Source: Octopus bimaculoides (lineage: Eukaryota). Taken from it: a DNA stretch of 64,000 nucleotides. Where the stretch lies: the NCBI RefSeq assembly GCF_001194135.2, contig NC_068981.1:2408575-2472574 (forward strand). The letters run 5' to 3'. The position numbers and the translations under genes were made by a program. Below, piece by piece: positions 1 to 64,000 of the stretch; the stretch's first letter is position 1; the number at the start of each line of letters is the position of its first letter. A model generated the notes under the pieces. That model was not told the origin of the DNA. It saw only the letters and a program-made list of their open reading frames with translations, and ran no database searches.

Positions 1-643
1 CAACTCACCCGCACATGCATACACATATATATATATATCGTTAATATACTATCACACACATGTATACATGCATACATGATGGGTTTCTTTCAGTTTCCAT
101 TTACCAAATCCACTTAAAAGGTCACATGGTGGGATTGAACCTGGAACCAATTACAAGCTTCTCAACCGCACAGCAATGCCTGCACCTTTTCTGTAGTAAG
201 ACACTGGTTTCTGCTTCTCTGTTTCTCTGTCACTGTCTAACCTTTCATCATCTGACACAAGATCCACTCCTCCAGTGCCCCTCCCCTCTCAAGATTCCTT
301 GTTTTGCAAGTTACTTTAGGACCCTACCCATGCTGGTGCCACTTAAAAAGCATCCATTCCACACTGTAAAGCAGTTGGCATTTGGAAGGGCATCCAGCTG
401 TAAAAACCATGCAAAAAACACTCGGTTCACTCTGTGGGGGGGTTGGTGTTAGGAAGGCCATTCAGCCATAAAAACCCTGCCGAAACAGACACAGTAGTCT
501 GGGGTAGTCTCCTACCTGGCCAGCCCCTGTCAACTACCCTACCCATGCATGCATGCAAGACATGCGTTAAACGATGATGATATATTGTCTTTTTATCTGG
601 TTTGCAAAATCCTTTATGTGAATCCGTGTTGAAACAAATTTTT

Positions 644-982
644 GTGTCTCGAGAGAGTCATTATGCCAATGTTATTAACGAATGCACTGGTTCAATTCCA
701 CTCCTTTATTATTAGTCAATTGGTTAAATATCCAACTAAGTAATCGCTTGTTGTTTAATTTGGTCAAAGAGTAAGTTGTTTGTTTTTGTTTTTTTCTTAA
801 AGCTCTTTTGTTGAAAAGGTTGCATATTGCAATGAAAGAACTTTCTAATAAAACCCGACTTACTCTTTAACCAAGTTAAACAATTGATTAGTTAGTTGGA
901 TAGTTAACCAGATGACTAATAATTAAGGAGTGGAATTGAACCAGTGTGTGTGTCAATATTGACATAATGACTCTCTGGACAC
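644..982. mobile_element. MITE-like element with about 125-135-bp terminal inverted repeats
   Basis: 644-776 is the imperfect reverse complement of 858-982 (core CACTGGTTCAATTCCACTCCTT...AAGGAGTGGAATTGAACCAGTG). A decayed relative lies at about 63130-63420. Confidence 0.75.
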
Positions 983-1156
983 AGCAAAATAAATATTGTA
1001 TTTGTTTCAGTCATTTGGTTGTGGCCATACTGGAGCACTACATTTATTTATATATATATAAATATGAGAGCGATAGTACTTTTGAAAATACCATCGCTGG
1101 TGGCTGCAAACACAAGCTGTACAGGCAAAATTAATAAGATATATACATAGAAGAGA

Positions 1157-1320
1157 TATTAGTATACTAAGTAGAATAAAGTTCTACAAATCTAATCATA
1201 TTTGTCAGAAATGGAGGAGATAAGATGTTAAAAAGTTGTAATCTCCTCCATTTTTGACAAATTTGACTAGATTTGTAGAACTTCATTCTATAACTTAATT
1301 GTACACTTATTATACTAATA
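1157..1320. repeat. Inverted repeat: 50-bp stem (1172-1221/1241-1290), 19-nt loop, plus a 16-bp outer stem
   Basis: Direct reading gives 4 mismatches in the 50-bp stem; the outer arms 1157-1172 and 1305-1320 have 1 mismatch. Confidence 0.85.
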
Positions 1321-1510
1321 CAACTTTTCAAATCTATACCAGTTTACTCCAGTAAAGTCTCAGCAAAATATGAAGAATCAACGTGAGAAATCTTTTTTGG
1401 AAACCATTCCAATTAAAAGACAAATCCACATTCAACCTTTTACACACACACATACATATATACATGTGTTATATGCTTACATATAAGAGATATTTATATA
1501 TATTTATATA

Positions 1511-3490
1511 TCATCGTTTAATGTCCATTCTCCATGCTGGCATGGGTTGGACAGTTTGACTGGGGACTGGCAAGCCAGGAGGCCGTAAAAGGCTCCAATC
1601 TGATCTGGCAATGTTTCTACAGCTGAATGCCCTTCCTAACGCCAACCACTCCGAGAGTTTAGTGGCTGCTTGTTACGTGCCACCGACACAAGAGCCAGTC
1701 AGGCGGCACTGGCATCGACCACGTTTGGATGATGCTTTTTATGTACCACCAGCACGGGGAGCCAGTCAGGTGTTTCTGGCAGCAACCCACACATGAACAG
1801 TGCTTATTACATGTCACCAGCACTGGTAATGGCCACAACTACAATTTCCATTTGATTTGATTTTGATTTACTTGACTCAACAGGTCTCCACAAGCACGGC
1901 ATGTCACCCAATGATTCAAAGGTGCTTTTTAAATGGACTGCTTATGTGACACTGGTGTAAGCTACGGCTGTGATCTTACTTTCCTTGCCGGGTCTTCTCA
2001 ATCAAAGCATATCTCCAGAGGTCTTGGTCTTTCGTCATTGATTCTGTGAGGCCCAATGTTCGAAGGTCATGCTTCCATCACCTCATCCCATGTCTTCCTG
2101 GGTCTCCTTCTTCCATGGGTTCCTTCAACTGTTAGGGAGTGACACTTCTTCACACATCTCTCCTCATCCATACATAGCACATGATCATACCAGTGCAGTC
2201 ATCTCTCTTGCACACCACATCTGATGCTTCTTATGTCCAACATTTCTCTCAGGGCGCTTACACTCTGTTGTGTGCACACTGACATTACACATCCAGTGGA
2301 TCATACTAGCCTCATTTCTTTCGAGCCTATGCATGTCTTCAGCAGTCACGGCCCATGTTTCACTGCTGTGAAACATGGTAGTTTGCACACATGCATTGTA
2401 CAATTTACCTTTCACTCTGAGCGAGAGGCCCTTTGTCACCAGTAGAGTTAGGAGCTTTCTGAACTTTGCCCAGGCTATTCTTATTCTAGTGGTAACGCTC
2501 TATGAGCATCCACCCCCACTACAGACTTGGTCACCTAGGTAGCGGAAGCTATAAACTACTTCTTGTTTCTCCCCTTGGCATGTTATGGAATCACTTTTCT
2601 GAGCATCTGTGGTGTTTATTACCCCTGTGCATCTGCTGCACACGAAAGCTATCTTCCTGGTTCATCTGCCTTTGATGTTGCTGCACCTCTTATGTGTCCA
2701 TAACTTACACTAGGTACATCTTATGGAGTTTCTACCTATACCTTTTTTACAGATCAAGCAGAGCCATCTGCCTGAAGGGGTTTGTGATGTGTTCGCCTTC
2801 CTACTTACTAGGACTTTGGTTTTTGCAACATTGACTCTAAAGCCTTTCGATTCTAAACCTTGCTTCCATACCTGAAATTTCTTCTCTGGTTCTGGTAGTG
2901 ATTCCGCAATGAGAGCAAGGTCATCAACATAGAGGAGCTCCTGGGGGCAGCCTGTCTTGAATTCCGACTATGATGAATAAGAGAGGGCTGAGGGCTGATC
3001 CTTGATGAACCCCTACTTCCACTTGGAATTCTTCGCTATGCTCATTGCCGACCCTTACCTTACTAGTGACATCCCTGTACAAGGCCTTTACGGCTCTTAT
3101 TAACCACTCGTCAATCCCCAGTTTCTGCATCGCCCACCAGATAAGGGATCAGGGGACCCTGTCAAAGGCTTTCTCCAAGTCAACAAGAGCCAAGTATAGG
3201 GGTTTATCTTTGGCTAGGTATTTCTCTTGTAGTTGCTGTACCAGGTATACAGCATCAGTGGTGCTTCTACCTGGCACAAAACCAAACTGCATCTCATCTA
3301 AGCAGACTCTCTCCTTAATTAGTTGGGCTATGACCTTCTCCGTCACCTTCATCACCTGATTCAGCAGTTTGATACCCCTGTAGTTATTTCTATCTAAAGC
3401 ATCACCTTTACCTTTGTAGCAGTTGACTATGGTGCTGCTATGCTAGTCATTGGGTATGACTCCTTTGTGAACTATGAGCACCTGCATTGC
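1511..3490 (-). mobile_element. 5'-truncated, decayed RTE-clade LINE: RT domain with an internal PHD finger, 3' UTR and (GAT)n tail
   Basis: Minus-strand RT motifs NYRGIKLL, QFGFVPGRSTTDA, DLEKAFDRVP, GVHQGSALSPLLF, LLYVDDL, YLG, SETW and GRPRKTW, broken by stops and frameshifts. Continues without a break into the abundant (GAT)-tailed repeat. Confidence 0.92.
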
Positions 3491-4548
3491 TAAAAATAGA
3501 AGTAAAAATACTTCTGTTCCACAGAATAGTCACAAAATTAATACAAGTGCATATATATATATCTATATAAATGTGTTTGTGTGCTCCTGTGATATATATA
3601 TATATGAAATGGACGATTTTCCAGAAGGCCTTCTGCTTCTAATAAACATACTCATCATCATTTAACATCCATTTTTCAGAACCTGGCATGCTCCACAGCT
3701 ATATCGAGCTCCAATGTCTGTTCCAGCTTGGTTTCCGCAGCCAGATGCTCTTCTAGTGCCAATCATTTTACAGTGTGTACTGGTTATTTGTGTGCCATTG
3801 CCACTAGTGACATTACCAAAAAAGACACTCTAGATAATTTTGTGTTATATTGTATGTACCATTGTGACACATACTTCAGAAATGGTCATCAAACACATGC
3901 TCCAGCTATCCAACCCATGCCAGCATGGAAGACAAACATTACATGACACTTTGGACAAGTTTCATCAGCCCCAGGCTGATTATAGCCTTTTGAATGGATT
4001 TGGTTCACAGAAACTGAAAGAAGCCCATTGTGTGTGCGTGTCTATATGCGTGAGCATGTATGTCTATGTGCATGTCTCCTCTTGAAATGAATGTCAGTCA
4101 TTTCCAATATTCTGCACAGATATGTTTGTCCATGGGTTAATATTGCCTTGCTTGGAAATGAATGAGGGTTGGTGACAGGAAAGGTATTCAGCTGTAGAAA
4201 ATTTGCCATGAATTTTGTCCAAACCTTGTAAGTATAGCAAAGTAGGTGTTCAAACTGATANNNNNNNNNNNNNNNNNNNNNNNNNNNNNNNNNNNNNNNN
4301 NNNNNNNNNNNNNNNNNNNNNNNNNNNNNNNNNNNNNNNNNNNNNNNNNNNNNNNNNNNNNNNNNNNNNNNNNNNNNNNNNNNNNNNNNNNNNNNNNNNN
4401 NNNNNNNNNNNNNNNNNNNNNNNNNNNNNNNNNNNNNNNNNNNNNNNNNNNNNNNNNNNNNNNNNNNNNNNNNNNNNNNNNNNNNNNNNNNNNNNNNNNN
4501 NNNNNNNNNNNNNNNNNNNNNNNNNNNNNNNNNNNNNNNNNNNNNNNN

Positions 4549-4582
<34 letters not shown>

Positions 4583-5426
4583 CATTTTAACATACACTTT
4601 TCTATGCTTCCAAGAGTTGGACAAAGTTTATGTATATATCATCATCATCATTTAACATCCACTTTCCATGCTGGTATGGGTTAGACAGTTTGACCAGAGC
4701 TGGAGAGCTGCATCAGGTGTCAGTCATCTGTTTTGGTCTGTTTTCTGCAGCTGGATGCCTTTCCTAATGCCAACCACTTTACAGAGTATACCGGGTGCCT
4801 TTGACATATCATAGGTTCTTTTTATGGGTCACTGGGCACTGGCACCAGCAGGGTTGCTATGTAACTTGCAAAACAAAGACCTCTTGATTGAGAGAGGGAG
4901 TGGAACCAAGGGGAGTGGCTCTGTGCTAGACAAAAGGCTGAGTGGCTGTGTGCCAATATAGATACAATAAAGTGTAGCTGTAAGAGAAATATAAGAGTGA
5001 AAACATTCCACGTCTACTTTTGATGTGCTGAAAAAATGAGCTGCTGACTGGCCATTTTGTAGTTTGTTGGTTTCTAACTTTTACCATTCTCTAACACAGA
5101 ATATTGATATTTATGCAGTCATAAATTAAATTTACTCCACCACTTTTGTGGATTGCTTAATTTGCCTATTGTTGCTTCTGAACGCCTCTTAATATATTTT
5201 TGGTTTAATACTAAACATTATTTGAGTTCATTCATTAGATTTGTCTTAGAGAAAGCATCGAAAAGGTCATCTGTTGATGTGAAAGGTATTCTGAATATAA
5301 TTGTATCTTCTCATTTGACATACCAGTAAGAACAGTGGGCTGAATGTGATGTGGCATAAGCTTTTTTAGCCAATTAGTCTTGTTCCGTTCCCTGATCTAA
5401 ATAACACAACACCATTATTGGATTCT

Positions 5427-5808
5427 TTTATTTGTTTCAGTCATTTGGCTGCGGCCATGCTGGAGCACCGCCTTTAGTTGAACAAATCAACCCCAGGAAT
5501 TATTCTTTGTAAGCCTAGTACTTATTCTATCGGTCACTTTTGTTGAACTGCTAAGTTACAGGGATGTAAACACACCAACATCGGTTGTTAAGTGATGGTG
5601 GGGGGCAAACACAGAACCACAAACATATATATATATATATATATATACACACGACGGGCTTCTTTCAGTTTCCGTCTACCAAATCCACTCACAAGACTTT
5701 GGTCAGCCTGAGGCGATGGTAGAAGACACTTGCCCAAGGCACCATGCAGTGGGACTGAACCCGGAATCATGTGGTTGGTAAGCAAGCTACTTACTACACA
5801 GCCACTTC
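5427..5808 (-). mobile_element. tRNA-derived SINE, family A (CORE-like centre, internal microsatellite)
   Basis: A-box TGGCTGTGTAGT and B-box GGTTCAGTCCC on the minus strand; CCTTGGGCAAGTGTCTT centre; many homologous copies in the window. Confidence 0.85.
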
Positions 5809-6415
5809 TAACCACTTGTCTCTCCTTTTCTCTCTTATTTTTTTATTTTTTTATTTGAAATTCATTCGGTTGTAGACTTGAATGTTCCAAGAAATTTTAA
5901 AATTCAGCAGGATAGTGAATGCTTTCTTCTTCCTTACAACGTTATATGTTGATTTGTTATTATGTTTTGACTAATTCCTGGAAGTGCTTGTAACAGCTGC
6001 CAGTTAATGTTGATCATTGGACATTACAGGATACAGCTATAGCTCTTTTGCACAGTTATTTCTGTGTCAGATGCTGCTGGTTAGGTAAGATCTCTGATAT
6101 CAATTCATCAACTGGACCATTGGTAGCTCCTTTACTGCCAGAAGGAAATCTTCCCTCACTGCCTTAGAACAAAGGTTTGGTACACCAACCAGAGAGATAA
6201 TCTCTACAAAGACAGCCCCCTCAGGTCTGTAGACAGATTGAAGAATTTAACTCTGGTTCTAAAGCATTGAAGATTTGAAGCAGCTTCCATATTTCTTAAG
6301 TTTCATTTCTTTTGGGTTCAGTAGCAGAGACTGATTGATGTCTCCTGACAACATCCTGTTCAGGATCTCCAGAACTCTTGTTTGTGTTAAGAACATCTAG
6401 CCGTATATGTGTGTG

Positions 6416-6456
<41 letters not shown>

Positions 6457-6457
6457 C

Positions 6458-6489
<32 letters not shown>

Positions 6490-7479
6490 CTTCATATGTC
6501 TGTTGTCCATGCTGGCATGGGTTGGATGGTTTGTCTGGGCTGGCACACTGAAAGGCTGCACCAGACTCGTCTGATTTGGCATGGTTTTCTACAGCTGGAT
6601 GCCCTTCCTAACGCCAACCACTCTGAGAGTGTAATAGGTGCTTTTACGTGCCATACCATTATCAACATTTAGCTTATGTATTCCATCCTGGTATGGGTTA
6701 GATGGTTTGACGAGAGCTGGCTAGCCAGAGAACTGCACCAAGCTCTTTTGCATTGGTATGTTTTTTGTGGCTAGATACCCTTCCTAACACCATCTACTCT
6801 ACAGAGTGGACTGGGTGCTTTTCATGTGGCAACAGCAACTGCCAGGTCACCAAGTATTAGTCAAGACGAAGACTCTTCAACTGAAGGAGTAGTATTGAGA
6901 GAGGTGGCTTTGTACCAGGTGATGACGGGTTAAACTATGATAGAGATACCTGGCTACCCCTGTCAAGGGAGAGAGAGAGGATGTTAGTGAAGATGTGCAG
7001 GGCATACCCTCAAGATACAGGGATATATGTATGTATATGTGTGTGTGTGTGTGTGCATGTATGTTCATATGGGTTTATGCATATAGTTTAAAGGAAAAAC
7101 CAGAAAACAGACTGTTAGTATGTTAATTATTTCATAACAATTGTTTCTGTAGTCAATGATCAATAATTAGTAGATATATTGATAGTCGACTACCTCATCA
7201 GATGGCATATATATGTTGTTTGTATGTGTTTATCTATATATGCCTAATTAATAATCAATTTTCTAATTTACCATCCAACATTACATACTTCAACAGTAAT
7301 TATTATTAATTTTTTCTTTCTAATCCTTGCTTTGTTATTTCAACCACAGTTACTGTTATTAAAAAATTTTTTTTTTTTTGTTCGTGTTCTTATAAAGCTC
7401 CTTTTAGAATGCCATAGAAAGTTTTGTTCTTTTTTTTTTTTTTCTTTTAGCAGGATTTGGTGCTAGTGCACCATGCTGC

Positions 7480-9010
7480 CCAATCTAACACTACCATCTG
7501 ATCTTAAGTTCCTCAAACAAGGTTTGCTCTAATGCTTGGAGATTTCAATAACCTTTCCACACATATCACCCTCAATTCTTCCCTATAAAAGTAAAATAAA
7601 TCCAAATGCCCTCACCACTTGTGTTTCCTTTTCTCAAACCTTCAAAACCTCCTCTACAACCCAGACCCCACGTATCATCTTTTAATCTCTGGCAAACCAC
7701 ACATCCTATTTATCACCTCTAATGTACAATCCAGTTCTGTTGTCTCTAATACACTTTCTATTCAAATTTCACTCCAATATTTACTGTCTTCATAATCTCC
7801 TTGTCTTTTACCCTCTTACCTCTCATAACTGGATTTCTGCAAGAACAACTTCCATTTCTGCTTCAAAGTCTCCCTCCATCATTTTCCTCTATTGCTATCT
7901 GAACACCTCAGACCATCAGAAACTCTTTGAACATATTACCTCTACACATTGAAAACATCTATCTTACGTCTCTGCCAAGTCTTCATCTTCATAGCTCCCA
8001 TCCTCATCCCACACCAATGCATTCCATCGTTTACCTGCACTCTAGACCAACACACACAAACACTCTGCTCTTTTCCTCACCTCAAAAACCTAACACCTGC
8101 CATACTGTGACTAAAGCTGCACCCCTGTGCTGGCACCACATTAAAAGCACCTGTGCTGGTGCCATGTAAAAAGCATTGGTTATGGTACAATGTAAGAAGC
8201 ACCCAGTACACTCTGTAAAGTTGTTGGCATTAGGAAGAGCATCCAGCTGTAAAAACAAAACCAAAACTGGTGACTGGAGCCTGGTACAGCACTCCAGCTT
8301 GCCAATTCCTGTCAAACTGTCCAATCTATGCCAGCATGGAAAACAGATGTTAAATGATGATAATGTACTCCAGGGTCTCGTTTTGTACCTCCCTCTTCTA
8401 TATATATAATGACCTACCAACCACTACATCCAGCAATACTCACTCTTACACAGATGATACAACTTCCCATTCTTCTCTAACCTGCCTCAACCATGCATCA
8501 TCCACACACAAACTAGGCACCATACACCAGGCTTGCATTGATTCCATAAACAAAGACTTGAGACCTTCCTCCAGTAGAGTGATGTCAGTCTTTTAACAGC
8601 AAAATAACTCAAGCACTCTCCAAACCAAGGAAACGCCACTGCACCACTCCACCCCCNNNNNNNNNNNNNNNNNNNNNNNNNNNNNNNNNNNNNNNNNNNN
8701 NNNNNNNNNNNNNNNNNNNNNNNNNNNNNNNNNNNNNNNNNNNNNNNNNNNNNNNNNNNNNNNNNNNNNNNNNNNNNNNNNNNNNNNNNNNNNNCTCCCA
8801 CCCCATCACAAGTGGCACTTAACTTGAGCACTCTTATCACTGCAGACACTGGGCCTCTCTATCATCAAAAATCTCTCTTGACAAAAGCACAACTAGAAAA
8901 TATCTCAATCCGTACCTGTTACTGACACCCACAATAGAGGATTGCTCCCACACCTAGGACAGTGCTGCTGCACAGAGATACCCTGGACTGCATTCTGAGA
9001 AGGGCCATTC
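7480..9010 (+). mobile_element. Decayed CR1/L2/Jockey-type LINE fragments, interrupted by an RTE 3'-end copy and a gap
   Basis: VLQG..LYLPLLYI.NDLP...HSYTDDTT at about 8365-8470 is a degenerate VPQGSVL.P.LF..YINDL...YADD. An endonuclease-like remnant lies upstream. Confidence 0.6.
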
Positions 9011-9450
9011 AACATAGACAAGCTCCGGCCTCTGTTACATAGGAAGTCCTGGGGTCAATTTGTTCGACTAAAGGTGATGCTCCAGCATGGCTGCAATCAA
9101 ATGACTGAAACCAATAAAAGAATATCACAGTATTGACCAGACCATCAGATGTTGTTATACATTGCTGGTCACAATGCGCTTTTTTGCATCGTTTTTAGCT
9201 TTCGAATGATGCCACCCTGCTGGCTCGGCAAGCAGGCCAACAGTCCCTCTAATTGGACGACTCTTCCATCACAGAGTTACTCATTTACAGTTGAGTGGAC
9301 TGGACCAACATGAAATGAAATGTTTTGCTCAGAAACACAATGCGCTGCCCAGTCTGGGAATAACCACTAGGATAGTTTTCTGGTCGAGTCTTGTAAGTCG
9401 TAGTAGAAATGCAACCTATGTCGAAAATAGGCATAGGAGTATTGTACAAA

Positions 9451-9824
9451 GGAGTGGCTGTGTGGTAAGTAGCTTGCTTACCAACCACATGGTTCTGGGT
9501 TCAGTCCCACTGCGCAGCACCTTGGGCAAGTGTCTTCTACTATAACTTCAGGCCAACCAAAGCCTTGTGAGTGGATTTGGTAGACGAAAACTGGAAGAAG
9601 CCCGTCGTATATATGTGTGTGTGTGTGTGTTTGTGTGTCTGTGTTTGTCCCCCCACCATCGCTTGACAACCGACACTGGAGTGTTTACATCCCCGTCACT
9701 TAATGGTTTGGCAAGAGAGACCGATAGAATAAGTACTAGGCTTACAAAGAATAAGTCCTGGGGTCGATTTGTTCGACTAAAAGGCGGTGCTCCAGTATGG
9801 CCACAGTCAAATGACTGAAACAAA
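9451..9824 (+). mobile_element. tRNA-derived SINE, family A, near full length
   Basis: A-box and B-box, CORE-like segment, (TG)n, and the 3' segment TAAAGGCGGTGCTCCAGTATGGCC...ACTGAAAC; ends at a gap. Confidence 0.85.
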
Positions 9825-10121
9825 NNNNNNNNNNNNNNNNNNNNNNNNNNNNNNNNNNNNNNNNNNNNNNNNNNNNNNNNNNNNNNNNNNNNNNNNNNNN
9901 NNNNNNNNNNNNNNNNNNNNNNNNNNNNNNNNNNNNNNNNNNNNNNNNNNNNNNNNNNNNNNNNNNNNNNNNNNNNNNNNNNNNNNNNNNNNNNNNNNNN
10001 NNNNNNNNNNNNNNNNNNNNNNNNNNNNNNNNNNNNNNNNNNNNNNNNNNNNNNNNNNNNNNNNNNNNNNNNNNNNNNNNNNNNNNNNNNNNNNNNNNNN
10101 NNNNNNNNNNNNNNNNNNNNN

Positions 10122-10155
<34 letters not shown>

Positions 10156-11060
10156 ATCATGTTTCTATCTCCAGTTCTCTCCCTCTTTGTCTCATTTCAT
10201 TACTCCTCTGCTATCTTTAGATATTTTGGCTTCAAGAGAAGACGTTGCTCTGTCCCAAAATGAAAACATTTTGATTTGGTTTCTGAATGTGTGCAATCAA
10301 AAACTGAACAGGTTACTCAGCTTGTCACCAATATACCGCTCACTGCTAAGGAGTATACTGATCCAACTAATTGTGTTTAAAGCTACTACTGTAATAAGCT
10401 GGTGTCCCATTATGTTACAATTATATTTTGTCTTCGTCTCATTAGATACAGCAAGACTTGATTATTGTAGCTGAGTTGAATAACTCACCTGAAATGGAAT
10501 TTGCCTTCAAGACAGTGACTGTGATGCTGGACAATGATATTTTTTGACAATTACGTGTTGGATTTTCACTTGTCCCTTAATTTGTGCTGTACAATTAACT
10601 TTTCTTTAGTTCAAAAGACACTTTTCAGCTGTTTCTCCCCTGCAAGTTTTATGTCTTCATGTCTGGTCACACTTCAGTTTCATTGAGATCACTTTCATTC
10701 ACAATAAATGAAGTTGACATTATTTTTAAGTTGATCTCATGAATGGAAAAGAAAAAAAAACCCACAAAAAGTACAAAAGATGAAATTATCCAGGAAAAAA
10801 AAAACTCGTATCTCCCTAAGGAAAGGAAGAAAAAGATTAAAAAATGGAGGTGGGAATTAAACAGCAGAAGGTAGTGGTGGAGAGGTTGTACACCCCAGAC
10901 AAATGGCGTGTTTAGCTGCACCTTTTGGACATGATTGCAAAAGCATTTCTGCAGAGAATGACCAGCAACACTCGCTGCAACATCCACTCTCACCTCATGA
11001 AATATCAACAAAATAGATGTTCATGAAATGCTTCTTTTCTTATTTATATAGATATATATA

Positions 11061-11628
11061 CGAGGGGGAGTCAAAAAGTAATGCCATTTTGTTTAGGACA
11101 GGTATAATTATGAACACAGGAACATGTATCATACATCAAAATGAAGCTGGAACCCTGTGGATCACATCCCTACTTCTCAACATAGTCACTGTTTCTCTCA
11201 ATAGCAATGTTCCACCTTCGAATGAGAGAATGTATCCCTGCCCCGTAAAATTCTGTTGACTGTTCTTTGAGCCACTTCTTCACTACAGTTTTCACTTCCT
11301 CATCACTTGAATAATTGAGCGCCTTCAGACTATCATCTCTTCAGCCCCTTGAAAGAGGGTTTGAGAGGCAAACATTATTCCAGTGACGAGGAAGTGAAAA
11401 CTGTAGTGAAGAAGTGGCTCAAAGAACAGTCAACAGAATTTTACGGGGCAGGAATACATGCTCTCATTCGAAGGTGGAACATTGCTATTGAGAGAAACGC
11501 TGACTATGTTGAGAAGTAGGGATGTGATCCACAGAGGACCAGCTTCATTTTGATGTATGATACATGTTCCTGTGTTGGTAATTATACCTGTCCTAAACAA
11601 AATGGCATTACTTTTTGACTTACCCTCA
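11061..11628. mobile_element. Mariner-derived foldback element: two inverted copies of the transposon right end
   Basis: TA-flanked CGAGGG... ends; 255-bp arms (11061-11315/11374-11628) with 14 differences by manual count. 11319-11519 encodes APSDYHLF...RRWNIAIERNADYVEK*, the mariner DD34D C-terminus. Confidence 0.92.
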
Positions 11629-11659
11629 TATATATATATTTTATACATTTTCATTTATT

Positions 11660-11905
11660 TTTTGTTTGTTTAGAAAACCTGATGGATTTTTATAGAAGTA
11701 GCTTCAACAACTTGTTTGTTTTCTTTGGTACAGATGGATCTTGGTCTTCCATGTCTTTCTAAATCTTCAACTGAACCAGTCACTTCAAAGCCCTTGATAA
11801 GGTTGGCCATTGTGTCTTGTTTTATCGACTGGTATGTTGATAAGATGGCACATTTCTCTCTTATTTTATACTTCATTTTTATGTTTGCATTTTAAAAATA
11901 CACTG
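11660..11905 (-). mobile_element. Tc1/mariner-like transposase N-terminal HTH remnant
   Basis: ORF 11670..11876 contains LIKGFEVTGSVEDLERHGRPRS..TKEN, resembling the F..TGSV.D..R.GRPR motif. CACTG|TA at 11901-11907 may be a terminus. Confidence 0.55.
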
Positions 11906-12061
11906 TACATTCTAGTTATGTTGGCTCATGTAGATATTTGTGATTCTAACTAGTGAGTAACTCTATAATTAAACAATTATAGGGTAATAGTTGCAAGCAA
12001 AAATCATTATTTGTAATTTCACTTTATTATTGAGTAACAATAATCAATGAATGAATAATAA

Positions 12062-12275
12062 TTGCTTCAAGTTTTGGTATAAGGCCAGCAATTTTAAAGG
12101 GAAGGGAAGTTGATTCTATCAACCCCAGTGCTGACAGGTACTTATTTTATTGACCTGGAAGGATGAGAGGCAAAGTTGACCATGGCAAGATTTGAACTCT
12201 GAATATAAAAAGCCAGAAGAAATGCTGCTCAGCATATTGTTTGACACACTAATGATCCTGCCAACTCACTGCCTT
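12062..12275 (-). mobile_element. tRNA-derived SINE, family B
   Basis: Reverse complement of the TGGCAGAATCGTTA...GAGTTCAAATT...TTTGCCTTTCATCC...AAGTACC consensus seen at 45644. Confidence 0.75.
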
Positions 12276-12968
12276 AGTAGTAGTAGTAGTGGTGGTGGTG
12301 GTGGTGGTGGTGATAATCCTTTCTACTATAGGCACAAAGCCTGAAATTTCGGGGCAAGGGGCTTGTCGGAGACATCAATCCTGGTACTCAGCTGGGGCTT
12401 ATTTTACAACCTTGGAAGAATAAAAGGCACAGTCAACGTTGGTGACCTTTGAACTCAGAACATAAAGGATCAGAAGAAATATCACTAAGCATGATGATGA
12501 AGGTGGTGGTGGCATCATCATCGTTGTCGTTGAGCATCTGCTTTCCATGTTGGCATGGGTTGGACAGTTTGACTGGGGACTGGCAAGCCAGAAGGCTGCA
12601 CCAGGCTCCAACCTGATCTGGCAAGGTTTCTACAGCTGGAAGCCCTTCCTAACGCCAACCACTTTACAGAGTGTAGTGGGTGCTTTTTATGTGCCACCAG
12701 CACAGGTGCCAGTGAGGCAGCACTGGGATCAGTCATGCTTGAATGATGCTTTTAGTTTTATGTGCCACCAGCACGGGTGTACCAGTAATAATAATAATAA
12801 TCAGGCAAGCCAGCAGCATCGTTGGATCAAAACTTAGCTGCAGTTTATCCCCTTTTACGTTCTGAGTTCAAATTACACTGAGGTCGGCTTTGTCTTTCAT
12901 CCTTTCAGGGTTAATGTAACTAACTTATCCCATACTCTGAAATTGCTGGCCTTGTGCTAAAATTTGAA

Positions 12969-13010
<42 letters not shown>

Positions 13011-14005
13011 TTGGACTTGGTGCTGCATTCTCTTTGCAGTTTCAGCTGATTCTTGCACCTCAAACAACTATTTGTTAACTGTCCTGTATAAATGGCAAAT
13101 CTGAGACCAGTCTGTTTTGTCAGCCAATACATAGGTTCTCTGATCAGCGGTGACTCGCAGCCATGATACATTCTTAACACAAAGGACTTCAAATTCACAT
13201 AGCAGCAGGTTTAGTGATCTCTCTCACTCACACACGCACACACGCATGCATGTATGTGGTTAATGTGATAGTGTTTTCTTCTTCAATACCAGTTGTCAAA
13301 TCTCTGGCAATGTTGATCTTCAGTTTCACTTCTGTAGAAAACTATTTGGAACACAAGTCTTTTTCTGCATTGCTCGTTTGCTCTTCGGGACTATAGAAGA
13401 GTTGTTGGTCACATTAGGAACTATATTGTTATGATTAACCAATAGGTATCAAAGATTATTCCAAATAAAGATATATCCATCTTTTATAGCTGGATATCTA
13501 AACCATCCTGAAAAAATATTGTCGTCTGTTTGTGTTGCTTTGAAGCACCCTTGAGCTTATCAAGTGTGATCTTAATTCCTTTTGATCTGTTATGAGCCCT
13601 AGGACTGAAGGCCAGGCATTAAAATGATTGAGATTACAAGACACCCCACTGAACAGCCCATTGCAGGATTGCTGGAACTCATTTACAGCTGAGTGGACTG
13701 GACTAACGTGAAATACAGTGTTTTGCTCAGAAACACAACACCCTACCTGGTCAGGGAATTAAGACCATAATCTTAATGATCGTGAGTGCAACATGCTAAC
13801 CACTGGGCCATAATACCCACCAGCTATATCTGGCCCAAATATTCTACCTGTTTTATGTTCAAACTGGCCATATTCAGCCTCTCACACCTACCTTACTATG
13901 TCATTCTAAAAATAAACAATCACCTCATCAAAATCTCAAAACTACAAGAAAATGCATCGTTAATTAAAAACAATGTGAATACATAATTAATGCTAAAGGG
14001 TTAAA

Positions 14006-14460
14006 CTGAAGACAACAATATTGTCAGTGTAGTCAATGCCTGACTGTTGTATCCTGGTCTAGAAGAACTCTGACTCTCAGCTGGAGCTACTAACATCCAG
14101 TCGATCACATGGTTGAATTGGGTTGCTTGGAGGGCACAGTTTTGTTGAGCTCCACTTTCAACCTCAAAATGCTTGTTAACTGTGGTACAAAATCTGTTCC
14201 ATGATAGTCTAGTGACAGAGAATACAGTTGGAAGTGGTCAGAATCCACAAATATGATGACCTTGACCTGTTGCAGTGACTCTCAAGTGTTGTGGAAAGTG
14301 TGTTTATGTTACAGAACCATGAGTTAAAGGAATGGGTCCACCAAGTTTTTGGATTGAGATGTGTGCAGGTATTTCACAATTGGTGTTGAGGAAAAAATGC
14401 TTCGTCGTTTCCACAGTGACACTGTTTATCAACAGTAGAACCATTTGACTGAAATAGACG
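14006..14460 (-). mobile_element. Highly decayed RTE-like RT fragment
   Basis: Minus strand reads HFEVESGAQQNCALQATQFNHVIDWML and GIDYTDNIVVFS, degenerate forms of GVRQGC.LSP.LFN..IDW and DYADD. Confidence 0.5.
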
Positions 14461-15110
14461 TTCAAAGTTCAGCCCACTCTGTTGAAATGTGTATACATGT
14501 ATATTGTGTGTGTGTGTGTAGATCACCTTCAGCTAGAGCCCAGACTAATTAATGCATTATGTAAAGCATATGTTGGTTGTGTGTGTTAATTATGGACCAA
14601 CACCCATTTAACTCAAGACACCAGAATGAAACTGTATGAAGCCTTTAAAGAGTAAATGTAATTTGAAAACTGTCTTCTTTAATTTTTACATCATCGTTTC
14701 ATGTCATGTCCATTGTCCATGCTGGCATGGGTTGGATGGTTTGACCAGGGCTGGTAAGCTGAGGGGTGGCACCAGACTCCAGAGTGTACTGGGTGCTTTA
14801 TATATGGCTTGGTTCGTAGACCAACTGCTGCCCCTTAACAACCTCTGATGTAAAAGGAGAGGCTGAGAAACCCACAAAAGGGATTTTCTGTTGGTTCTCT
14901 TTAAAAACATTTGCAAATGACACCCAATATTGACTGAGATTGATACAGCTGGGAGATGATAGATGGCTAATGAGAAATGGCTAAATTACTAAAGATGAGG
15001 GACCAAAAACAAAAGAAATGGGCAGGAAAAAAGGAAACCTGACAACTCACTTCAGTTGATACACTTAGAGCCAGTTTGAAAAAGTCAGAGACGCTAAAAT
15101 AATGGTTTAA

Positions 15111-15330
15111 CTCCTTAGCATTTAAACCGGCCATATCCGGCCCAAATATTCTACCTGTTTTATCTTCAAATGGGGCCAGACCTGAACTCTCACACCTAAC
15201 TTCCAGTGCCATTCTAGAAATAACCAATCACATCATTGAAGTCTCAAAGCTTTGAGGTAATGCATGATTAATTCAAAACAATGTGAATAAAAAGCATTAC
15301 GTTAGACCAAGTAATCTGAATGCTGAAGGA
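15111..15330. mobile_element. piggyBac-like MITE
   Basis: Flanked by TTAA (15107-15110 and 15331-15334) with TIRs CTCCTTAGCATT / AATGCTGAAGGA. Same family at 50623-50825 and a partial copy at about 13822-14000. Confidence 0.75.
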
Positions 15331-15721
15331 TTAACATTACCATTGACTTCCAAACTGAGAGATGCCAGTGCAATATTTACATCTGTGCAGACCACATACA
15401 TCCACATATATAATATGATTTGTCTGCTGGTGTTCACATTGGTAGGCTTATGATTAAGGTAGATTCCACTGTTTCTTCTACTGAAATTGTTAATGTAGTC
15501 ACTCTTCACTGCCTTAATCAATGAGATATTTTATTGTAAAACATCATCATTGTCTATTGATATTAGCTTTTTGCCAGCTCAATTTCAAGTTGGTAGTTTT
15601 TTGTATAATGTGCAGGGATTTATGATTTGTTGTTAATAGAAGTTGTTGAAATGATGTTGATGTTTATACAGCTCTAATTCAAACAAATGTCATTTTGAGT
15701 ATGTTTGTTTATTTACTCAGT

Positions 15722-16101
15722 GGAGGCGCAATGGCCCAGTGGTTAGGGTAGTGGACTCGCAGTCATAGGATCGCGGTTTCGATTCCCAGACTGGGTGTTG
15801 TGAGTGTTTATTGAGCGAAAACACCTAAAGCTCTACGAGGCACCGGCAGGGGGTGGTGGCGAACCCTGCTGTACTCTTTCACCACAACTTTCTCTCACTC
15901 TTTCTTCCTGTTTCTGTTGTGCCTGTAATTTAAAGGGTCAGCCTTGTCACACTGTGTCACGCTGAATATCCCCGAGAACTACATTAAGGGTACATGTGTC
16001 TGTGGAGTGCTCAGCCACTTGCACGTTAATTTCACGAGTAGGCTGTTCCGTTGATCGGATCAACTGGAACCCTCGTCGTCGTAAGTGACGGAGTGCCAAC
16101 A
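15722..16101 (+). mobile_element. Intact tRNA-derived SINE (family E) with a 14-bp target-site duplication
   Basis: A-box TGGCCCAGTGG and B-box GGTTTCGATTCC; TSD TTTATTTACTCAGT at 15708-15721 and 16102-16115. A decayed antisense partial copy lies at about 28065-28215. Confidence 0.9.
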
Positions 16102-18150
16102 TTTATTTACTCAGTAGGCGTGAGTGTGTGGTTGAAAAGCTTCCAGCCACGGGGCTGTCAAGTTTAGTCCCACTGCATGGCACCTTAGGCAAGTGCTTGC
16201 TATAGCCCCAGGTTATGTAAATGGATTTGGTTGATGGAATCCTATTGTGTATGTATGCACACACACACACATGTATATAAATGTGTTGTGTTTAGATGTC
16301 TAGACATTATGCAATGGTTGTAAATGTTTTCAACTGTTTACTGTTAGCTGTTTAGTTTCAAGTCAATTCTGATGGAGCAAACCTTTGATTGAAAGTGTTC
16401 TAATTGCATTAGTACTGTCTTTTGTTGCTTGTTCTTTTTTGTTTTTCTTTCTTTCAGCCATCGTGTATCTAGGACTACATTGTCTAATAGGCCCCTTTTT
16501 TTAAGATTGCAGCAGGTTTGTTTGGGCCTAGCAAAAGGAGGAAGGGCCACACCTATGAACCTTGTTGCATAACTTCTAAGACTGGTCAAGTAAAAAGTAG
16601 AAGCCCCAGTTGACAGATGATCCTGAAACTGGAGACCTGGTCTGAGTGCTTGCGACAGAGTGGACTTAAATAGTCCGTCAATGGTCGGCCAGGTGTTAAA
16701 TCAAGCAATGGATTTGCCACTTCTAGCAGTCAAGTGACTATACAGAGGCTCCCTTTTTAGCTCTAACTGTCTGCTTGTTTTTCTATTTTGGTAATGAGCA
16801 TAATTTATCTCCTGTCAATTGTTTCTAGCAGTGTAGCATTCTTTGAATATTAACTGCTGCATAAACTAACTCCTGACTATATAGCAAACCTCCTGGGTAT
16901 TTCTTTTTAGTTTCTTTTCTTTTTTTTTTTTTTGTGCAATACTCTAGTCTCTTAATTGTAGAATGTCAAACATGACCATTGTATATTTGTCTCCTAGTAT
17001 ACATTGCTGTGTATGTATATTATTGGCTTCTTTCAGTTTCCATCTACCTAATTCATTCAAGGCTTTGGTCAGCCCAGAGCTCTTGTAGAAGACGCTTGCC
17101 TCAAGGTGCCAACACAACAGGACTGAACCTAAGACCACATGCTTAGGATGCAAGCTTCTTAACCATTCAGCAAGACGCGCGCGCACGCACACACACACAC
17201 ACACACACAAATTATTGAGCTTTAGCTAATCTGTGTACATTAATTGGCATAAAAGAAATGTAAGTGAAGCTTAGAATTTCAATCCTTTTTCTCAACTTAA
17301 TTCTAGATACAGTTGTATAGTGTAATGACATCTTTTTTCATGTGTGTATTGCATCTAGATGAGGTGTTAGCTCCCGCAAGCCCTGATATTACAGTCAGTT
17401 TTGATATACCCATTAAGTTTCTGTTTGGTTTCTGAAACCCTGTTAGCAGTCTGAGTTTTTTTTACTCTCCACACCATGCTGGAGTTAGTTCAATGTCTTT
17501 CTCTACTCTACCTCTTCATCAGAGTATGCAATTAATAGTGAAACTAGTCGGAGTACTTCAGTTCTAGACAGCTATGGTCTGATAGACCTCTGATCAAATA
17601 CACTCCAGCTAATGACCATTTCAAGTATTCTCTTCAGGTAGTGAATCCAAGATTACTTCATCCAATATGACCTTCAACTTTTTCTTTATTATTTATTTAG
17701 GAACAGTTGAGTGTGGCTTGAGGGGAATTTGGCTGCTATTTCTTTCTGCCCCTCCTCCCCATATTCGTGTAAAGCGACCATGTAGCCTTACTGGATGGCT
17801 CAATAGTTAATAGATTTAGTAAACTAAGCTCAGTGTTTATCCTTAATTGTTTTAGTATTGATGAAATGAATACCAATTAGGTTATTTTGGCCGATGAGGT
17901 TGGTACTAAAATAGTTGCAGTTTGGCAGTTAATAGTGTTTGCTCAGACTGCTAGAGACAGCAGCAAAATCCCTTTCAGAATATACCTACTGTCTTTAAAA
18001 AAAGAAAACACTCAATGGATACTAGAGTGCTAGGACTAAAAGAATTAGGAAAAAAAAAAAAGAGCTGGATGGCCATGGCTGAGACACCACCTGATCTATC
18101 CGGGTTGACTTGGAGCTAAACTACAACTACTAACTTTTATTATTATTTTA

Positions 18151-18193
<43 letters not shown>

Positions 18194-18301
18194 NNNNNNN
18201 NNNNNNNNNNNNNNNNNNNNNNNNNNNNNNNNNNNNNNNNNNNNNNNNNNNNNNNNNNNNNNNNNNNNNNNNNNNNNNNNNNNNNNNNNNNNNNNNNNNN
18301 N

Positions 18302-18357
<56 letters not shown>

Positions 18358-18867
18358 TTCCTTCCTTTCGTCTATTTTCAGATATTCTTTTACTTTTTGT
18401 TTGTTTTCGATTCGTTAATTGGTACTATTCATAACTGTCAGTAATTTTTTTTCTTCTTTTTTTTTCCCATTTATAAATCAAATTATTTTCTGGTTTCAAA
18501 TTGTTATTGTCTTTCTGTGTTGTAGTAGTAGTAGTAGTATGTTATAATCTTGATGTCCATGTCTGCAATCTAGATCAAATACTACTTATTGAAATTATGT
18601 ATCTCCAAGCTAATCAACTTTTCAGTGTTCTCATTCTCACATCACTTCAGTGTTGCTATCTCACACTATTANNNNNNNNNNACACACACACACACACTCT
18701 ACACTCGAAACGTTAATAACTCGGTTTAGAAAAAAAACAGCCATGATAAACGTTTTCAAGTTCATAGTTAGAGACAAGTATGATAATGCCTCAAACATAA
18801 CGGGGCAGCGTTATGTGTCGAGGGTAGTTCCACTTCCCTGCAGCTATTAGATTTGATGTGTATTCTT

Positions 18868-19233
18868 TTGTTTGTTTCAGTTATGTGACTGCGGCCACGC
18901 TGGAGCACTGCCTTTAGTTGAACAAAGTGACCCCAGGACTTATTCTTTGTAAGTCTTGTACTTATTCTATCGGTCTCTTCTGCTGAACTTCTAAGTTACA
19001 GGGGCGTAAACACACCAACATCAGTTGTCAAGCGATGGTCGGGGGGACAGACACACAAACACACACACATATATATACAACTGGCTGCATTCAGTTTCCG
19101 TCTACCAAATCCACTCAAAAGGCTTTGGTTGGCCCAAGGCTATAGTACAAGACACTTGCCCAAGGTGCCGTGCAGTGGGACTGAACCCAGAACCATGTGG
19201 TTGATAAGCAAGCTACTCACCACACAGCCACTC
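18868..19233 (-). mobile_element. tRNA-derived SINE, family A
   Basis: Homologous to 5427-5808 along its full length. Confidence 0.85.
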
Positions 19234-19804
19234 GTAAACAAATAGTTCTCAACTGTTTTTTTTTATCTAAGGACCTCTTTGATCCCGATTAAATTTTGGT
19301 GGATCCTCCCAGCCATTCAATGTGTAAAAGCTAGTTCATTGATACTTCTTTCAAAATTTCCATTTTATTTTTTACACGCTAACTTGTGTAGGTTAAACTA
19401 TGTAACATGTTTGAGAAAGAAATTTAGCTATTTCTCGCAATTGGTTGTGTGGTAAGTAGCTTGCTTACCAACCACATGGTTTCCAGGTTCAGTCTCACTG
19501 TGTGGTTCCTTGGGCAAGTGTCTTCTATAGTTTCAGGTCGACCAAAGCCTTGTGTTTGGATTTGGTAGACAGAAACTGAAAAGAAGCCTGTTGTGTGTAT
19601 ATATGTGTGTGTGTGTGTGTGTGTTCATATATATATTTTTGTGTGAGTCAAAGGTTGAGAAACCAACTAAGAGTTAGTACCTACCCAATATACTGCTGGT
19701 AGTGTACCCAAATATTCATACGCAAGTGCTAGTTATTGCGTGGCAATCCCGCAGTTGAGTGTTATATATGAGCAGGGGGGTAAAAGGTGGTTTACCCTTG
19801 ATTT

Positions 19805-20098
19805 ATATGGCAAATAAGAAAGCAGAGAGGATACAAAATCAACAGACATCGGCTGGTAAACATTCCAGTATGTCTATGCCAGTGTATTAGATGAATACAT
19901 ACACATGTATCAGTGGTACAGAAAGAGTTGGTAATTGAAACGAGGGTGGGGAAGCAAAGGGTGTTGTTGCAATTACCAATTCTTTCTATTTGATAATATG
20001 TTTATGTATTCATCCAATACATTTGAATAAATAGACATATTGGAATGTTTACTGTTTGATGCCTGTCGATTTTGTATCTTCTCCACTTTCTTATTTGC

Positions 20099-20103
<5 letters not shown>
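19805..20103. repeat. Long imperfect inverted repeat (about 137-bp arms, 24-nt loop)
   Basis: 19805-19941 is the reverse complement of 19966-20103 at roughly 80% by eye. Confidence 0.88.
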
Positions 20104-20137
<34 letters not shown>

Positions 20138-20428
20138 TTGTGTGTCTGTGTTTGTCTCCCCACCATAGCTTGACAACTGATGCTGGTGCATTTACATCCG
20201 CCGTAACTTAGCGGTTCGGCAAAAGACACCGATAGAATAAGTACTAGGCTTACAAAGGAGAAGTCCTGGGGTTGATTTGTTCAACTAAAGGCGGTGCTCC
20301 AGCATGGCCGCTGTTAGATGACTGAAACAAGCAAAACATTTAAGTATTTCAATCAGTTCTGTTGTTAAGATTTTAATTCTTTTACAGCCCATACATTTTT
20401 TAACAAGTATTTCTCTTTCTCCTTTCAG

Positions 20429-20485
20429 ATGCAAAAAAATTTTTTGATTATTTCTCATACTTTTGGAAATTCTCTGGATACTTGA
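20429..20485 (+). promoter_or_regulatory. Upstream ORF (MQKNFLIISHTFGNSLDT*) in the same frame as the main CDS
   Basis: ATG directly follows the acceptor AG at 20428; TGA at 20483-20485; 81 nt (27 codons) upstream of the ATG at 20510. Confidence 0.55.
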
Positions 20486-20509
20486 CAGAGATACCTGAAA
20501 GCTGTCTGC

Positions 20510-20581
20510 ATGCCTTCTATAATAAATATTGTAGTGTTTTGGATGCAAGACATGTCCGAAAAGAAATCACCTTCTCAGAAG
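20510..20581 (+). CDS. ANKRD11/ANKRD12: Coding exon 1 (MPSIINIVVFWMQDMSEKKSPSQK); the exon itself probably starts at 20429
   Basis: Strong acceptor ttctctttctcctttcag at 20428 and donor AAG|gtaatg at 20581. Phase 0 joins exon 2 in frame. The ATG at 20552 (gacATG) has the best -3 purine context. No family motif is present, so this exon is less certain. Confidence 0.65.
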
Positions 20582-23500
20582 GTAATGTAATATTTTGGCT
20601 TCTATTTCCTGTTTTGTGGTGTAATAAAAACGTTTATTTCATGTTATTTTGCTTTATGAAATTATACATAATTGGAGTCCAGATTCCAACAGACACTTGG
20701 AGTCAGGCCAGCTCTATGTCAAACTGTCCAACCCATGCCAGCATGGAAGGCAGACGTTAAACGATGATGATGATACATATATATATATCGTCGTCATCAT
20801 CGTTTAACGTCCGCTTTCCATGTTGGCATGGGCTGGACGGTTTGACTGAGGGCTGGCATGCCAGAAGGCTGCACCAGACTCCAATCTGATCTGGCAAAGT
20901 TTCTACAGCTGGATGCCCTTCCTATCGCCAACCACTCTGAGAGTGTAGTGGGTGCCTTATACATGCCACAGGCACGAGGGCCAATCAGGCAGTACTGGCA
21001 TCGACCACGCTTGAATGGTGCTTTTTACGTGCCACCAGCATGGGAGCCAGTCAGTCGGCACTGGCAACAATCACACTTGAATGGTGCCTTATACATGCCA
21101 CCGGCATGAGGGCCAATCAGGCGCTACTGGCAATAATCACACTTGAGTGGTGCTTTTTATGTGCGACCAGCACGGGAGCCAGTCAGCTGGCACTGGCAGG
21201 CATGCCACGTTTTCACCTCTTCAACAAGATATCTGCTCCTCTCTCTCTCTCTTTCTCTATCAGAGTTTCTTATTCCTCCAATCCATACCCCTCTCAGTTG
21301 AGGGGTATTATCTTGCAAGTACTCAGTTGTCTCACAAGTGCTGGTGTCATGTAAAAAGCACCCAGTATACTCTGTTAAATGGTTGGCATTAAGAAGATCT
21401 TGCAGCTGTAGAAACCTTACCAAAATTGATACAGAGCTTAGGAGAGCAATCTCACTCGTCGGTTCTTGTCAAACTGTCCAATCCATGCCAGCTGGAAAAA
21501 AGGACACCAAATGATGATGCTTCTGTATATACATGGCACTTTGAGCAAGTGTCTATTGTGTTCACCAAAACCTTGTGAATGGATTTCATAGATGGAGAAA
21601 GAAGCTGTGTGTGTGAGCGATCTCTTTGTCTTGACATTAGTGTAGCCATCATACAAGTTATGTCATTGGTTTTCAGTCTGCAAAACCATTTTGTCTTTAA
21701 AAACGCATGCAATATTTTAAGATTCAAACCTTAAAAGCATGCTTTGAATAGAGAGAGAGAGAGCGAGAGAGATGAACATAATTATAACACTGCTCATAGA
21801 TAAGCTGGGTGCCTGTTATCTACATATCTGGAGGTGATGAAGTTGGTGGTTTCTATGCCAGCAATGCGTTCAGGTTGAGCTGACAAAGGCTCAATGACAT
21901 CTCGCTCTCTCTCTCTCTAATCTGCAGGAGATTAATCACACAGTATTACAATAACATGACTCACACTCACTGTTGACTTTATCTATATATCTACACAGTT
22001 ATTCAGTTTTTATGATAGAGGATCTTGATCTTTAAAACCTATCCAAGTTAGAAATATCTTTGCCCCTCCACCACTCCAAGTTACATGTAGCAGTAAGGTA
22101 ATACTGTGTGATTAATCTCCTGCAGATTAGAGAGAGAGAGAGCGAGATGTCATTGAGCCTTTGTCAGCTCAACCTGAACGCATTGCTGGCATAGAAACCA
22201 CCAACTTCATCACCTCCAGATATGTAGATAACAGGCACCCAGCTTATCAGTAGGGTTAGACTTCTATCTATGAGCAGTGTTATAATTATGTTCATCTCTT
22301 TCGTTCTATATTCAAAGCATGCTATTTTAAGGTTTGAATCTTTAAATGTTGCACGTGTTTTTAAAGAGAAAATGGTTGTTGGATTTATCATTTCTGAGGA
22401 TGGTTTCTTGTTGACTAACGTTGACTAATGATGTGGTAGTTATTTCTTATTGTTCCCAACAACTTAGAAATGTCGGAGTTGAATGCATGCACACATCCAT
22501 ACACATACATGCAGATGTCAACTGTCACAATTTTCATCATCATCATCATCATCATCGTTTAACGTCTGCTTTCCATGCTGGTGTGGGTTGGATGGTTTGA
22601 CTGAGGTCTGGAAAGCCAGCGGCTGGACCAGGCTCCAATCTGATCTGGCAATGCTCCGACAGCTGGATGCCCTTCCTAATGCCAACCACTCCGAGAGCAT
22701 AGTGCGTGCTTTTTTGGGGCTGTAGTTTTGTGAAAGATACTAGACTTGCAATGAATGGCTATCCCGAAATGTCATCGAGTTAGTCTCTCCTATTGCAACA
22801 TGATGTTGCTAAAACAATAGACACATCAACACTTAATGTCCATCTTCCATACTAGCATAGGTTGGGCAGTTTGATGCTAGTCCCTGAGACCCCTTTTGGG
22901 GTCTCAGGGTGTAGCCTTCCTGAGCTAGTTTTCCACCACATTTCTTAAAAATCGTGGTTGAGGGCTTGGTCTCGGGACCACTCATGTCTAGAAACTGCGG
23001 GTGGCGGTAAGCAAGGGCATACTCCCTGTAGAGAATCCAGCTCCAAAAAAGCAAAGGAGAATGGGCACCAGCCAGCCCAAAGGTTGGAGTGGGCTGCACC
23101 TGCCTACCTCGGTTGCTATGGCATTGAAGTAGATCCAGCCACCCCTGTTAACGGGGACAAAACCTGGATTTAAAACACTGCATGATGATGATGGCAAGCC
23201 AGAGAACTGCATCAAACTTCACTGTCTGCTTTAGCATGGTTTTTACAGCTGGATGCTCTTTCTAATGTCTACCACTGTATAGAGTAGACTGGGTGCTTTT
23301 ACATGGTACCAACACCATCTGGGGTCTGTGTTGGTGTGGTTGTTACAGTTGGATGATCTTTCTAATGCTAATGACTTCATAGAGTGGACTGGGTGTTTTT
23401 TACATGGCACCAGTACATACATACATACATACCAACACAAGGAATATTTGTGGAGCAATCCCATTTAAACTTCTATCAAGTGCAAACTTAACAGATCTAA

Positions 23501-26500
23501 TTGTAATTGTTTGGGACACAAAAGAAAAAAAAATACAATCATATTAACTAATCTACCGATATGAATGTTACTTAGTAAAAATAGGAGGCTATGTACAACT
23601 GCTTCAAAGCTCGTTTCTATCTTTTGATTATAAATTACATTTATACCAATAGTTATCGGTACACTTGACTATCTTAATAAATGTTTTAAGTGACAATCTT
23701 GGAAAGTTAGGGTTTTCAGACCAGGAAAGTGGCCACTTAACACACACTTTATGAATGCAGTCAGTAAGTGGAACAGTAATAAATACACAAGCCTTCATTA
23801 AAGTTCAAAATGTAATATTTATTGTTTTGTTATGCAAATTTCAGCAATTTATCTTTGTTTCTTTGTTAGAAACCATCTTGTTCCTTATTGGAAGACTTCA
23901 AACTATTATAAAGACAGGCAAACACACACACACACACACGCACACACACACACTCTTATCCTCATCATTTTGATGCCCATTGTCCATGCTGGCATGGGTT
24001 GGACGGTTTGGCCGGGCCTGGCAAGCTGCAAAGGCTGCACCAGATTCCCGTCTGATTCAGCATGGTTTTCTACAGCTGGATGCCCTTCCTAACACCAACC
24101 ACTCTGAGAGTGTAATAAGTGCTTTTATGTACCGACAGCACAGGTGCCATTTGCATGACATTGGTATCTGCCACATCTGTAATTTTGATCGTCTTGATGG
24201 GTCTTCTTCTCAAGCACAATATAATGCCAAATGTCTCGGTCATTGCCTCTGTGAGGCCCAACGCTCAAAAGGATCTCAGCTACTTTGTTTCCATGAAGCC
24301 CAACACTTGAAAGGTGCTTTTTATGTGCCACCAGCATGGGTGCCACTTACATGACACCAACATCAGCCACGACTACGATTTCACTTGACTTGACTGGTTC
24401 TCTTAAAGCACATGCATATTTAATTTTTCTATCAAGCTGTAACATTACATGTTTAACATCTGTTTATACTTGTGTAGTTATGAAGCTTGCTTTGCAACCT
24501 CATGGTTTCAGGTTCAGTCCCACTGTGTGGCACCTTGGGCAAGTGTCTTCTACTACTGTCCTAGGCTGACTAATATCTTGTGTGTGAATTGGTAGACAGA
24601 AACTGTGTGTAAGCCCATTGTATACGCGCATGTGTCATCATCATCATTGTATAATGTCTGTTTTCCATGCTGGCATGGGTTGGAAGGTTTGACTGAAGTC
24701 TGGAGAGCTAGCGCCTGCACCAGGCGAGTGTCTTTGTTTGTTTGTTACTCGCCATCACTTGACAACTGATGTTGGTTTGTTTATGACCCAGTAAATTAGC
24801 AGATTGGCAAAACTAAGTCAATAAAATAAGTACTAGACTTTTAAAAAAACAACTGGAAATGATTTGTTGGACTAAGACCTTGAGGGTAGTGCTCCAGCAT
24901 GGCTGCAAACAAAATGATAAAAGCTACTGCCATCAGGGTATGGTAGAAGCAGAATCTATCCCTTATAGTATTTATTAGTATTGGTTCCCCTACGTCCTGA
25001 ATTCAGATCTGTCTGGAGTCTATAAAATATTTATTTCTTTATTGCCCCACAGGGGCTAAACATAGAGGAGACAAACAAGGACAGACTAAGGGATTAAGTC
25101 GATTATATCGACCCCAGTGCATAACCAGTACTTATTTAATTGACCCCTGAAAGGATGAAAGGCAAAGTTGACCTCGGCGGAATTTGAACTCGGAACAAAA
25201 TACCGCTAAGCACTTCGCCTGGCATGCTAACGATTCTACCAGCTCATCGCCCTTGTATAAAATATTATCAAAAAAAAATGATCTCTGGTCAGTTCAGTCT
25301 GCCATATGTTATCCCTGTTGATGGATGGCTTTGTACTAATGTAAGAAATCTATATTTCTATATCATCATTATCATAACATCCACTTTTCCATGCCAGCAT
25401 GGGTCCGATGGAGTTTTTGTTGAGGCATATGTTCTATGGCCAGATGCCTTTCTTGTTGCCAACCCTCACCTGTTTCCAAGCAGTGTATTATTTCCTCATG
25501 GCCAGACATATTTTTGCAGATTATTGAAAGTAAGTGACACTGCTTACATGACAGTGACACTCGTTTACAACTACCACATGATATCAAGACAATGAGATGC
25601 AAATATACACATATGCACAGCAGGCTTCTTTCAATTTCCATCTACCAATTCTACTCACAAGGCTTTAGTAGGCCTGGGGTTATAGAAGATGCTTAACCAA
25701 GGTACTGCACATTGGAACTGAACCCAAGACCACATGCTTGGGAAGCAAGCTTCTTAACCACACAGCCTTATGATATATTTTCAGCAATGTTATTTTATAG
25801 TAATTATGTCAATAGAAATAGTTATTATATAATAAAGGCATGGATATCTGGTAAGAAGCTTGCTTCTCTAGTACATGGTTCCAGGTTCAGTCCCACTTCA
25901 TGGCACCTTGGGCAAGAATCCTCTACTATAGCCTCAGGCAAACCAAAACCTTGTGAGTGGATTTGGTAGACAGAAACTGAAAGAAGCCTGACGTGTGTGT
26001 CTTTGTGTCTGTGCTTGTCTCCCACCACTGCTTGACAACCAGTGTTGGTGTGTTTACATCCTTGTAACTTAGCAGTTCGGCAAAAGAGAATGATAGAATA
26101 AGTATTTGGGTCGATTCGTTTGACTAAAAATTCTTTAAGGCTGTGCCCCAGCATGGCCACAGTCTAACGATTGAAATAAGCAAAAGATAAAAAAATTAAC
26201 TTAAATTTGCTGAAAATACAGGTTTTTTCATGAAAAAAACCTTCAAAATCTCATGAAATCAACATCTTCCATTGTTATATTTGCCTATTTTTGTCTTTAA
26301 CTGTGTGAGATTCTGTGTTACAGCCAGAAGATTTCATTGAACTTTTTGGATTTATTTCAATTTGTTGTTGCAACTATTTGTTTGTCCCTGAACAAGACAT
26401 CAACTCTTCCTTCTTGTTGTATTTTGTTCCTTTTGTACTTTCTCTAGTTTCATGTCTAATCAAGAATTTCTGTCCTGTTGTTTTAGGAGAAGACTATATT

Positions 26501-29500
26501 GAAAGCTGTTCAGTCAGATGGAAAAGGTATGAAAAGGAAAATAATTATGCCAAGCTCCCCACAAGAAGAAGAAGGTAAGAACCAGTTTCCACTTCTGTCT
26601 CCCCCCCCCCCCCATTCATCTTCATACTGTGTAAATCTGCCGTTTTTGAGGATTATCTTTGCACAGTCTTTGAACAAGTTGGTGACTTTTGATGCTGGCA
26701 AGACAAAATTTTGGTCAGTTAATAGTTATAGGCAGTCATCCCTTTCTTCCATTGCTATGACTGGACTCGGTCAGTCAGAAAGCTACTGTGTTTGACTTCT
26801 TAGTTTGACTTTGACCAAAGATCTCCCATGGAAAAAACATGTTCAGTCCACCACTATGTCAGCTGCCAAGAAGGTTGGATCTCGTTTCTGTGTTTGCAAA
26901 TTTCTTACACAAGTGTCTTGTAAGGGCACACTTTGACCTTGCGTTGAATATTGTTTTCTTTATATTGGTGGGTCTTCTTTTTTCTACGAGTTTGGACTCT
27001 CTGTCTTAATTGTTGAAGTGTATCTTCATTGTGTCTTTTCCGTAAATATATCCGTAGTCATTGCTCTGAAGGACTTTCTTGAGTTGTACCCTCTGTCCAG
27101 ACCTTTTAGATGTGTCACCTGTTTATCTTCCCAAGCACATCATTTCTTTGTTGAAATTCCTATCGCCCATTAATCCTTTTTGTTCCAATAGCTCCTTTTC
27201 TCGAACTGCTGCTCTTTGGAATTCACTGCCACATGAGTCCATCATCATTCATCGTTTAATCTCCACCTTCCATGGGACAATTTGATAGGAGCCGGCTAGG
27301 CAGAAGCCTGTACCAGACTTCTGTGACTGTTTTAGCAGGATTTTTACAGCTGGATGCCCTTCCTAACACCAACCACTCAGTAGAGTGGACTTAGTGCTTT
27401 TTACGTGGCACAAGCACAGGTGAGGTCAGTTTTGGCAAGGTTTATACAGCTGAATGCCCTTCCAAAGGCCAACCACTTTACAGTGTGGGCTGGATGTTTT
27501 TTAAGTGGCAGCTGCACTGACAGGGTCACCAAGTACCTTGCAAAATAAAAAAAAATCTTTTGAGAGGGGAGGGGGCATTAAATTGTGGAAATAATTCTAA
27601 AAATCAATATTGGAAGAGGATATTGTGAAAGTTTCTTTTGTTTTTTCACAGCATCAAAAGTCCTTTTTCTTAATCCATTGAAATCTCTTCATCAATGATA
27701 TTAATACGCTAACTTTTTGTTTTTGTACGTACCTGTTGTGTGCATCACACTTCAAAGAAGTGGCAAAGTGAGAGAGAGAGGAAGTAAGAGAGAGAAAGAG
27801 AATGAAAGAGACAGTGAATGGTGACGGCATTCGTTTTGTGTTTTTAAATGTTTCAGAGAGGACATAAGAGAGAGAGAATGAGAGTGAAAGAGACAGTGAG
27901 TGGTGACAGTGTTCGTTTTGTGTTTTTAAATGTTTATCACATCGCAAGAGAAGTAGATACATAGATACATGTGCACATTGTTAAATCAAAAGTGGGAGAG
28001 AAGAGGGACACAAAGGAAGTGAGAGAGACAAATCCAAAGCAAAGTTCTTACATAGGCAAATATTGGCTGTCAGTTTCACTTTTCATTACCACACGAGGAT
28101 AAAATTAACTCACAAATGGCTGAGTATTCCACAGACATGCATAACATTAACATAGTTCTCAGGGAGATTCAGCCTCACACAGAATAAGACAAGACTGGTC
28201 TCTTTGAATTACAGCTACAACTCGAGACATATTTATATGAATGAATTTGTGTGTGTGTATAGTTTAGGTTAGTTAAAACATGTTTGCAATAAGTGTCGTG
28301 TGGTGGAAATAAACACAATTACTAAACTTTCATTCATAAATCCATTTATTATTTCAATTTGTACATTTGTACCCAGAAATTTTCAACAACTGCATGCCAG
28401 AAAAAATGGAAAAACGAGTGATTTTATCTCCTAAAAATTCTGACTGTCTTGTAATAAATGAAAAAGTTCTTAATATTACACCAGAGACACTTAAAATGTA
28501 CTTAAGCACAGATTCATTGTCTTGCAATAATGAAGAGGAAGTCCAGAACTATCTTTTTTTGAATTCATAAACTCACTCACTTCATCCGGTATGCTTCCTC
28601 ATTGCTATTGTAATGCTGCTAAGAAACCTTTCAATCAGTCAAGGATTATGTAATGGAACTCACATGAAAGGGCAAATACTTCATGAACATTGTGTAGAGG
28701 CATCATTGGTAACAGGCTCCAACAGAGGTCATACAGTTCTAATTCCCAGAATTAAACTTAGCCCAAGTGATGCAAATATTCCATTCACACTAAATAGACT
28801 TCAGTTTCCACTTCGACTTCCATATTCAATAACAATCAAGTTGGCATACATTTGTCTCAACCAGTATTTTCTCATGGCCAATTATATGTCGCATTTTCAA
28901 GAGCATGAGCTATGAATATCAAAGTAAGAGCTATGACACTTAGGATAAGAGATAAGGCCAAAAATGTGGTGTGACATACACACAAAATATTGTCTACCAT
29001 GAAGTACTGTGAGGAAGACCACCGCACCAGCTAGCATCACCACCACACCAGCCACTCCATCATAAATCCTTTAAGATCAGGGAACCAGTTAGGGGCCCAT
29101 TGGATCTCTCTCGGCATACCAGCAAACCACAAAATTGCACCAGCCAGCATCACTACTACCTCCAAGCCCGTTATATATATATATATGTATATGTGTCTGT
29201 TTGTCTCACCACCACCATTGCTTGACAACCGATATTGGTGTGTTTACGTCCCTGTAATTTAGCTGTTCAGCAGAAGAGACTGATAGAATAAGCACCAGGT
29301 AATAAATCCAGGGGTCAATTTCTTTGATTAAAGGGTGGTGCTCCAGCATGGCCACCGTCAAATGACTGTAACAAGTAAAAGGATACCAGAAAAACATTCC
29401 ATACCACTAAACCAAAAGTACCCCAGTGTCCCACAAATGGCACTCGTGCCTGTGGCACATAAAAGCACCCCAGTTTCCTGCAAATGGCACCTGTGCTGGT

Positions 29501-32500
29501 GGCACATAAAAGCACCCATTACACTCTGAGTGGTTGGTGTTAGGAAGGGCATCCAGCCGTAGAATACCATGCCAAATCAGACTGGAGTCTGGTACAGTCT
29601 TCCAGTGTGCCAGCCTGGTCAAACTGTCCAACCCATGCCAACATGGACAACGGACATTAAATGATGATGATGATGATTGGACCCTCATAGCCATTTGATA
29701 TTTTTAAAAATCCAATTACATTTTTATAATTAGATATCACTAGGAATTATATTTTGTGTATTGTAGAAATATGAGCAATTCATTGCACATAAATTTTATC
29801 AACAATGGATCCCTAAGAGTCATATGGGTTCCAATTGAAAACCACTGGTCTAGGGCAACTCTCTTTTATGTATTAAATGATTATCTAAAAGATACTAAAA
29901 TTGTAATCCCAAATGAATTGAAAATGTCATTTTAATTGTAATTTTTCCAGTTATAGATAAGAAAGGAACACCTCAGAAGAGAAAGCGTGGGAGTATTCAA
30001 TTAGATAGTTCTCCTACGAGCGGGTCAAGTGTTACACCTCGAACACCTGTAAGTGGCCAAAGACTGATCCCTTTATCTGAACGTCAACAAATGGCATTAT
30101 TGATGAAAATGACAGATGAATCTTCACAAGGGGGTAGGTTGATATAAACACCTTTTGTTTTCGTTTTGTTTTTCATTGATCTTGAAATTTCTTGTTTTGT
30201 TTTTTGTTTTTTTTTAAAGTTGAAGATCTGAATATCGACAAAAATAATATGAAGTAACTTAAGACTAACATAGTAATGATTCATTATTAGATTTTGGTGA
30301 TAAACAGGGGTGATGTTAGTTTTTTTACTTGAGGTGGTAATGATTACTGGCTTAAATCAACATAATCTCTAATGGCTAAAGAGGTATGTGTGTATGAAGC
30401 AGAAAATTTGGTTCCTAGTAAGAACGGGGGACAACCTGAAAACAAACTAAATGTTGAAACAATTATATATTTAAAGCCCTGAAGATAAATGTTCGCAAGA
30501 TGTGGGCTATAGTTTATTGCTTTCTATTTTCCTTAAAAAAATAGCTTTTGGGGAGAGAGGGGGTGGGGTGATGAATTTTGTTCAATAAGAATAGTTACTT
30601 TTAAGCATGATTGTATGTATGTGTGTGTTTGTATATATATATATATATATTTTTTTTTTCTTTGATACATATATATATATATGTAGATAATGTTTTTAAT
30701 TTTGCTCTTTAAAGCAACAGATTCTTCTCCCAAATCATTGTCACCTGTGATGTCCGCTAAGCGAACGCCTGGTGATAAAAGAGTGCATAAGCGAAATGAG
30801 CATGGAGAAACGCCTTTACATTTGGCTGCAATCAAAGGAGATCCGAAACAGACTAAAAAATTGATTAAAGCTGGAGCTGATGTAAATGTTAAAGATTTTG
30901 CAGGTAAAAATTCCAATATTTCTTCAATATTTTCTCTGGTGTCATGATTTTCAGATTTGATGGTTCCAGATATGATTACTTTTGTGAAATTTCGTGTGTT
31001 AATTTGGTTACAATTTCAAAGAACTTCATAGATATTTTTGATACCAGTCTGTCCAAAAACCACATAAAAGTGTTTTGTATCATTAATGAAAATTTTAACA
31101 ATTGTTTTAGTCTATGAATAACAATATACGATTTCAATAAATAGAAATTGAATTATAATTTTATTGTGTTATATTGAAGACTGTAGATATGTATGCTAAA
31201 TGGCTGTACAGATGTTTCTCACAATTCTTCATATAGTCAGCATTTAATGTCTGTTTTTCCCTGCTGGCATGGTTTGGTCAGATCGACAGGAGCTGGCAAT
31301 TCAGAAGACTGTACTAAGCTTTGACATGGTTTCTATCCCTGGATGTCTTTCCTAACACCAGCCACTTTACAGATAATACTAAATGGTTTTTTTCCCCCAC
31401 ATAGCACCAGCATGGTCACTAAGTAACTTGCAAGGCAAGGGCCCTTAGATGAGTTGGGAAGTAGTATTAAGAGAAGGGGTTTGGTACTAGGAGATGATAG
31501 GTTAAAGTATGGTGGAGGGTTGGAAACAGCTATCTTACTGTAGAAGAGCTACATGGCTACTCCATAGAAAGAGAGAAGAGACAAAGATTGACAAAACAAA
31601 AAACATATAAAACATACAGCGAAGAAACGTCCTGAATATCAAAAGGAGTAACCTAGAAGTATCAGACTTGCAGGACAAATTCATTTTGGATAGAAGGTTC
31701 TGTTAGTGATTGTACAGATGCTTAAATGGTTAATATAAATATAGAATCAAAAGTAGATGGAATCTGTGTGGAAAATAAATAAATAAAAATGTTATTAAAT
31801 TCAGCTAATGAAGGGAAATAATTCAAACAGGTAAATTTGAAGAAGAGACAAAAGGTTAATGAGAAATGTAATGATGTATTTTTAAAAAATGATTATGAAC
31901 TTGGGTGCCTATTACAGCCTCGGGAGAAAAAAAACTATTAAAAAATTCAAATTTTAGACTCATTTACAATTAAGAGTTGATTAGATAGCATGAGAAATGA
32001 TTTTCCAGACAAATTGACCAAAGTAGAAAAATATGTTTGAATTTACGGATAAGTCTTACACACAACTAAATTACATGAAATATGAAAAATATAACAAACA
32101 CATTCTTTAGATCACTGGTTCTCAACCGTTTTTACGTATGGACCCCTTTGATTCCTAATTAATTCGGATGTATCCTCCTATCCATTCAACGTTTAAAAAA
32201 ATCATATTATATTTTTATAGTTAAATATTTTTGGAAATTGTATAAGAAAAATTGTTAAAATATTTTGTGCATTGTAGAATTATAACCAATTTATTGCACA
32301 TGAATTTTAATCACAAAATCTTTTTATGGAACCTCAAGGGTCATGTGGACCCTGCTTGAAAACCACTGCTTTAGATCAATGGGTTAAGTTTTTAAAAAAG
32401 CCTTAGTGAAATAATGTATAAAAATACACATTGATCAGTATCAATATCTGTAATAGTTATCAACATTCAAAAGTATATACAAGCATACATGCACAAGGGA

Positions 32501-32547
32501 AAATACAATTAAATATATACCAACAAATATATCCCTAATAGTTAATA

Positions 32548-32619
<72 letters not shown>

Positions 32620-32710
32620 ACATTTTCATGTTAAATATTGACAAAATCATTATACACATTAATGGATAAATATAAATACTCAAATATTGTCACATGTGCA
32701 TACATGTATA

Positions 32711-32752
<42 letters not shown>

Positions 32753-33098
32753 CATACACACATGCACACACACACATATCAGCATCATCATGGCATGTGT
32801 GCATATATGTATGGCTTAGTGGTTAGGGTGTTGCACTCTCAATCACTAGATCATGAGTTCAGTTCCTAGACCAGGTTCTATATTGTGTTCTCGAGCAAGA
32901 CACTTCATCTCATGTTACTCTGCAATCACTTCGACACCTGACACATGGCACATCTGTGGACCTCTTCAGACAACTCCGATTTGATGAAGAGAGTGAGCTA
33001 ATGTGCAGCACAAACATTTGATCACTGTAAATGATCATATGCAGGTCATTTGGCAAAAGCTGAATGCCCTAACGTCATCTTTGACAGGAGAGTCCGTC

Positions 33099-33131
<33 letters not shown>

Positions 33132-36100
33132 GTATACATGCAGTGGTGTAGTGAAAACCTTGATAGATCAAGAAATAATAAAAAGTAAAATGAAATTTTT
33201 GTGTTTTTTTCTAAATAACTAAAATGGTCCTTCCACAACATAATCACTACACACATACACACACTCGTACACATTTGCATATATAGCTCACTAATTACAT
33301 TAAAGATTAAATACATTCTTTAAATATATTTATATTAATGAGGCCCTTTGGTAGAATAGTTTCCATTTGAAATAAATGAGTTTTTAATTTTCCATAAAGG
33401 TTGGACTCCTCTCCACGAAGCATGCACCCGTGGTTGGTTAATCATTGCTAAACACCTATTGAAAGCTGGTGCTAATGTAAATGTTCATGGCTTAGAAAAT
33501 GATACTCCTCTTCATGATGCATCTGCCAGTGGACATCAAAAGGTAAATTTTCTTCTTCTTACAAACTAAGCTAACATTATTAATATTCTGTTGTGTTATC
33601 ATATTGTATTAATATAGCACCAATATTGGTGGTGAAGTATATTTCTATAAACATTGTTTACGCAATACAAAACATAGGTCGAGTTTATGCAGGCAAGTAA
33701 CAGCTCCCTTGAAACCTGAAAAGTCCTGTATTTAATTGATCAACCTGTCAGTCTTATTTAATGAATCCAGTGGATTCTAGGTGACTTCTTCACCGACTAA
33801 AAAAAAGGGGTTGTTTTTTTCTTTTTTTTTTTTACTTATAGTTTGAGCTTAGAATTGAGAAAACAATGGTTGTCGCTGTTTTTAACATATTTAAAAAGAA
33901 AAAAGAAGGAAAGTTGAAGTAATCATTTCTATGTGAAAGCTAATTAAAATGATGTTATACTCGTGGGTGTGATTACTTCCGAACCTTGGAATTTGGACAC
34001 AGCAATCTGCAGTGGACTTTAGTAGCAGTTGCTTATTCAACAGCTATGAAAGTAACTACAGCTACTAAATACAAATATCTGAACAAGTATGCAGGTATAA
34101 CTGAATGTTTAAGAAGTGTCAAAATAATGCTGGTGTGTGTGAATCATCATCATCATCGTTTAACGTCCGCTTTCCATGCTGGCATGGATTGGACAATTTG
34201 ACTGGGGACTGGCGAACCAGAAGGCTGCACCAAACTCCAATCTGATCTGGCAGAGTTTCTACAGCTGGATGCCCTTCCTAACGCCAACCACTCCGAGAGT
34301 GTAGTGGGTGCTTTTACATGCCACCGGCATGAGGGCCAGTCACACAGTACTGGCAACGGCCATGCTCAAAAAGGTGTTTTTTACGTGCCACCTGCATGGG
34401 AGCCAGTCCAGCGGCACTGGCAACAACCTCACTCGGATGATTTTCTAACAAATAAATGAAGCCCAAAGTTTTCTCTATTCACAAGTTGGTAGGTACACAC
34501 TGAAATATGCAAAAAGAACCTAATCTCAATATGTAATAATACTTAAATGATCAGATCCGTTCAGCTGAATATTTTGTTTAGACAATTGCACAATATTTCA
34601 TTTGTATTCATTCTCCCTTACCAAATCTGTGACATTACAATTCTTTTTTTCTTTTTTTCCCTTATATTTTATTGTTTCTTAATCGTCTGTCGTTTCTGAA
34701 ATGTCTGTTCTTTATTTATTTCCAGCTTGTTGAATTACTGTTGAAGCACGGGGCTAACCCTCTTCAATCTAACAGTAGAGGCCAAACACCTATGGATGTT
34801 GCTGCATGTTCCGATACAGAAGAGCTGTTAAGAAAAGAGATGTCCTCATCAAGCAGTGATAGTTCAAGTGTTGATGATACTCGTTCTCCGACATCTCCTG
34901 AAAGTACTTCTTCGGCTAAAGAAGAAGACCGTACTGCAGATTCAGAAGGTACTTTGCAAACTTACCTGATTAATGTAGCTTTTAAGAGGAAAAATCAACA
35001 AAACTGCAATCAGGATATCTGATATTTGTGTCTAAGTCAGGGGCCAGCAAAGTGGTCAGTATTGATCCCTTGGGGTAGGGTGTCCATGTGGTTATCCAAG
35101 AGGTCAATGATTTTAAGCTGAATTATTAGCAAACTGAATCTGGAAGAGTTTGGGTAATTTAAGGCTTAAACTCACTAATTTCCAGCCAAATATTGATGCA
35201 ATATAAACTAGTATTCACCAAACATATATTTCACATTAAATATTCCAACTGTATCAATGTATTATGACTGGATTTTTATAGTATTTAAGTATTTTCATTA
35301 AATTTATTTCCTTCATCATCATCATCGTTTAACGTCCGCTAGCATGGGTTGGATGATTTGACAGAGGACTGGCGAATCAGATGGCTGCACCAGACTCCAA
35401 TCTGATTTGGCAGAGTTTCTACAGCTGGATGCCCTTCCTAACGCCAACCACTCAGAGAGTGTAGTGGGTACTTTTACGTGCCACCGGCACGAAGGCTAGT
35501 CAGGCGGTACTGGCAACGGCCACGCTCAAAATGGTGTATTTTATGTGCCACCTGCACATCATACTTTCTAATTTATTTTAGAAATTTATAAGATGGGAGT
35601 CAACAAGTTATCAAGGTTTCCATGAATGGGTCAATGATTTTTAGAAGTTTGCCAACCCCTGTACTATAATTACTCATGTCATGCTTACAGTTACACTTTT
35701 GTCCTTTGACTGCTGACTGCAAAATGTTTTGTCAGTGTTGAAAGGAGATGATAATGTATCGATGGGTTATTTGAGTTATATGCAATTAGCTGAGGTATTT
35801 GTTGTGGAGACTCCATTATCATCTATAATAATACTCTTGTGTCTTTCTCCATCACATATGAATGAGAAAGGAAGGAGTGATAGATGAATAAGGAAGGGGT
35901 GATGGGAAACTTGGTAGCGGGATGATGGAAGTTCTACGGGGAAAGAAAAAATCAAACAGCGTTTCAACTCTGTGTATGTAAAAGGGAGGTATGTGAATGT
36001 TTGTGTGTGTGTATATGTGCAATCGAAGTGGGATGGTGAACATTCAATGCTGAAAGGAAGGTGGAGGTATTGTTTTCAGTTGTGTTTGTTTGTCCGTGGA

Positions 36101-39100
36101 CAAGATATCTCAAGAACTGCTGGATGGATTTGGATGAAACTTTCAGGGATGTTTGGCCTCGTGACTGGCACAAACTGATTAGATTTTGGGATTGATCCAA
36201 TACCAGACAAGGATTCTGGATTGGGTTCATTTTTAGTATTCTCATTTGTGAGAGCAGTTGAGTTTATTTCAGATATTCTCATTCTAAAAATTCTCTCTGG
36301 TTAATCGTTGAGAAGACGTTGGTGTTGCCTTGGTGGAGGTGTACGCTCTATGAGTGCTCTTGTTATTCTTGATTTTAATCTCCTTCCTTTTACATTGTAA
36401 CTCGTTATAACACTGGACTTAAATGACTTTGCCTTTCATCTTTTCAGGGTGAGTAAAACAAGTACCAGTTGAGCACTGGGGCTGATGTAATTGACTTACC
36501 TCCTCCCCCGAACTTGCTGGCCTTGTGCCAAAATTTGAAACCATTATTTACTTTATTTTATTTTATTTTATTTTTGTAGAATTGTCTCCGAGAATTACTG
36601 GTTCATCTGCTTTGAAATGGGAGAGAAGTGTTGCATCATCAACTTCAGGCAGCAGAAGATCCCTGTTGCCCAAGTCTCCAGAGAAGACTGCTTCCCCTCG
36701 TCTCTTTCTTAAACTTGTCAAGGATGTGCCCTGTAGTGGAGAAACGTCTGAAAAATCTAAAGATACAACTGAAACACAATACAAAGCATACAGTGTAACT
36801 GTAGAACATAAAGACTGCATCTCCTTTGTAGAAAGTAACAGTAGTAATGACAGTGATTTATATGAACCTCGCATTTTGGAGCGTGCTAGTGATTTAGGTA
36901 GTACATCGGTTAGCAATTTATCAGCTAGTATGGTTGCAGCAGGTATGAAAGAAAGTGGTCAGTCAGACAATCGTGTATCCGGCATGACTATAGCACCAGA
37001 AACTTTACCGCATCAAGGAAGCATTAACAATAAAGTTTGTGTTGGTGATAGTCAACTGAATGATGAAGCTAATAAAAGCTTTGGTGAGACAGTTTCATCT
37101 CATTCTGTGCAGACATTTACTCCACAGTTTGAGGACATCAGTGATCCTGAAGATGAAACTGGTATGTCTGAAATTCTTAAACAGCAAATGCCAGTACAAA
37201 TAAGAACTGATTCTAATTGCATTCCACAAAGTAAAGAACTGGACACTAGTAATATTATTACTACATCTCAATCAAAGTTGAAATGTTTAACAACATCCTC
37301 ATCCTCATCATCATCTGATTTTCCACATGAATTATCATTAATATCATCATCAATAACATCATCCAATTCTCATGGTAATGCTATTAGCTCAGGAACAACA
37401 AATAATAATAATAACATTCAAGGAGATATACACACAGTAGACACAAACATTATTTCAAATACTTCAATAAGAAGGCATTCTAGTAATAATATTACAAATT
37501 CTAGTACGTTGGTAACAAGCGGGCCAGCTAGTCAAATACCCACCAAATGGGAGCTCCATTCTTGTCCACCATCTACTGATGACCATCTTTGTGGGTTAAC
37601 CTTAAAATCTGAGGGTTCTCGTACTTCTTCTTCACCTACTAGATCTGAGAAAGATAGATTTGCTTTAAAATCAGACAAAGAACCTAGATCTTCATCCTCA
37701 TCCTCATCATCATCTTCATCTTCCTCATCATCATCATCGTCATTATTAAAAGTACCACCTTTGAGAATAATAATCCCACCAAAACAAACATCCTCTATGG
37801 ATTCAGATAACTTGAAAATGCTCCTAACTAAACCAGCATTACCGTACGTTTTAAACCCAACACGAGAAAACAATTTAGAAGAGCAAAATAATGAATGTCA
37901 TATAGCCTCCCAAGCATCATCAAGGGCCTCGAGTCCAACTTCTTCACGCCCTTCATCTGCTGCTAGTGATCATGCTGCCTCATCTACTGCTGGCAGCAGT
38001 GTAACAATGGCTGTCCCTCTGACAACAACGACTTTACATATGACAGCCAATCAGTCAGCTTCGTCTGGGGATAAAGCTGTTTCCATTACTAACACCAACA
38101 CAGCTACTACTGTTACAGTTACCACCACAGTAACTAGTATTAACAGCAATAATTCACCCGATACAGATATTAAGTCAAATTTCCATGGAAGCAACAAACT
38201 ACCTACTAACTCTGCCTCAGTGACAATTACCACCACATCTAGTGCAACTTCATCCACCACCACCACCACCAGTAACTCTGAGAAAACTAGTCAAACACAT
38301 GCTACACGAGATACTGATTCTCTTGTTGTGAAAGAGAAAGATGAATTAATAAAACTAAAAGACAAAGAAGATACTAAGGAAGAGAAAGAAGAAAAGACCA
38401 CACAAAGAATTACACGATGTCTCCGTTCACATACAGCACAATTACAACAACAGAAAAGAGAGCAACATTCTGATAAACAAGGTATCATCTCTCTCTTTCT
38501 CTCTCTCTATTTTTTTCTCTCTCATACCAAAGTCAAATCATTTACAAGTTCTCAGCACTCATGAAAAAACACAGCTAAAAGCCTTTCTGTTTTTCTAATG
38601 TTTATTCTGACAAAATGTGATCTCTACTGAATTTACCCACAAAATCTGTTTTGAAAAATTGTTCTTTTTTTCAGAGCCAATAAGTATTTCAAGGTTGAAC
38701 AGTTCCTAACCTTTTGCAATGCCCCCATACAGCCACCTGTTCCAATATTGGCAACACTTCTCTCATTCTATTATTGAAGTATTACATAGTGTATCATATA
38801 TGTCAGTTAAAGGTAGGGTGGCAGTGTCAATGACCTTTGCATTCCCTCCCAAACTGGTGAGATTTATGCAGCTGATACACAGGTGGAATAGTTTGCAGGT
38901 CTGATTTCTATAAGTAAAAAATGTGGGCAGTGAAGAAGAACCAGGAATCTGGTCTGTGTGCTTCTAATTCAGTGAGTGAATTATGCAAAAGGCATACAGG
39001 GGCAAAGTGGTGGTTTTGAACAAAAATGCTTGTTATGTCTACTTTTAGACTCATTATAAACCATCATATCTAATCCTTAGTCTCCAAATCTGCATTCCTC

Positions 39101-40517
39101 TGCAACTCATTTTCTGCTTGCATCTATCTAAAAGACATCAATCTTGTATGGAGGCTTAGTGGTTATTAGTTAGGGTGTTGAACTCATGATAGTAAGGTTG
39201 TAGTTTCAATTCTTGGACCGGGTGATGCATTGTGTTCTTGAGCAAAACTCTTCATTTCACATTGCTCCAGTCCACTGAACTGATAAAAATTAGTAATCCT
39301 GCAACAGACGGGGATCCCATCCAGGTGGGGGGTTAATATATAGGTCACAGAAACTGGGAAGCTGGCCCCAAGTCTGTCTGACTTAAGAAGGATCTTTATT
39401 GATTTTGTGACCTGATTCACAGTTGCTCGACCCAACTAATGAACTAACATATCTTATAATTGAAAAGATATGGTTGTAAATAATCCTCTTTAAAACTGCT
39501 AAATAGTTCCTGTATTTTAGTATAAACTAAAAATTTGTGGGAGTGTCCAACATGTTTATAATGTGATAATGGAGGAAAGAAATTAACTAGAAATATAGTG
39601 GATGGCTCAGCCTTCATTTCTGGATAATGTTGGAGGGAGGAAAAAACTAAGTCTATGTCAGTTGATTCATCAACATTTAACAACTGTTTTCCGTGCCTAC
39701 ATGAGTTTGACAATTTGACAGGATCTGATGAGCTGCAGGACTATGCTGAGCCAAAGGGAGAGCTTTGGCATAGTTTCCATGAGTGGTTGCCCTTTTTAAC
39801 ATTAACCACATTACAGAGTGTATTGGGTGCTACCAGTATTAGTTGGGGTGTTGAGTAACTTGCAAGGCATAAAAAGGAAAAGCCCCACAACTAAGCTGGG
39901 AGAGTATTTGAGAGGGCCGGGTGGCTTTATGCCTGATATCGAGGGGCTAAAGTATGATAGAGGGACAAGCACAGGTGTCTTGCTTGAGAGAAGCTACATG
40001 GCTACCCTGTATTACAGAACGGTGGGAGTAGTTGGGAAGAAGACAAATATGATAGCATTGAGGTGCCAGAGCAAACCCTCAAGGTACAAGAAGGTGAGCA
40101 TAAGAGAGGATATGGACAGTAGATCAGGGTGGGAAAGTGGGTAGTTTCATAAGGGTGTGAGGGAAGACAAACATGGTTAGAGATGGAGGTAGAGGTGAAT
40201 GTAGTGAGTAATGAACAAAGGTGGAGGTGTGGTTGATGGGAAATATGTCCTTTGCAATAGCACTTTTATTTTATTTATTTCATTATTAAATTTAAGTATG
40301 GTTCTATGTATGTTACCCACTTATGAGAAGTAGTCTTTTATCTTTTCTTGTTAAAGTTCAAGATCTTATCCTTAGACAATCTGGAACTCGACTGAGGATA
40401 GGAAGCTCCAAATGACCCGTCCTTGTTTTTTCCTGTCCTTTTTTGTATCATCTGACTGTCGGGATGTTTTGTTGTCGCCTGTTAGGTTTTTGTTCCATTT
40501 TCTGTTTTCTTCATGTG

Positions 40518-40564
<47 letters not shown>

Positions 40565-43500
40565 CAATATAACCATATTTTAACTCTAGATGGTTAGGTT
40601 GTATGCTAAATTAACAAGGTTATCTCTTCCTTCTTTGTTCATCTCAATTTCTGAGCCATTTTAACATTTGAGGTACTTCACATCACTAATATTGTCTGTT
40701 TAGTGCTGCTTTGAGTCAACTTAAAGGTTGGATATAGTATACTTTCATTCACTTCCTACCCTTTTCCATGTGCTCCAAACTTAACTACCTTCAACTGACA
40801 GTCTCTGCTATATTTAACATTACTCTTAACTTTTAAAAAGCTTACATTCTCAATGCTTACACTAGCACAGTACTTTCTTCATATATAAATGTTGTAGGAA
40901 TGTTTAATTAATAATAAACCAAACTTCCTGAACAACCGTCAGATTTGTCTATTCCAGGGTTTGCACAAAATGCAATTCAAACCCTTAAGATTATTCTTGT
41001 CAATAGCTACTTCCCTGGGGCAGCCAATTTGAGGAAGGATATTTCCTGAGCAGGTTTTGCATGTCAATATAGAGCCTGTTTTCAATTTTCTTTCACGCGT
41101 GAATATTATAGCTCATGTACCCAGTGTTTGCAGTCAGTTAGAGACTATGGAATTTCACCATCAAAACGAGTCCTGTATTGCTACTTACTTGAATTTGTTC
41201 TTAGATTTATTGTTATACCTATGGCAAAGAACTTTGATTTCGTAGGATTGTAAAGAAGCCTCTGTAATTACCACACTCAGTACAGCCACCACTATGTCCC
41301 TCTGACTTCCATCTTCGTCTTCCTCCTTATGCCTTGCATATCATCGCCCTCCTTTCTGATCTCTCTACAAGTTTATGATACTAATTCTCCTCTCCTTTCC
41401 TGTGCTACCGCTTGTTATCTCCTCCTTCCCGGGCCACTTTTACCCCACCCCTTCTATTCATTCCGATATTTACTATCAACCACATCTCTACCCTTGCTCA
41501 TCATTCACTATATTCACCTCTACCCCCACCTCTAACCATCAGTTACTTTCCTTTCACCCCCTTATGAAATGACCAACCCTCTTCCACCTGACCCTGATCT
41601 ACTCCCCCTCTCCCTCTTATACTCACTTTCTTTTACCTTGAGAGTTCGCTCTGGTAGCTCACCACCACCAGCTTTATCTTCTTTTTGGCTCCTCCCATCC
41701 GTCCTTATGCAATTCAGGGTAGTTGTGTATCTGCAAAAGTGTTGTGCTTGTCCCTCTATCATACAGTAACCTCTCAACATGTGGCATAAAGGGCATAAAG
41801 CCATTTACCCCTCTTTCAACCCTCTCCCCTCCCTCTATCAAGGGGGATTTTTTTTCTTGTAAATTATTTGGTGACCTCACTAGTGCACTGGTGTGCAGAA
41901 ATGTGCCCAGTACTTTAAAGTGTTTGGCATTCAGCCATAGAAAGTGCTGACACGAGTGCTTAGCACTGTCCAAGGACTCTGTCAAACTGTCCAACTCATG
42001 TCAGCATGGAAGACGGACATTAAATGATGACGATTCAAATATGAGAAAGGAAAGTTACAAAATCAGATTGCTGCCTTCCAGCTTGTCTTTTTATACAACA
42101 TATTTCTGTTGTATAAACAGCAGAATACTTTAACTAAACTCAAGGAAAATAGGAGACAACTGGCACATGGCTTTCAATTCTACATTGAAAACATTTTAGG
42201 TTTCCACAATTTTTTAAGAATTTCACTTTTATCAGTCCATTTTGTAAACACTGTTATTCCTAGAAACTCTTTCCTCAAGAAAATTCCATGGCAAATATTT
42301 TGTCTTCCATCTCACATTTGTTTTTAATAAGAAATAGTAGTTGTACTACTAACCAAATGGTAGCACTTCAGTCATTTAGCCATGAAACATGGCACTAATT
42401 ACAGACTGGTTGACAACAAATGATCCTAATTTATAGTCAAAAAGGGAGAAGTAACTATGAAAATATATTCTTTAACTATTCAATGTATCTGAATTTGCAA
42501 AATGTTCCAGTCGTTTGTTCAGAAAAGTCAAGTGTCAACATATTTAATTAAAATACTAAAATGAAGTGCTAATTAGAGATGAATTGTGGAATGATGAAAA
42601 TATTAATCAATAGAGATGTAAGATAAACTTATGGCAAATATTATGTAAATTAGGACAGTTTTGTTCTAGATCACTTTGTGTCTGGTATAAATAGCTATAA
42701 ACCCCTAGCCTCTGTGTGGTTAGGAAAATGAGCAACTGATACCTGTTAGAGTAGTAAAAATGCTACAATTCATCAGCTCAGTCTTTACTTATATGATCAG
42801 AGAGAGAGAGAAAATATTTGGTTTGAATATATGTTTTCCACAGTTTTTCAAGGGAGCATGTCACCTGGTCGTTTCAGCCCACATGGGTTTGCGAAAGGTA
42901 CTCTTTGCTAAGAGTCTGAGGCAGCCAGGACATTCACTGTGAAAACTTAATATGCTCAGAGTGAGCCCTGCTGGCTTGTATTGGAAAAGCATGGAATGAT
43001 AATAAGATTAATAATGTGTTTACTAAAGATATACATAAAGAGTTTATATCTGTAATTATCTAAAAGCACTAATAGACCTTCTATTAATTAATGTTGTCAA
43101 CAGTTGCACTGATATCAAATTAGGACAGACGAGTTTAGTTCTATCTAAGCTTGTATATACTATAAATAGCTTTAAGCTGTTGCTATTGTCTATGGTTAAG
43201 AAAATGAGTAAGCAGCCTCTGATGAGGTGGCATAAACCATTGAAACTAGGCAGACTGATCACTAGGAGAAAAACGTGGTTTGATTTAACTGCTCCGGTAT
43301 CTGCTTCCCACAGCAAGGTTGAAAAATGTGCTTACATTTCTAGTTATTCTAAAAATGCTATGTACTGATTCCATTAATTGTTATTAGTCAATCACGAATA
43401 ATGTTTTAATTAATCTTGCTGCAAGCACGGGAGATAACTCTGGCTATATCTCTCTTAGTTTGGATCTCATTAATGATGGGATAGAGTTGGTTGTACTTGC

Positions 43501-44334
43501 TGAAGCAGTGGTGTGAGAATTGCATGGTAGTTGTACAATACCATTCATGAAGACTGAGGTGTGTCATAATCCTTGGGACTCATAAAGCTGGGGCTTAACC
43601 AGCTTTCCATAGTGTATGAGATCAAGGAAGAGATGCTTGTTTGCCACCGGATTAATTTCCTTTGCTGGTACACATTTACAGCTAAGTGGACTGGAGCTAT
43701 GTGAAATGAAATGTTTTGCTCTAGAACACAACCTACTGTCCAGTCCAGGAATTGAAACAACAATCTTGCAATTATTAGTATAACACTTCAACCACCAGGC
43801 CATGTGCCTTTTCCTATATGAATTAGCTTGGAAATTGAGTGAATTTACTGAAGGTTGATAGCTGCATGAAAAGCAAATAAAGTTACTGTTATATATATGA
43901 CACACTGTCCATTCAAAAGCTAATTAGAAATTAAATAGTGAAGAAAAGACAATTAAGGTACAAAACCTGCCCAGAATTGTCTCCCTTACTTGCCTGAATA
44001 ATGATAAGTCATTGACAATAAGTACCTTTTTTGCCTCACCTCATGATTATTTCTAAATACCTTTTTACCGCTCACCGTTGCAAACATGCTCACATTAACT
44101 TAATCATAGTTTCTCCTGCAGTTAGTGTCTCTTTGTAATATATTCAGTAAAAGAATAACGATGGAATTTTATTACATAATACAGACATAGGCGCAGAAGT
44201 GGCTGTGTAGTAAGTAGCTTGCTTCCCAACCACATGGTTCTGGGTTCAGTCCCACTGCGTGACACCTTGGGCAAGTGTCTTCTACTATAGCCTTGTAAGT
44301 GGATTTGGTAGGCAGAAACTGAAAGGAGCCCGTC

Positions 44335-44370
<36 letters not shown>

Positions 44371-45897
44371 NNNNNNNNNNACACGTGTGTGTGTGTGTGT
44401 GTGTGTGTATTTGACCCCCAACATCGCTTAACCTATGTTGGTGTGTTTATGTCCTTGTAACTTAGCAGTTCGGCAAAAGAGACTGGTAGTATAAGTACTA
44501 GGCTTACAAAGAATAAGTCCTGAGGTTGATTTGTTCAACTAAAGGCGGTGCTCCAGCTTGGCTGCAGTCAAGTGACTGAAACAAGTAAAAGAAAAGAAAA
44601 TTATGACTATGATCTGTAAATGCAGTGCACCATTACAAAGGATCTATAATGTCACTTTGAAATGGTAAATGGTTAACACAATGCTTTTAAGATCTCTCTG
44701 CCTCTTTCGGTACCATGTCCAGAATGTAAGACATAGGTGATCATGTCCTGCCACGATTCTGTTCTTTGTTTTCTTTAACAGTTCCATTTCCTGATGTTTA
44801 ATGCCTCTTTCTTCCAACCAGCTCATCAAACTTAACATCCACATCATCCCTTTCTTTCCTTTGCTTCTTTTCCCTTTAATCTTTCTGGTCATCACTAAAT
44901 TCTCCAGGCCTTCTTTTCTCATCACATGACCAAGAAATCTCAATTGCTTGGCCCTCACCTCACAAAGCAATTTTTTTATTTACCACAGCTCAGGTAATCA
45001 CTTCTTCATTAGACACTTTGTCTGTCTGTGCTGTCCTCAATATTCTCCTTAAGAACCACATTTCACAGCTCTCCAAGCAGCTTCTCACTTCTGATGTTCT
45101 GGACCATTTCCTCACTTCTGTACACAACAGTTCAGTATGTGGATCTTGGTCTTGATGCCCAGTGTATGATTTCTCATGTGTTATACAATTTTGAGAATGT
45201 AAATTTTGCCAGCACCAGCCATCTTTTGATCTCCTTCACACATCTTGCGTCTCCTGTGATCAAAGTTCCCAGGTAGTTGAAGGATGATACCTGCTTAATG
45301 ATTTGATTGTTCACTTTCAGCATGTATTTTGAGCTTCTCTTTGTCACTACCATCCGTTCTGTCTTCTCTTGCAACGTAAACTCTCCTGAGTGGTTGGCGT
45401 TAGGAAGGGCATCCAGCCATAGAAACCCTGCCAGATCAGATTGGAACCTGGTGCAGCTCCTTGCCTTACCAGTTTTCAGTCAAACCATCCAACCCATGCC
45501 AGCATGGAAAGCAGACGTTAAATGGTGGTGATAGTGATGAAGAATCTTATTTAAATAATTTCCATTTAATAACAGTATATTCAAAAGCTATTCAATGGCA
45601 TATATGCAAGTAAAAAGTAATTATTATTATTATTTTCATTATTAAGGCAGCGAGCTGGCAGAATCGTTAACACGCCAGGCGAAACGCTTAGCAGTATTTC
45701 ATCTGCTGCTACGTTCTGAGATCAAATTCCGCTGAGGTCGACTTTGCCTTTCATCCTTTTCGGGGTCGATTAAATAAGTACCAGTTACGCACTGAGGTCA
45801 ATGAAATCGACTATCCCCCTCCCCCAAATTTCAGGCCTTGTGCCTATAGTAGAAAGAATTATTATTATTATTATTACTACTACTACTACTGCTACTG

Positions 45898-45933
<36 letters not shown>

Positions 45934-47363
45934 AGGCTTGTAGCTGGCAGAATTGTTAGCACACTAACAAATACTCAGTGACATTTCTTCTGAGCTTATT
46001 TTCTGAGTTCAAATTCCTCCTAGCTCAAGTTTGTCTTTCATCCTTTCAGGGGTTAATAGATTAAGTCCCAGTTGAGCCCTGGAGTCAATGCAATCAACAA
46101 AGCTCCTTCCCCACCAAATTTCAAGCCTTGTGTCACTAGTAGAAAGGATTATCATCAGTATAAACTATTAAATGCTCTGTTAGTTAACAGAGCTGTTGTC
46201 TTGAGATTTGGTGACACGTTTCCTCTGATCTCAAGAATCTTTCTTAGGGTTTCTGCAGGTTGACAATGTGGGTCTCAACTCCAATATCCTTCAACTTCTT
46301 AGGTAGCAGTGTGGGTGTTGGGCCAAGTGTACCTATTACCATAGGAATAATCGTCTCAGTCTTCCCCAATTACTTCACCTCTCTGACAAAGTCCTGATAT
46401 TTCTCAGTTTTCTCACTATCCCCTCTATTATGCTATTGCAAAGTCTATGATCTTACACTTTGTTTCTTTTGTTCTCTATAATCATATCTGGTCTTCTTGG
46501 TAACTACTATTATTATTATTATTATTGTTCAGTAGTTTTATTTTTATAACGTGCTTTCACTTCACTACCGAGCGCAGCTCTGTGTACCTTGGGTATGTGC
46601 TGTGGTTTGCTGTGATGCTCTTATGGTTACTGTATTGAAAGTGTTTTGCGTAGGATGTGTGCAGTGCCCAGTAGTGCAATTTTCTCTGTTATATATATTT
46701 GTAAGTCCTGGTGTTTTTGTTATGTATTTGTCTGAATATTTTTTTATTATACCTAAGGCACCTACTATGATAGGAATTGTTTCTGTTTTTAGATTCCACA
46801 TTCGAGTTACCTCTATTTCCAGGTCTTTGCATTTTGAAAGTTTTTCCATTATTATTATTATTATTATTATTATNNNNNNNNNNNNNNNNNNNNNNNNNNN
46901 NNNNNNNNNNNNNNNNNNNNNNNNNNNNNNNNNNNNNNNNNNNNNNNNNNNNNNNNNNNNNNNNNNNNNNNNNNNNNNNNNNNNNNNNNNNNACTATCCC
47001 CTCTATTATGCTATTGCAAAGTCTATGATCTTACACTTTGTTTCTTTTGTTCTCTATAATCATATCTGGTCTTCTTGGTAACTACTATTATTATTATTAT
47101 TATTGTTAAGGTGGTGAGCTGACAGAATCATTAGTATGCTGGACGAAATGCTTAGTAGTATTTCACCCATCACTGTGTTCTGAGTTCAAATTCTGCTGAT
47201 GTTGATTTTGCCTTTCATCCTTTCAGGGTTGATAAAATAAATACCAGTTAAAAACTGGGGTTGATATAATCGACGCTTCCCCCACCTCCCCCATGCTGCC
47301 CTTGTGGCAAAGATTTGAAATAATTATCATAATTGTTGTTATTTATTATTATAATTCTTCTGA

Positions 47364-47394
<31 letters not shown>

Positions 47395-50300
47395 TATAAT
47401 TTCAGGTGGATTAGACACTCAACCACAAATAAATGACACACTTAGTTTAAAAGGGCAAAAATTTCCTCCAACACTTACATCTTCTACAACTAGTGCTGTG
47501 TCATCAGCTGGAGAAGAATCTGAAGACCTTAATATCCATCCAAGGAAAAGAAAGTTACGGCCAAAAGGTGACCAAACCCAAATTTCAGAGGCAACTACTT
47601 CTCACCCGATCATTCTTGAAAAGCCTCCAAATCCATACAAAACCTATCTTTCAATAAGGAAACAGGTAAGAAAAAAGGTGATAACAATTTTCATTATTTT
47701 TTTTACTTTCTATAACCTATTCTCTATTCATCAAGTGCTACTACTGTATTTGGTCCTCATGTATTATCCAACTGCCTGCTGCTACATAAAAACCATGCTA
47801 CCAATACCAAACCATATTTCTAACAGTTTTGATTAGATATTAGATGACAGTAGTGATTAGAACTTAGGCCAGCGACATAATTAATGTTGTTAGTCTTCTT
47901 TTTTTTCTTCTTTTTTTATGGGGCAGTGTATTCAGTTGTGACTGTACAGATGTGACCTCACCCCACCTCACCTTCCACACATGGGAGCGTGGTCGTTCAT
48001 GAAAATGTTGCAGTGTGGATTTCATCATCTTCGTTATTTAATGCCCATTTTCCATGCTGGCATGGGCTGGACAGCTTGACAGGAACTGACATGGCCAGGG
48101 CCCACTCTGGGTTCCATAGTCTGTTTTTGGCATGATTTCTACAGCTGGTTTCTACTGCCTTTCCTAATGCCAACCACTTTACAGAGTGTACTGGGTGCTT
48201 TTTGCGTGGCACCATCACCCGTGCTTTTTACGTGGCACCATCACCAGTGCTTTTTACGCGGCACCATCACCAGTGCTTTTTATGTGGCACCATCACCCGT
48301 GCTTTTTATGTGGCGCCATCACCAGTGCTTTTTATGTGGCGCCATCACCCGTGCTTTTTACGTGGCACCATCACCCGTGCTTTTTCNNNNNNNNNNGCGG
48401 CACCATCACCCGTGCTTTTTACGTGGCACCATCACCCGTGCTTTTTATGCGGTACCATCACCCGTGCTTTTTACGCGACACCATCATCAGTGCTTTTTAC
48501 GCGGCACCATCCCCAGTGCTTTTTATGTGGCACCATCACCCGTGCTTTTTACGTGGCACCATCACCAGTGCTTTGGTCTTAGGATATCAATTCTGTTGTG
48601 GTGGGTTGGTCTTTTTGAGTACAGAAATATGCCACATATTTTGATTCTTTGTCCAGCATTTAGAGATGACCGTTCAATACTTTGCCCACGTCTTTCAGGG
48701 TCTCCCTCTCCCACAATTTCCCCCCTGCGCAATGGACACTTCGCTATGCATTCACTGATGTTGTCTATATTTCCACTGATTTCCTCTCTTATGTGGGCTT
48801 CAATGAATGTGGAAAGGCAGTGAGAATGAGTGTGGAATTCTGTCTCATGGGAGATTTTCTGAAATGCAATGCTTGCATCATGTTTGTGTGTCTGTGGTGA
48901 GGGTTACCTGTCATCATTGAAAGAAAAATTAACGGAGAATAAGTGATGAAAACTATACGATAATGGAAATTTAGAGCACAACTTTTGTTTGTATTTTATT
49001 TATAATAATTTAAAACCAATTTTTGTATTTCAACTGTTTGTTTATAAATAGAAACAAGTTGAAAATAATTATATTAGACTTAAAATTTGAGTGCTAGACT
49101 TAATCCATCCCCTACTTTAACACCACTACTTGGCACATGTGCTTATCTTAGGTGCAGCCTACTCTTTTGCAAGGTCACTGGTTTGAGGTTACCTTTCTCC
49201 CCCCCTTCTGATTTAGGCCCTGTAAAGAGTCATAAGGGCTGCTTTCCCTCTTTGATTGAAGTAAGGAAAGAAATTAAAAACTAACTGCAATGTAATATGT
49301 AACGAAAAGAAATAAGAACAAAACTTGTTAAAAAAATAAAAATTATTAAAAAGCATGAATTTTATGCAAATAGGAGCAGTTTAATGATTGCATTCTTATA
49401 AAGATTTAAACCTCCGCTAGTGTGAATAGATTTTGTAAGACGGTACACATTTGAATGTTTGTTGTTCAAGTAACAATAAATGTCATCTTATCAAGAAAAT
49501 AATGTCTCTACCAGTTCTTGAAGACCTACATCCAGTCACAGCACTTCAACACACTATGATAGCTTTTATTGGCAGTTTTTAGTACAGGTTATTGTAAATA
49601 CTATTTTGTTTGTTAGAAATTAAGCTGTATCTTCCTAGTTTTTGCTTTTTTTTTCTAAATGTACAGAGAATAATGTATTCTACTAAGATGTAGCATTTTA
49701 CTCATTTCTGAACTAAAAATTAAATGGTTTGACGATTGCTAAGTAAACATAATCAACTGGCACCTATGTATATATTATATAGTAATGTATAACATTTCAT
49801 ATCAATAATAATATAAGCAAGCACATTAAGTTTGCTCTATAATGTGATGTATTGTAATAATGTTTGATAATTCCCAATTGATCCCATTCAAATAAATTGT
49901 GTTCTGTTTCATTGATTTAGGAAATTTGATATGCTGTTGCTGAATTGCTGAAGGGTGATTAGTTTTTGTGCAAAAATATTCCATCCAGATTTCTTTAATC
50001 AACCATTTGAAAATGTCTTGTCTTAGACATTTACATATGTTTTATTATATGCAGTCTGTGTCACTCATAGTATCATCTCTTAATATTTTTTGTTTTTTTT
50101 TAATTTTTTTTTGTTTTGCTTTGTTTTTTTTTGTTTTTTTTTAATTTNNNNNNNNNNNNNNNNNNNNNNNTTTTTTTTTTTTTTTTTTTTTTTTTTGTTT
50201 CATCGAATGGTATGGAAAGCGAGTGTTATGTGGTAATGTTATTTGTTTATTGAATTTCTGATTTCTGTACGATTTGTGGTTTCGACCCGATAACGTTACT

Positions 50301-53300
50301 ATAATATTATTTCCTGACAGGTCGAAGATCGGCGGAAAAACTTAACAGTTGTTCATCCAAAAGCTCCCCAGGGATTCAAGGACTATTTAATGATGAGTTG
50401 TAGTTATGTGTTACAAGGAAATTCTGCCAGCACTTTATCTGTTCCTATGGTTAGTTTCTCAGTTTAAACATGGAGTTTCTTTGTTTTTACTCGCATCTTT
50501 AATTAATTATGATTTATTTCTCCGATTTAATTACTGAATTAACTCTCTTATTCTGTAATTTTCTCTGTTGATATTGAAAGTTTTCTAAATCCATTTGGAA
50601 TTTAGCCTATCCATTAATTTAACCCTGTAGCATTTAAACTGGTCATAATCCAGCCAAAATATTCAAACTGACTGGCTCCAATCTCTTGCACCTACCCTAC
50701 AATGCCATTCTAAAACTAAACAATCACTTCATGGAAATTTTGAAGCCATGAGATAATATATGATTAATTCAAAATGATGAAAATAAATAAAATACATTTG
50801 ACAGAAGAATCCGGATGCTACAGAGTTAAACTGGTTTTGTGGAGCCACCAGAACTGTTTTGTTAATTCATACACCAAAGTGGAAAACCACAAGAAGTTCA
50901 TAAATCTATGAGATATTTGTCTCAAAATTACTCTAATTACAGGTAGATTTAAGTAACACAGAAAATTATTTAAATTTTATTTCAGTATCACTATATAAAA
51001 TAAGTTGTTACTTAACATTCTCCTGAAGAAATTCTGGTATAGAAGAATCATGCGCATTAGTGAATTGGAGTGTGTATAAAACATAACCATAATTATTATT
51101 GCCATTTTACATCTGCTTTCTCTGTTAGCATGAGTTAGATGGGTTGTCATGGTTTGAGTCAGTTTATATTTGGAGTTTCTACCCTCTTATATGTCTCACT
51201 TGCATTCCATTTTGTGGTATGTTTTCTATGGCTGAATAATCTTCATGGCACCAACTACTTTACAGAGTGTACTGTTTGTTTGTTGGTGAAGAAGGGAGAG
51301 AGAGTGAGTGAGTGTGGTGGATGGTAAGATTGTGCTGGATATCATTAAAAAAATAGCAAAGGAAAGACAGTGGAGGCTAGAATGACCTGAGGGATAGGGA
51401 GTTTGTTCACAGTACATAGAGTTAAGAGGAGGGATGACCCCTACCCCTCTTACCTTTATATACTGCTAGCAAACACTCAGTTACTTTATCCATTCCTCTG
51501 TTAATGTTACATCAATACCACCCACACCATCATTAGCAATCATCCAGAACTTATACCTTTGTTTTCATCCATGAATTATTGAACTGAGACATTCCTCTAT
51601 CTCACCTCTTGTGTGCAACATTCATTCACTCGTCTTCACACTACAATATCTCCTGTCCTTCTCCTCTTCATGGCAACATTAATGGTGGTAGCTCTTAAAG
51701 TTTTGGATTTGATAGAAAGTGGAGGAGCTTCAGTGGTGGCCAGGTAGATTTCTGTTTTCTAAATCTGGAATGAATGTCTGTGTGATTGTTTCTCATGCAT
51801 AATCATACACGTCCATCAATTTGAGTTGCTTCCTATTTTGTTAGTCTCCACTTCCTAGAAATAATTATAAGCATGGTGTTTGGTAGACCTTGAAACTTTC
51901 ATAGGAATGTGTTAACAGGGAGATGTGAACATATATGGACTGGTTAAATGGGTTTTGTTTGTGTGTGTGTGAGGACAGGAAATCTGTCTGAGTATACATG
52001 AAGGCAGTGAAGATCCTGAGTATGCAATTTCAGAACAAGATGGTTGTCATTACATTGAGTAGCATTGAGCAAAAACCATGACATGTGTTGACATTCCTAT
52101 CAACAAATTGACCTATAGATCTGCACTTTCTCAAATGCATGGAATATAAAAAGACCTTTACTTGAAAAATGGGTATGGTTTTGTGACAGGAAGAGTATCC
52201 AGCTGTAAAACAATACCTCAGCAATATGCATTCCTCCAACCCATGCTAGCATGAACAAAACAATGTAAAACAGATGATTGAACACACTCACATCAGCACG
52301 TTTTTAGTTCAAGGCTTCCATGCAAAGACATAAAAAGTAAACATTAACATGTGCATATATGAATTTGATAGGCTTCTATACAGTTTTCATCTACTATTGC
52401 TACTGACAAGGCTTTGGTTGACCCAAGGCCACATTAGAAGGCACCTAAGATGCCGTATAGTGAGATAGAACTTAGGACCACATGCTTACAAGGTAAACTC
52501 CATATACGCAGTCTTGCATTTTGTGTGTATATACATATATACAGGCATAAGTATAGCTATGTGGTTAAGAAGTTCACTTTGCAACCACATGGTTCTGGGT
52601 TGAGTCCCACTGTGTTATACCTTGTAGAGGATAATAATTAATACCAGATCTCCAAGCCAACCAAAATGTGAGTGGGTTTGATGGGTGGAAACTGAAAGAA
52701 AACAGTTGCATGCATGTGTATGTGTGTGTGTGAGAGAGAGATGCAGAATGACTCTCTTCCCAGTGATCAGAATTAAGTATTTTCTGCACAGAGCCTGATA
52801 TACATATACAAGCTCTTAGCAATGAAGTTATGCAGTCCTACATTTTCTACTGTTCTTGTAACTCAGTGAACAATATGTGTTGTAAATTGTCCCATTTCAC
52901 AGCAGAACCTTTCTTTGCTGCAGTTCCGGTTTCAGTGTTGGAACCAGTCTTTCATTTGATGACAGCCACTATTATTACTTGCATCTCTCCCTGACAATGA
53001 CAATTCACTTCCTGTCTCTGGTTACAGTTCATTTAAAAAAAATGTTTTGTTTTCTTTTCTGTCTTGATTACCAAAGTGTTATATATATATTATTTAACAC
53101 AAAGCTTTATTCTTGAGCTATCATTCGTGACATATCCAACTTTTTTCTCTATAGCCTCTTGCAATTTTTTAAGATCTTGAACAGTGGTCTATGGTTTAAG
53201 TTTCTGGATATTTTGGCTATGTCAATTATCAAAGATGATTGATTTTCTAGGTCAATGCTTATCATCACTATTTTTAACCTCGTTAAACCACCTCTGGTAT

Positions 53301-53795
53301 TTTCATAAACTTCACTCTATCTAGAATTACAGTGCATACGTTTTGTTCAATACATGTGTGGCAATGTTGTGTGTGAAATTCATAAAGCATTTAATGTTGA
53401 ATCTAATATTCTATCGAGTCCTTGTCATCCATGGGTTATCTAAAAATTAAACAAATTAAAATAAGATATGGGTTAACAAATTCAAAAATTAATTTTCAGT
53501 TAAATAAGGTCAGTATTCAGACTGACCTTTAAACTGACTAGTTTATTTGTAACTACAGACTATTTGCTTGAAATATGACATTACTTTTTGGTCCCCTAAT
53601 ATATATATATATATATACATACATACATACATACTAGCTGGCCCCATGACGCCAAAAATAACGGCTAACTATAGTATTTTATATATAAATATGGATGGTA
53701 AATTGAATTCATACACTTGTCAATGTTATCTGGTGGTTGACTTTTGAGATGTGACATCGATCATAGTTTGTTACTGAAAGAATGCTGGTGCAAAT

Positions 53796-53869
<74 letters not shown>

Positions 53870-56800
53870 TCACATACCTCCCTTTTACATACACACACAC
53901 ACACACACACACACACTCATACAGAGTTGAAATGCTCCCACTACCAGTTTGCCATCATCCCTTCCTTCCTTATTCATCTATCATCCATTCCTTTCTCATT
54001 TATATGTTGTGACGGAGAAAAACAGTATTATTATAGTAGATATATATATATGTATATATGCATATATGCACACTGATGTGTTTGTGTGCAGACATGGCTG
54101 TGTAGTTGTGAAGTTTACTTCCAAACCGTCTAGTGTCAGTTCCACTTGATGGCACCTTGAGCAGGTGTCTTCTGTTTGTGGATTTGGAAGATGGAAATTG
54201 AAAGAAGCCTGTTGTGTGTGTGTGTGTGTGTGTGTATAGTGTGGGAGGGGGAGGAACACTGTTTCTGTCTCTTCATCTGACATCATGTAATAACTGTAAA
54301 CAACTGTCTCTGTCGTGCAAGTGGTGTTGTTTATTCTCAATCTCTCTTGAAAGTCGCATGGAAACAGATGAGGCTTGGTGACTGGAAAGGACATCCAACC
54401 ATAGAAAATCTACCTCAGTGCATTCCATGTGACCCATGTACCATGAAAGAGTGGCTGTTAAAGCAATAATGATGATATACAGTCGAAACATTGTCACTTT
54501 GTGTGTGTGTGTGTATATATATATATATTTATTTATTTTCTTTTATTATTGTAGCTTTCCCCTCCAAATTCAGTAACTGGATCAATGAGAGATTTATTCT
54601 TAGACCAAGAACAAGCTCGGTATAAGCTAAGATTACAACACCTCATTGAAAAGGTAAAGAAAATTATTCTTTTAAAATTTAAGTTTGTACAATTATTTAC
54701 TTTTTAATTTGGAATATTTAATGTTATCTAATGAGATGAATGGTTATTAGTATTTTAAAGGAAACAAATTGAGGTCAGATGAAGGACTTGTTTCACATGC
54801 TGTGTCCTGAACCAATCTACTGTTGTATTTTAGCATCTTGGAATATCTGGTTATGAAATGTAGTTCTCGATAAGTTATCTCAAAGAACCTAGAGATAACT
54901 AGACCAAGCATCAAAGGATGATGAAAACCTCTGACTCAACAACGCTTGTGTTGTTGTGCAGGAGTTTTGTTGCATTTATCGGCAGGTACTCGAGGCAGCT
55001 CTGACGTCATTGTGGAAGGGGCACAGAACACCTACAGAGCTGTTTCACCACCTGATGACATCAATCTCTGCATGAGAGATGAAATACAGTTTCACTCTCA
55101 GCACGCAAGTGTTTACCTTAAACATTTAATAATAAAACCAAATCAGTTGGGTTTAAAATATGGAATTTTAAAATTTTGGATAAGAGACTGTTGATGAGTA
55201 AATAAATAATTTTACCTGACAATTATATCTCTAATTATAATTTCCTTAAATAATTAATGAAAAATTATTACATTTATTGTTGAGAATTTCATTTATTTTG
55301 TACACCTTCTCTTTGTAAAAATGATACATAAAAATAGTTGGTATTTTAAGAGAATTTTAGGGTCAAGAAATTTGAGGTATTGTTTTGAAACTGATTAGAA
55401 ATGTCATGCTAATTTTGAAAGGTTTCAACAAAAGACAAGGCATCGATGCTAGGCTTCATGCTTGAGATTTATGGTAAACGAATACATTATCGGAAGTTGT
55501 GTAATTTCGGTTAGATTTCTCTCATTTGCTTCTGTTTTTGCTTTTTCTCATCTTTTACACTGTCTTTTTATTTATTTTCTTTTCGTAGGAAAAGTTAATG
55601 CTTTCTATTGAGCAAGAAATGTTGCGGGAGCATGCACGTGCTGCCAGAGCACAAAATAATCAAGCAGTCCCTTTAAGTGTTTGCACAATACTTCGAGATG
55701 AAGAGATTTATAATCTTATTGAAGTGGAACAGGTTTGTTATTTAGATCTTTATCTCAGTTCAGTGATTTATTTTTTGTCATTTTCATAAAAATCAAATCT
55801 GTATTTATGTGTTTGCATATGGTTTTATAAATGTTTTCATCATCAATTCACATCTGTGCTTTTAAGCCTCCTCCAGCTCAGCATTTCACCATGTATGGTC
55901 ATTACATATAAAATCGTCAGAGATTACATAACACACTTAAATAATCTCCACCATTTATAATGTACATGGGACATTATTGTGGTATCAATGATCACAACTT
56001 CCACAATTGTGATAAATAAAAATAGAAAGCAGTACAGAAAGAGAAAGCAAAAAATAGTGATGGAGAGAGTGAGAGAGAAACATGTATACTGCAAGTGTAG
56101 TATTACATTATTCACAGACACCTTCTAGGCCAGCGTTGCCCAACGTTTTTGCATTTGCAACCCCCTACTATTTGTTGATAGTTGAAATTAATACTATCCC
56201 AAGCTGCTTCTAGCAAGGCTATGCGACCCCACCGCAAGGAAGAGAAAAAAAACAATATTAGTGGACGAGTAGTTTCATTTTTTGCAACAAATATGGGAGA
56301 CAACTCTAACCAAGTCTACTTTTCTATCCACCATCTTGTCCATTTAGTTTGTGAGTCTTTCATCACTATTTTAGAAACTAACAATGAATTCTGTGTTCCC
56401 TGCACTAACTCAGCTCTCTTCTCTCAGCAAGTGTTGCATATAAGGTGAGAATATTAGATCTCCCCTACAACAGCTTTAACACCATCAGTTGGTCTGTGGG
56501 TGCTTCGAGCAGAGTTTGCTCTGATACAAGCATTTGGACCAGGCTCCTGACACTGGGTTTCCGTTAGCCTAATGACACTCTGATACCCTTCCTAAGATGC
56601 TAAAGACTAAAACTAAACTCGAAGAATTCTCTCTCCTCTTCTCTAACATCCCATGACTCTGATCCAACCTCGACCCCACACATTTAATTTCTCTCTGAGA
56701 CATGGTTCTCTCAATCCCAGTTTATAGTTTATCTATGCAGTCCAGGCTAAACTCTTTACACGAATATTAATCTAGAAAGTGATACCTGTACACTGATCTG

Positions 56801-59134
56801 CATATTAAATTTCTCTCTGAACTCCTTTCTAACTCTTGCTTAGCTGACAGCATCTCTGCACATGGCTCACCCAGCTCTCAAGCCATTTTCTTCTAGTTTA
56901 CTTAGCCATTACATAACCTCAGAATATAGTACTCAGTCAAAGGTCAACAAGTATTTGTACCGTAACTGGATATTTGCTAAGAAATTCTCCTGTAGCTGTC
57001 TCACTCTGTCGAAAGGACATCAGTGGTACTTCATCCTGGTACAAACCGAACCTTCATTTCATCTCAGCTAATTGTTTTTAACCAGTGATGTCATAATAAC
57101 TTTCCTGTTATCTTTACAACTTGTTATATTAGTTTGAAGTATTTGTAGTTGCCCCTTTCTAAAGCACTTCCTTTGTCCTTTTACCAGATGATGATCCTTA
57201 CTCTGATTAGTGTAGAAACCATCTCCCTCTGCTACCTGAGTAACCAGTGTTCCCTGATGGGGTCAGACATGTAATAAATATGTAATTTTTAAATTCTTTT
57301 TTATTCCTTTCTAGGTAGAGGAAAGAGAGAAAAACGTTCGATCACGCTACAATGGCAGACAGTTTATTTCCTGGATTCAAGATGTCGGTGATAAATATGA
57401 CAAGATAAAAGTGAGATCATCTTATTCTCTGTTTTTAAAAAGAAAAAAACCATTGTCTTTTGGTTGGTTTCGTGGGAGTTGTTGTGACATCAGATCAAGC
57501 GTTTATATATCTCAGCTCAGGTGCCACGTAAAAGGCACTAATTTCACTCTGCTGGGTGGTTGGTGTTAGGAACGGCATCCAGCTGTAAAAATCCTGCCAA
57601 ATCAGTCACAGAAGTCTGGTGCCGGCTTCTGCCTTGCTGACTCTTATGAAACTGTCCCACCCATGCCAGCATAGAAGGCAGACGTCAAACAATGATGATG
57701 ATGAAGGAGCAGAGTATGCTATGCAAATGTGCAACAACATGCAATGTGGAAAATTGAATTATTTACAAAACAAATTTCTTTAGTAGGTGTTGCTGCCAGA
57801 TAAAAACACACCCATGCCGGTGCCGCATCAAGAATACTCAATACACTCTGTAAAGTGGTTGGTGGTTTGGAAGGGCATCCAGCTGTAGAAACCTTGCCAA
57901 AACAAATCTGGAGCCTGGCGCAGCTCTCCGGTTTGCCAACTCCTGTCAAGCCATTCAACCCATGCCAGCATGGAAAACAGTTGTTAAATGATGATGATGA
58001 TGATATAATAGTTTGGGTAATCAGCTTAGTATTATCAGGAGGTTCCCTTCCTCTGGCCCCTTACTGCCACGATAAATACAGCCTGTCAATGTCAACAATG
58101 GTTACTACAGCTTAAACACTATTATTAGTCCTTTTTGTTGTTTAACTTTGTGTGTGTAGGCATTGTTTTAGGAGGTTAATTTCTGAATATAGTAGGGGTC
58201 TGTTTTATCAAAAGGGGTTATCTTTAAGATGTCAGTTAATTTTGATGTTTCTTTCTCCCACTTCATAATGTCCTTTTAGTGAAGTATACTGCAAATGTTT
58301 TTCTCCTTGTTGCTGTTCTTTGTCTGGTTCAATCTTATGACTATTTACTTTGTTTGTTGTGTTTATGAGCCTGGCTTTGTTTCACCCCCCCCCCCTTTTT
58401 TTTTTTCATTTTGGTTTCCGTTTATCTACAACATCTGTTTTTCTTTTGTTGTTGTTTTACTGTCTTTATTTCTGTTATCATGTTTGTACAGTGAGTGTGT
58501 GTGTGTGTATGTGTATATATATATATATATATATATACTTCTCAAGAGTACAGAAAGTTAACATTCAGTGCTAAGCATAATTTGAAAGTCAAAATAAATG
58601 TTGTGTGTGTGTGTGTGTGTGTGTATAAAGAGTTCTTCTTTGTTTGCAGATAACAACTTATCAGAGCTTATCTCCACGCACTGAAGGGGAACATTTTTTT
58701 TTAAATACTGACTTCCTTTTAAACACAATTATTTTATTTACAGACATAGGAAATTTAGGAACAGGTGTGGATCTCTCTTGACTTGGAGTATATTGAATGG
58801 ATGTTTACTTTAAGGGATCCCGAAATGTAGCACAGGCATGGCTGTGTGGTATGAGGCTTGTTTCCCAATCACATGCTTTTAGTTTCAGTCCCATTGCGTG
58901 GTATCTTGGCCAGATGTCTTCTATTATATCCCTGAGCCAACCAAAGCCTTGTGAGTGGATTTGGTAGATGGAGACTATTTGACTGCGGTCATGCTGGAGT
59001 ACTGCCTTTAGTCGAGCAAATTGACCCCAGGACTTATTCTTTGTAAGCCTAATACTTATTTTATAAGTCGCTTTAGCTGATATGCTAAGTTACGGGATGT
59101 AAACACATCAACATCAGTTGTCAAGCGATGGTGC

Positions 59135-59203
<69 letters not shown>

Positions 59204-61349
59204 CATATATATAATGGGCTTCTTTCAGTTTCCGTTTACCAAATCCACTCACAAGGCTTTGATCAGCCTGAGGCTATAGTAGAAGGCACTTGCCCAAGGT
59301 GCCACACAGTGGGACTGAACTCGGAACCATGTGGTTGGGAAGCAAGCGTCTTACCACTCAGCCACTCCTGTACCTGTTTACTTTTTAAGTCTACTACTTT
59401 TACAGAATTGCTAAGAGGACATAAACAAACCCACACCAGTGTTCAAGCAAGCTGGTTGGTGGAGTAACAAACACACGCACGACATACTTTCATACAGTTT
59501 CTGCTCTCCTGATTTCACTCACGTAACATTGAACTGAAGGTTTTAGTAGAAGACACGTGTTTAAAGTGCCACAGTGTGAGATGGAAATTGAAACCTTTTG
59601 CTTATCAGGCAACCTAATCAACCATCCTACTTTGCCTGGAGTTTATTTAAAAGCAAATTTCATTCAACTCATGTGTCTTACAGTGTTATCATATAACAGC
59701 TTATGTGACAGACCTTATTTATATAAATTGGTTTTCTTGTCAGTCAAGTAGGCCTGACAGCTAGGTTATCTTTGTTTTAACTGAGAAAAGTGATTGACAG
59801 ATAGTTGCTATCCTAAATTCTTCTTAGTATTAAGCTCATTTGTTATTAACATTGTAATTATTATTAATATTCTTTTAGCTCTGGCTTTTGCTGGGACTCC
59901 TGGAGTTTTGTATCAGTAGTGGGCTTGCTGCCTGCAGCCTACAGCACCATGGTATTTGTTCTCTTTGACTATCTCATACTTTCCTGGTGCTTCTGGCTAT
60001 GCCAATGAGGCAAACCTGTGCCGGTGGCACGTAAAAAGCACCATTCAAGCATGGTCGATGCCAGTGCCGCCTGACTGGCCCTCGTGCCGGTGGCACATAA
60101 AAAGCATCCACTACACTCTCAGAGTGGTTGGCATTAGGAAGGGCATCCAGCTGTAGAAACTTTGCCAGATCAGATTGGAGCCTGGTGCAGCCTTCTGGCT
60201 TGCTGGCCCTCAGTCAAACTGTCTAACCCATGCCAACATGGAAAGTAGATGTTAAACAGCAATGATGATGATGATAAAAGTGGCAAGCTAACTGAATTAT
60301 CAGAGCATCAGGGAAAGAGAATGCTTTGTGGTATTCTGACTGTTGAGGTTGATTTTGCCTTTCGTTCTTTCAGGGGCAATAAAATAAATACCAGTTGAGC
60401 GCTGGGATCGAAGTAGTCAACTAAATCCTTCCCACTAAAATTGCTAGATTTGTGCCTAAGTCAGAAACCATTCTTGTCACTGATTTTTTTTGCCTTTTAT
60501 TTTTCCAGGATTGTTAAGTACCAGTGGTGTATTGACTGTACTCTTCCAACAAATTCTTTGGTCTTGTACAAATATTAGAACTTACCATTACGTAAAATGC
60601 ACCATTCGAGCGTGGCTGATGCCAGTGGCACATAAAGCATCATTTGAGCATGGCCGATGCTGATTGACTGGCGTGTAAAAAGCACCGTTCGAGTGTGGCC
60701 GATGCCAATGGCACATAAAAAGCATCATTTGAACATGGCCGATGCCGGTAGCACATAAAAGCACCCATTACACTCTCAGAGTGGTTGGCGTTAGGAAAGG
60801 TTTCCAGCTGTAGAAACCTTTTCAAATCAGATTGGAGCGTGGTGCAGCCTGGTGGCTTGCCAGTTCTCAGTCAAACCGTTCACCCAGGCATGGACAGCAG
60901 ACGTTAAACGATGACAATGATGATGATGATTAGCAACCACTTCATTTGTTCATTCTGTGTCCATTTTGTCCAGAATAGTATGGGTTAGATCAGTGGTTCT
61001 CAAGCAAGGTCCGTATAACCCTTAGGGCTACTGCAGCATCTTGCCTGTCAAACGTGTACATCTATTAATTATGATACATAGATGATTATTTCAATTTAAT
61101 ACTGCTTCAATTATGCACACCATATATATATATAGATATTGTCCTTCTAATTTGTAATTTTTGTTTCCTTTCTAGGAATTATTGTTGCTTAGGCATCACC
61201 ACGAAGCTGAATCCTTATTTGCAGTTCAGAAGATGGACTGGGAATGGAAAATGAAAGAAGTTTCTGACTTGAACAATATGCCTGTTGTTGATGATCTCCA
61301 TGTACCGATGGTACAAGTGAATGATGACTTTGATCTATTACCATCTTAG
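20510..61349 (+). CDS. ANKRD11/ANKRD12: Ankyrin repeat domain-containing protein 11/12 orthologue; 13 coding exons: join(20510..20581,26487..26574,29951..30133,30721..30903,33400..33542,34726..34948,36580..38481,47406..47665,50321..50449,54555..54653,55589..55732,57315..57410,61176..61349); 1231 aa
   Basis: All introns are GT-AG with matching phases, and the summed length of 3696 nt is 1231 codons plus TAG. Family hallmarks are present in order: PLSERQQMALLMKMT, ankyrin repeats ([17 protein letters not shown]...[17 protein letters not shown]...DTPLHDA), HPRKRK, and the C-terminal domain ending VPMVQVNDDFDLLPS*, which closely resembles the human ANKRD11 C-terminus. The start codon is uncertain (20510, 20543 or 20552). 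Confidence 0.93.
20718..20846. repeat. Tail-to-tail pair of RTE 3' ends forming a hairpin of about 57 bp
   Basis: 20718-20774 against 20787-20846: six transition differences plus a short tail offset, separated by a (TA)n spacer. Confidence 0.85.
20788..21200 (-). mobile_element. RTE 3'-UTR copy with four internal 66-bp tandem units
   Basis: (GAT)n tail and the GGCGTTAGGAAGGGCATCCAGC-type core; units start at 20951, 21017, 21083 and 21149. Confidence 0.85.
21684..22377. repeat. Long inverted repeat with a perfect 151-bp inner stem and a 148-nt loop
   Basis: 21799-21949 is the exact reverse complement of 22098-22248, including (CT)7/(AG)7. The outer arms are diverged, and the right arm has a 20-nt insertion (22249-22268). 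Confidence 0.95.
23965..24380 (-). mobile_element. RTE 3' end including a piece of the ORF C-terminus
   Basis: Same 3' UTR core as 1511-1830, plus GTCATTGCCTCTGTGAGGCCCAAC homologous to about 2035-2056. Confidence 0.75.
25030..25254 (-). mobile_element. tRNA-derived SINE, family B (variant 3' end)
   Basis: Reverse complement of the family B head and centre. Confidence 0.8.
25837..26190 (+). mobile_element. tRNA-derived SINE, family A
   Basis: B-box GGTTCAGTCCC, CORE-like segment and the family 3' end. Confidence 0.8.
26487..26574 (+). CDS. ANKRD11/ANKRD12: Coding exon 2 (EKTILKAVQSDGKGMKRKIIMPSSPQEEE)
   Basis: ttttag|GAG acceptor and GAAG|gtaaga donor; 88 nt, phase 0 to 1. The MKRK string resembles the SKRKL motif of ANKRD11. 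Confidence 0.8.
26630..27240 (+). mobile_element. Decayed CR1/L2/Jockey-type LINE, RT C-terminal part
   Basis: FDAGKTK...LSLTLTKDLPWKKHVQS..SAAKKVG...PCVEYC and SSFSRTAALWNSLP match the typical FN..KT / L.W..HI / EYC / RT..LWNSLP series. Confidence 0.75.
28370..29012 (+). mobile_element. Helitron PIF1-family helicase C-terminal fragment (pseudogenised)
   Basis: RVILSPKN, FLNSL, LLRNLSISQGLCNGT, VLIPRI, RLQFPLRL, PVFSHGQLYVAFSRA and TQNIVYHEVL* are Helitron helicase motifs; frameshifts and stops are present. Confidence 0.9.
29410..29680 (+). mobile_element. RTE 3'-UTR copy
   Basis: GGTTGGTGTTAGGAAGGGCATCCAGCCGTAGAA core and (GAT)n tail. Confidence 0.85.
29951..30133 (+). CDS. ANKRD11/ANKRD12: Coding exon 3 (VIDKKGTPQKRKR...PLSERQQMALLMKMTDESSQG)
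   Basis: ttttccag| acceptor and G|gtaggt donor; 183 nt, phase 1-1. Contains the ANKRD11/12 signature PLSERQQxALLMxMT. Not in the ORF track. Confidence 0.95.
30721..30903 (+). CDS. ANKRD11/ANKRD12: Coding exon 4, first ankyrin repeat (DSSPK...[38 protein letters not shown])
   Basis: caacag| acceptor, with an alternative in-frame aag| at 30714; CAG|gtaaaa donor; canonical ankyrin TPLH motif. Confidence 0.95.
32113..32368. mobile_element. hAT (Charlie-like) MITE with an 8-bp TSD
   Basis: TIRs CACTGGTTCTCAAC / GCTTGAAAACCACTG; TSD CTTTAGAT at 32105-32112 and 32369-32376. Confidence 0.9.
33400..33542 (+). CDS. ANKRD11/ANKRD12: Coding exon 5, ankyrin repeats ([48 protein letters not shown])
   Basis: aaag|GT TGG acceptor and AAG|gtaaat donor; 143 nt, phase 1 to 0; two TPLH motifs. 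Not in the ORF track. Confidence 0.95.
34141..34435 (-). mobile_element. RTE 3'-UTR copy
   Basis: (ATC)n followed by the family core on the + strand. Similar copies at about 12525-12790 and 35311-35558. Confidence 0.85.
34726..34948 (+). CDS. ANKRD11/ANKRD12: Coding exon 6, last ankyrin repeat and Ser/acidic linker (LVELLLKHGANPLQSNSRGQTPMDVA...DSE)
   Basis: tttccag| acceptor and AAG|gtactt donor; 223 nt, phase 0 to 1. Confidence 0.93.
35311..35558 (-). mobile_element. RTE 3'-UTR copy
   Basis: Homologous to 34141-34435. Confidence 0.85.
35822..36020 (+). mobile_element. Non-autonomous Helitron-like element, 5' part
   Basis: Starts A^TCTATAATAATA; antisense homologue of the 5' half of 53634-54040. 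Confidence 0.6.
36050..36364 (+). mobile_element. Helentron-associated (HINE/DINE-1-like) non-autonomous element
   Basis: GGAGGTATTGTTTTC start, TGTTTGTTTGTCC...ATATCTCAAGAACTGCTGGATGGATTTGGATGAAACTTT core and CCTTGGTGGAGGT...GAGTGC end. Family assigned from recalled pattern only. Confidence 0.55.
36420..36545 (+). mobile_element. SINE family B, 3' half, directly upstream of the exon 7 acceptor
   Basis: TTTGCCTTTCATC...AAGTACCAGTTGAGCACTGGGG...GGCCTTGTGCCAAAATTTGAAACC. Confidence 0.8.
36580..38481 (+). CDS. ANKRD11/ANKRD12: Coding exon 7, large Ser/Thr-rich low-complexity exon (634 codons)
   Basis: Lies within the 679-aa ORF 36525..38564; ttttgtag| acceptor and AAG|gtatca donor; 1902 nt, phase 1-1, matching both neighbours. 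Confidence 0.9.
39150..39400 (+). mobile_element. tRNA-derived SINE, family D
   Basis: A-box and B-box remnants and a GTGTTCTTGAGCAAAAC...TTGCTCCAGTCCACT centre. Antisense relatives at about 9240-9420, 13600-13810 and 43530-43810. Confidence 0.7.
44190..44600 (+). mobile_element. tRNA-derived SINE, family A, spanning a 10-N gap
   Basis: A-box, B-box, CORE-like segment and the family 3' end. Confidence 0.85.
44690..45375 (-). mobile_element. Second RTE-clade LINE family (BovB-like), RT C-terminal fragment without the PHD insert
   Basis: KTERMVV...KQVSSFNYLGTLIT and QLRFLGHVMRKEGLENLVMT.KIKGKR. Confidence 0.85.
45644..46150 (+). mobile_element. Two tandem family B SINEs separated by (ATT/ACT)n
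   Basis: Heads at about 45644 and 45933; the first has A-box TGGCAGAATCG and B-box GATCAAATTCC. Confidence 0.85.
46195..46505 (-). mobile_element. RLE-type (R4/Dong-like) non-LTR retrotransposon 3' fragment 1
   Basis: PRRPD-MII...KCKIIDFA (with a frameshift), EKTEKYQD and IPMVIGTLG form the PD-(D/E)xK restriction-like endonuclease region. Confidence 0.75.
46530..46849 (-). mobile_element. RLE-type (R4/Dong-like) non-LTR retrotransposon 3' fragment 2, embedded in (TAA)n
   Basis: EKLSKCKDLEIEVTRMWNLKTETIPIIVGALGIIKK; (ATT)n on both sides. Confidence 0.8.
47108..47320 (+). mobile_element. SINE family B whose (ATT)n tail runs to the exon 8 acceptor
   Basis: Family head, B-box GAGTTCAAATTC and the TTTGCCTTTCATCC centre. 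Confidence 0.85.
47406..47665 (+). CDS. ANKRD11/ANKRD12: Coding exon 8 (GLDTQPQ...IHPRKRKLRPK...PPNPYKTYLSIRKQ)
   Basis: tttcag| acceptor and CAG|gtaaga donor; 260 nt, phase 1 to 0. Contains the HPRKRK basic motif typical of the family. Confidence 0.92.
48195..48574. repeat. 26-bp minisatellite (at least 14 units) inside an RTE 3'-UTR copy
   Basis: Unit GTGCTTTTTAYGYGGCACCATCACCM; 7 full units before and 6 after a 10-N gap. Confidence 0.95.
50321..50449 (+). CDS. ANKRD11/ANKRD12: Coding exon 9 (VEDRRKNLTVVHPKAPQGFKDYLMMSCSYVLQGNSASTLSVPM)
   Basis: cctgacag| acceptor and ATG|gttagt donor; 129 nt, phase 0-0. Matches the family FxxYL...YVL-G motif. Not in the ORF track. Confidence 0.92.
50623..50825. 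mobile_element. piggyBac-like MITE
   Basis: TTAA|CCCTGTAGCAT ... ATGCTACAGAG|TTAA. Confidence 0.8.
53634..54040 (-). mobile_element. Non-autonomous Helitron with internal (CA)n expansions
   Basis: The minus strand begins A^TCTACTATAA and ends CTAG^T, the canonical Helitron termini in an A-T target. Confidence 0.7.
54555..54653 (+). CDS. ANKRD11/ANKRD12: Coding exon 10 (LSPPNSVTGSMRDLFLDQEQARYKLRLQHLIEK)
   Basis: ttgtag| acceptor and AAG|gtaaag donor; 99 nt. Matches the conserved LFxxQExxRxKLRLQHxIE motif. Not in the ORF track. Confidence 0.94.
55589..55732 (+). CDS. ANKRD11/ANKRD12: Coding exon 11 (EKLMLSIEQEMLREHARAARAQNNQAVPLSVCTILRDEEIYNLIEVEQ)
   Basis: ttcgtag| acceptor and CAG|gtttgt donor; 144 nt. 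Conserved EKLxxSxEQExLRxHxRAAR and PxSxCTxL motifs. Confidence 0.95.
57315..57410 (+). CDS. ANKRD11/ANKRD12: Coding exon 12 ([32 protein letters not shown])
   Basis: tttctag| acceptor and AAA|gtgaga donor; 96 nt. Conserved RxRxNxRQFISWxQDVxDKY motif. Not in the ORF track. Confidence 0.95.
58830..59375. mobile_element. Two family A SINEs in inverted orientation (58830-58976 on +, 58977-59375 on -)
   Basis: The 5' half of the + copy is complementary to about 59222-59375. Confidence 0.85.
60010..60930 (+). mobile_element. Cluster: RTE 3'-UTR copies (about 60010-60275 and 60590-60930, the latter with short tandem units) and a family B SINE (about 60277-60470)
   Basis: Family cores and (GAT)n tails. 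Confidence 0.8.
61176..61349 (+). CDS. ANKRD11/ANKRD12: Coding exon 13, terminal (ELLLLRHHHEAESLFAVQKMDWEWKMKE...VPMVQVNDDFDLLPS*)
   Basis: tttctag| acceptor; TAG at 61347-61349; strong resemblance to the ANKRD11/12 C-terminus. Not in the ORF track. Confidence 0.95.
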   Translation, partial: ELLLLRHHHEAESLFAVQKMDWEWKMKEVSDLNNMPVVDDLHVPMVQVNDDFDLLPS

Positions 61350-61988
61350 CAAAGGGAGCATTATTACACAGTTTTATAGAGCTTCAAATTGCCATTGAGA
61401 TGGTGTCAACTGTAAAGCCAGTAAGATGAAAAACGGTGTTCTGCTTTCTTCGGCGACTACTTTACAGCATGAAGAAGATTGAGTATTTTTGTGAAATACT
61501 GCGATGCAAATCACCCAGTATAATTATCAGAAGGCTTTTATGACAGATAGCCTTTAGGTATGGGGCTATTGTAAAGATTATTGGGAATAATGTGATCAAT
61601 ATATCATTTATTTTAGATTGAGGAATGCTGCCAAAATCCTTCCTTCTGTTATCTATAACAACACATAACAATTTCTAAATGTCCATTTTTTTATGGCTCA
61701 GCTATATGGTAGCCATGCCTATGTATATGTTTTGGAATAATTTCTGCTGCTGCTGCTGGCCCAGCTAGCAGTCATCTAATCAAAGAAAAATCATATCAAT
61801 CCATTTGTTTCAGTCTGCTAGCTTTAATTTTTTTTTTCTCTTCCCAAAATTAACATAAATACTCCAAAATCTTTTACCTTACTCTTTTCAAATGTGTGCT
61901 TGACTAGAAAATATTGGAGCAGGGGTTTCTGTTGAAAATATGTATAAATGAGTGATAACAATTTTACTATTGATAAGAAACTAGAATT

Positions 61989-61994
61989 AATAAA
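61989..61994 (+). promoter_or_regulatory. Candidate polyadenylation signal of the ANKRD gene (others at 62487 and 63230)
   Basis: AATAAA 640 nt after the stop codon, followed by T/GT-rich sequence. AATAAA also occurs often by chance in AT-rich DNA. Confidence 0.35.
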
Positions 61995-63958
61995 AATTGA
62001 GCCAAATGTTTCTGTATTTGTATGTGCTTGTTTGTTTTTTTGCTTTTGTGACAGGATTCTCTACACAAACCATATTTTGATAAAATTTTGTGATTAATAA
62101 TAACTTTTTGCTGTTTTAATTTTTAAAAGATCTGTCTTTATTTATTTTTTATATTTATAATGGACTGTTTTCTTCGTAATATTATACATTACTTTTCTGT
62201 ATTAATGCTAACTGGTTTGGTCTAGTTAACCTCTTATATCCCTCCAAGAAGAAAAAAAAAAGTACTCTACAATAGAATCTTTCAAAGAAAATGCAGTTAG
62301 AAGAGTGGATTCTAAAATGGTTCAAAATTCATTCATTATTCATCTCCTGTCTTTGATGTGTACGTGTTTTAGAATGTTTGAGTCTGGAAAAATTGGTGGT
62401 GTTTTTATTGCAGGTGAATGTATATATTCAAACTCAAAAAAAAAAAAAATTTTTTTTTTTTTTTCTCCTTGAGGCAAAATGAGATGAATAAATACGTTGA
62501 TATTCTCCATTTGGAAACTCTTTGACACTTTTTCTTTTNNNNNNNNNNNNNNNNNNNNNNNNNNNNNNNNNNNNNNNNNNNNNNNNNNNNNNNNNNNNNN
62601 NNNNNNNNNNNNNNNNNNNNNNNNNNNNNNNNNNNNNNNNNNNNNNNNNNNNNNNNNNNNNNNNNNNNNNNNNNNNNNNNNNNNNNNNNNNNNNNNNNNN
62701 NNNNNNNNNNNNNNNNNNNNNNNNNNNNNNNNNNNNNNNNNNNNNNNNNNNNNNNNNNNNNNNNNNNNNNNNNNNNNNNNNNNNNNNNNNNNNNNNNNNN
62801 NNNNNNNNNNNNNNNNNNNNNNNNNNNNNNNNNNNNNNNNNNNNNNNNNNNNNNNNNNNNNNNNNNNNNNNNNNNNNNNNNNNNNNNNNNNNNNNNNNNN
62901 NNNNNNNNNNNNNNNNNNNNACTATTAGTGATTGTAATTATATGAGGAAAATACCAACTGTATTTAACATTTTTACTGTTTAGAGAAGATTTTATTTATT
63001 ATTTTAATTATTTCCTCAATTTCAATAATTCATTTATCTGTGATTCCATGAATAAGATTTCAGTTAGGACTTTCAAAACAAAAAAAATGTCATTTATGTA
63101 TGTAGCATGACTGCAAAATGAAATTATTTTGATGTGTCTTGGGAGGGTCATTATATCAATAATGAACACATGCATTGGCTGTATTTCACTTCTTTGTTAT
63201 TTATTTGTTAATTGGTCAATTATTTAACCAATAAACTAATCGGTTGGTTATTTGTCAAAGTTCACAACCTCATGAGTGACATGCCCTCCTAGTCCAGGTC
63301 TGTCTCAAACAATCGATTAGGTAATGGGTTAATAAATTGACAAATATTAAAGAAAGAAGTGAAATAGAACCAGTGTTTGAGTTTATTGTTGGCATAATGA
63401 CCCTACCCTGAGATTCAACTAAATATTTCAATACACAAGTTCACATCAAGAATCTTGCAATCCAAATACGAAAATGAAAACTAGAATTAATTTGTAAATC
63501 AAAAATATATTTTAAAAAATGTGAGTATAACAACAAAATTGGAAAGGAGTGCTTTAAATGTTTTAGTTTCCAGAGAAAATTAAGTATTGCTGAACCAATT
63601 TCTCTGTTTCTGGTTTATTTTGATGGGGGTCGGCACCACCTTCTTATATTGTTCTCTCGTTTAAAACTATAAATTGTTTGATGTCTTAGTTGTTTCTTAA
63701 ATCTGACCCCCTTAATGTGTGTGTGTATGTATGTTTGGCAAGGAGGGCCATGTTAGTAAACATTTAGCATCATATTATATTGAATATAAAAGATGTATAT
63801 TTACTTAATGATTGAACATGTGTAGAATAAAAGAAACATGTTTATTTAATTAGTAAGCATTTAATATTGATAAATTTTGTTTCATTTATTCCATATCAGC
63901 AGGACCCGTCATGTAAGATTAAAACGTATATGTGTATGTATATATATGTGTGTGTATA

Positions 63959-64000
<42 letters not shown>

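What the first reader, a model, noticed from the sequence alone, without database searches (positions are those of the whole stretch)
21684..22377. Perfect 151-bp inverted repeat nested in older, diverged arms
The inner 151 bp match with zero differences, including microsatellite length. The outer 115-130 bp have several substitutions, different (GA)n lengths and a 20-nt insertion ending in a repeated TATC. This sharp step in identity implies recent arm-to-arm gene conversion, selection for a perfect duplex, or an assembly artefact. The arms match no other repeat in the window, and I found no TSD or coding potential. It lies in the first coding intron, so it is transcribed and would form a long perfect dsRNA.
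Basis: partly seen in the sequence, partly recalled or inferred. Interest (0 to 1): 0.7.

Follow-up and report, generated by a model that had tools for sequence, protein, structure and literature searches.

The report
Hairpin repeat with homogenised inner arms
A 694-base non-coding inverted repeat upstream of the coding exons of an ANKRD11/12-like gene has arms that are identical near the loop and about 7-9% different at their outer ends; one arm was most likely recopied from the other, which is a known and fairly ordinary process.

Summary
Arms 21799-21949 and 22098-22248 are 151 nt and 100% complementary around a 148-nt spacer. They are nested in diverged outer arms (115 vs 129 nt). The substitution-free zone is wider than reported: it starts at 21768 and spans 182 nt, broken only by the 20-nt indel. 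All 7 substitutions lie in the outermost 84 nt (Fisher p=1.7e-4).

It is the longest exact repeat in the window. It is not at an assembly gap and has no other copy in the 64 kb. I found no target-site duplication, Rfam family, coding potential or protein relative. No genome of the same or a close species was reachable, so copy number and orthologues stay untested.

Best reading (about 0.5): a real, probably function-less inverted duplication whose loop-proximal part was recopied arm-to-arm, by gene conversion or replication template switching. The 20-nt difference is a microhomology (GATA/TATC) deletion. This is a small version of known palindrome concerted evolution.

Rivals are a transposon-family structure, a nested young foldback, assembler collapse of a few arm variants, and a selected hairpin RNA. 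"First coding intron" could not be verified. If the region is transcribed, the expected fate is ADAR or Dicer processing. Interest is low to moderate.

The parts
21684..21767 (.). Outermost left arm (diverged). It holds all 7 substitutions, the 2-nt indel and the longer (GA)n tract.
   Evidence: Arm alignment and run-length list; the repeat finder I2, I5.
21768..21798 (.). Left arm, 31 nt with no substitution, lying outside the 20-nt indel. It pairs with 22269-22299.
   Evidence: clean run of 31 before the indel; I3.
21799..21949 (.). Inner left arm, 151 nt, identical to the reverse complement of 22098-22248. GC is 45%.
   Evidence: (I1).
21950..22097 (.). Spacer/loop, 148 nt. It is unique, shows no appreciable self-complementarity, and has 34.5% GC.
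   Evidence: no other copy in the window.
22098..22248 (.). Inner right arm, 151 nt, the perfect complement of 21799-21949.
22249..22268 (.). 20-nt segment present only in the right arm (AGTAGGGTTAGACTTCTATC), bracketed by a 4-nt direct repeat (TATC at 22245-22248 and 22265-22268). This is the signature of a microhomology deletion in the left arm. There is no other copy in the window.
22269..22377 (.). Outer right arm. It pairs with 21684-21798, and its (GA)n tract is short and degenerate (22293-22313).
   Evidence: (I2, I3, I5).
21746..21774 (.). Motif g: GAATAGAGAGAGAGAGAGCGAGAGAGATG. It forms a small internal inverted repeat with 21896-21922 inside the left arm (23 nt, 96%). The same motif recurs at 22125-22151. 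It is low complexity, so it is weak evidence for homology.
   Evidence: I7, D2; look-alikes at 10132 and 38486.

Best explanation
This is a real, non-coding, single-locus long inverted repeat (an inverted duplication of about 270 nt around a 148-nt spacer). It lies upstream of the coding exons of an ANKRD11/12-like gene.

The two arms arose together and diverged to about 7-9%. Later the loop-proximal 150-180 nt of one arm was rewritten using the other arm as template. Two mechanisms would do this. One is intrachromosomal gene conversion during repair of a break in one arm. The other is a replication template switch across the hairpin (quasi-palindrome correction). The copied tract is bounded on the inside by the non-homologous spacer. 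On the outside it ends in or next to the (GA)n tract or the 20-nt heterology.

The 20-nt difference is a slippage or microhomology deletion between two GATA/TATC repeats in the left arm. Once the outer parts had accumulated indels and about 9% mismatches, mismatch-repair anti-recombination would exclude them from further exchange. The identical core would stay recombination-competent. This would keep the step sharp.

Shown: the anatomy, the significance of the step, the uniqueness in the window, and the absence of coding or RNA-family signal. Inferred: the copying event itself, its mechanism, and neutrality. If the host pre-mRNA includes the site, the RNA would fold into a stem of about 265 bp. 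The expected consequence is A-to-I hyper-editing or dicing as a by-product, not a selected function.
For: - The 151-nt arms are 100% complementary, and the substitution-free zone spans 182 nt. All 7 substitutions and 2 of the 3 indels lie in the outer 84 nt. Fisher p=1.7e-4 and P(0 in 151)=4e-5.
- The microsatellite (CT)n length is identical in the inner arms but different in the outer ones. Conversion does this in Y-chromosome palindromes (PMC4233959).
- The 20-nt indel is flanked by a 4-nt direct repeat. It is not templated from anywhere in the window.
- The inner arms are GC-richer (45%) than the outer arms (30-32%) and the loop (34.5%). This is compatible with GC-biased conversion.
- There is no second copy in the window. 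There is also no ORF homologue, Pfam match, Rfam match or vector match.
- A control foldback on the same scaffold (11052-11637) retains 15 arm differences between exact runs of 34-65 nt, so the assembly does not routinely homogenise arms.
- Arm-to-arm conversion and template-switch homogenisation of inverted repeats are documented (PMC3723533, PMC1803023, PMC8604942, PMC8794818).
Against: - No orthologous or allelic sequence could be obtained, so concerted evolution is inferred from a single sequence.
- The draft assembly has 10 N-gaps in the window and one gap-edge duplication. It could have collapsed a few real differences between the inner arms.
- Documented template switching involves arms of about 7-16 nt and spacers of 70 nt or less (PMC8604942), far smaller than here. 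Documented palindrome conversion involves arms of kb to Mb.
- The GC jump at the boundary, and the 20-nt segment that could be read as the loop of an older hairpin, also fit a nested insertion.
- Genome copy number is unknown, so the two-tier structure may have been inherited from a transposon master copy rather than made at this locus.
Confidence: 0.5

Rival explanations
1. This is a copy of a foldback or MITE-type DNA transposon family, and the family's master copy already had perfect inner and imperfect outer arms. The step would then be inherited rather than produced at this locus, and this copy would simply be young.
For: - It is a long-armed, non-coding, AT-rich-ended palindromic element of 694 bp.
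- The same window holds other foldbacks: 11052-11637 with 264-nt arms, plus 58832-59371 and 673-958.
- Absence from 64 kb only excludes a very high copy number.
Against: - There is no target-site duplication and no terminal motif of a known superfamily (inspection).
- There is no second copy in the window or in 20 kb of the related locus L001.
- No related ORF call exists in 5.8 billion or 1.84 billion protein collections that do include raw ORF calls from eukaryote contigs.
- The master copy would still need the same arm-homogenising event, so this rival changes where the event happened, not how.
Confidence: 0.15
2. This is a nested insertion. A young 450-bp foldback (151-nt perfect terminal repeats plus a 148-nt loop, 21799-22248) landed in the 20-nt loop of an older 244-bp hairpin element (21684-21798 plus 22249-22377).
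For: - The perfect tract ends exactly at the 20-nt segment, which would be the old loop.
- GC jumps from 30-32% outside to 45% inside.
- No conversion event needs to be invoked.
Against: - There is no target-site duplication at 21798/21799 and 22248/22249.
- The insertion would have to hit a 20-nt loop exactly, so that old and new arms stay in register.
- The 31 nt outside the junction are also free of substitutions.
- The (GA)n-CGAGA-GATG motif is shared between 'old' and 'new' parts, although this is weak evidence.
Confidence: 0.1
3. This is an assembly artefact. The two inner arms really differ at a few sites, and a short-read graph assembler or gap-filler merged them into one path. The zero-difference result is therefore overstated.
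For: - The window is a gapped draft scaffold with 10 N runs totalling 1385 N.
- It contains a 115-nt exact duplication that begins at the first base after a gap (46993).
- Arms longer than typical read or k-mer lengths are prone to collapse (general knowledge).
Against: - The locus lies inside a 25.7-kb gap-free stretch, 3 kb from the nearest N run.
- The four junctions and both outer arms are unique, distinct sequences, so both arms exist.
- A spacer of 148 nt and diverged outer arms are not what foldback chimeras look like.
- The control foldback kept isolated arm variants between exact runs of 34-65 nt.
- Collapse could hide a few differences but could not create the step.
Confidence: 0.15
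4. This is a functional hairpin RNA, either an endo-siRNA (hpRNA-type) locus or a regulatory ADAR substrate, and its perfect stem is kept by selection.
For: - The predicted hairpin is extremely stable.
- The location is probably within the transcription unit of a + strand gene.
- Long inverted-repeat dsRNA is the main ADAR substrate across metazoans (PMC9989829). hpRNAs are long inverted repeats (PMC10317233).
Against: - The arms match no gene in the window and no protein anywhere, whereas hpRNA arms derive from their targets.
- There is no Rfam family.
- RNA-level selection would tolerate G:U pairs and compensatory changes. It would not require identical DNA, including microsatellite length.
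- Outer mismatches show no wobble bias (3 of 7).
- The repeat is not detectable in 10 kb either side of the homologous exon in a related species, though the orthologous intron was not covered.
Confidence: 0.05

Closest known systems
Palindromes maintained by arm-to-arm gene conversion (human Y/X palindromes P1-P8; long near-perfect inverted repeats of C. elegans): PMC3723533, PMC4233959, PMC1803023
   Same: Both have two inverted arms around a unique spacer. Arm identity is far higher than expected for the age of the duplication. Microsatellite lengths are homogenised along with substitutions. The boundaries between the homogenised part and the rest are sharp.
   Different: The scale differs: 0.15-0.27 kb arms here against kb to Mb there. 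This repeat contains no genes. Only part of the arm is homogenised. Concerted evolution is inferred here from one sequence, not shown by cross-species comparison.
Template-switch homogenisation of imperfect inverted repeats (quasi-palindrome correction): PMC8604942, PMC8794818
   Same: An imperfect inverted repeat becomes perfect in one templated event that uses the other arm. The process can create and maintain long perfect RNA stems without selection.
   Different: Documented events involve arms of about 7-16 nt and spacers of 70 nt or less. Here the tract is at least 151 nt across a 148-nt spacer, so the mechanism would have to operate at about ten times the usual scale.
Foldback / long-TIR MITE transposons (for example the foldback at 11052-11637 in this window)
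   Same: Both are short, non-coding, almost wholly palindromic elements with a small loop, located in introns.
   Different: This repeat has no target-site duplication, no recognisable terminal motif and no second copy detected. Its arm identity is two-tier rather than uniform. The control element is uniformly about 95% identical.
Drosophila hairpin-RNA (hpRNA) endo-siRNA loci: PMC10317233
   Same: Both are long inverted repeats predicted to give a dsRNA stem of several hundred base pairs.
   Different: hpRNA arms are copies of target genes and are independently transcribed, mostly in testis. Here no target homology was found, and expression and small RNAs are untested.
Intronic inverted-repeat dsRNA as ADAR hyper-editing substrate: PMC9989829
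   Same: This is a young, low-divergence inverted pair within about 150 nt of each other, which is the preferred substrate class in all metazoans surveyed.
   Different: Those substrates are usually two independent insertions of a dispersed repeat. This is a single-locus duplication, and editing is untested.

Membership tests
MITE / foldback DNA transposon | Terminal inverted repeats | tested here: met
   The arms are 266/280 nt and reach both ends of the element.
MITE / foldback DNA transposon | Target-site duplication flanking the termini | tested here: not met
   The flanks are ...cagtctgcaa|AACCATTTTG and CAAAATGGTT|gttggattta. No direct repeat of 2-10 nt appears at either candidate boundary. 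A 2-nt duplication could have decayed.
MITE / foldback DNA transposon | Multiple dispersed copies in the genome | not testable with these tools
   None in the 64-kb window or in L001. No genome of this species is in any reachable collection.
MITE / foldback DNA transposon | No coding capacity | tested here: met
   The longest ORF is 75 aa. It has 0 homologues and 0 Pfam families.
Palindrome under arm-to-arm gene conversion | Inverted arms separated by a unique spacer | tested here: met
   148-nt spacer, unique in the window.
Palindrome under arm-to-arm gene conversion | Arms more alike within a genome than orthologous arms are between species | not testable with these tools
   The only related locus (L001) is 75-84% identical in exons and unalignable in introns. 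An internal proxy is met: 0/182 vs 7/77 substitutions.
Palindrome under arm-to-arm gene conversion | Spacer found in both orientations in a population (crossover products) | not testable with these tools
   No population or read data are available.
hpRNA / endo-siRNA locus | Long inverted repeat folding into an extended dsRNA | tested here: met
   MFE -468 kcal/mol, z = -44, a single hairpin.
hpRNA / endo-siRNA locus | Arms homologous to a target gene | tested here: not met
   There is no match in the window. No protein-level match exists for the only long arm ORF. Only protein-level and in-window searches were possible.
hpRNA / endo-siRNA locus | Dicer-dependent 21-22-nt small RNAs from the arms | not testable with these tools
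   No small-RNA data are available.
microRNA or other curated RNA family | Match to an Rfam covariance model at gathering score | tested here: not met
   0 matches at gathering score in the window. The only sub-threshold hit is MIR156 at 21.7 bits against a 62-bit cut-off, E=0.16, driven by (GA)n/(CT)n pairing.
Foldback chimera / assembly artefact | Arms identical over their whole length, little or no spacer, located at a contig end or gap edge | tested here: not met
   The outer arms are diverged and the spacer is 148 nt. The nearest N runs are at 18672-18681 and 44371-44380. Compare the true gap-edge duplicate at 46993.
Foldback chimera / assembly artefact | Not reproduced by independent long reads or PCR | not testable with these tools
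   No reads are available.

The most novel reading that the evidence does not exclude
The perfect 151-bp stem is kept identical because it works as RNA. It could be an intron-embedded hairpin that yields endo-siRNAs. Alternatively it could act as a high-affinity ADAR (or other dsRNA-binding protein) docking site that modulates processing of the ANKRD11/12-like transcript, in an animal lineage that may rely heavily on RNA editing. Recurrent conversion would serve as the maintenance mechanism.
Probability: 0.05. Interest if true: 0.6.

Novelty: new member of a known kind. Interest (0 to 1): 0.25.

Why it matters
If the sequence is correct, the locus is a compact example of partial concerted evolution inside a sub-kilobase inverted repeat. 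An identical core sits in arms that are about 9% diverged, and a microhomology indel lies near the boundary.

Such loci could help measure how short, and how interrupted, homology can be while still supporting arm-to-arm copying in an invertebrate genome. They also show how perfect long RNA stems can arise without selection.

In practice it marks a site that would give a very long dsRNA if transcribed. That dsRNA would be a candidate ADAR or Dicer substrate. The site is also hard to assemble and could be genomically fragile. It does not point to a new kind of element or mechanism.

Tried and rejected
- **Protein-level search for other copies.** I searched with the 75-aa arm ORF. This relies on raw ORF calls from eukaryote contigs, which do exist in the collection (P0070/L001 came from one). 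Result: 0 hits in the word-indexed search and 0 in the exhaustive HMMER search.
- **Exact 24-30-mers of the inner arm.** None found in metagenome, viral or prokaryote contig collections.
- **Orthologous locus.** The big exon gave only distant hits. The ankyrin exons gave one close ORF, P0070 (94% aa). Its locus L001 is too diverged (exons 75-84% nt, introns unalignable). It holds only 946 bp upstream of the PLSERQQ exon and has no copy of the repeat.
- **Larger palindrome rejected.** I tested whether the palindrome extends into the inverted SINE copies at about 21340-21520 and 22483-22720. The 150-160 nt between each SINE copy and the repeat do not align, and the left flank contains the tail of a different SINE.
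- **Templated origin of the 20-nt segment.** There is no other copy in the window on either strand at 4 or fewer mismatches.
- **Vector or adaptor origin.** No plasmid match.
- **RNA genes.** Rfam and tRNA scans were negative.
- **The g/g' motif as proof of shared ancestry.** I downgraded the (GA)n-CGAGA-GATG motif, because look-alikes occur at two other GA microsatellites.
- **ATG exon of the host gene.** Composition and ORF scans gave no convincing candidate.
- **Mariner identity of the 11052-11637 foldback.** A Pfam search of the coding-like fragment found nothing significant.
Full report
**What is there**

Arms 21799-21949 and 22098-22248 are 151 nt, 100% complementary, and 148 nt apart. 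Weaker complementary blocks outside them extend the palindrome to 21684 and 22377.

A global alignment of the left arm against the reverse complement of the right arm shows 7 substitutions. It also shows a 2-nt indel, an 8-nt (GA)n length difference and a 20-nt segment present only in the right arm (22249-22268). That segment is bracketed by TATC at 22245-22248 and 22265-22268.

One refinement matters. The last substitution is at 21767, so the substitution-free zone runs from 21768 to 21949 (182 nt) and is interrupted only by the 20-nt indel. The outermost 84 nt carry every substitution.

**Is it more than chance?**

- The 151-mer is the longest exact repeat of any kind in the window.
- At the outer substitution rate, the chance of 151 clean positions is 4e-5.
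- Fisher's exact test gives p=1.7e-4 (7/77 vs 0/182) or p=2e-3 (7/108 vs 0/151). The boundary was chosen after seeing the data, so these values are somewhat optimistic.
- The upper 95% bound on inner divergence is 1.6-2.0%, against 6.5-9% outside. The inner part is effectively at least four to five times younger.
- As RNA the region folds into a single hairpin of -468 kcal/mol (z = -44).

**Context**

The window is a gapped draft scaffold of a eukaryote, with ten N runs totalling 1385 N. It is densely populated by SINE-like repeats and microsatellites. I think it looks molluscan, possibly cephalopod, but this is recollection and was not tested.

The + strand carries an ANKRD11/12 orthologue:

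| Exon | Coordinates |
|---|---|
| Conserved PLSERQQMALLMKMT motif (opens with a ttttccag acceptor, no start codon) | 29949-30136 |
| Ankyrin exon | 30720-30927 |
| Ankyrin exon | 33390-33545 |
| Ankyrin exon | 34720-34960 |
| Large exon | 36560-38480 |

The repeat lies 7.6 kb upstream of the first of these exons. An upstream ATG exon must exist, but I could not find it. "First coding intron" therefore remains plausible but unverified.

The flanks of the repeat are different repeats: a SINE in minus orientation, the tail of another SINE, and a SINE in plus orientation. The palindrome does not extend into them.

**What it is not**

- There is no second copy in the window apart from (GA)n matches.
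- I found no flanking direct repeat and no recognisable transposon terminus.
- No Rfam family matches at gathering score. The only sub-threshold hit is a (GA)n-driven MIR156 match at E=0.16.
- There is no tRNA-like part and no vector similarity.
- The longest ORF (75 aa, right arm) has no relative in the word-indexed collection or among 1.84 billion representatives. It has no Pfam family either.

The arms therefore do not look like an inverted copy of a coding gene, which is how Drosophila hpRNAs arise (PMC10317233).

**Could it be an assembly artefact?**

The scaffold does contain one clear artefact. A 115-nt exact direct duplicate starts at the first base after the gap at 46874-46992.

The repeat studied here differs in several ways:

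- It sits in a 25.7-kb gap-free stretch.
- Its two outer arms are distinct sequences.
- All four junctions (outer/inner and inner/loop on each side) are unique sequences.

Both arms must therefore exist in the data. A foldback chimera would have no spacer and no diverged outer part.

As an internal control, the foldback at 11052-11637 kept 15 arm differences separated by exact runs of 34-65 nt. The assembler therefore does not routinely merge arm variants. What cannot be excluded is that a few isolated differences inside the inner arms were collapsed. That would turn "perfect" into "nearly perfect" but would not remove the step.

**Most likely mechanism**

I favour an old inverted duplication whose loop-proximal part was later rewritten from the other arm. 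Two documented processes do this:

- Recombinational gene conversion between palindrome arms. This also equalises microsatellite lengths (PMC3723533, PMC4233959). It keeps inverted-repeat structure more conserved than sequence in Caenorhabditis (PMC1803023).
- Polymerase template switching, which perfects imperfect inverted repeats and can create long RNA stems without selection (PMC8604942, PMC8794818).

The tract is limited on the inside by the non-homologous spacer. On the outside it ends in or beside the (GA)n tract or the 20-nt heterology.

The 20-nt difference has the classic signature of a microhomology deletion, with one of two GATA/TATC repeats retained. It has no template elsewhere in the window. 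It is either the barrier at which the tract stopped or a later deletion. The 31 clean bases outside it slightly favour the latter (P = 0.05-0.13 for such a run at the outer rate).

The higher GC of the inner arms (45% vs 30-32%) fits GC-biased conversion. It equally fits a different origin for the inner part.

From established knowledge of homology-length requirements and mismatch-repair anti-recombination, a diverged, indel-rich outer part should drop out of exchange while an identical core keeps exchanging. This would maintain a sharp step. That point is inference.

**Rivals**

- **Transposon family (0.15).** The two-tier structure may be inherited from a master copy. This moves the event elsewhere rather than replacing it.
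- **Nested insertion (0.10).** A young 450-bp foldback may have landed in the 20-nt loop of an older hairpin. This explains the coincidence of boundary, indel and GC jump. It lacks a target-site duplication and needs an insertion exactly in register.
- **Assembler collapse (0.15).** Discussed above.
- **Selected hairpin RNA (0.05).** DNA-level identity including microsatellite length points to recency rather than RNA-level constraint. Only 3 of the 7 outer mismatches are G:U-compatible on the + strand. No target or family was found.

**External comparison**

No sequence of the same or a closely related species was reachable.

- The host gene's large exon found only distant relatives.
- The ankyrin exons found one close ORF, P0070 (94% aa).
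- Its locus L001 is 75-84% identical in exons, has unalignable introns and contains no copy of the repeat. It also stops 946 bp upstream of the PLSERQQ exon, so the orthologous interval was not covered.
- Exact-word scans of metagenome, viral and prokaryote collections were empty.

Genome copy number and concerted evolution therefore remain untested.

**Consequences if transcribed**

The pre-mRNA would carry a stem of about 265 bp with a 151-bp perfect core. Across metazoans, nearby low-divergence inverted repeats are the main substrates of ADAR hyper-editing (PMC9989829). Dicing is the alternative fate. This is an expectation, not a result.

**Verdict**

The explanation is most likely a small-scale instance of known arm-to-arm homogenisation of an inverted repeat, with no evidence of function. 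It is a new member of a known kind and of low to moderate interest. Its main value is as a clean case of partial concerted evolution in a short inverted repeat and as a candidate long-dsRNA source.

Noticed in passing
window 46415-46529 and 46993-47107 (gap 46874-46992): A 115-nt exact direct duplicate whose second copy starts at the first base after an N gap. This is almost certainly gap-edge redundancy left by the assembler or scaffolder.
   Followed up: partly
window 11052-11637: A second foldback with 264-nt arms (95% complementary) and a 58-nt loop. Its termini read ...TATATATA|CGAGGGGGAGTCAAAAAGTAATGCC, and the loop/arm holds a coding-like fragment (SDYHLFSPLKEGLRGKHY...RRWNIAIERNADYVEK) that recalls a mariner transposase C-terminus. 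Most arm differences are adjacent doublets. Pfam did not confirm the mariner identity.
   Followed up: partly
window 48195-48574 and 20951-21198: Two tandem arrays built from an internal unit of the abundant SINE-like repeat. One is a 26-nt unit (GTGCTTTTTACGTGGCACCATCACCC) repeated about 14 times across a 10-N gap. The other is a 66-nt unit repeated about 3.8 times, just upstream of the finding.
   Followed up: no
window 29949-38480 and about 47450-47640, + strand: Exons of an ANKRD11/12 orthologue: the PLSERQQMALLMKMT exon, three ankyrin exons, a 1.9-kb serine/threonine-rich exon, and a probable C-terminal-region exon (HPRKRKLRP...NPYKTYLSIRKQV). The ATG exon was not located.
   Followed up: partly
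L001 947-1134 vs 10013-10269 (window 29949-30136 vs 30652-30907): In the related species, the intron between the PLSERQQ exon and the first ankyrin exon is about 9 kb. In the window it is about 0.6 kb, a 15-fold size difference.
   Followed up: no
window 22249-22268: The right-arm-only 20-mer contains TAGGGTTAG, nine bases of the TTAGGG-type telomere repeat. This is probably coincidence. There is no other copy in the window.
   Followed up: partly
window 21746-21774 vs 21896-21922: Each arm holds its own small inverted repeat of a (GA)n-CGAGA-GATG motif, 23 nt at 96% complementarity in the left arm. The left outer copy resembles the inner copy more than it resembles its own partner in the right outer arm. 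This hints at a second, smaller homogenisation event or a nested mini-element flanked by TA. Look-alike motifs at 10132 and 38486 make this weak evidence.
   Followed up: partly
window 58832-59371, 673-958, 32548-32776: Further hairpin-forming inverted pairs (145 nt at 77%, 80 nt at 85%, and 84 nt at 82% complementarity), made of SINE-like or microsatellite sequence. Foldback structures are common in this stretch of genome.
   Followed up: no
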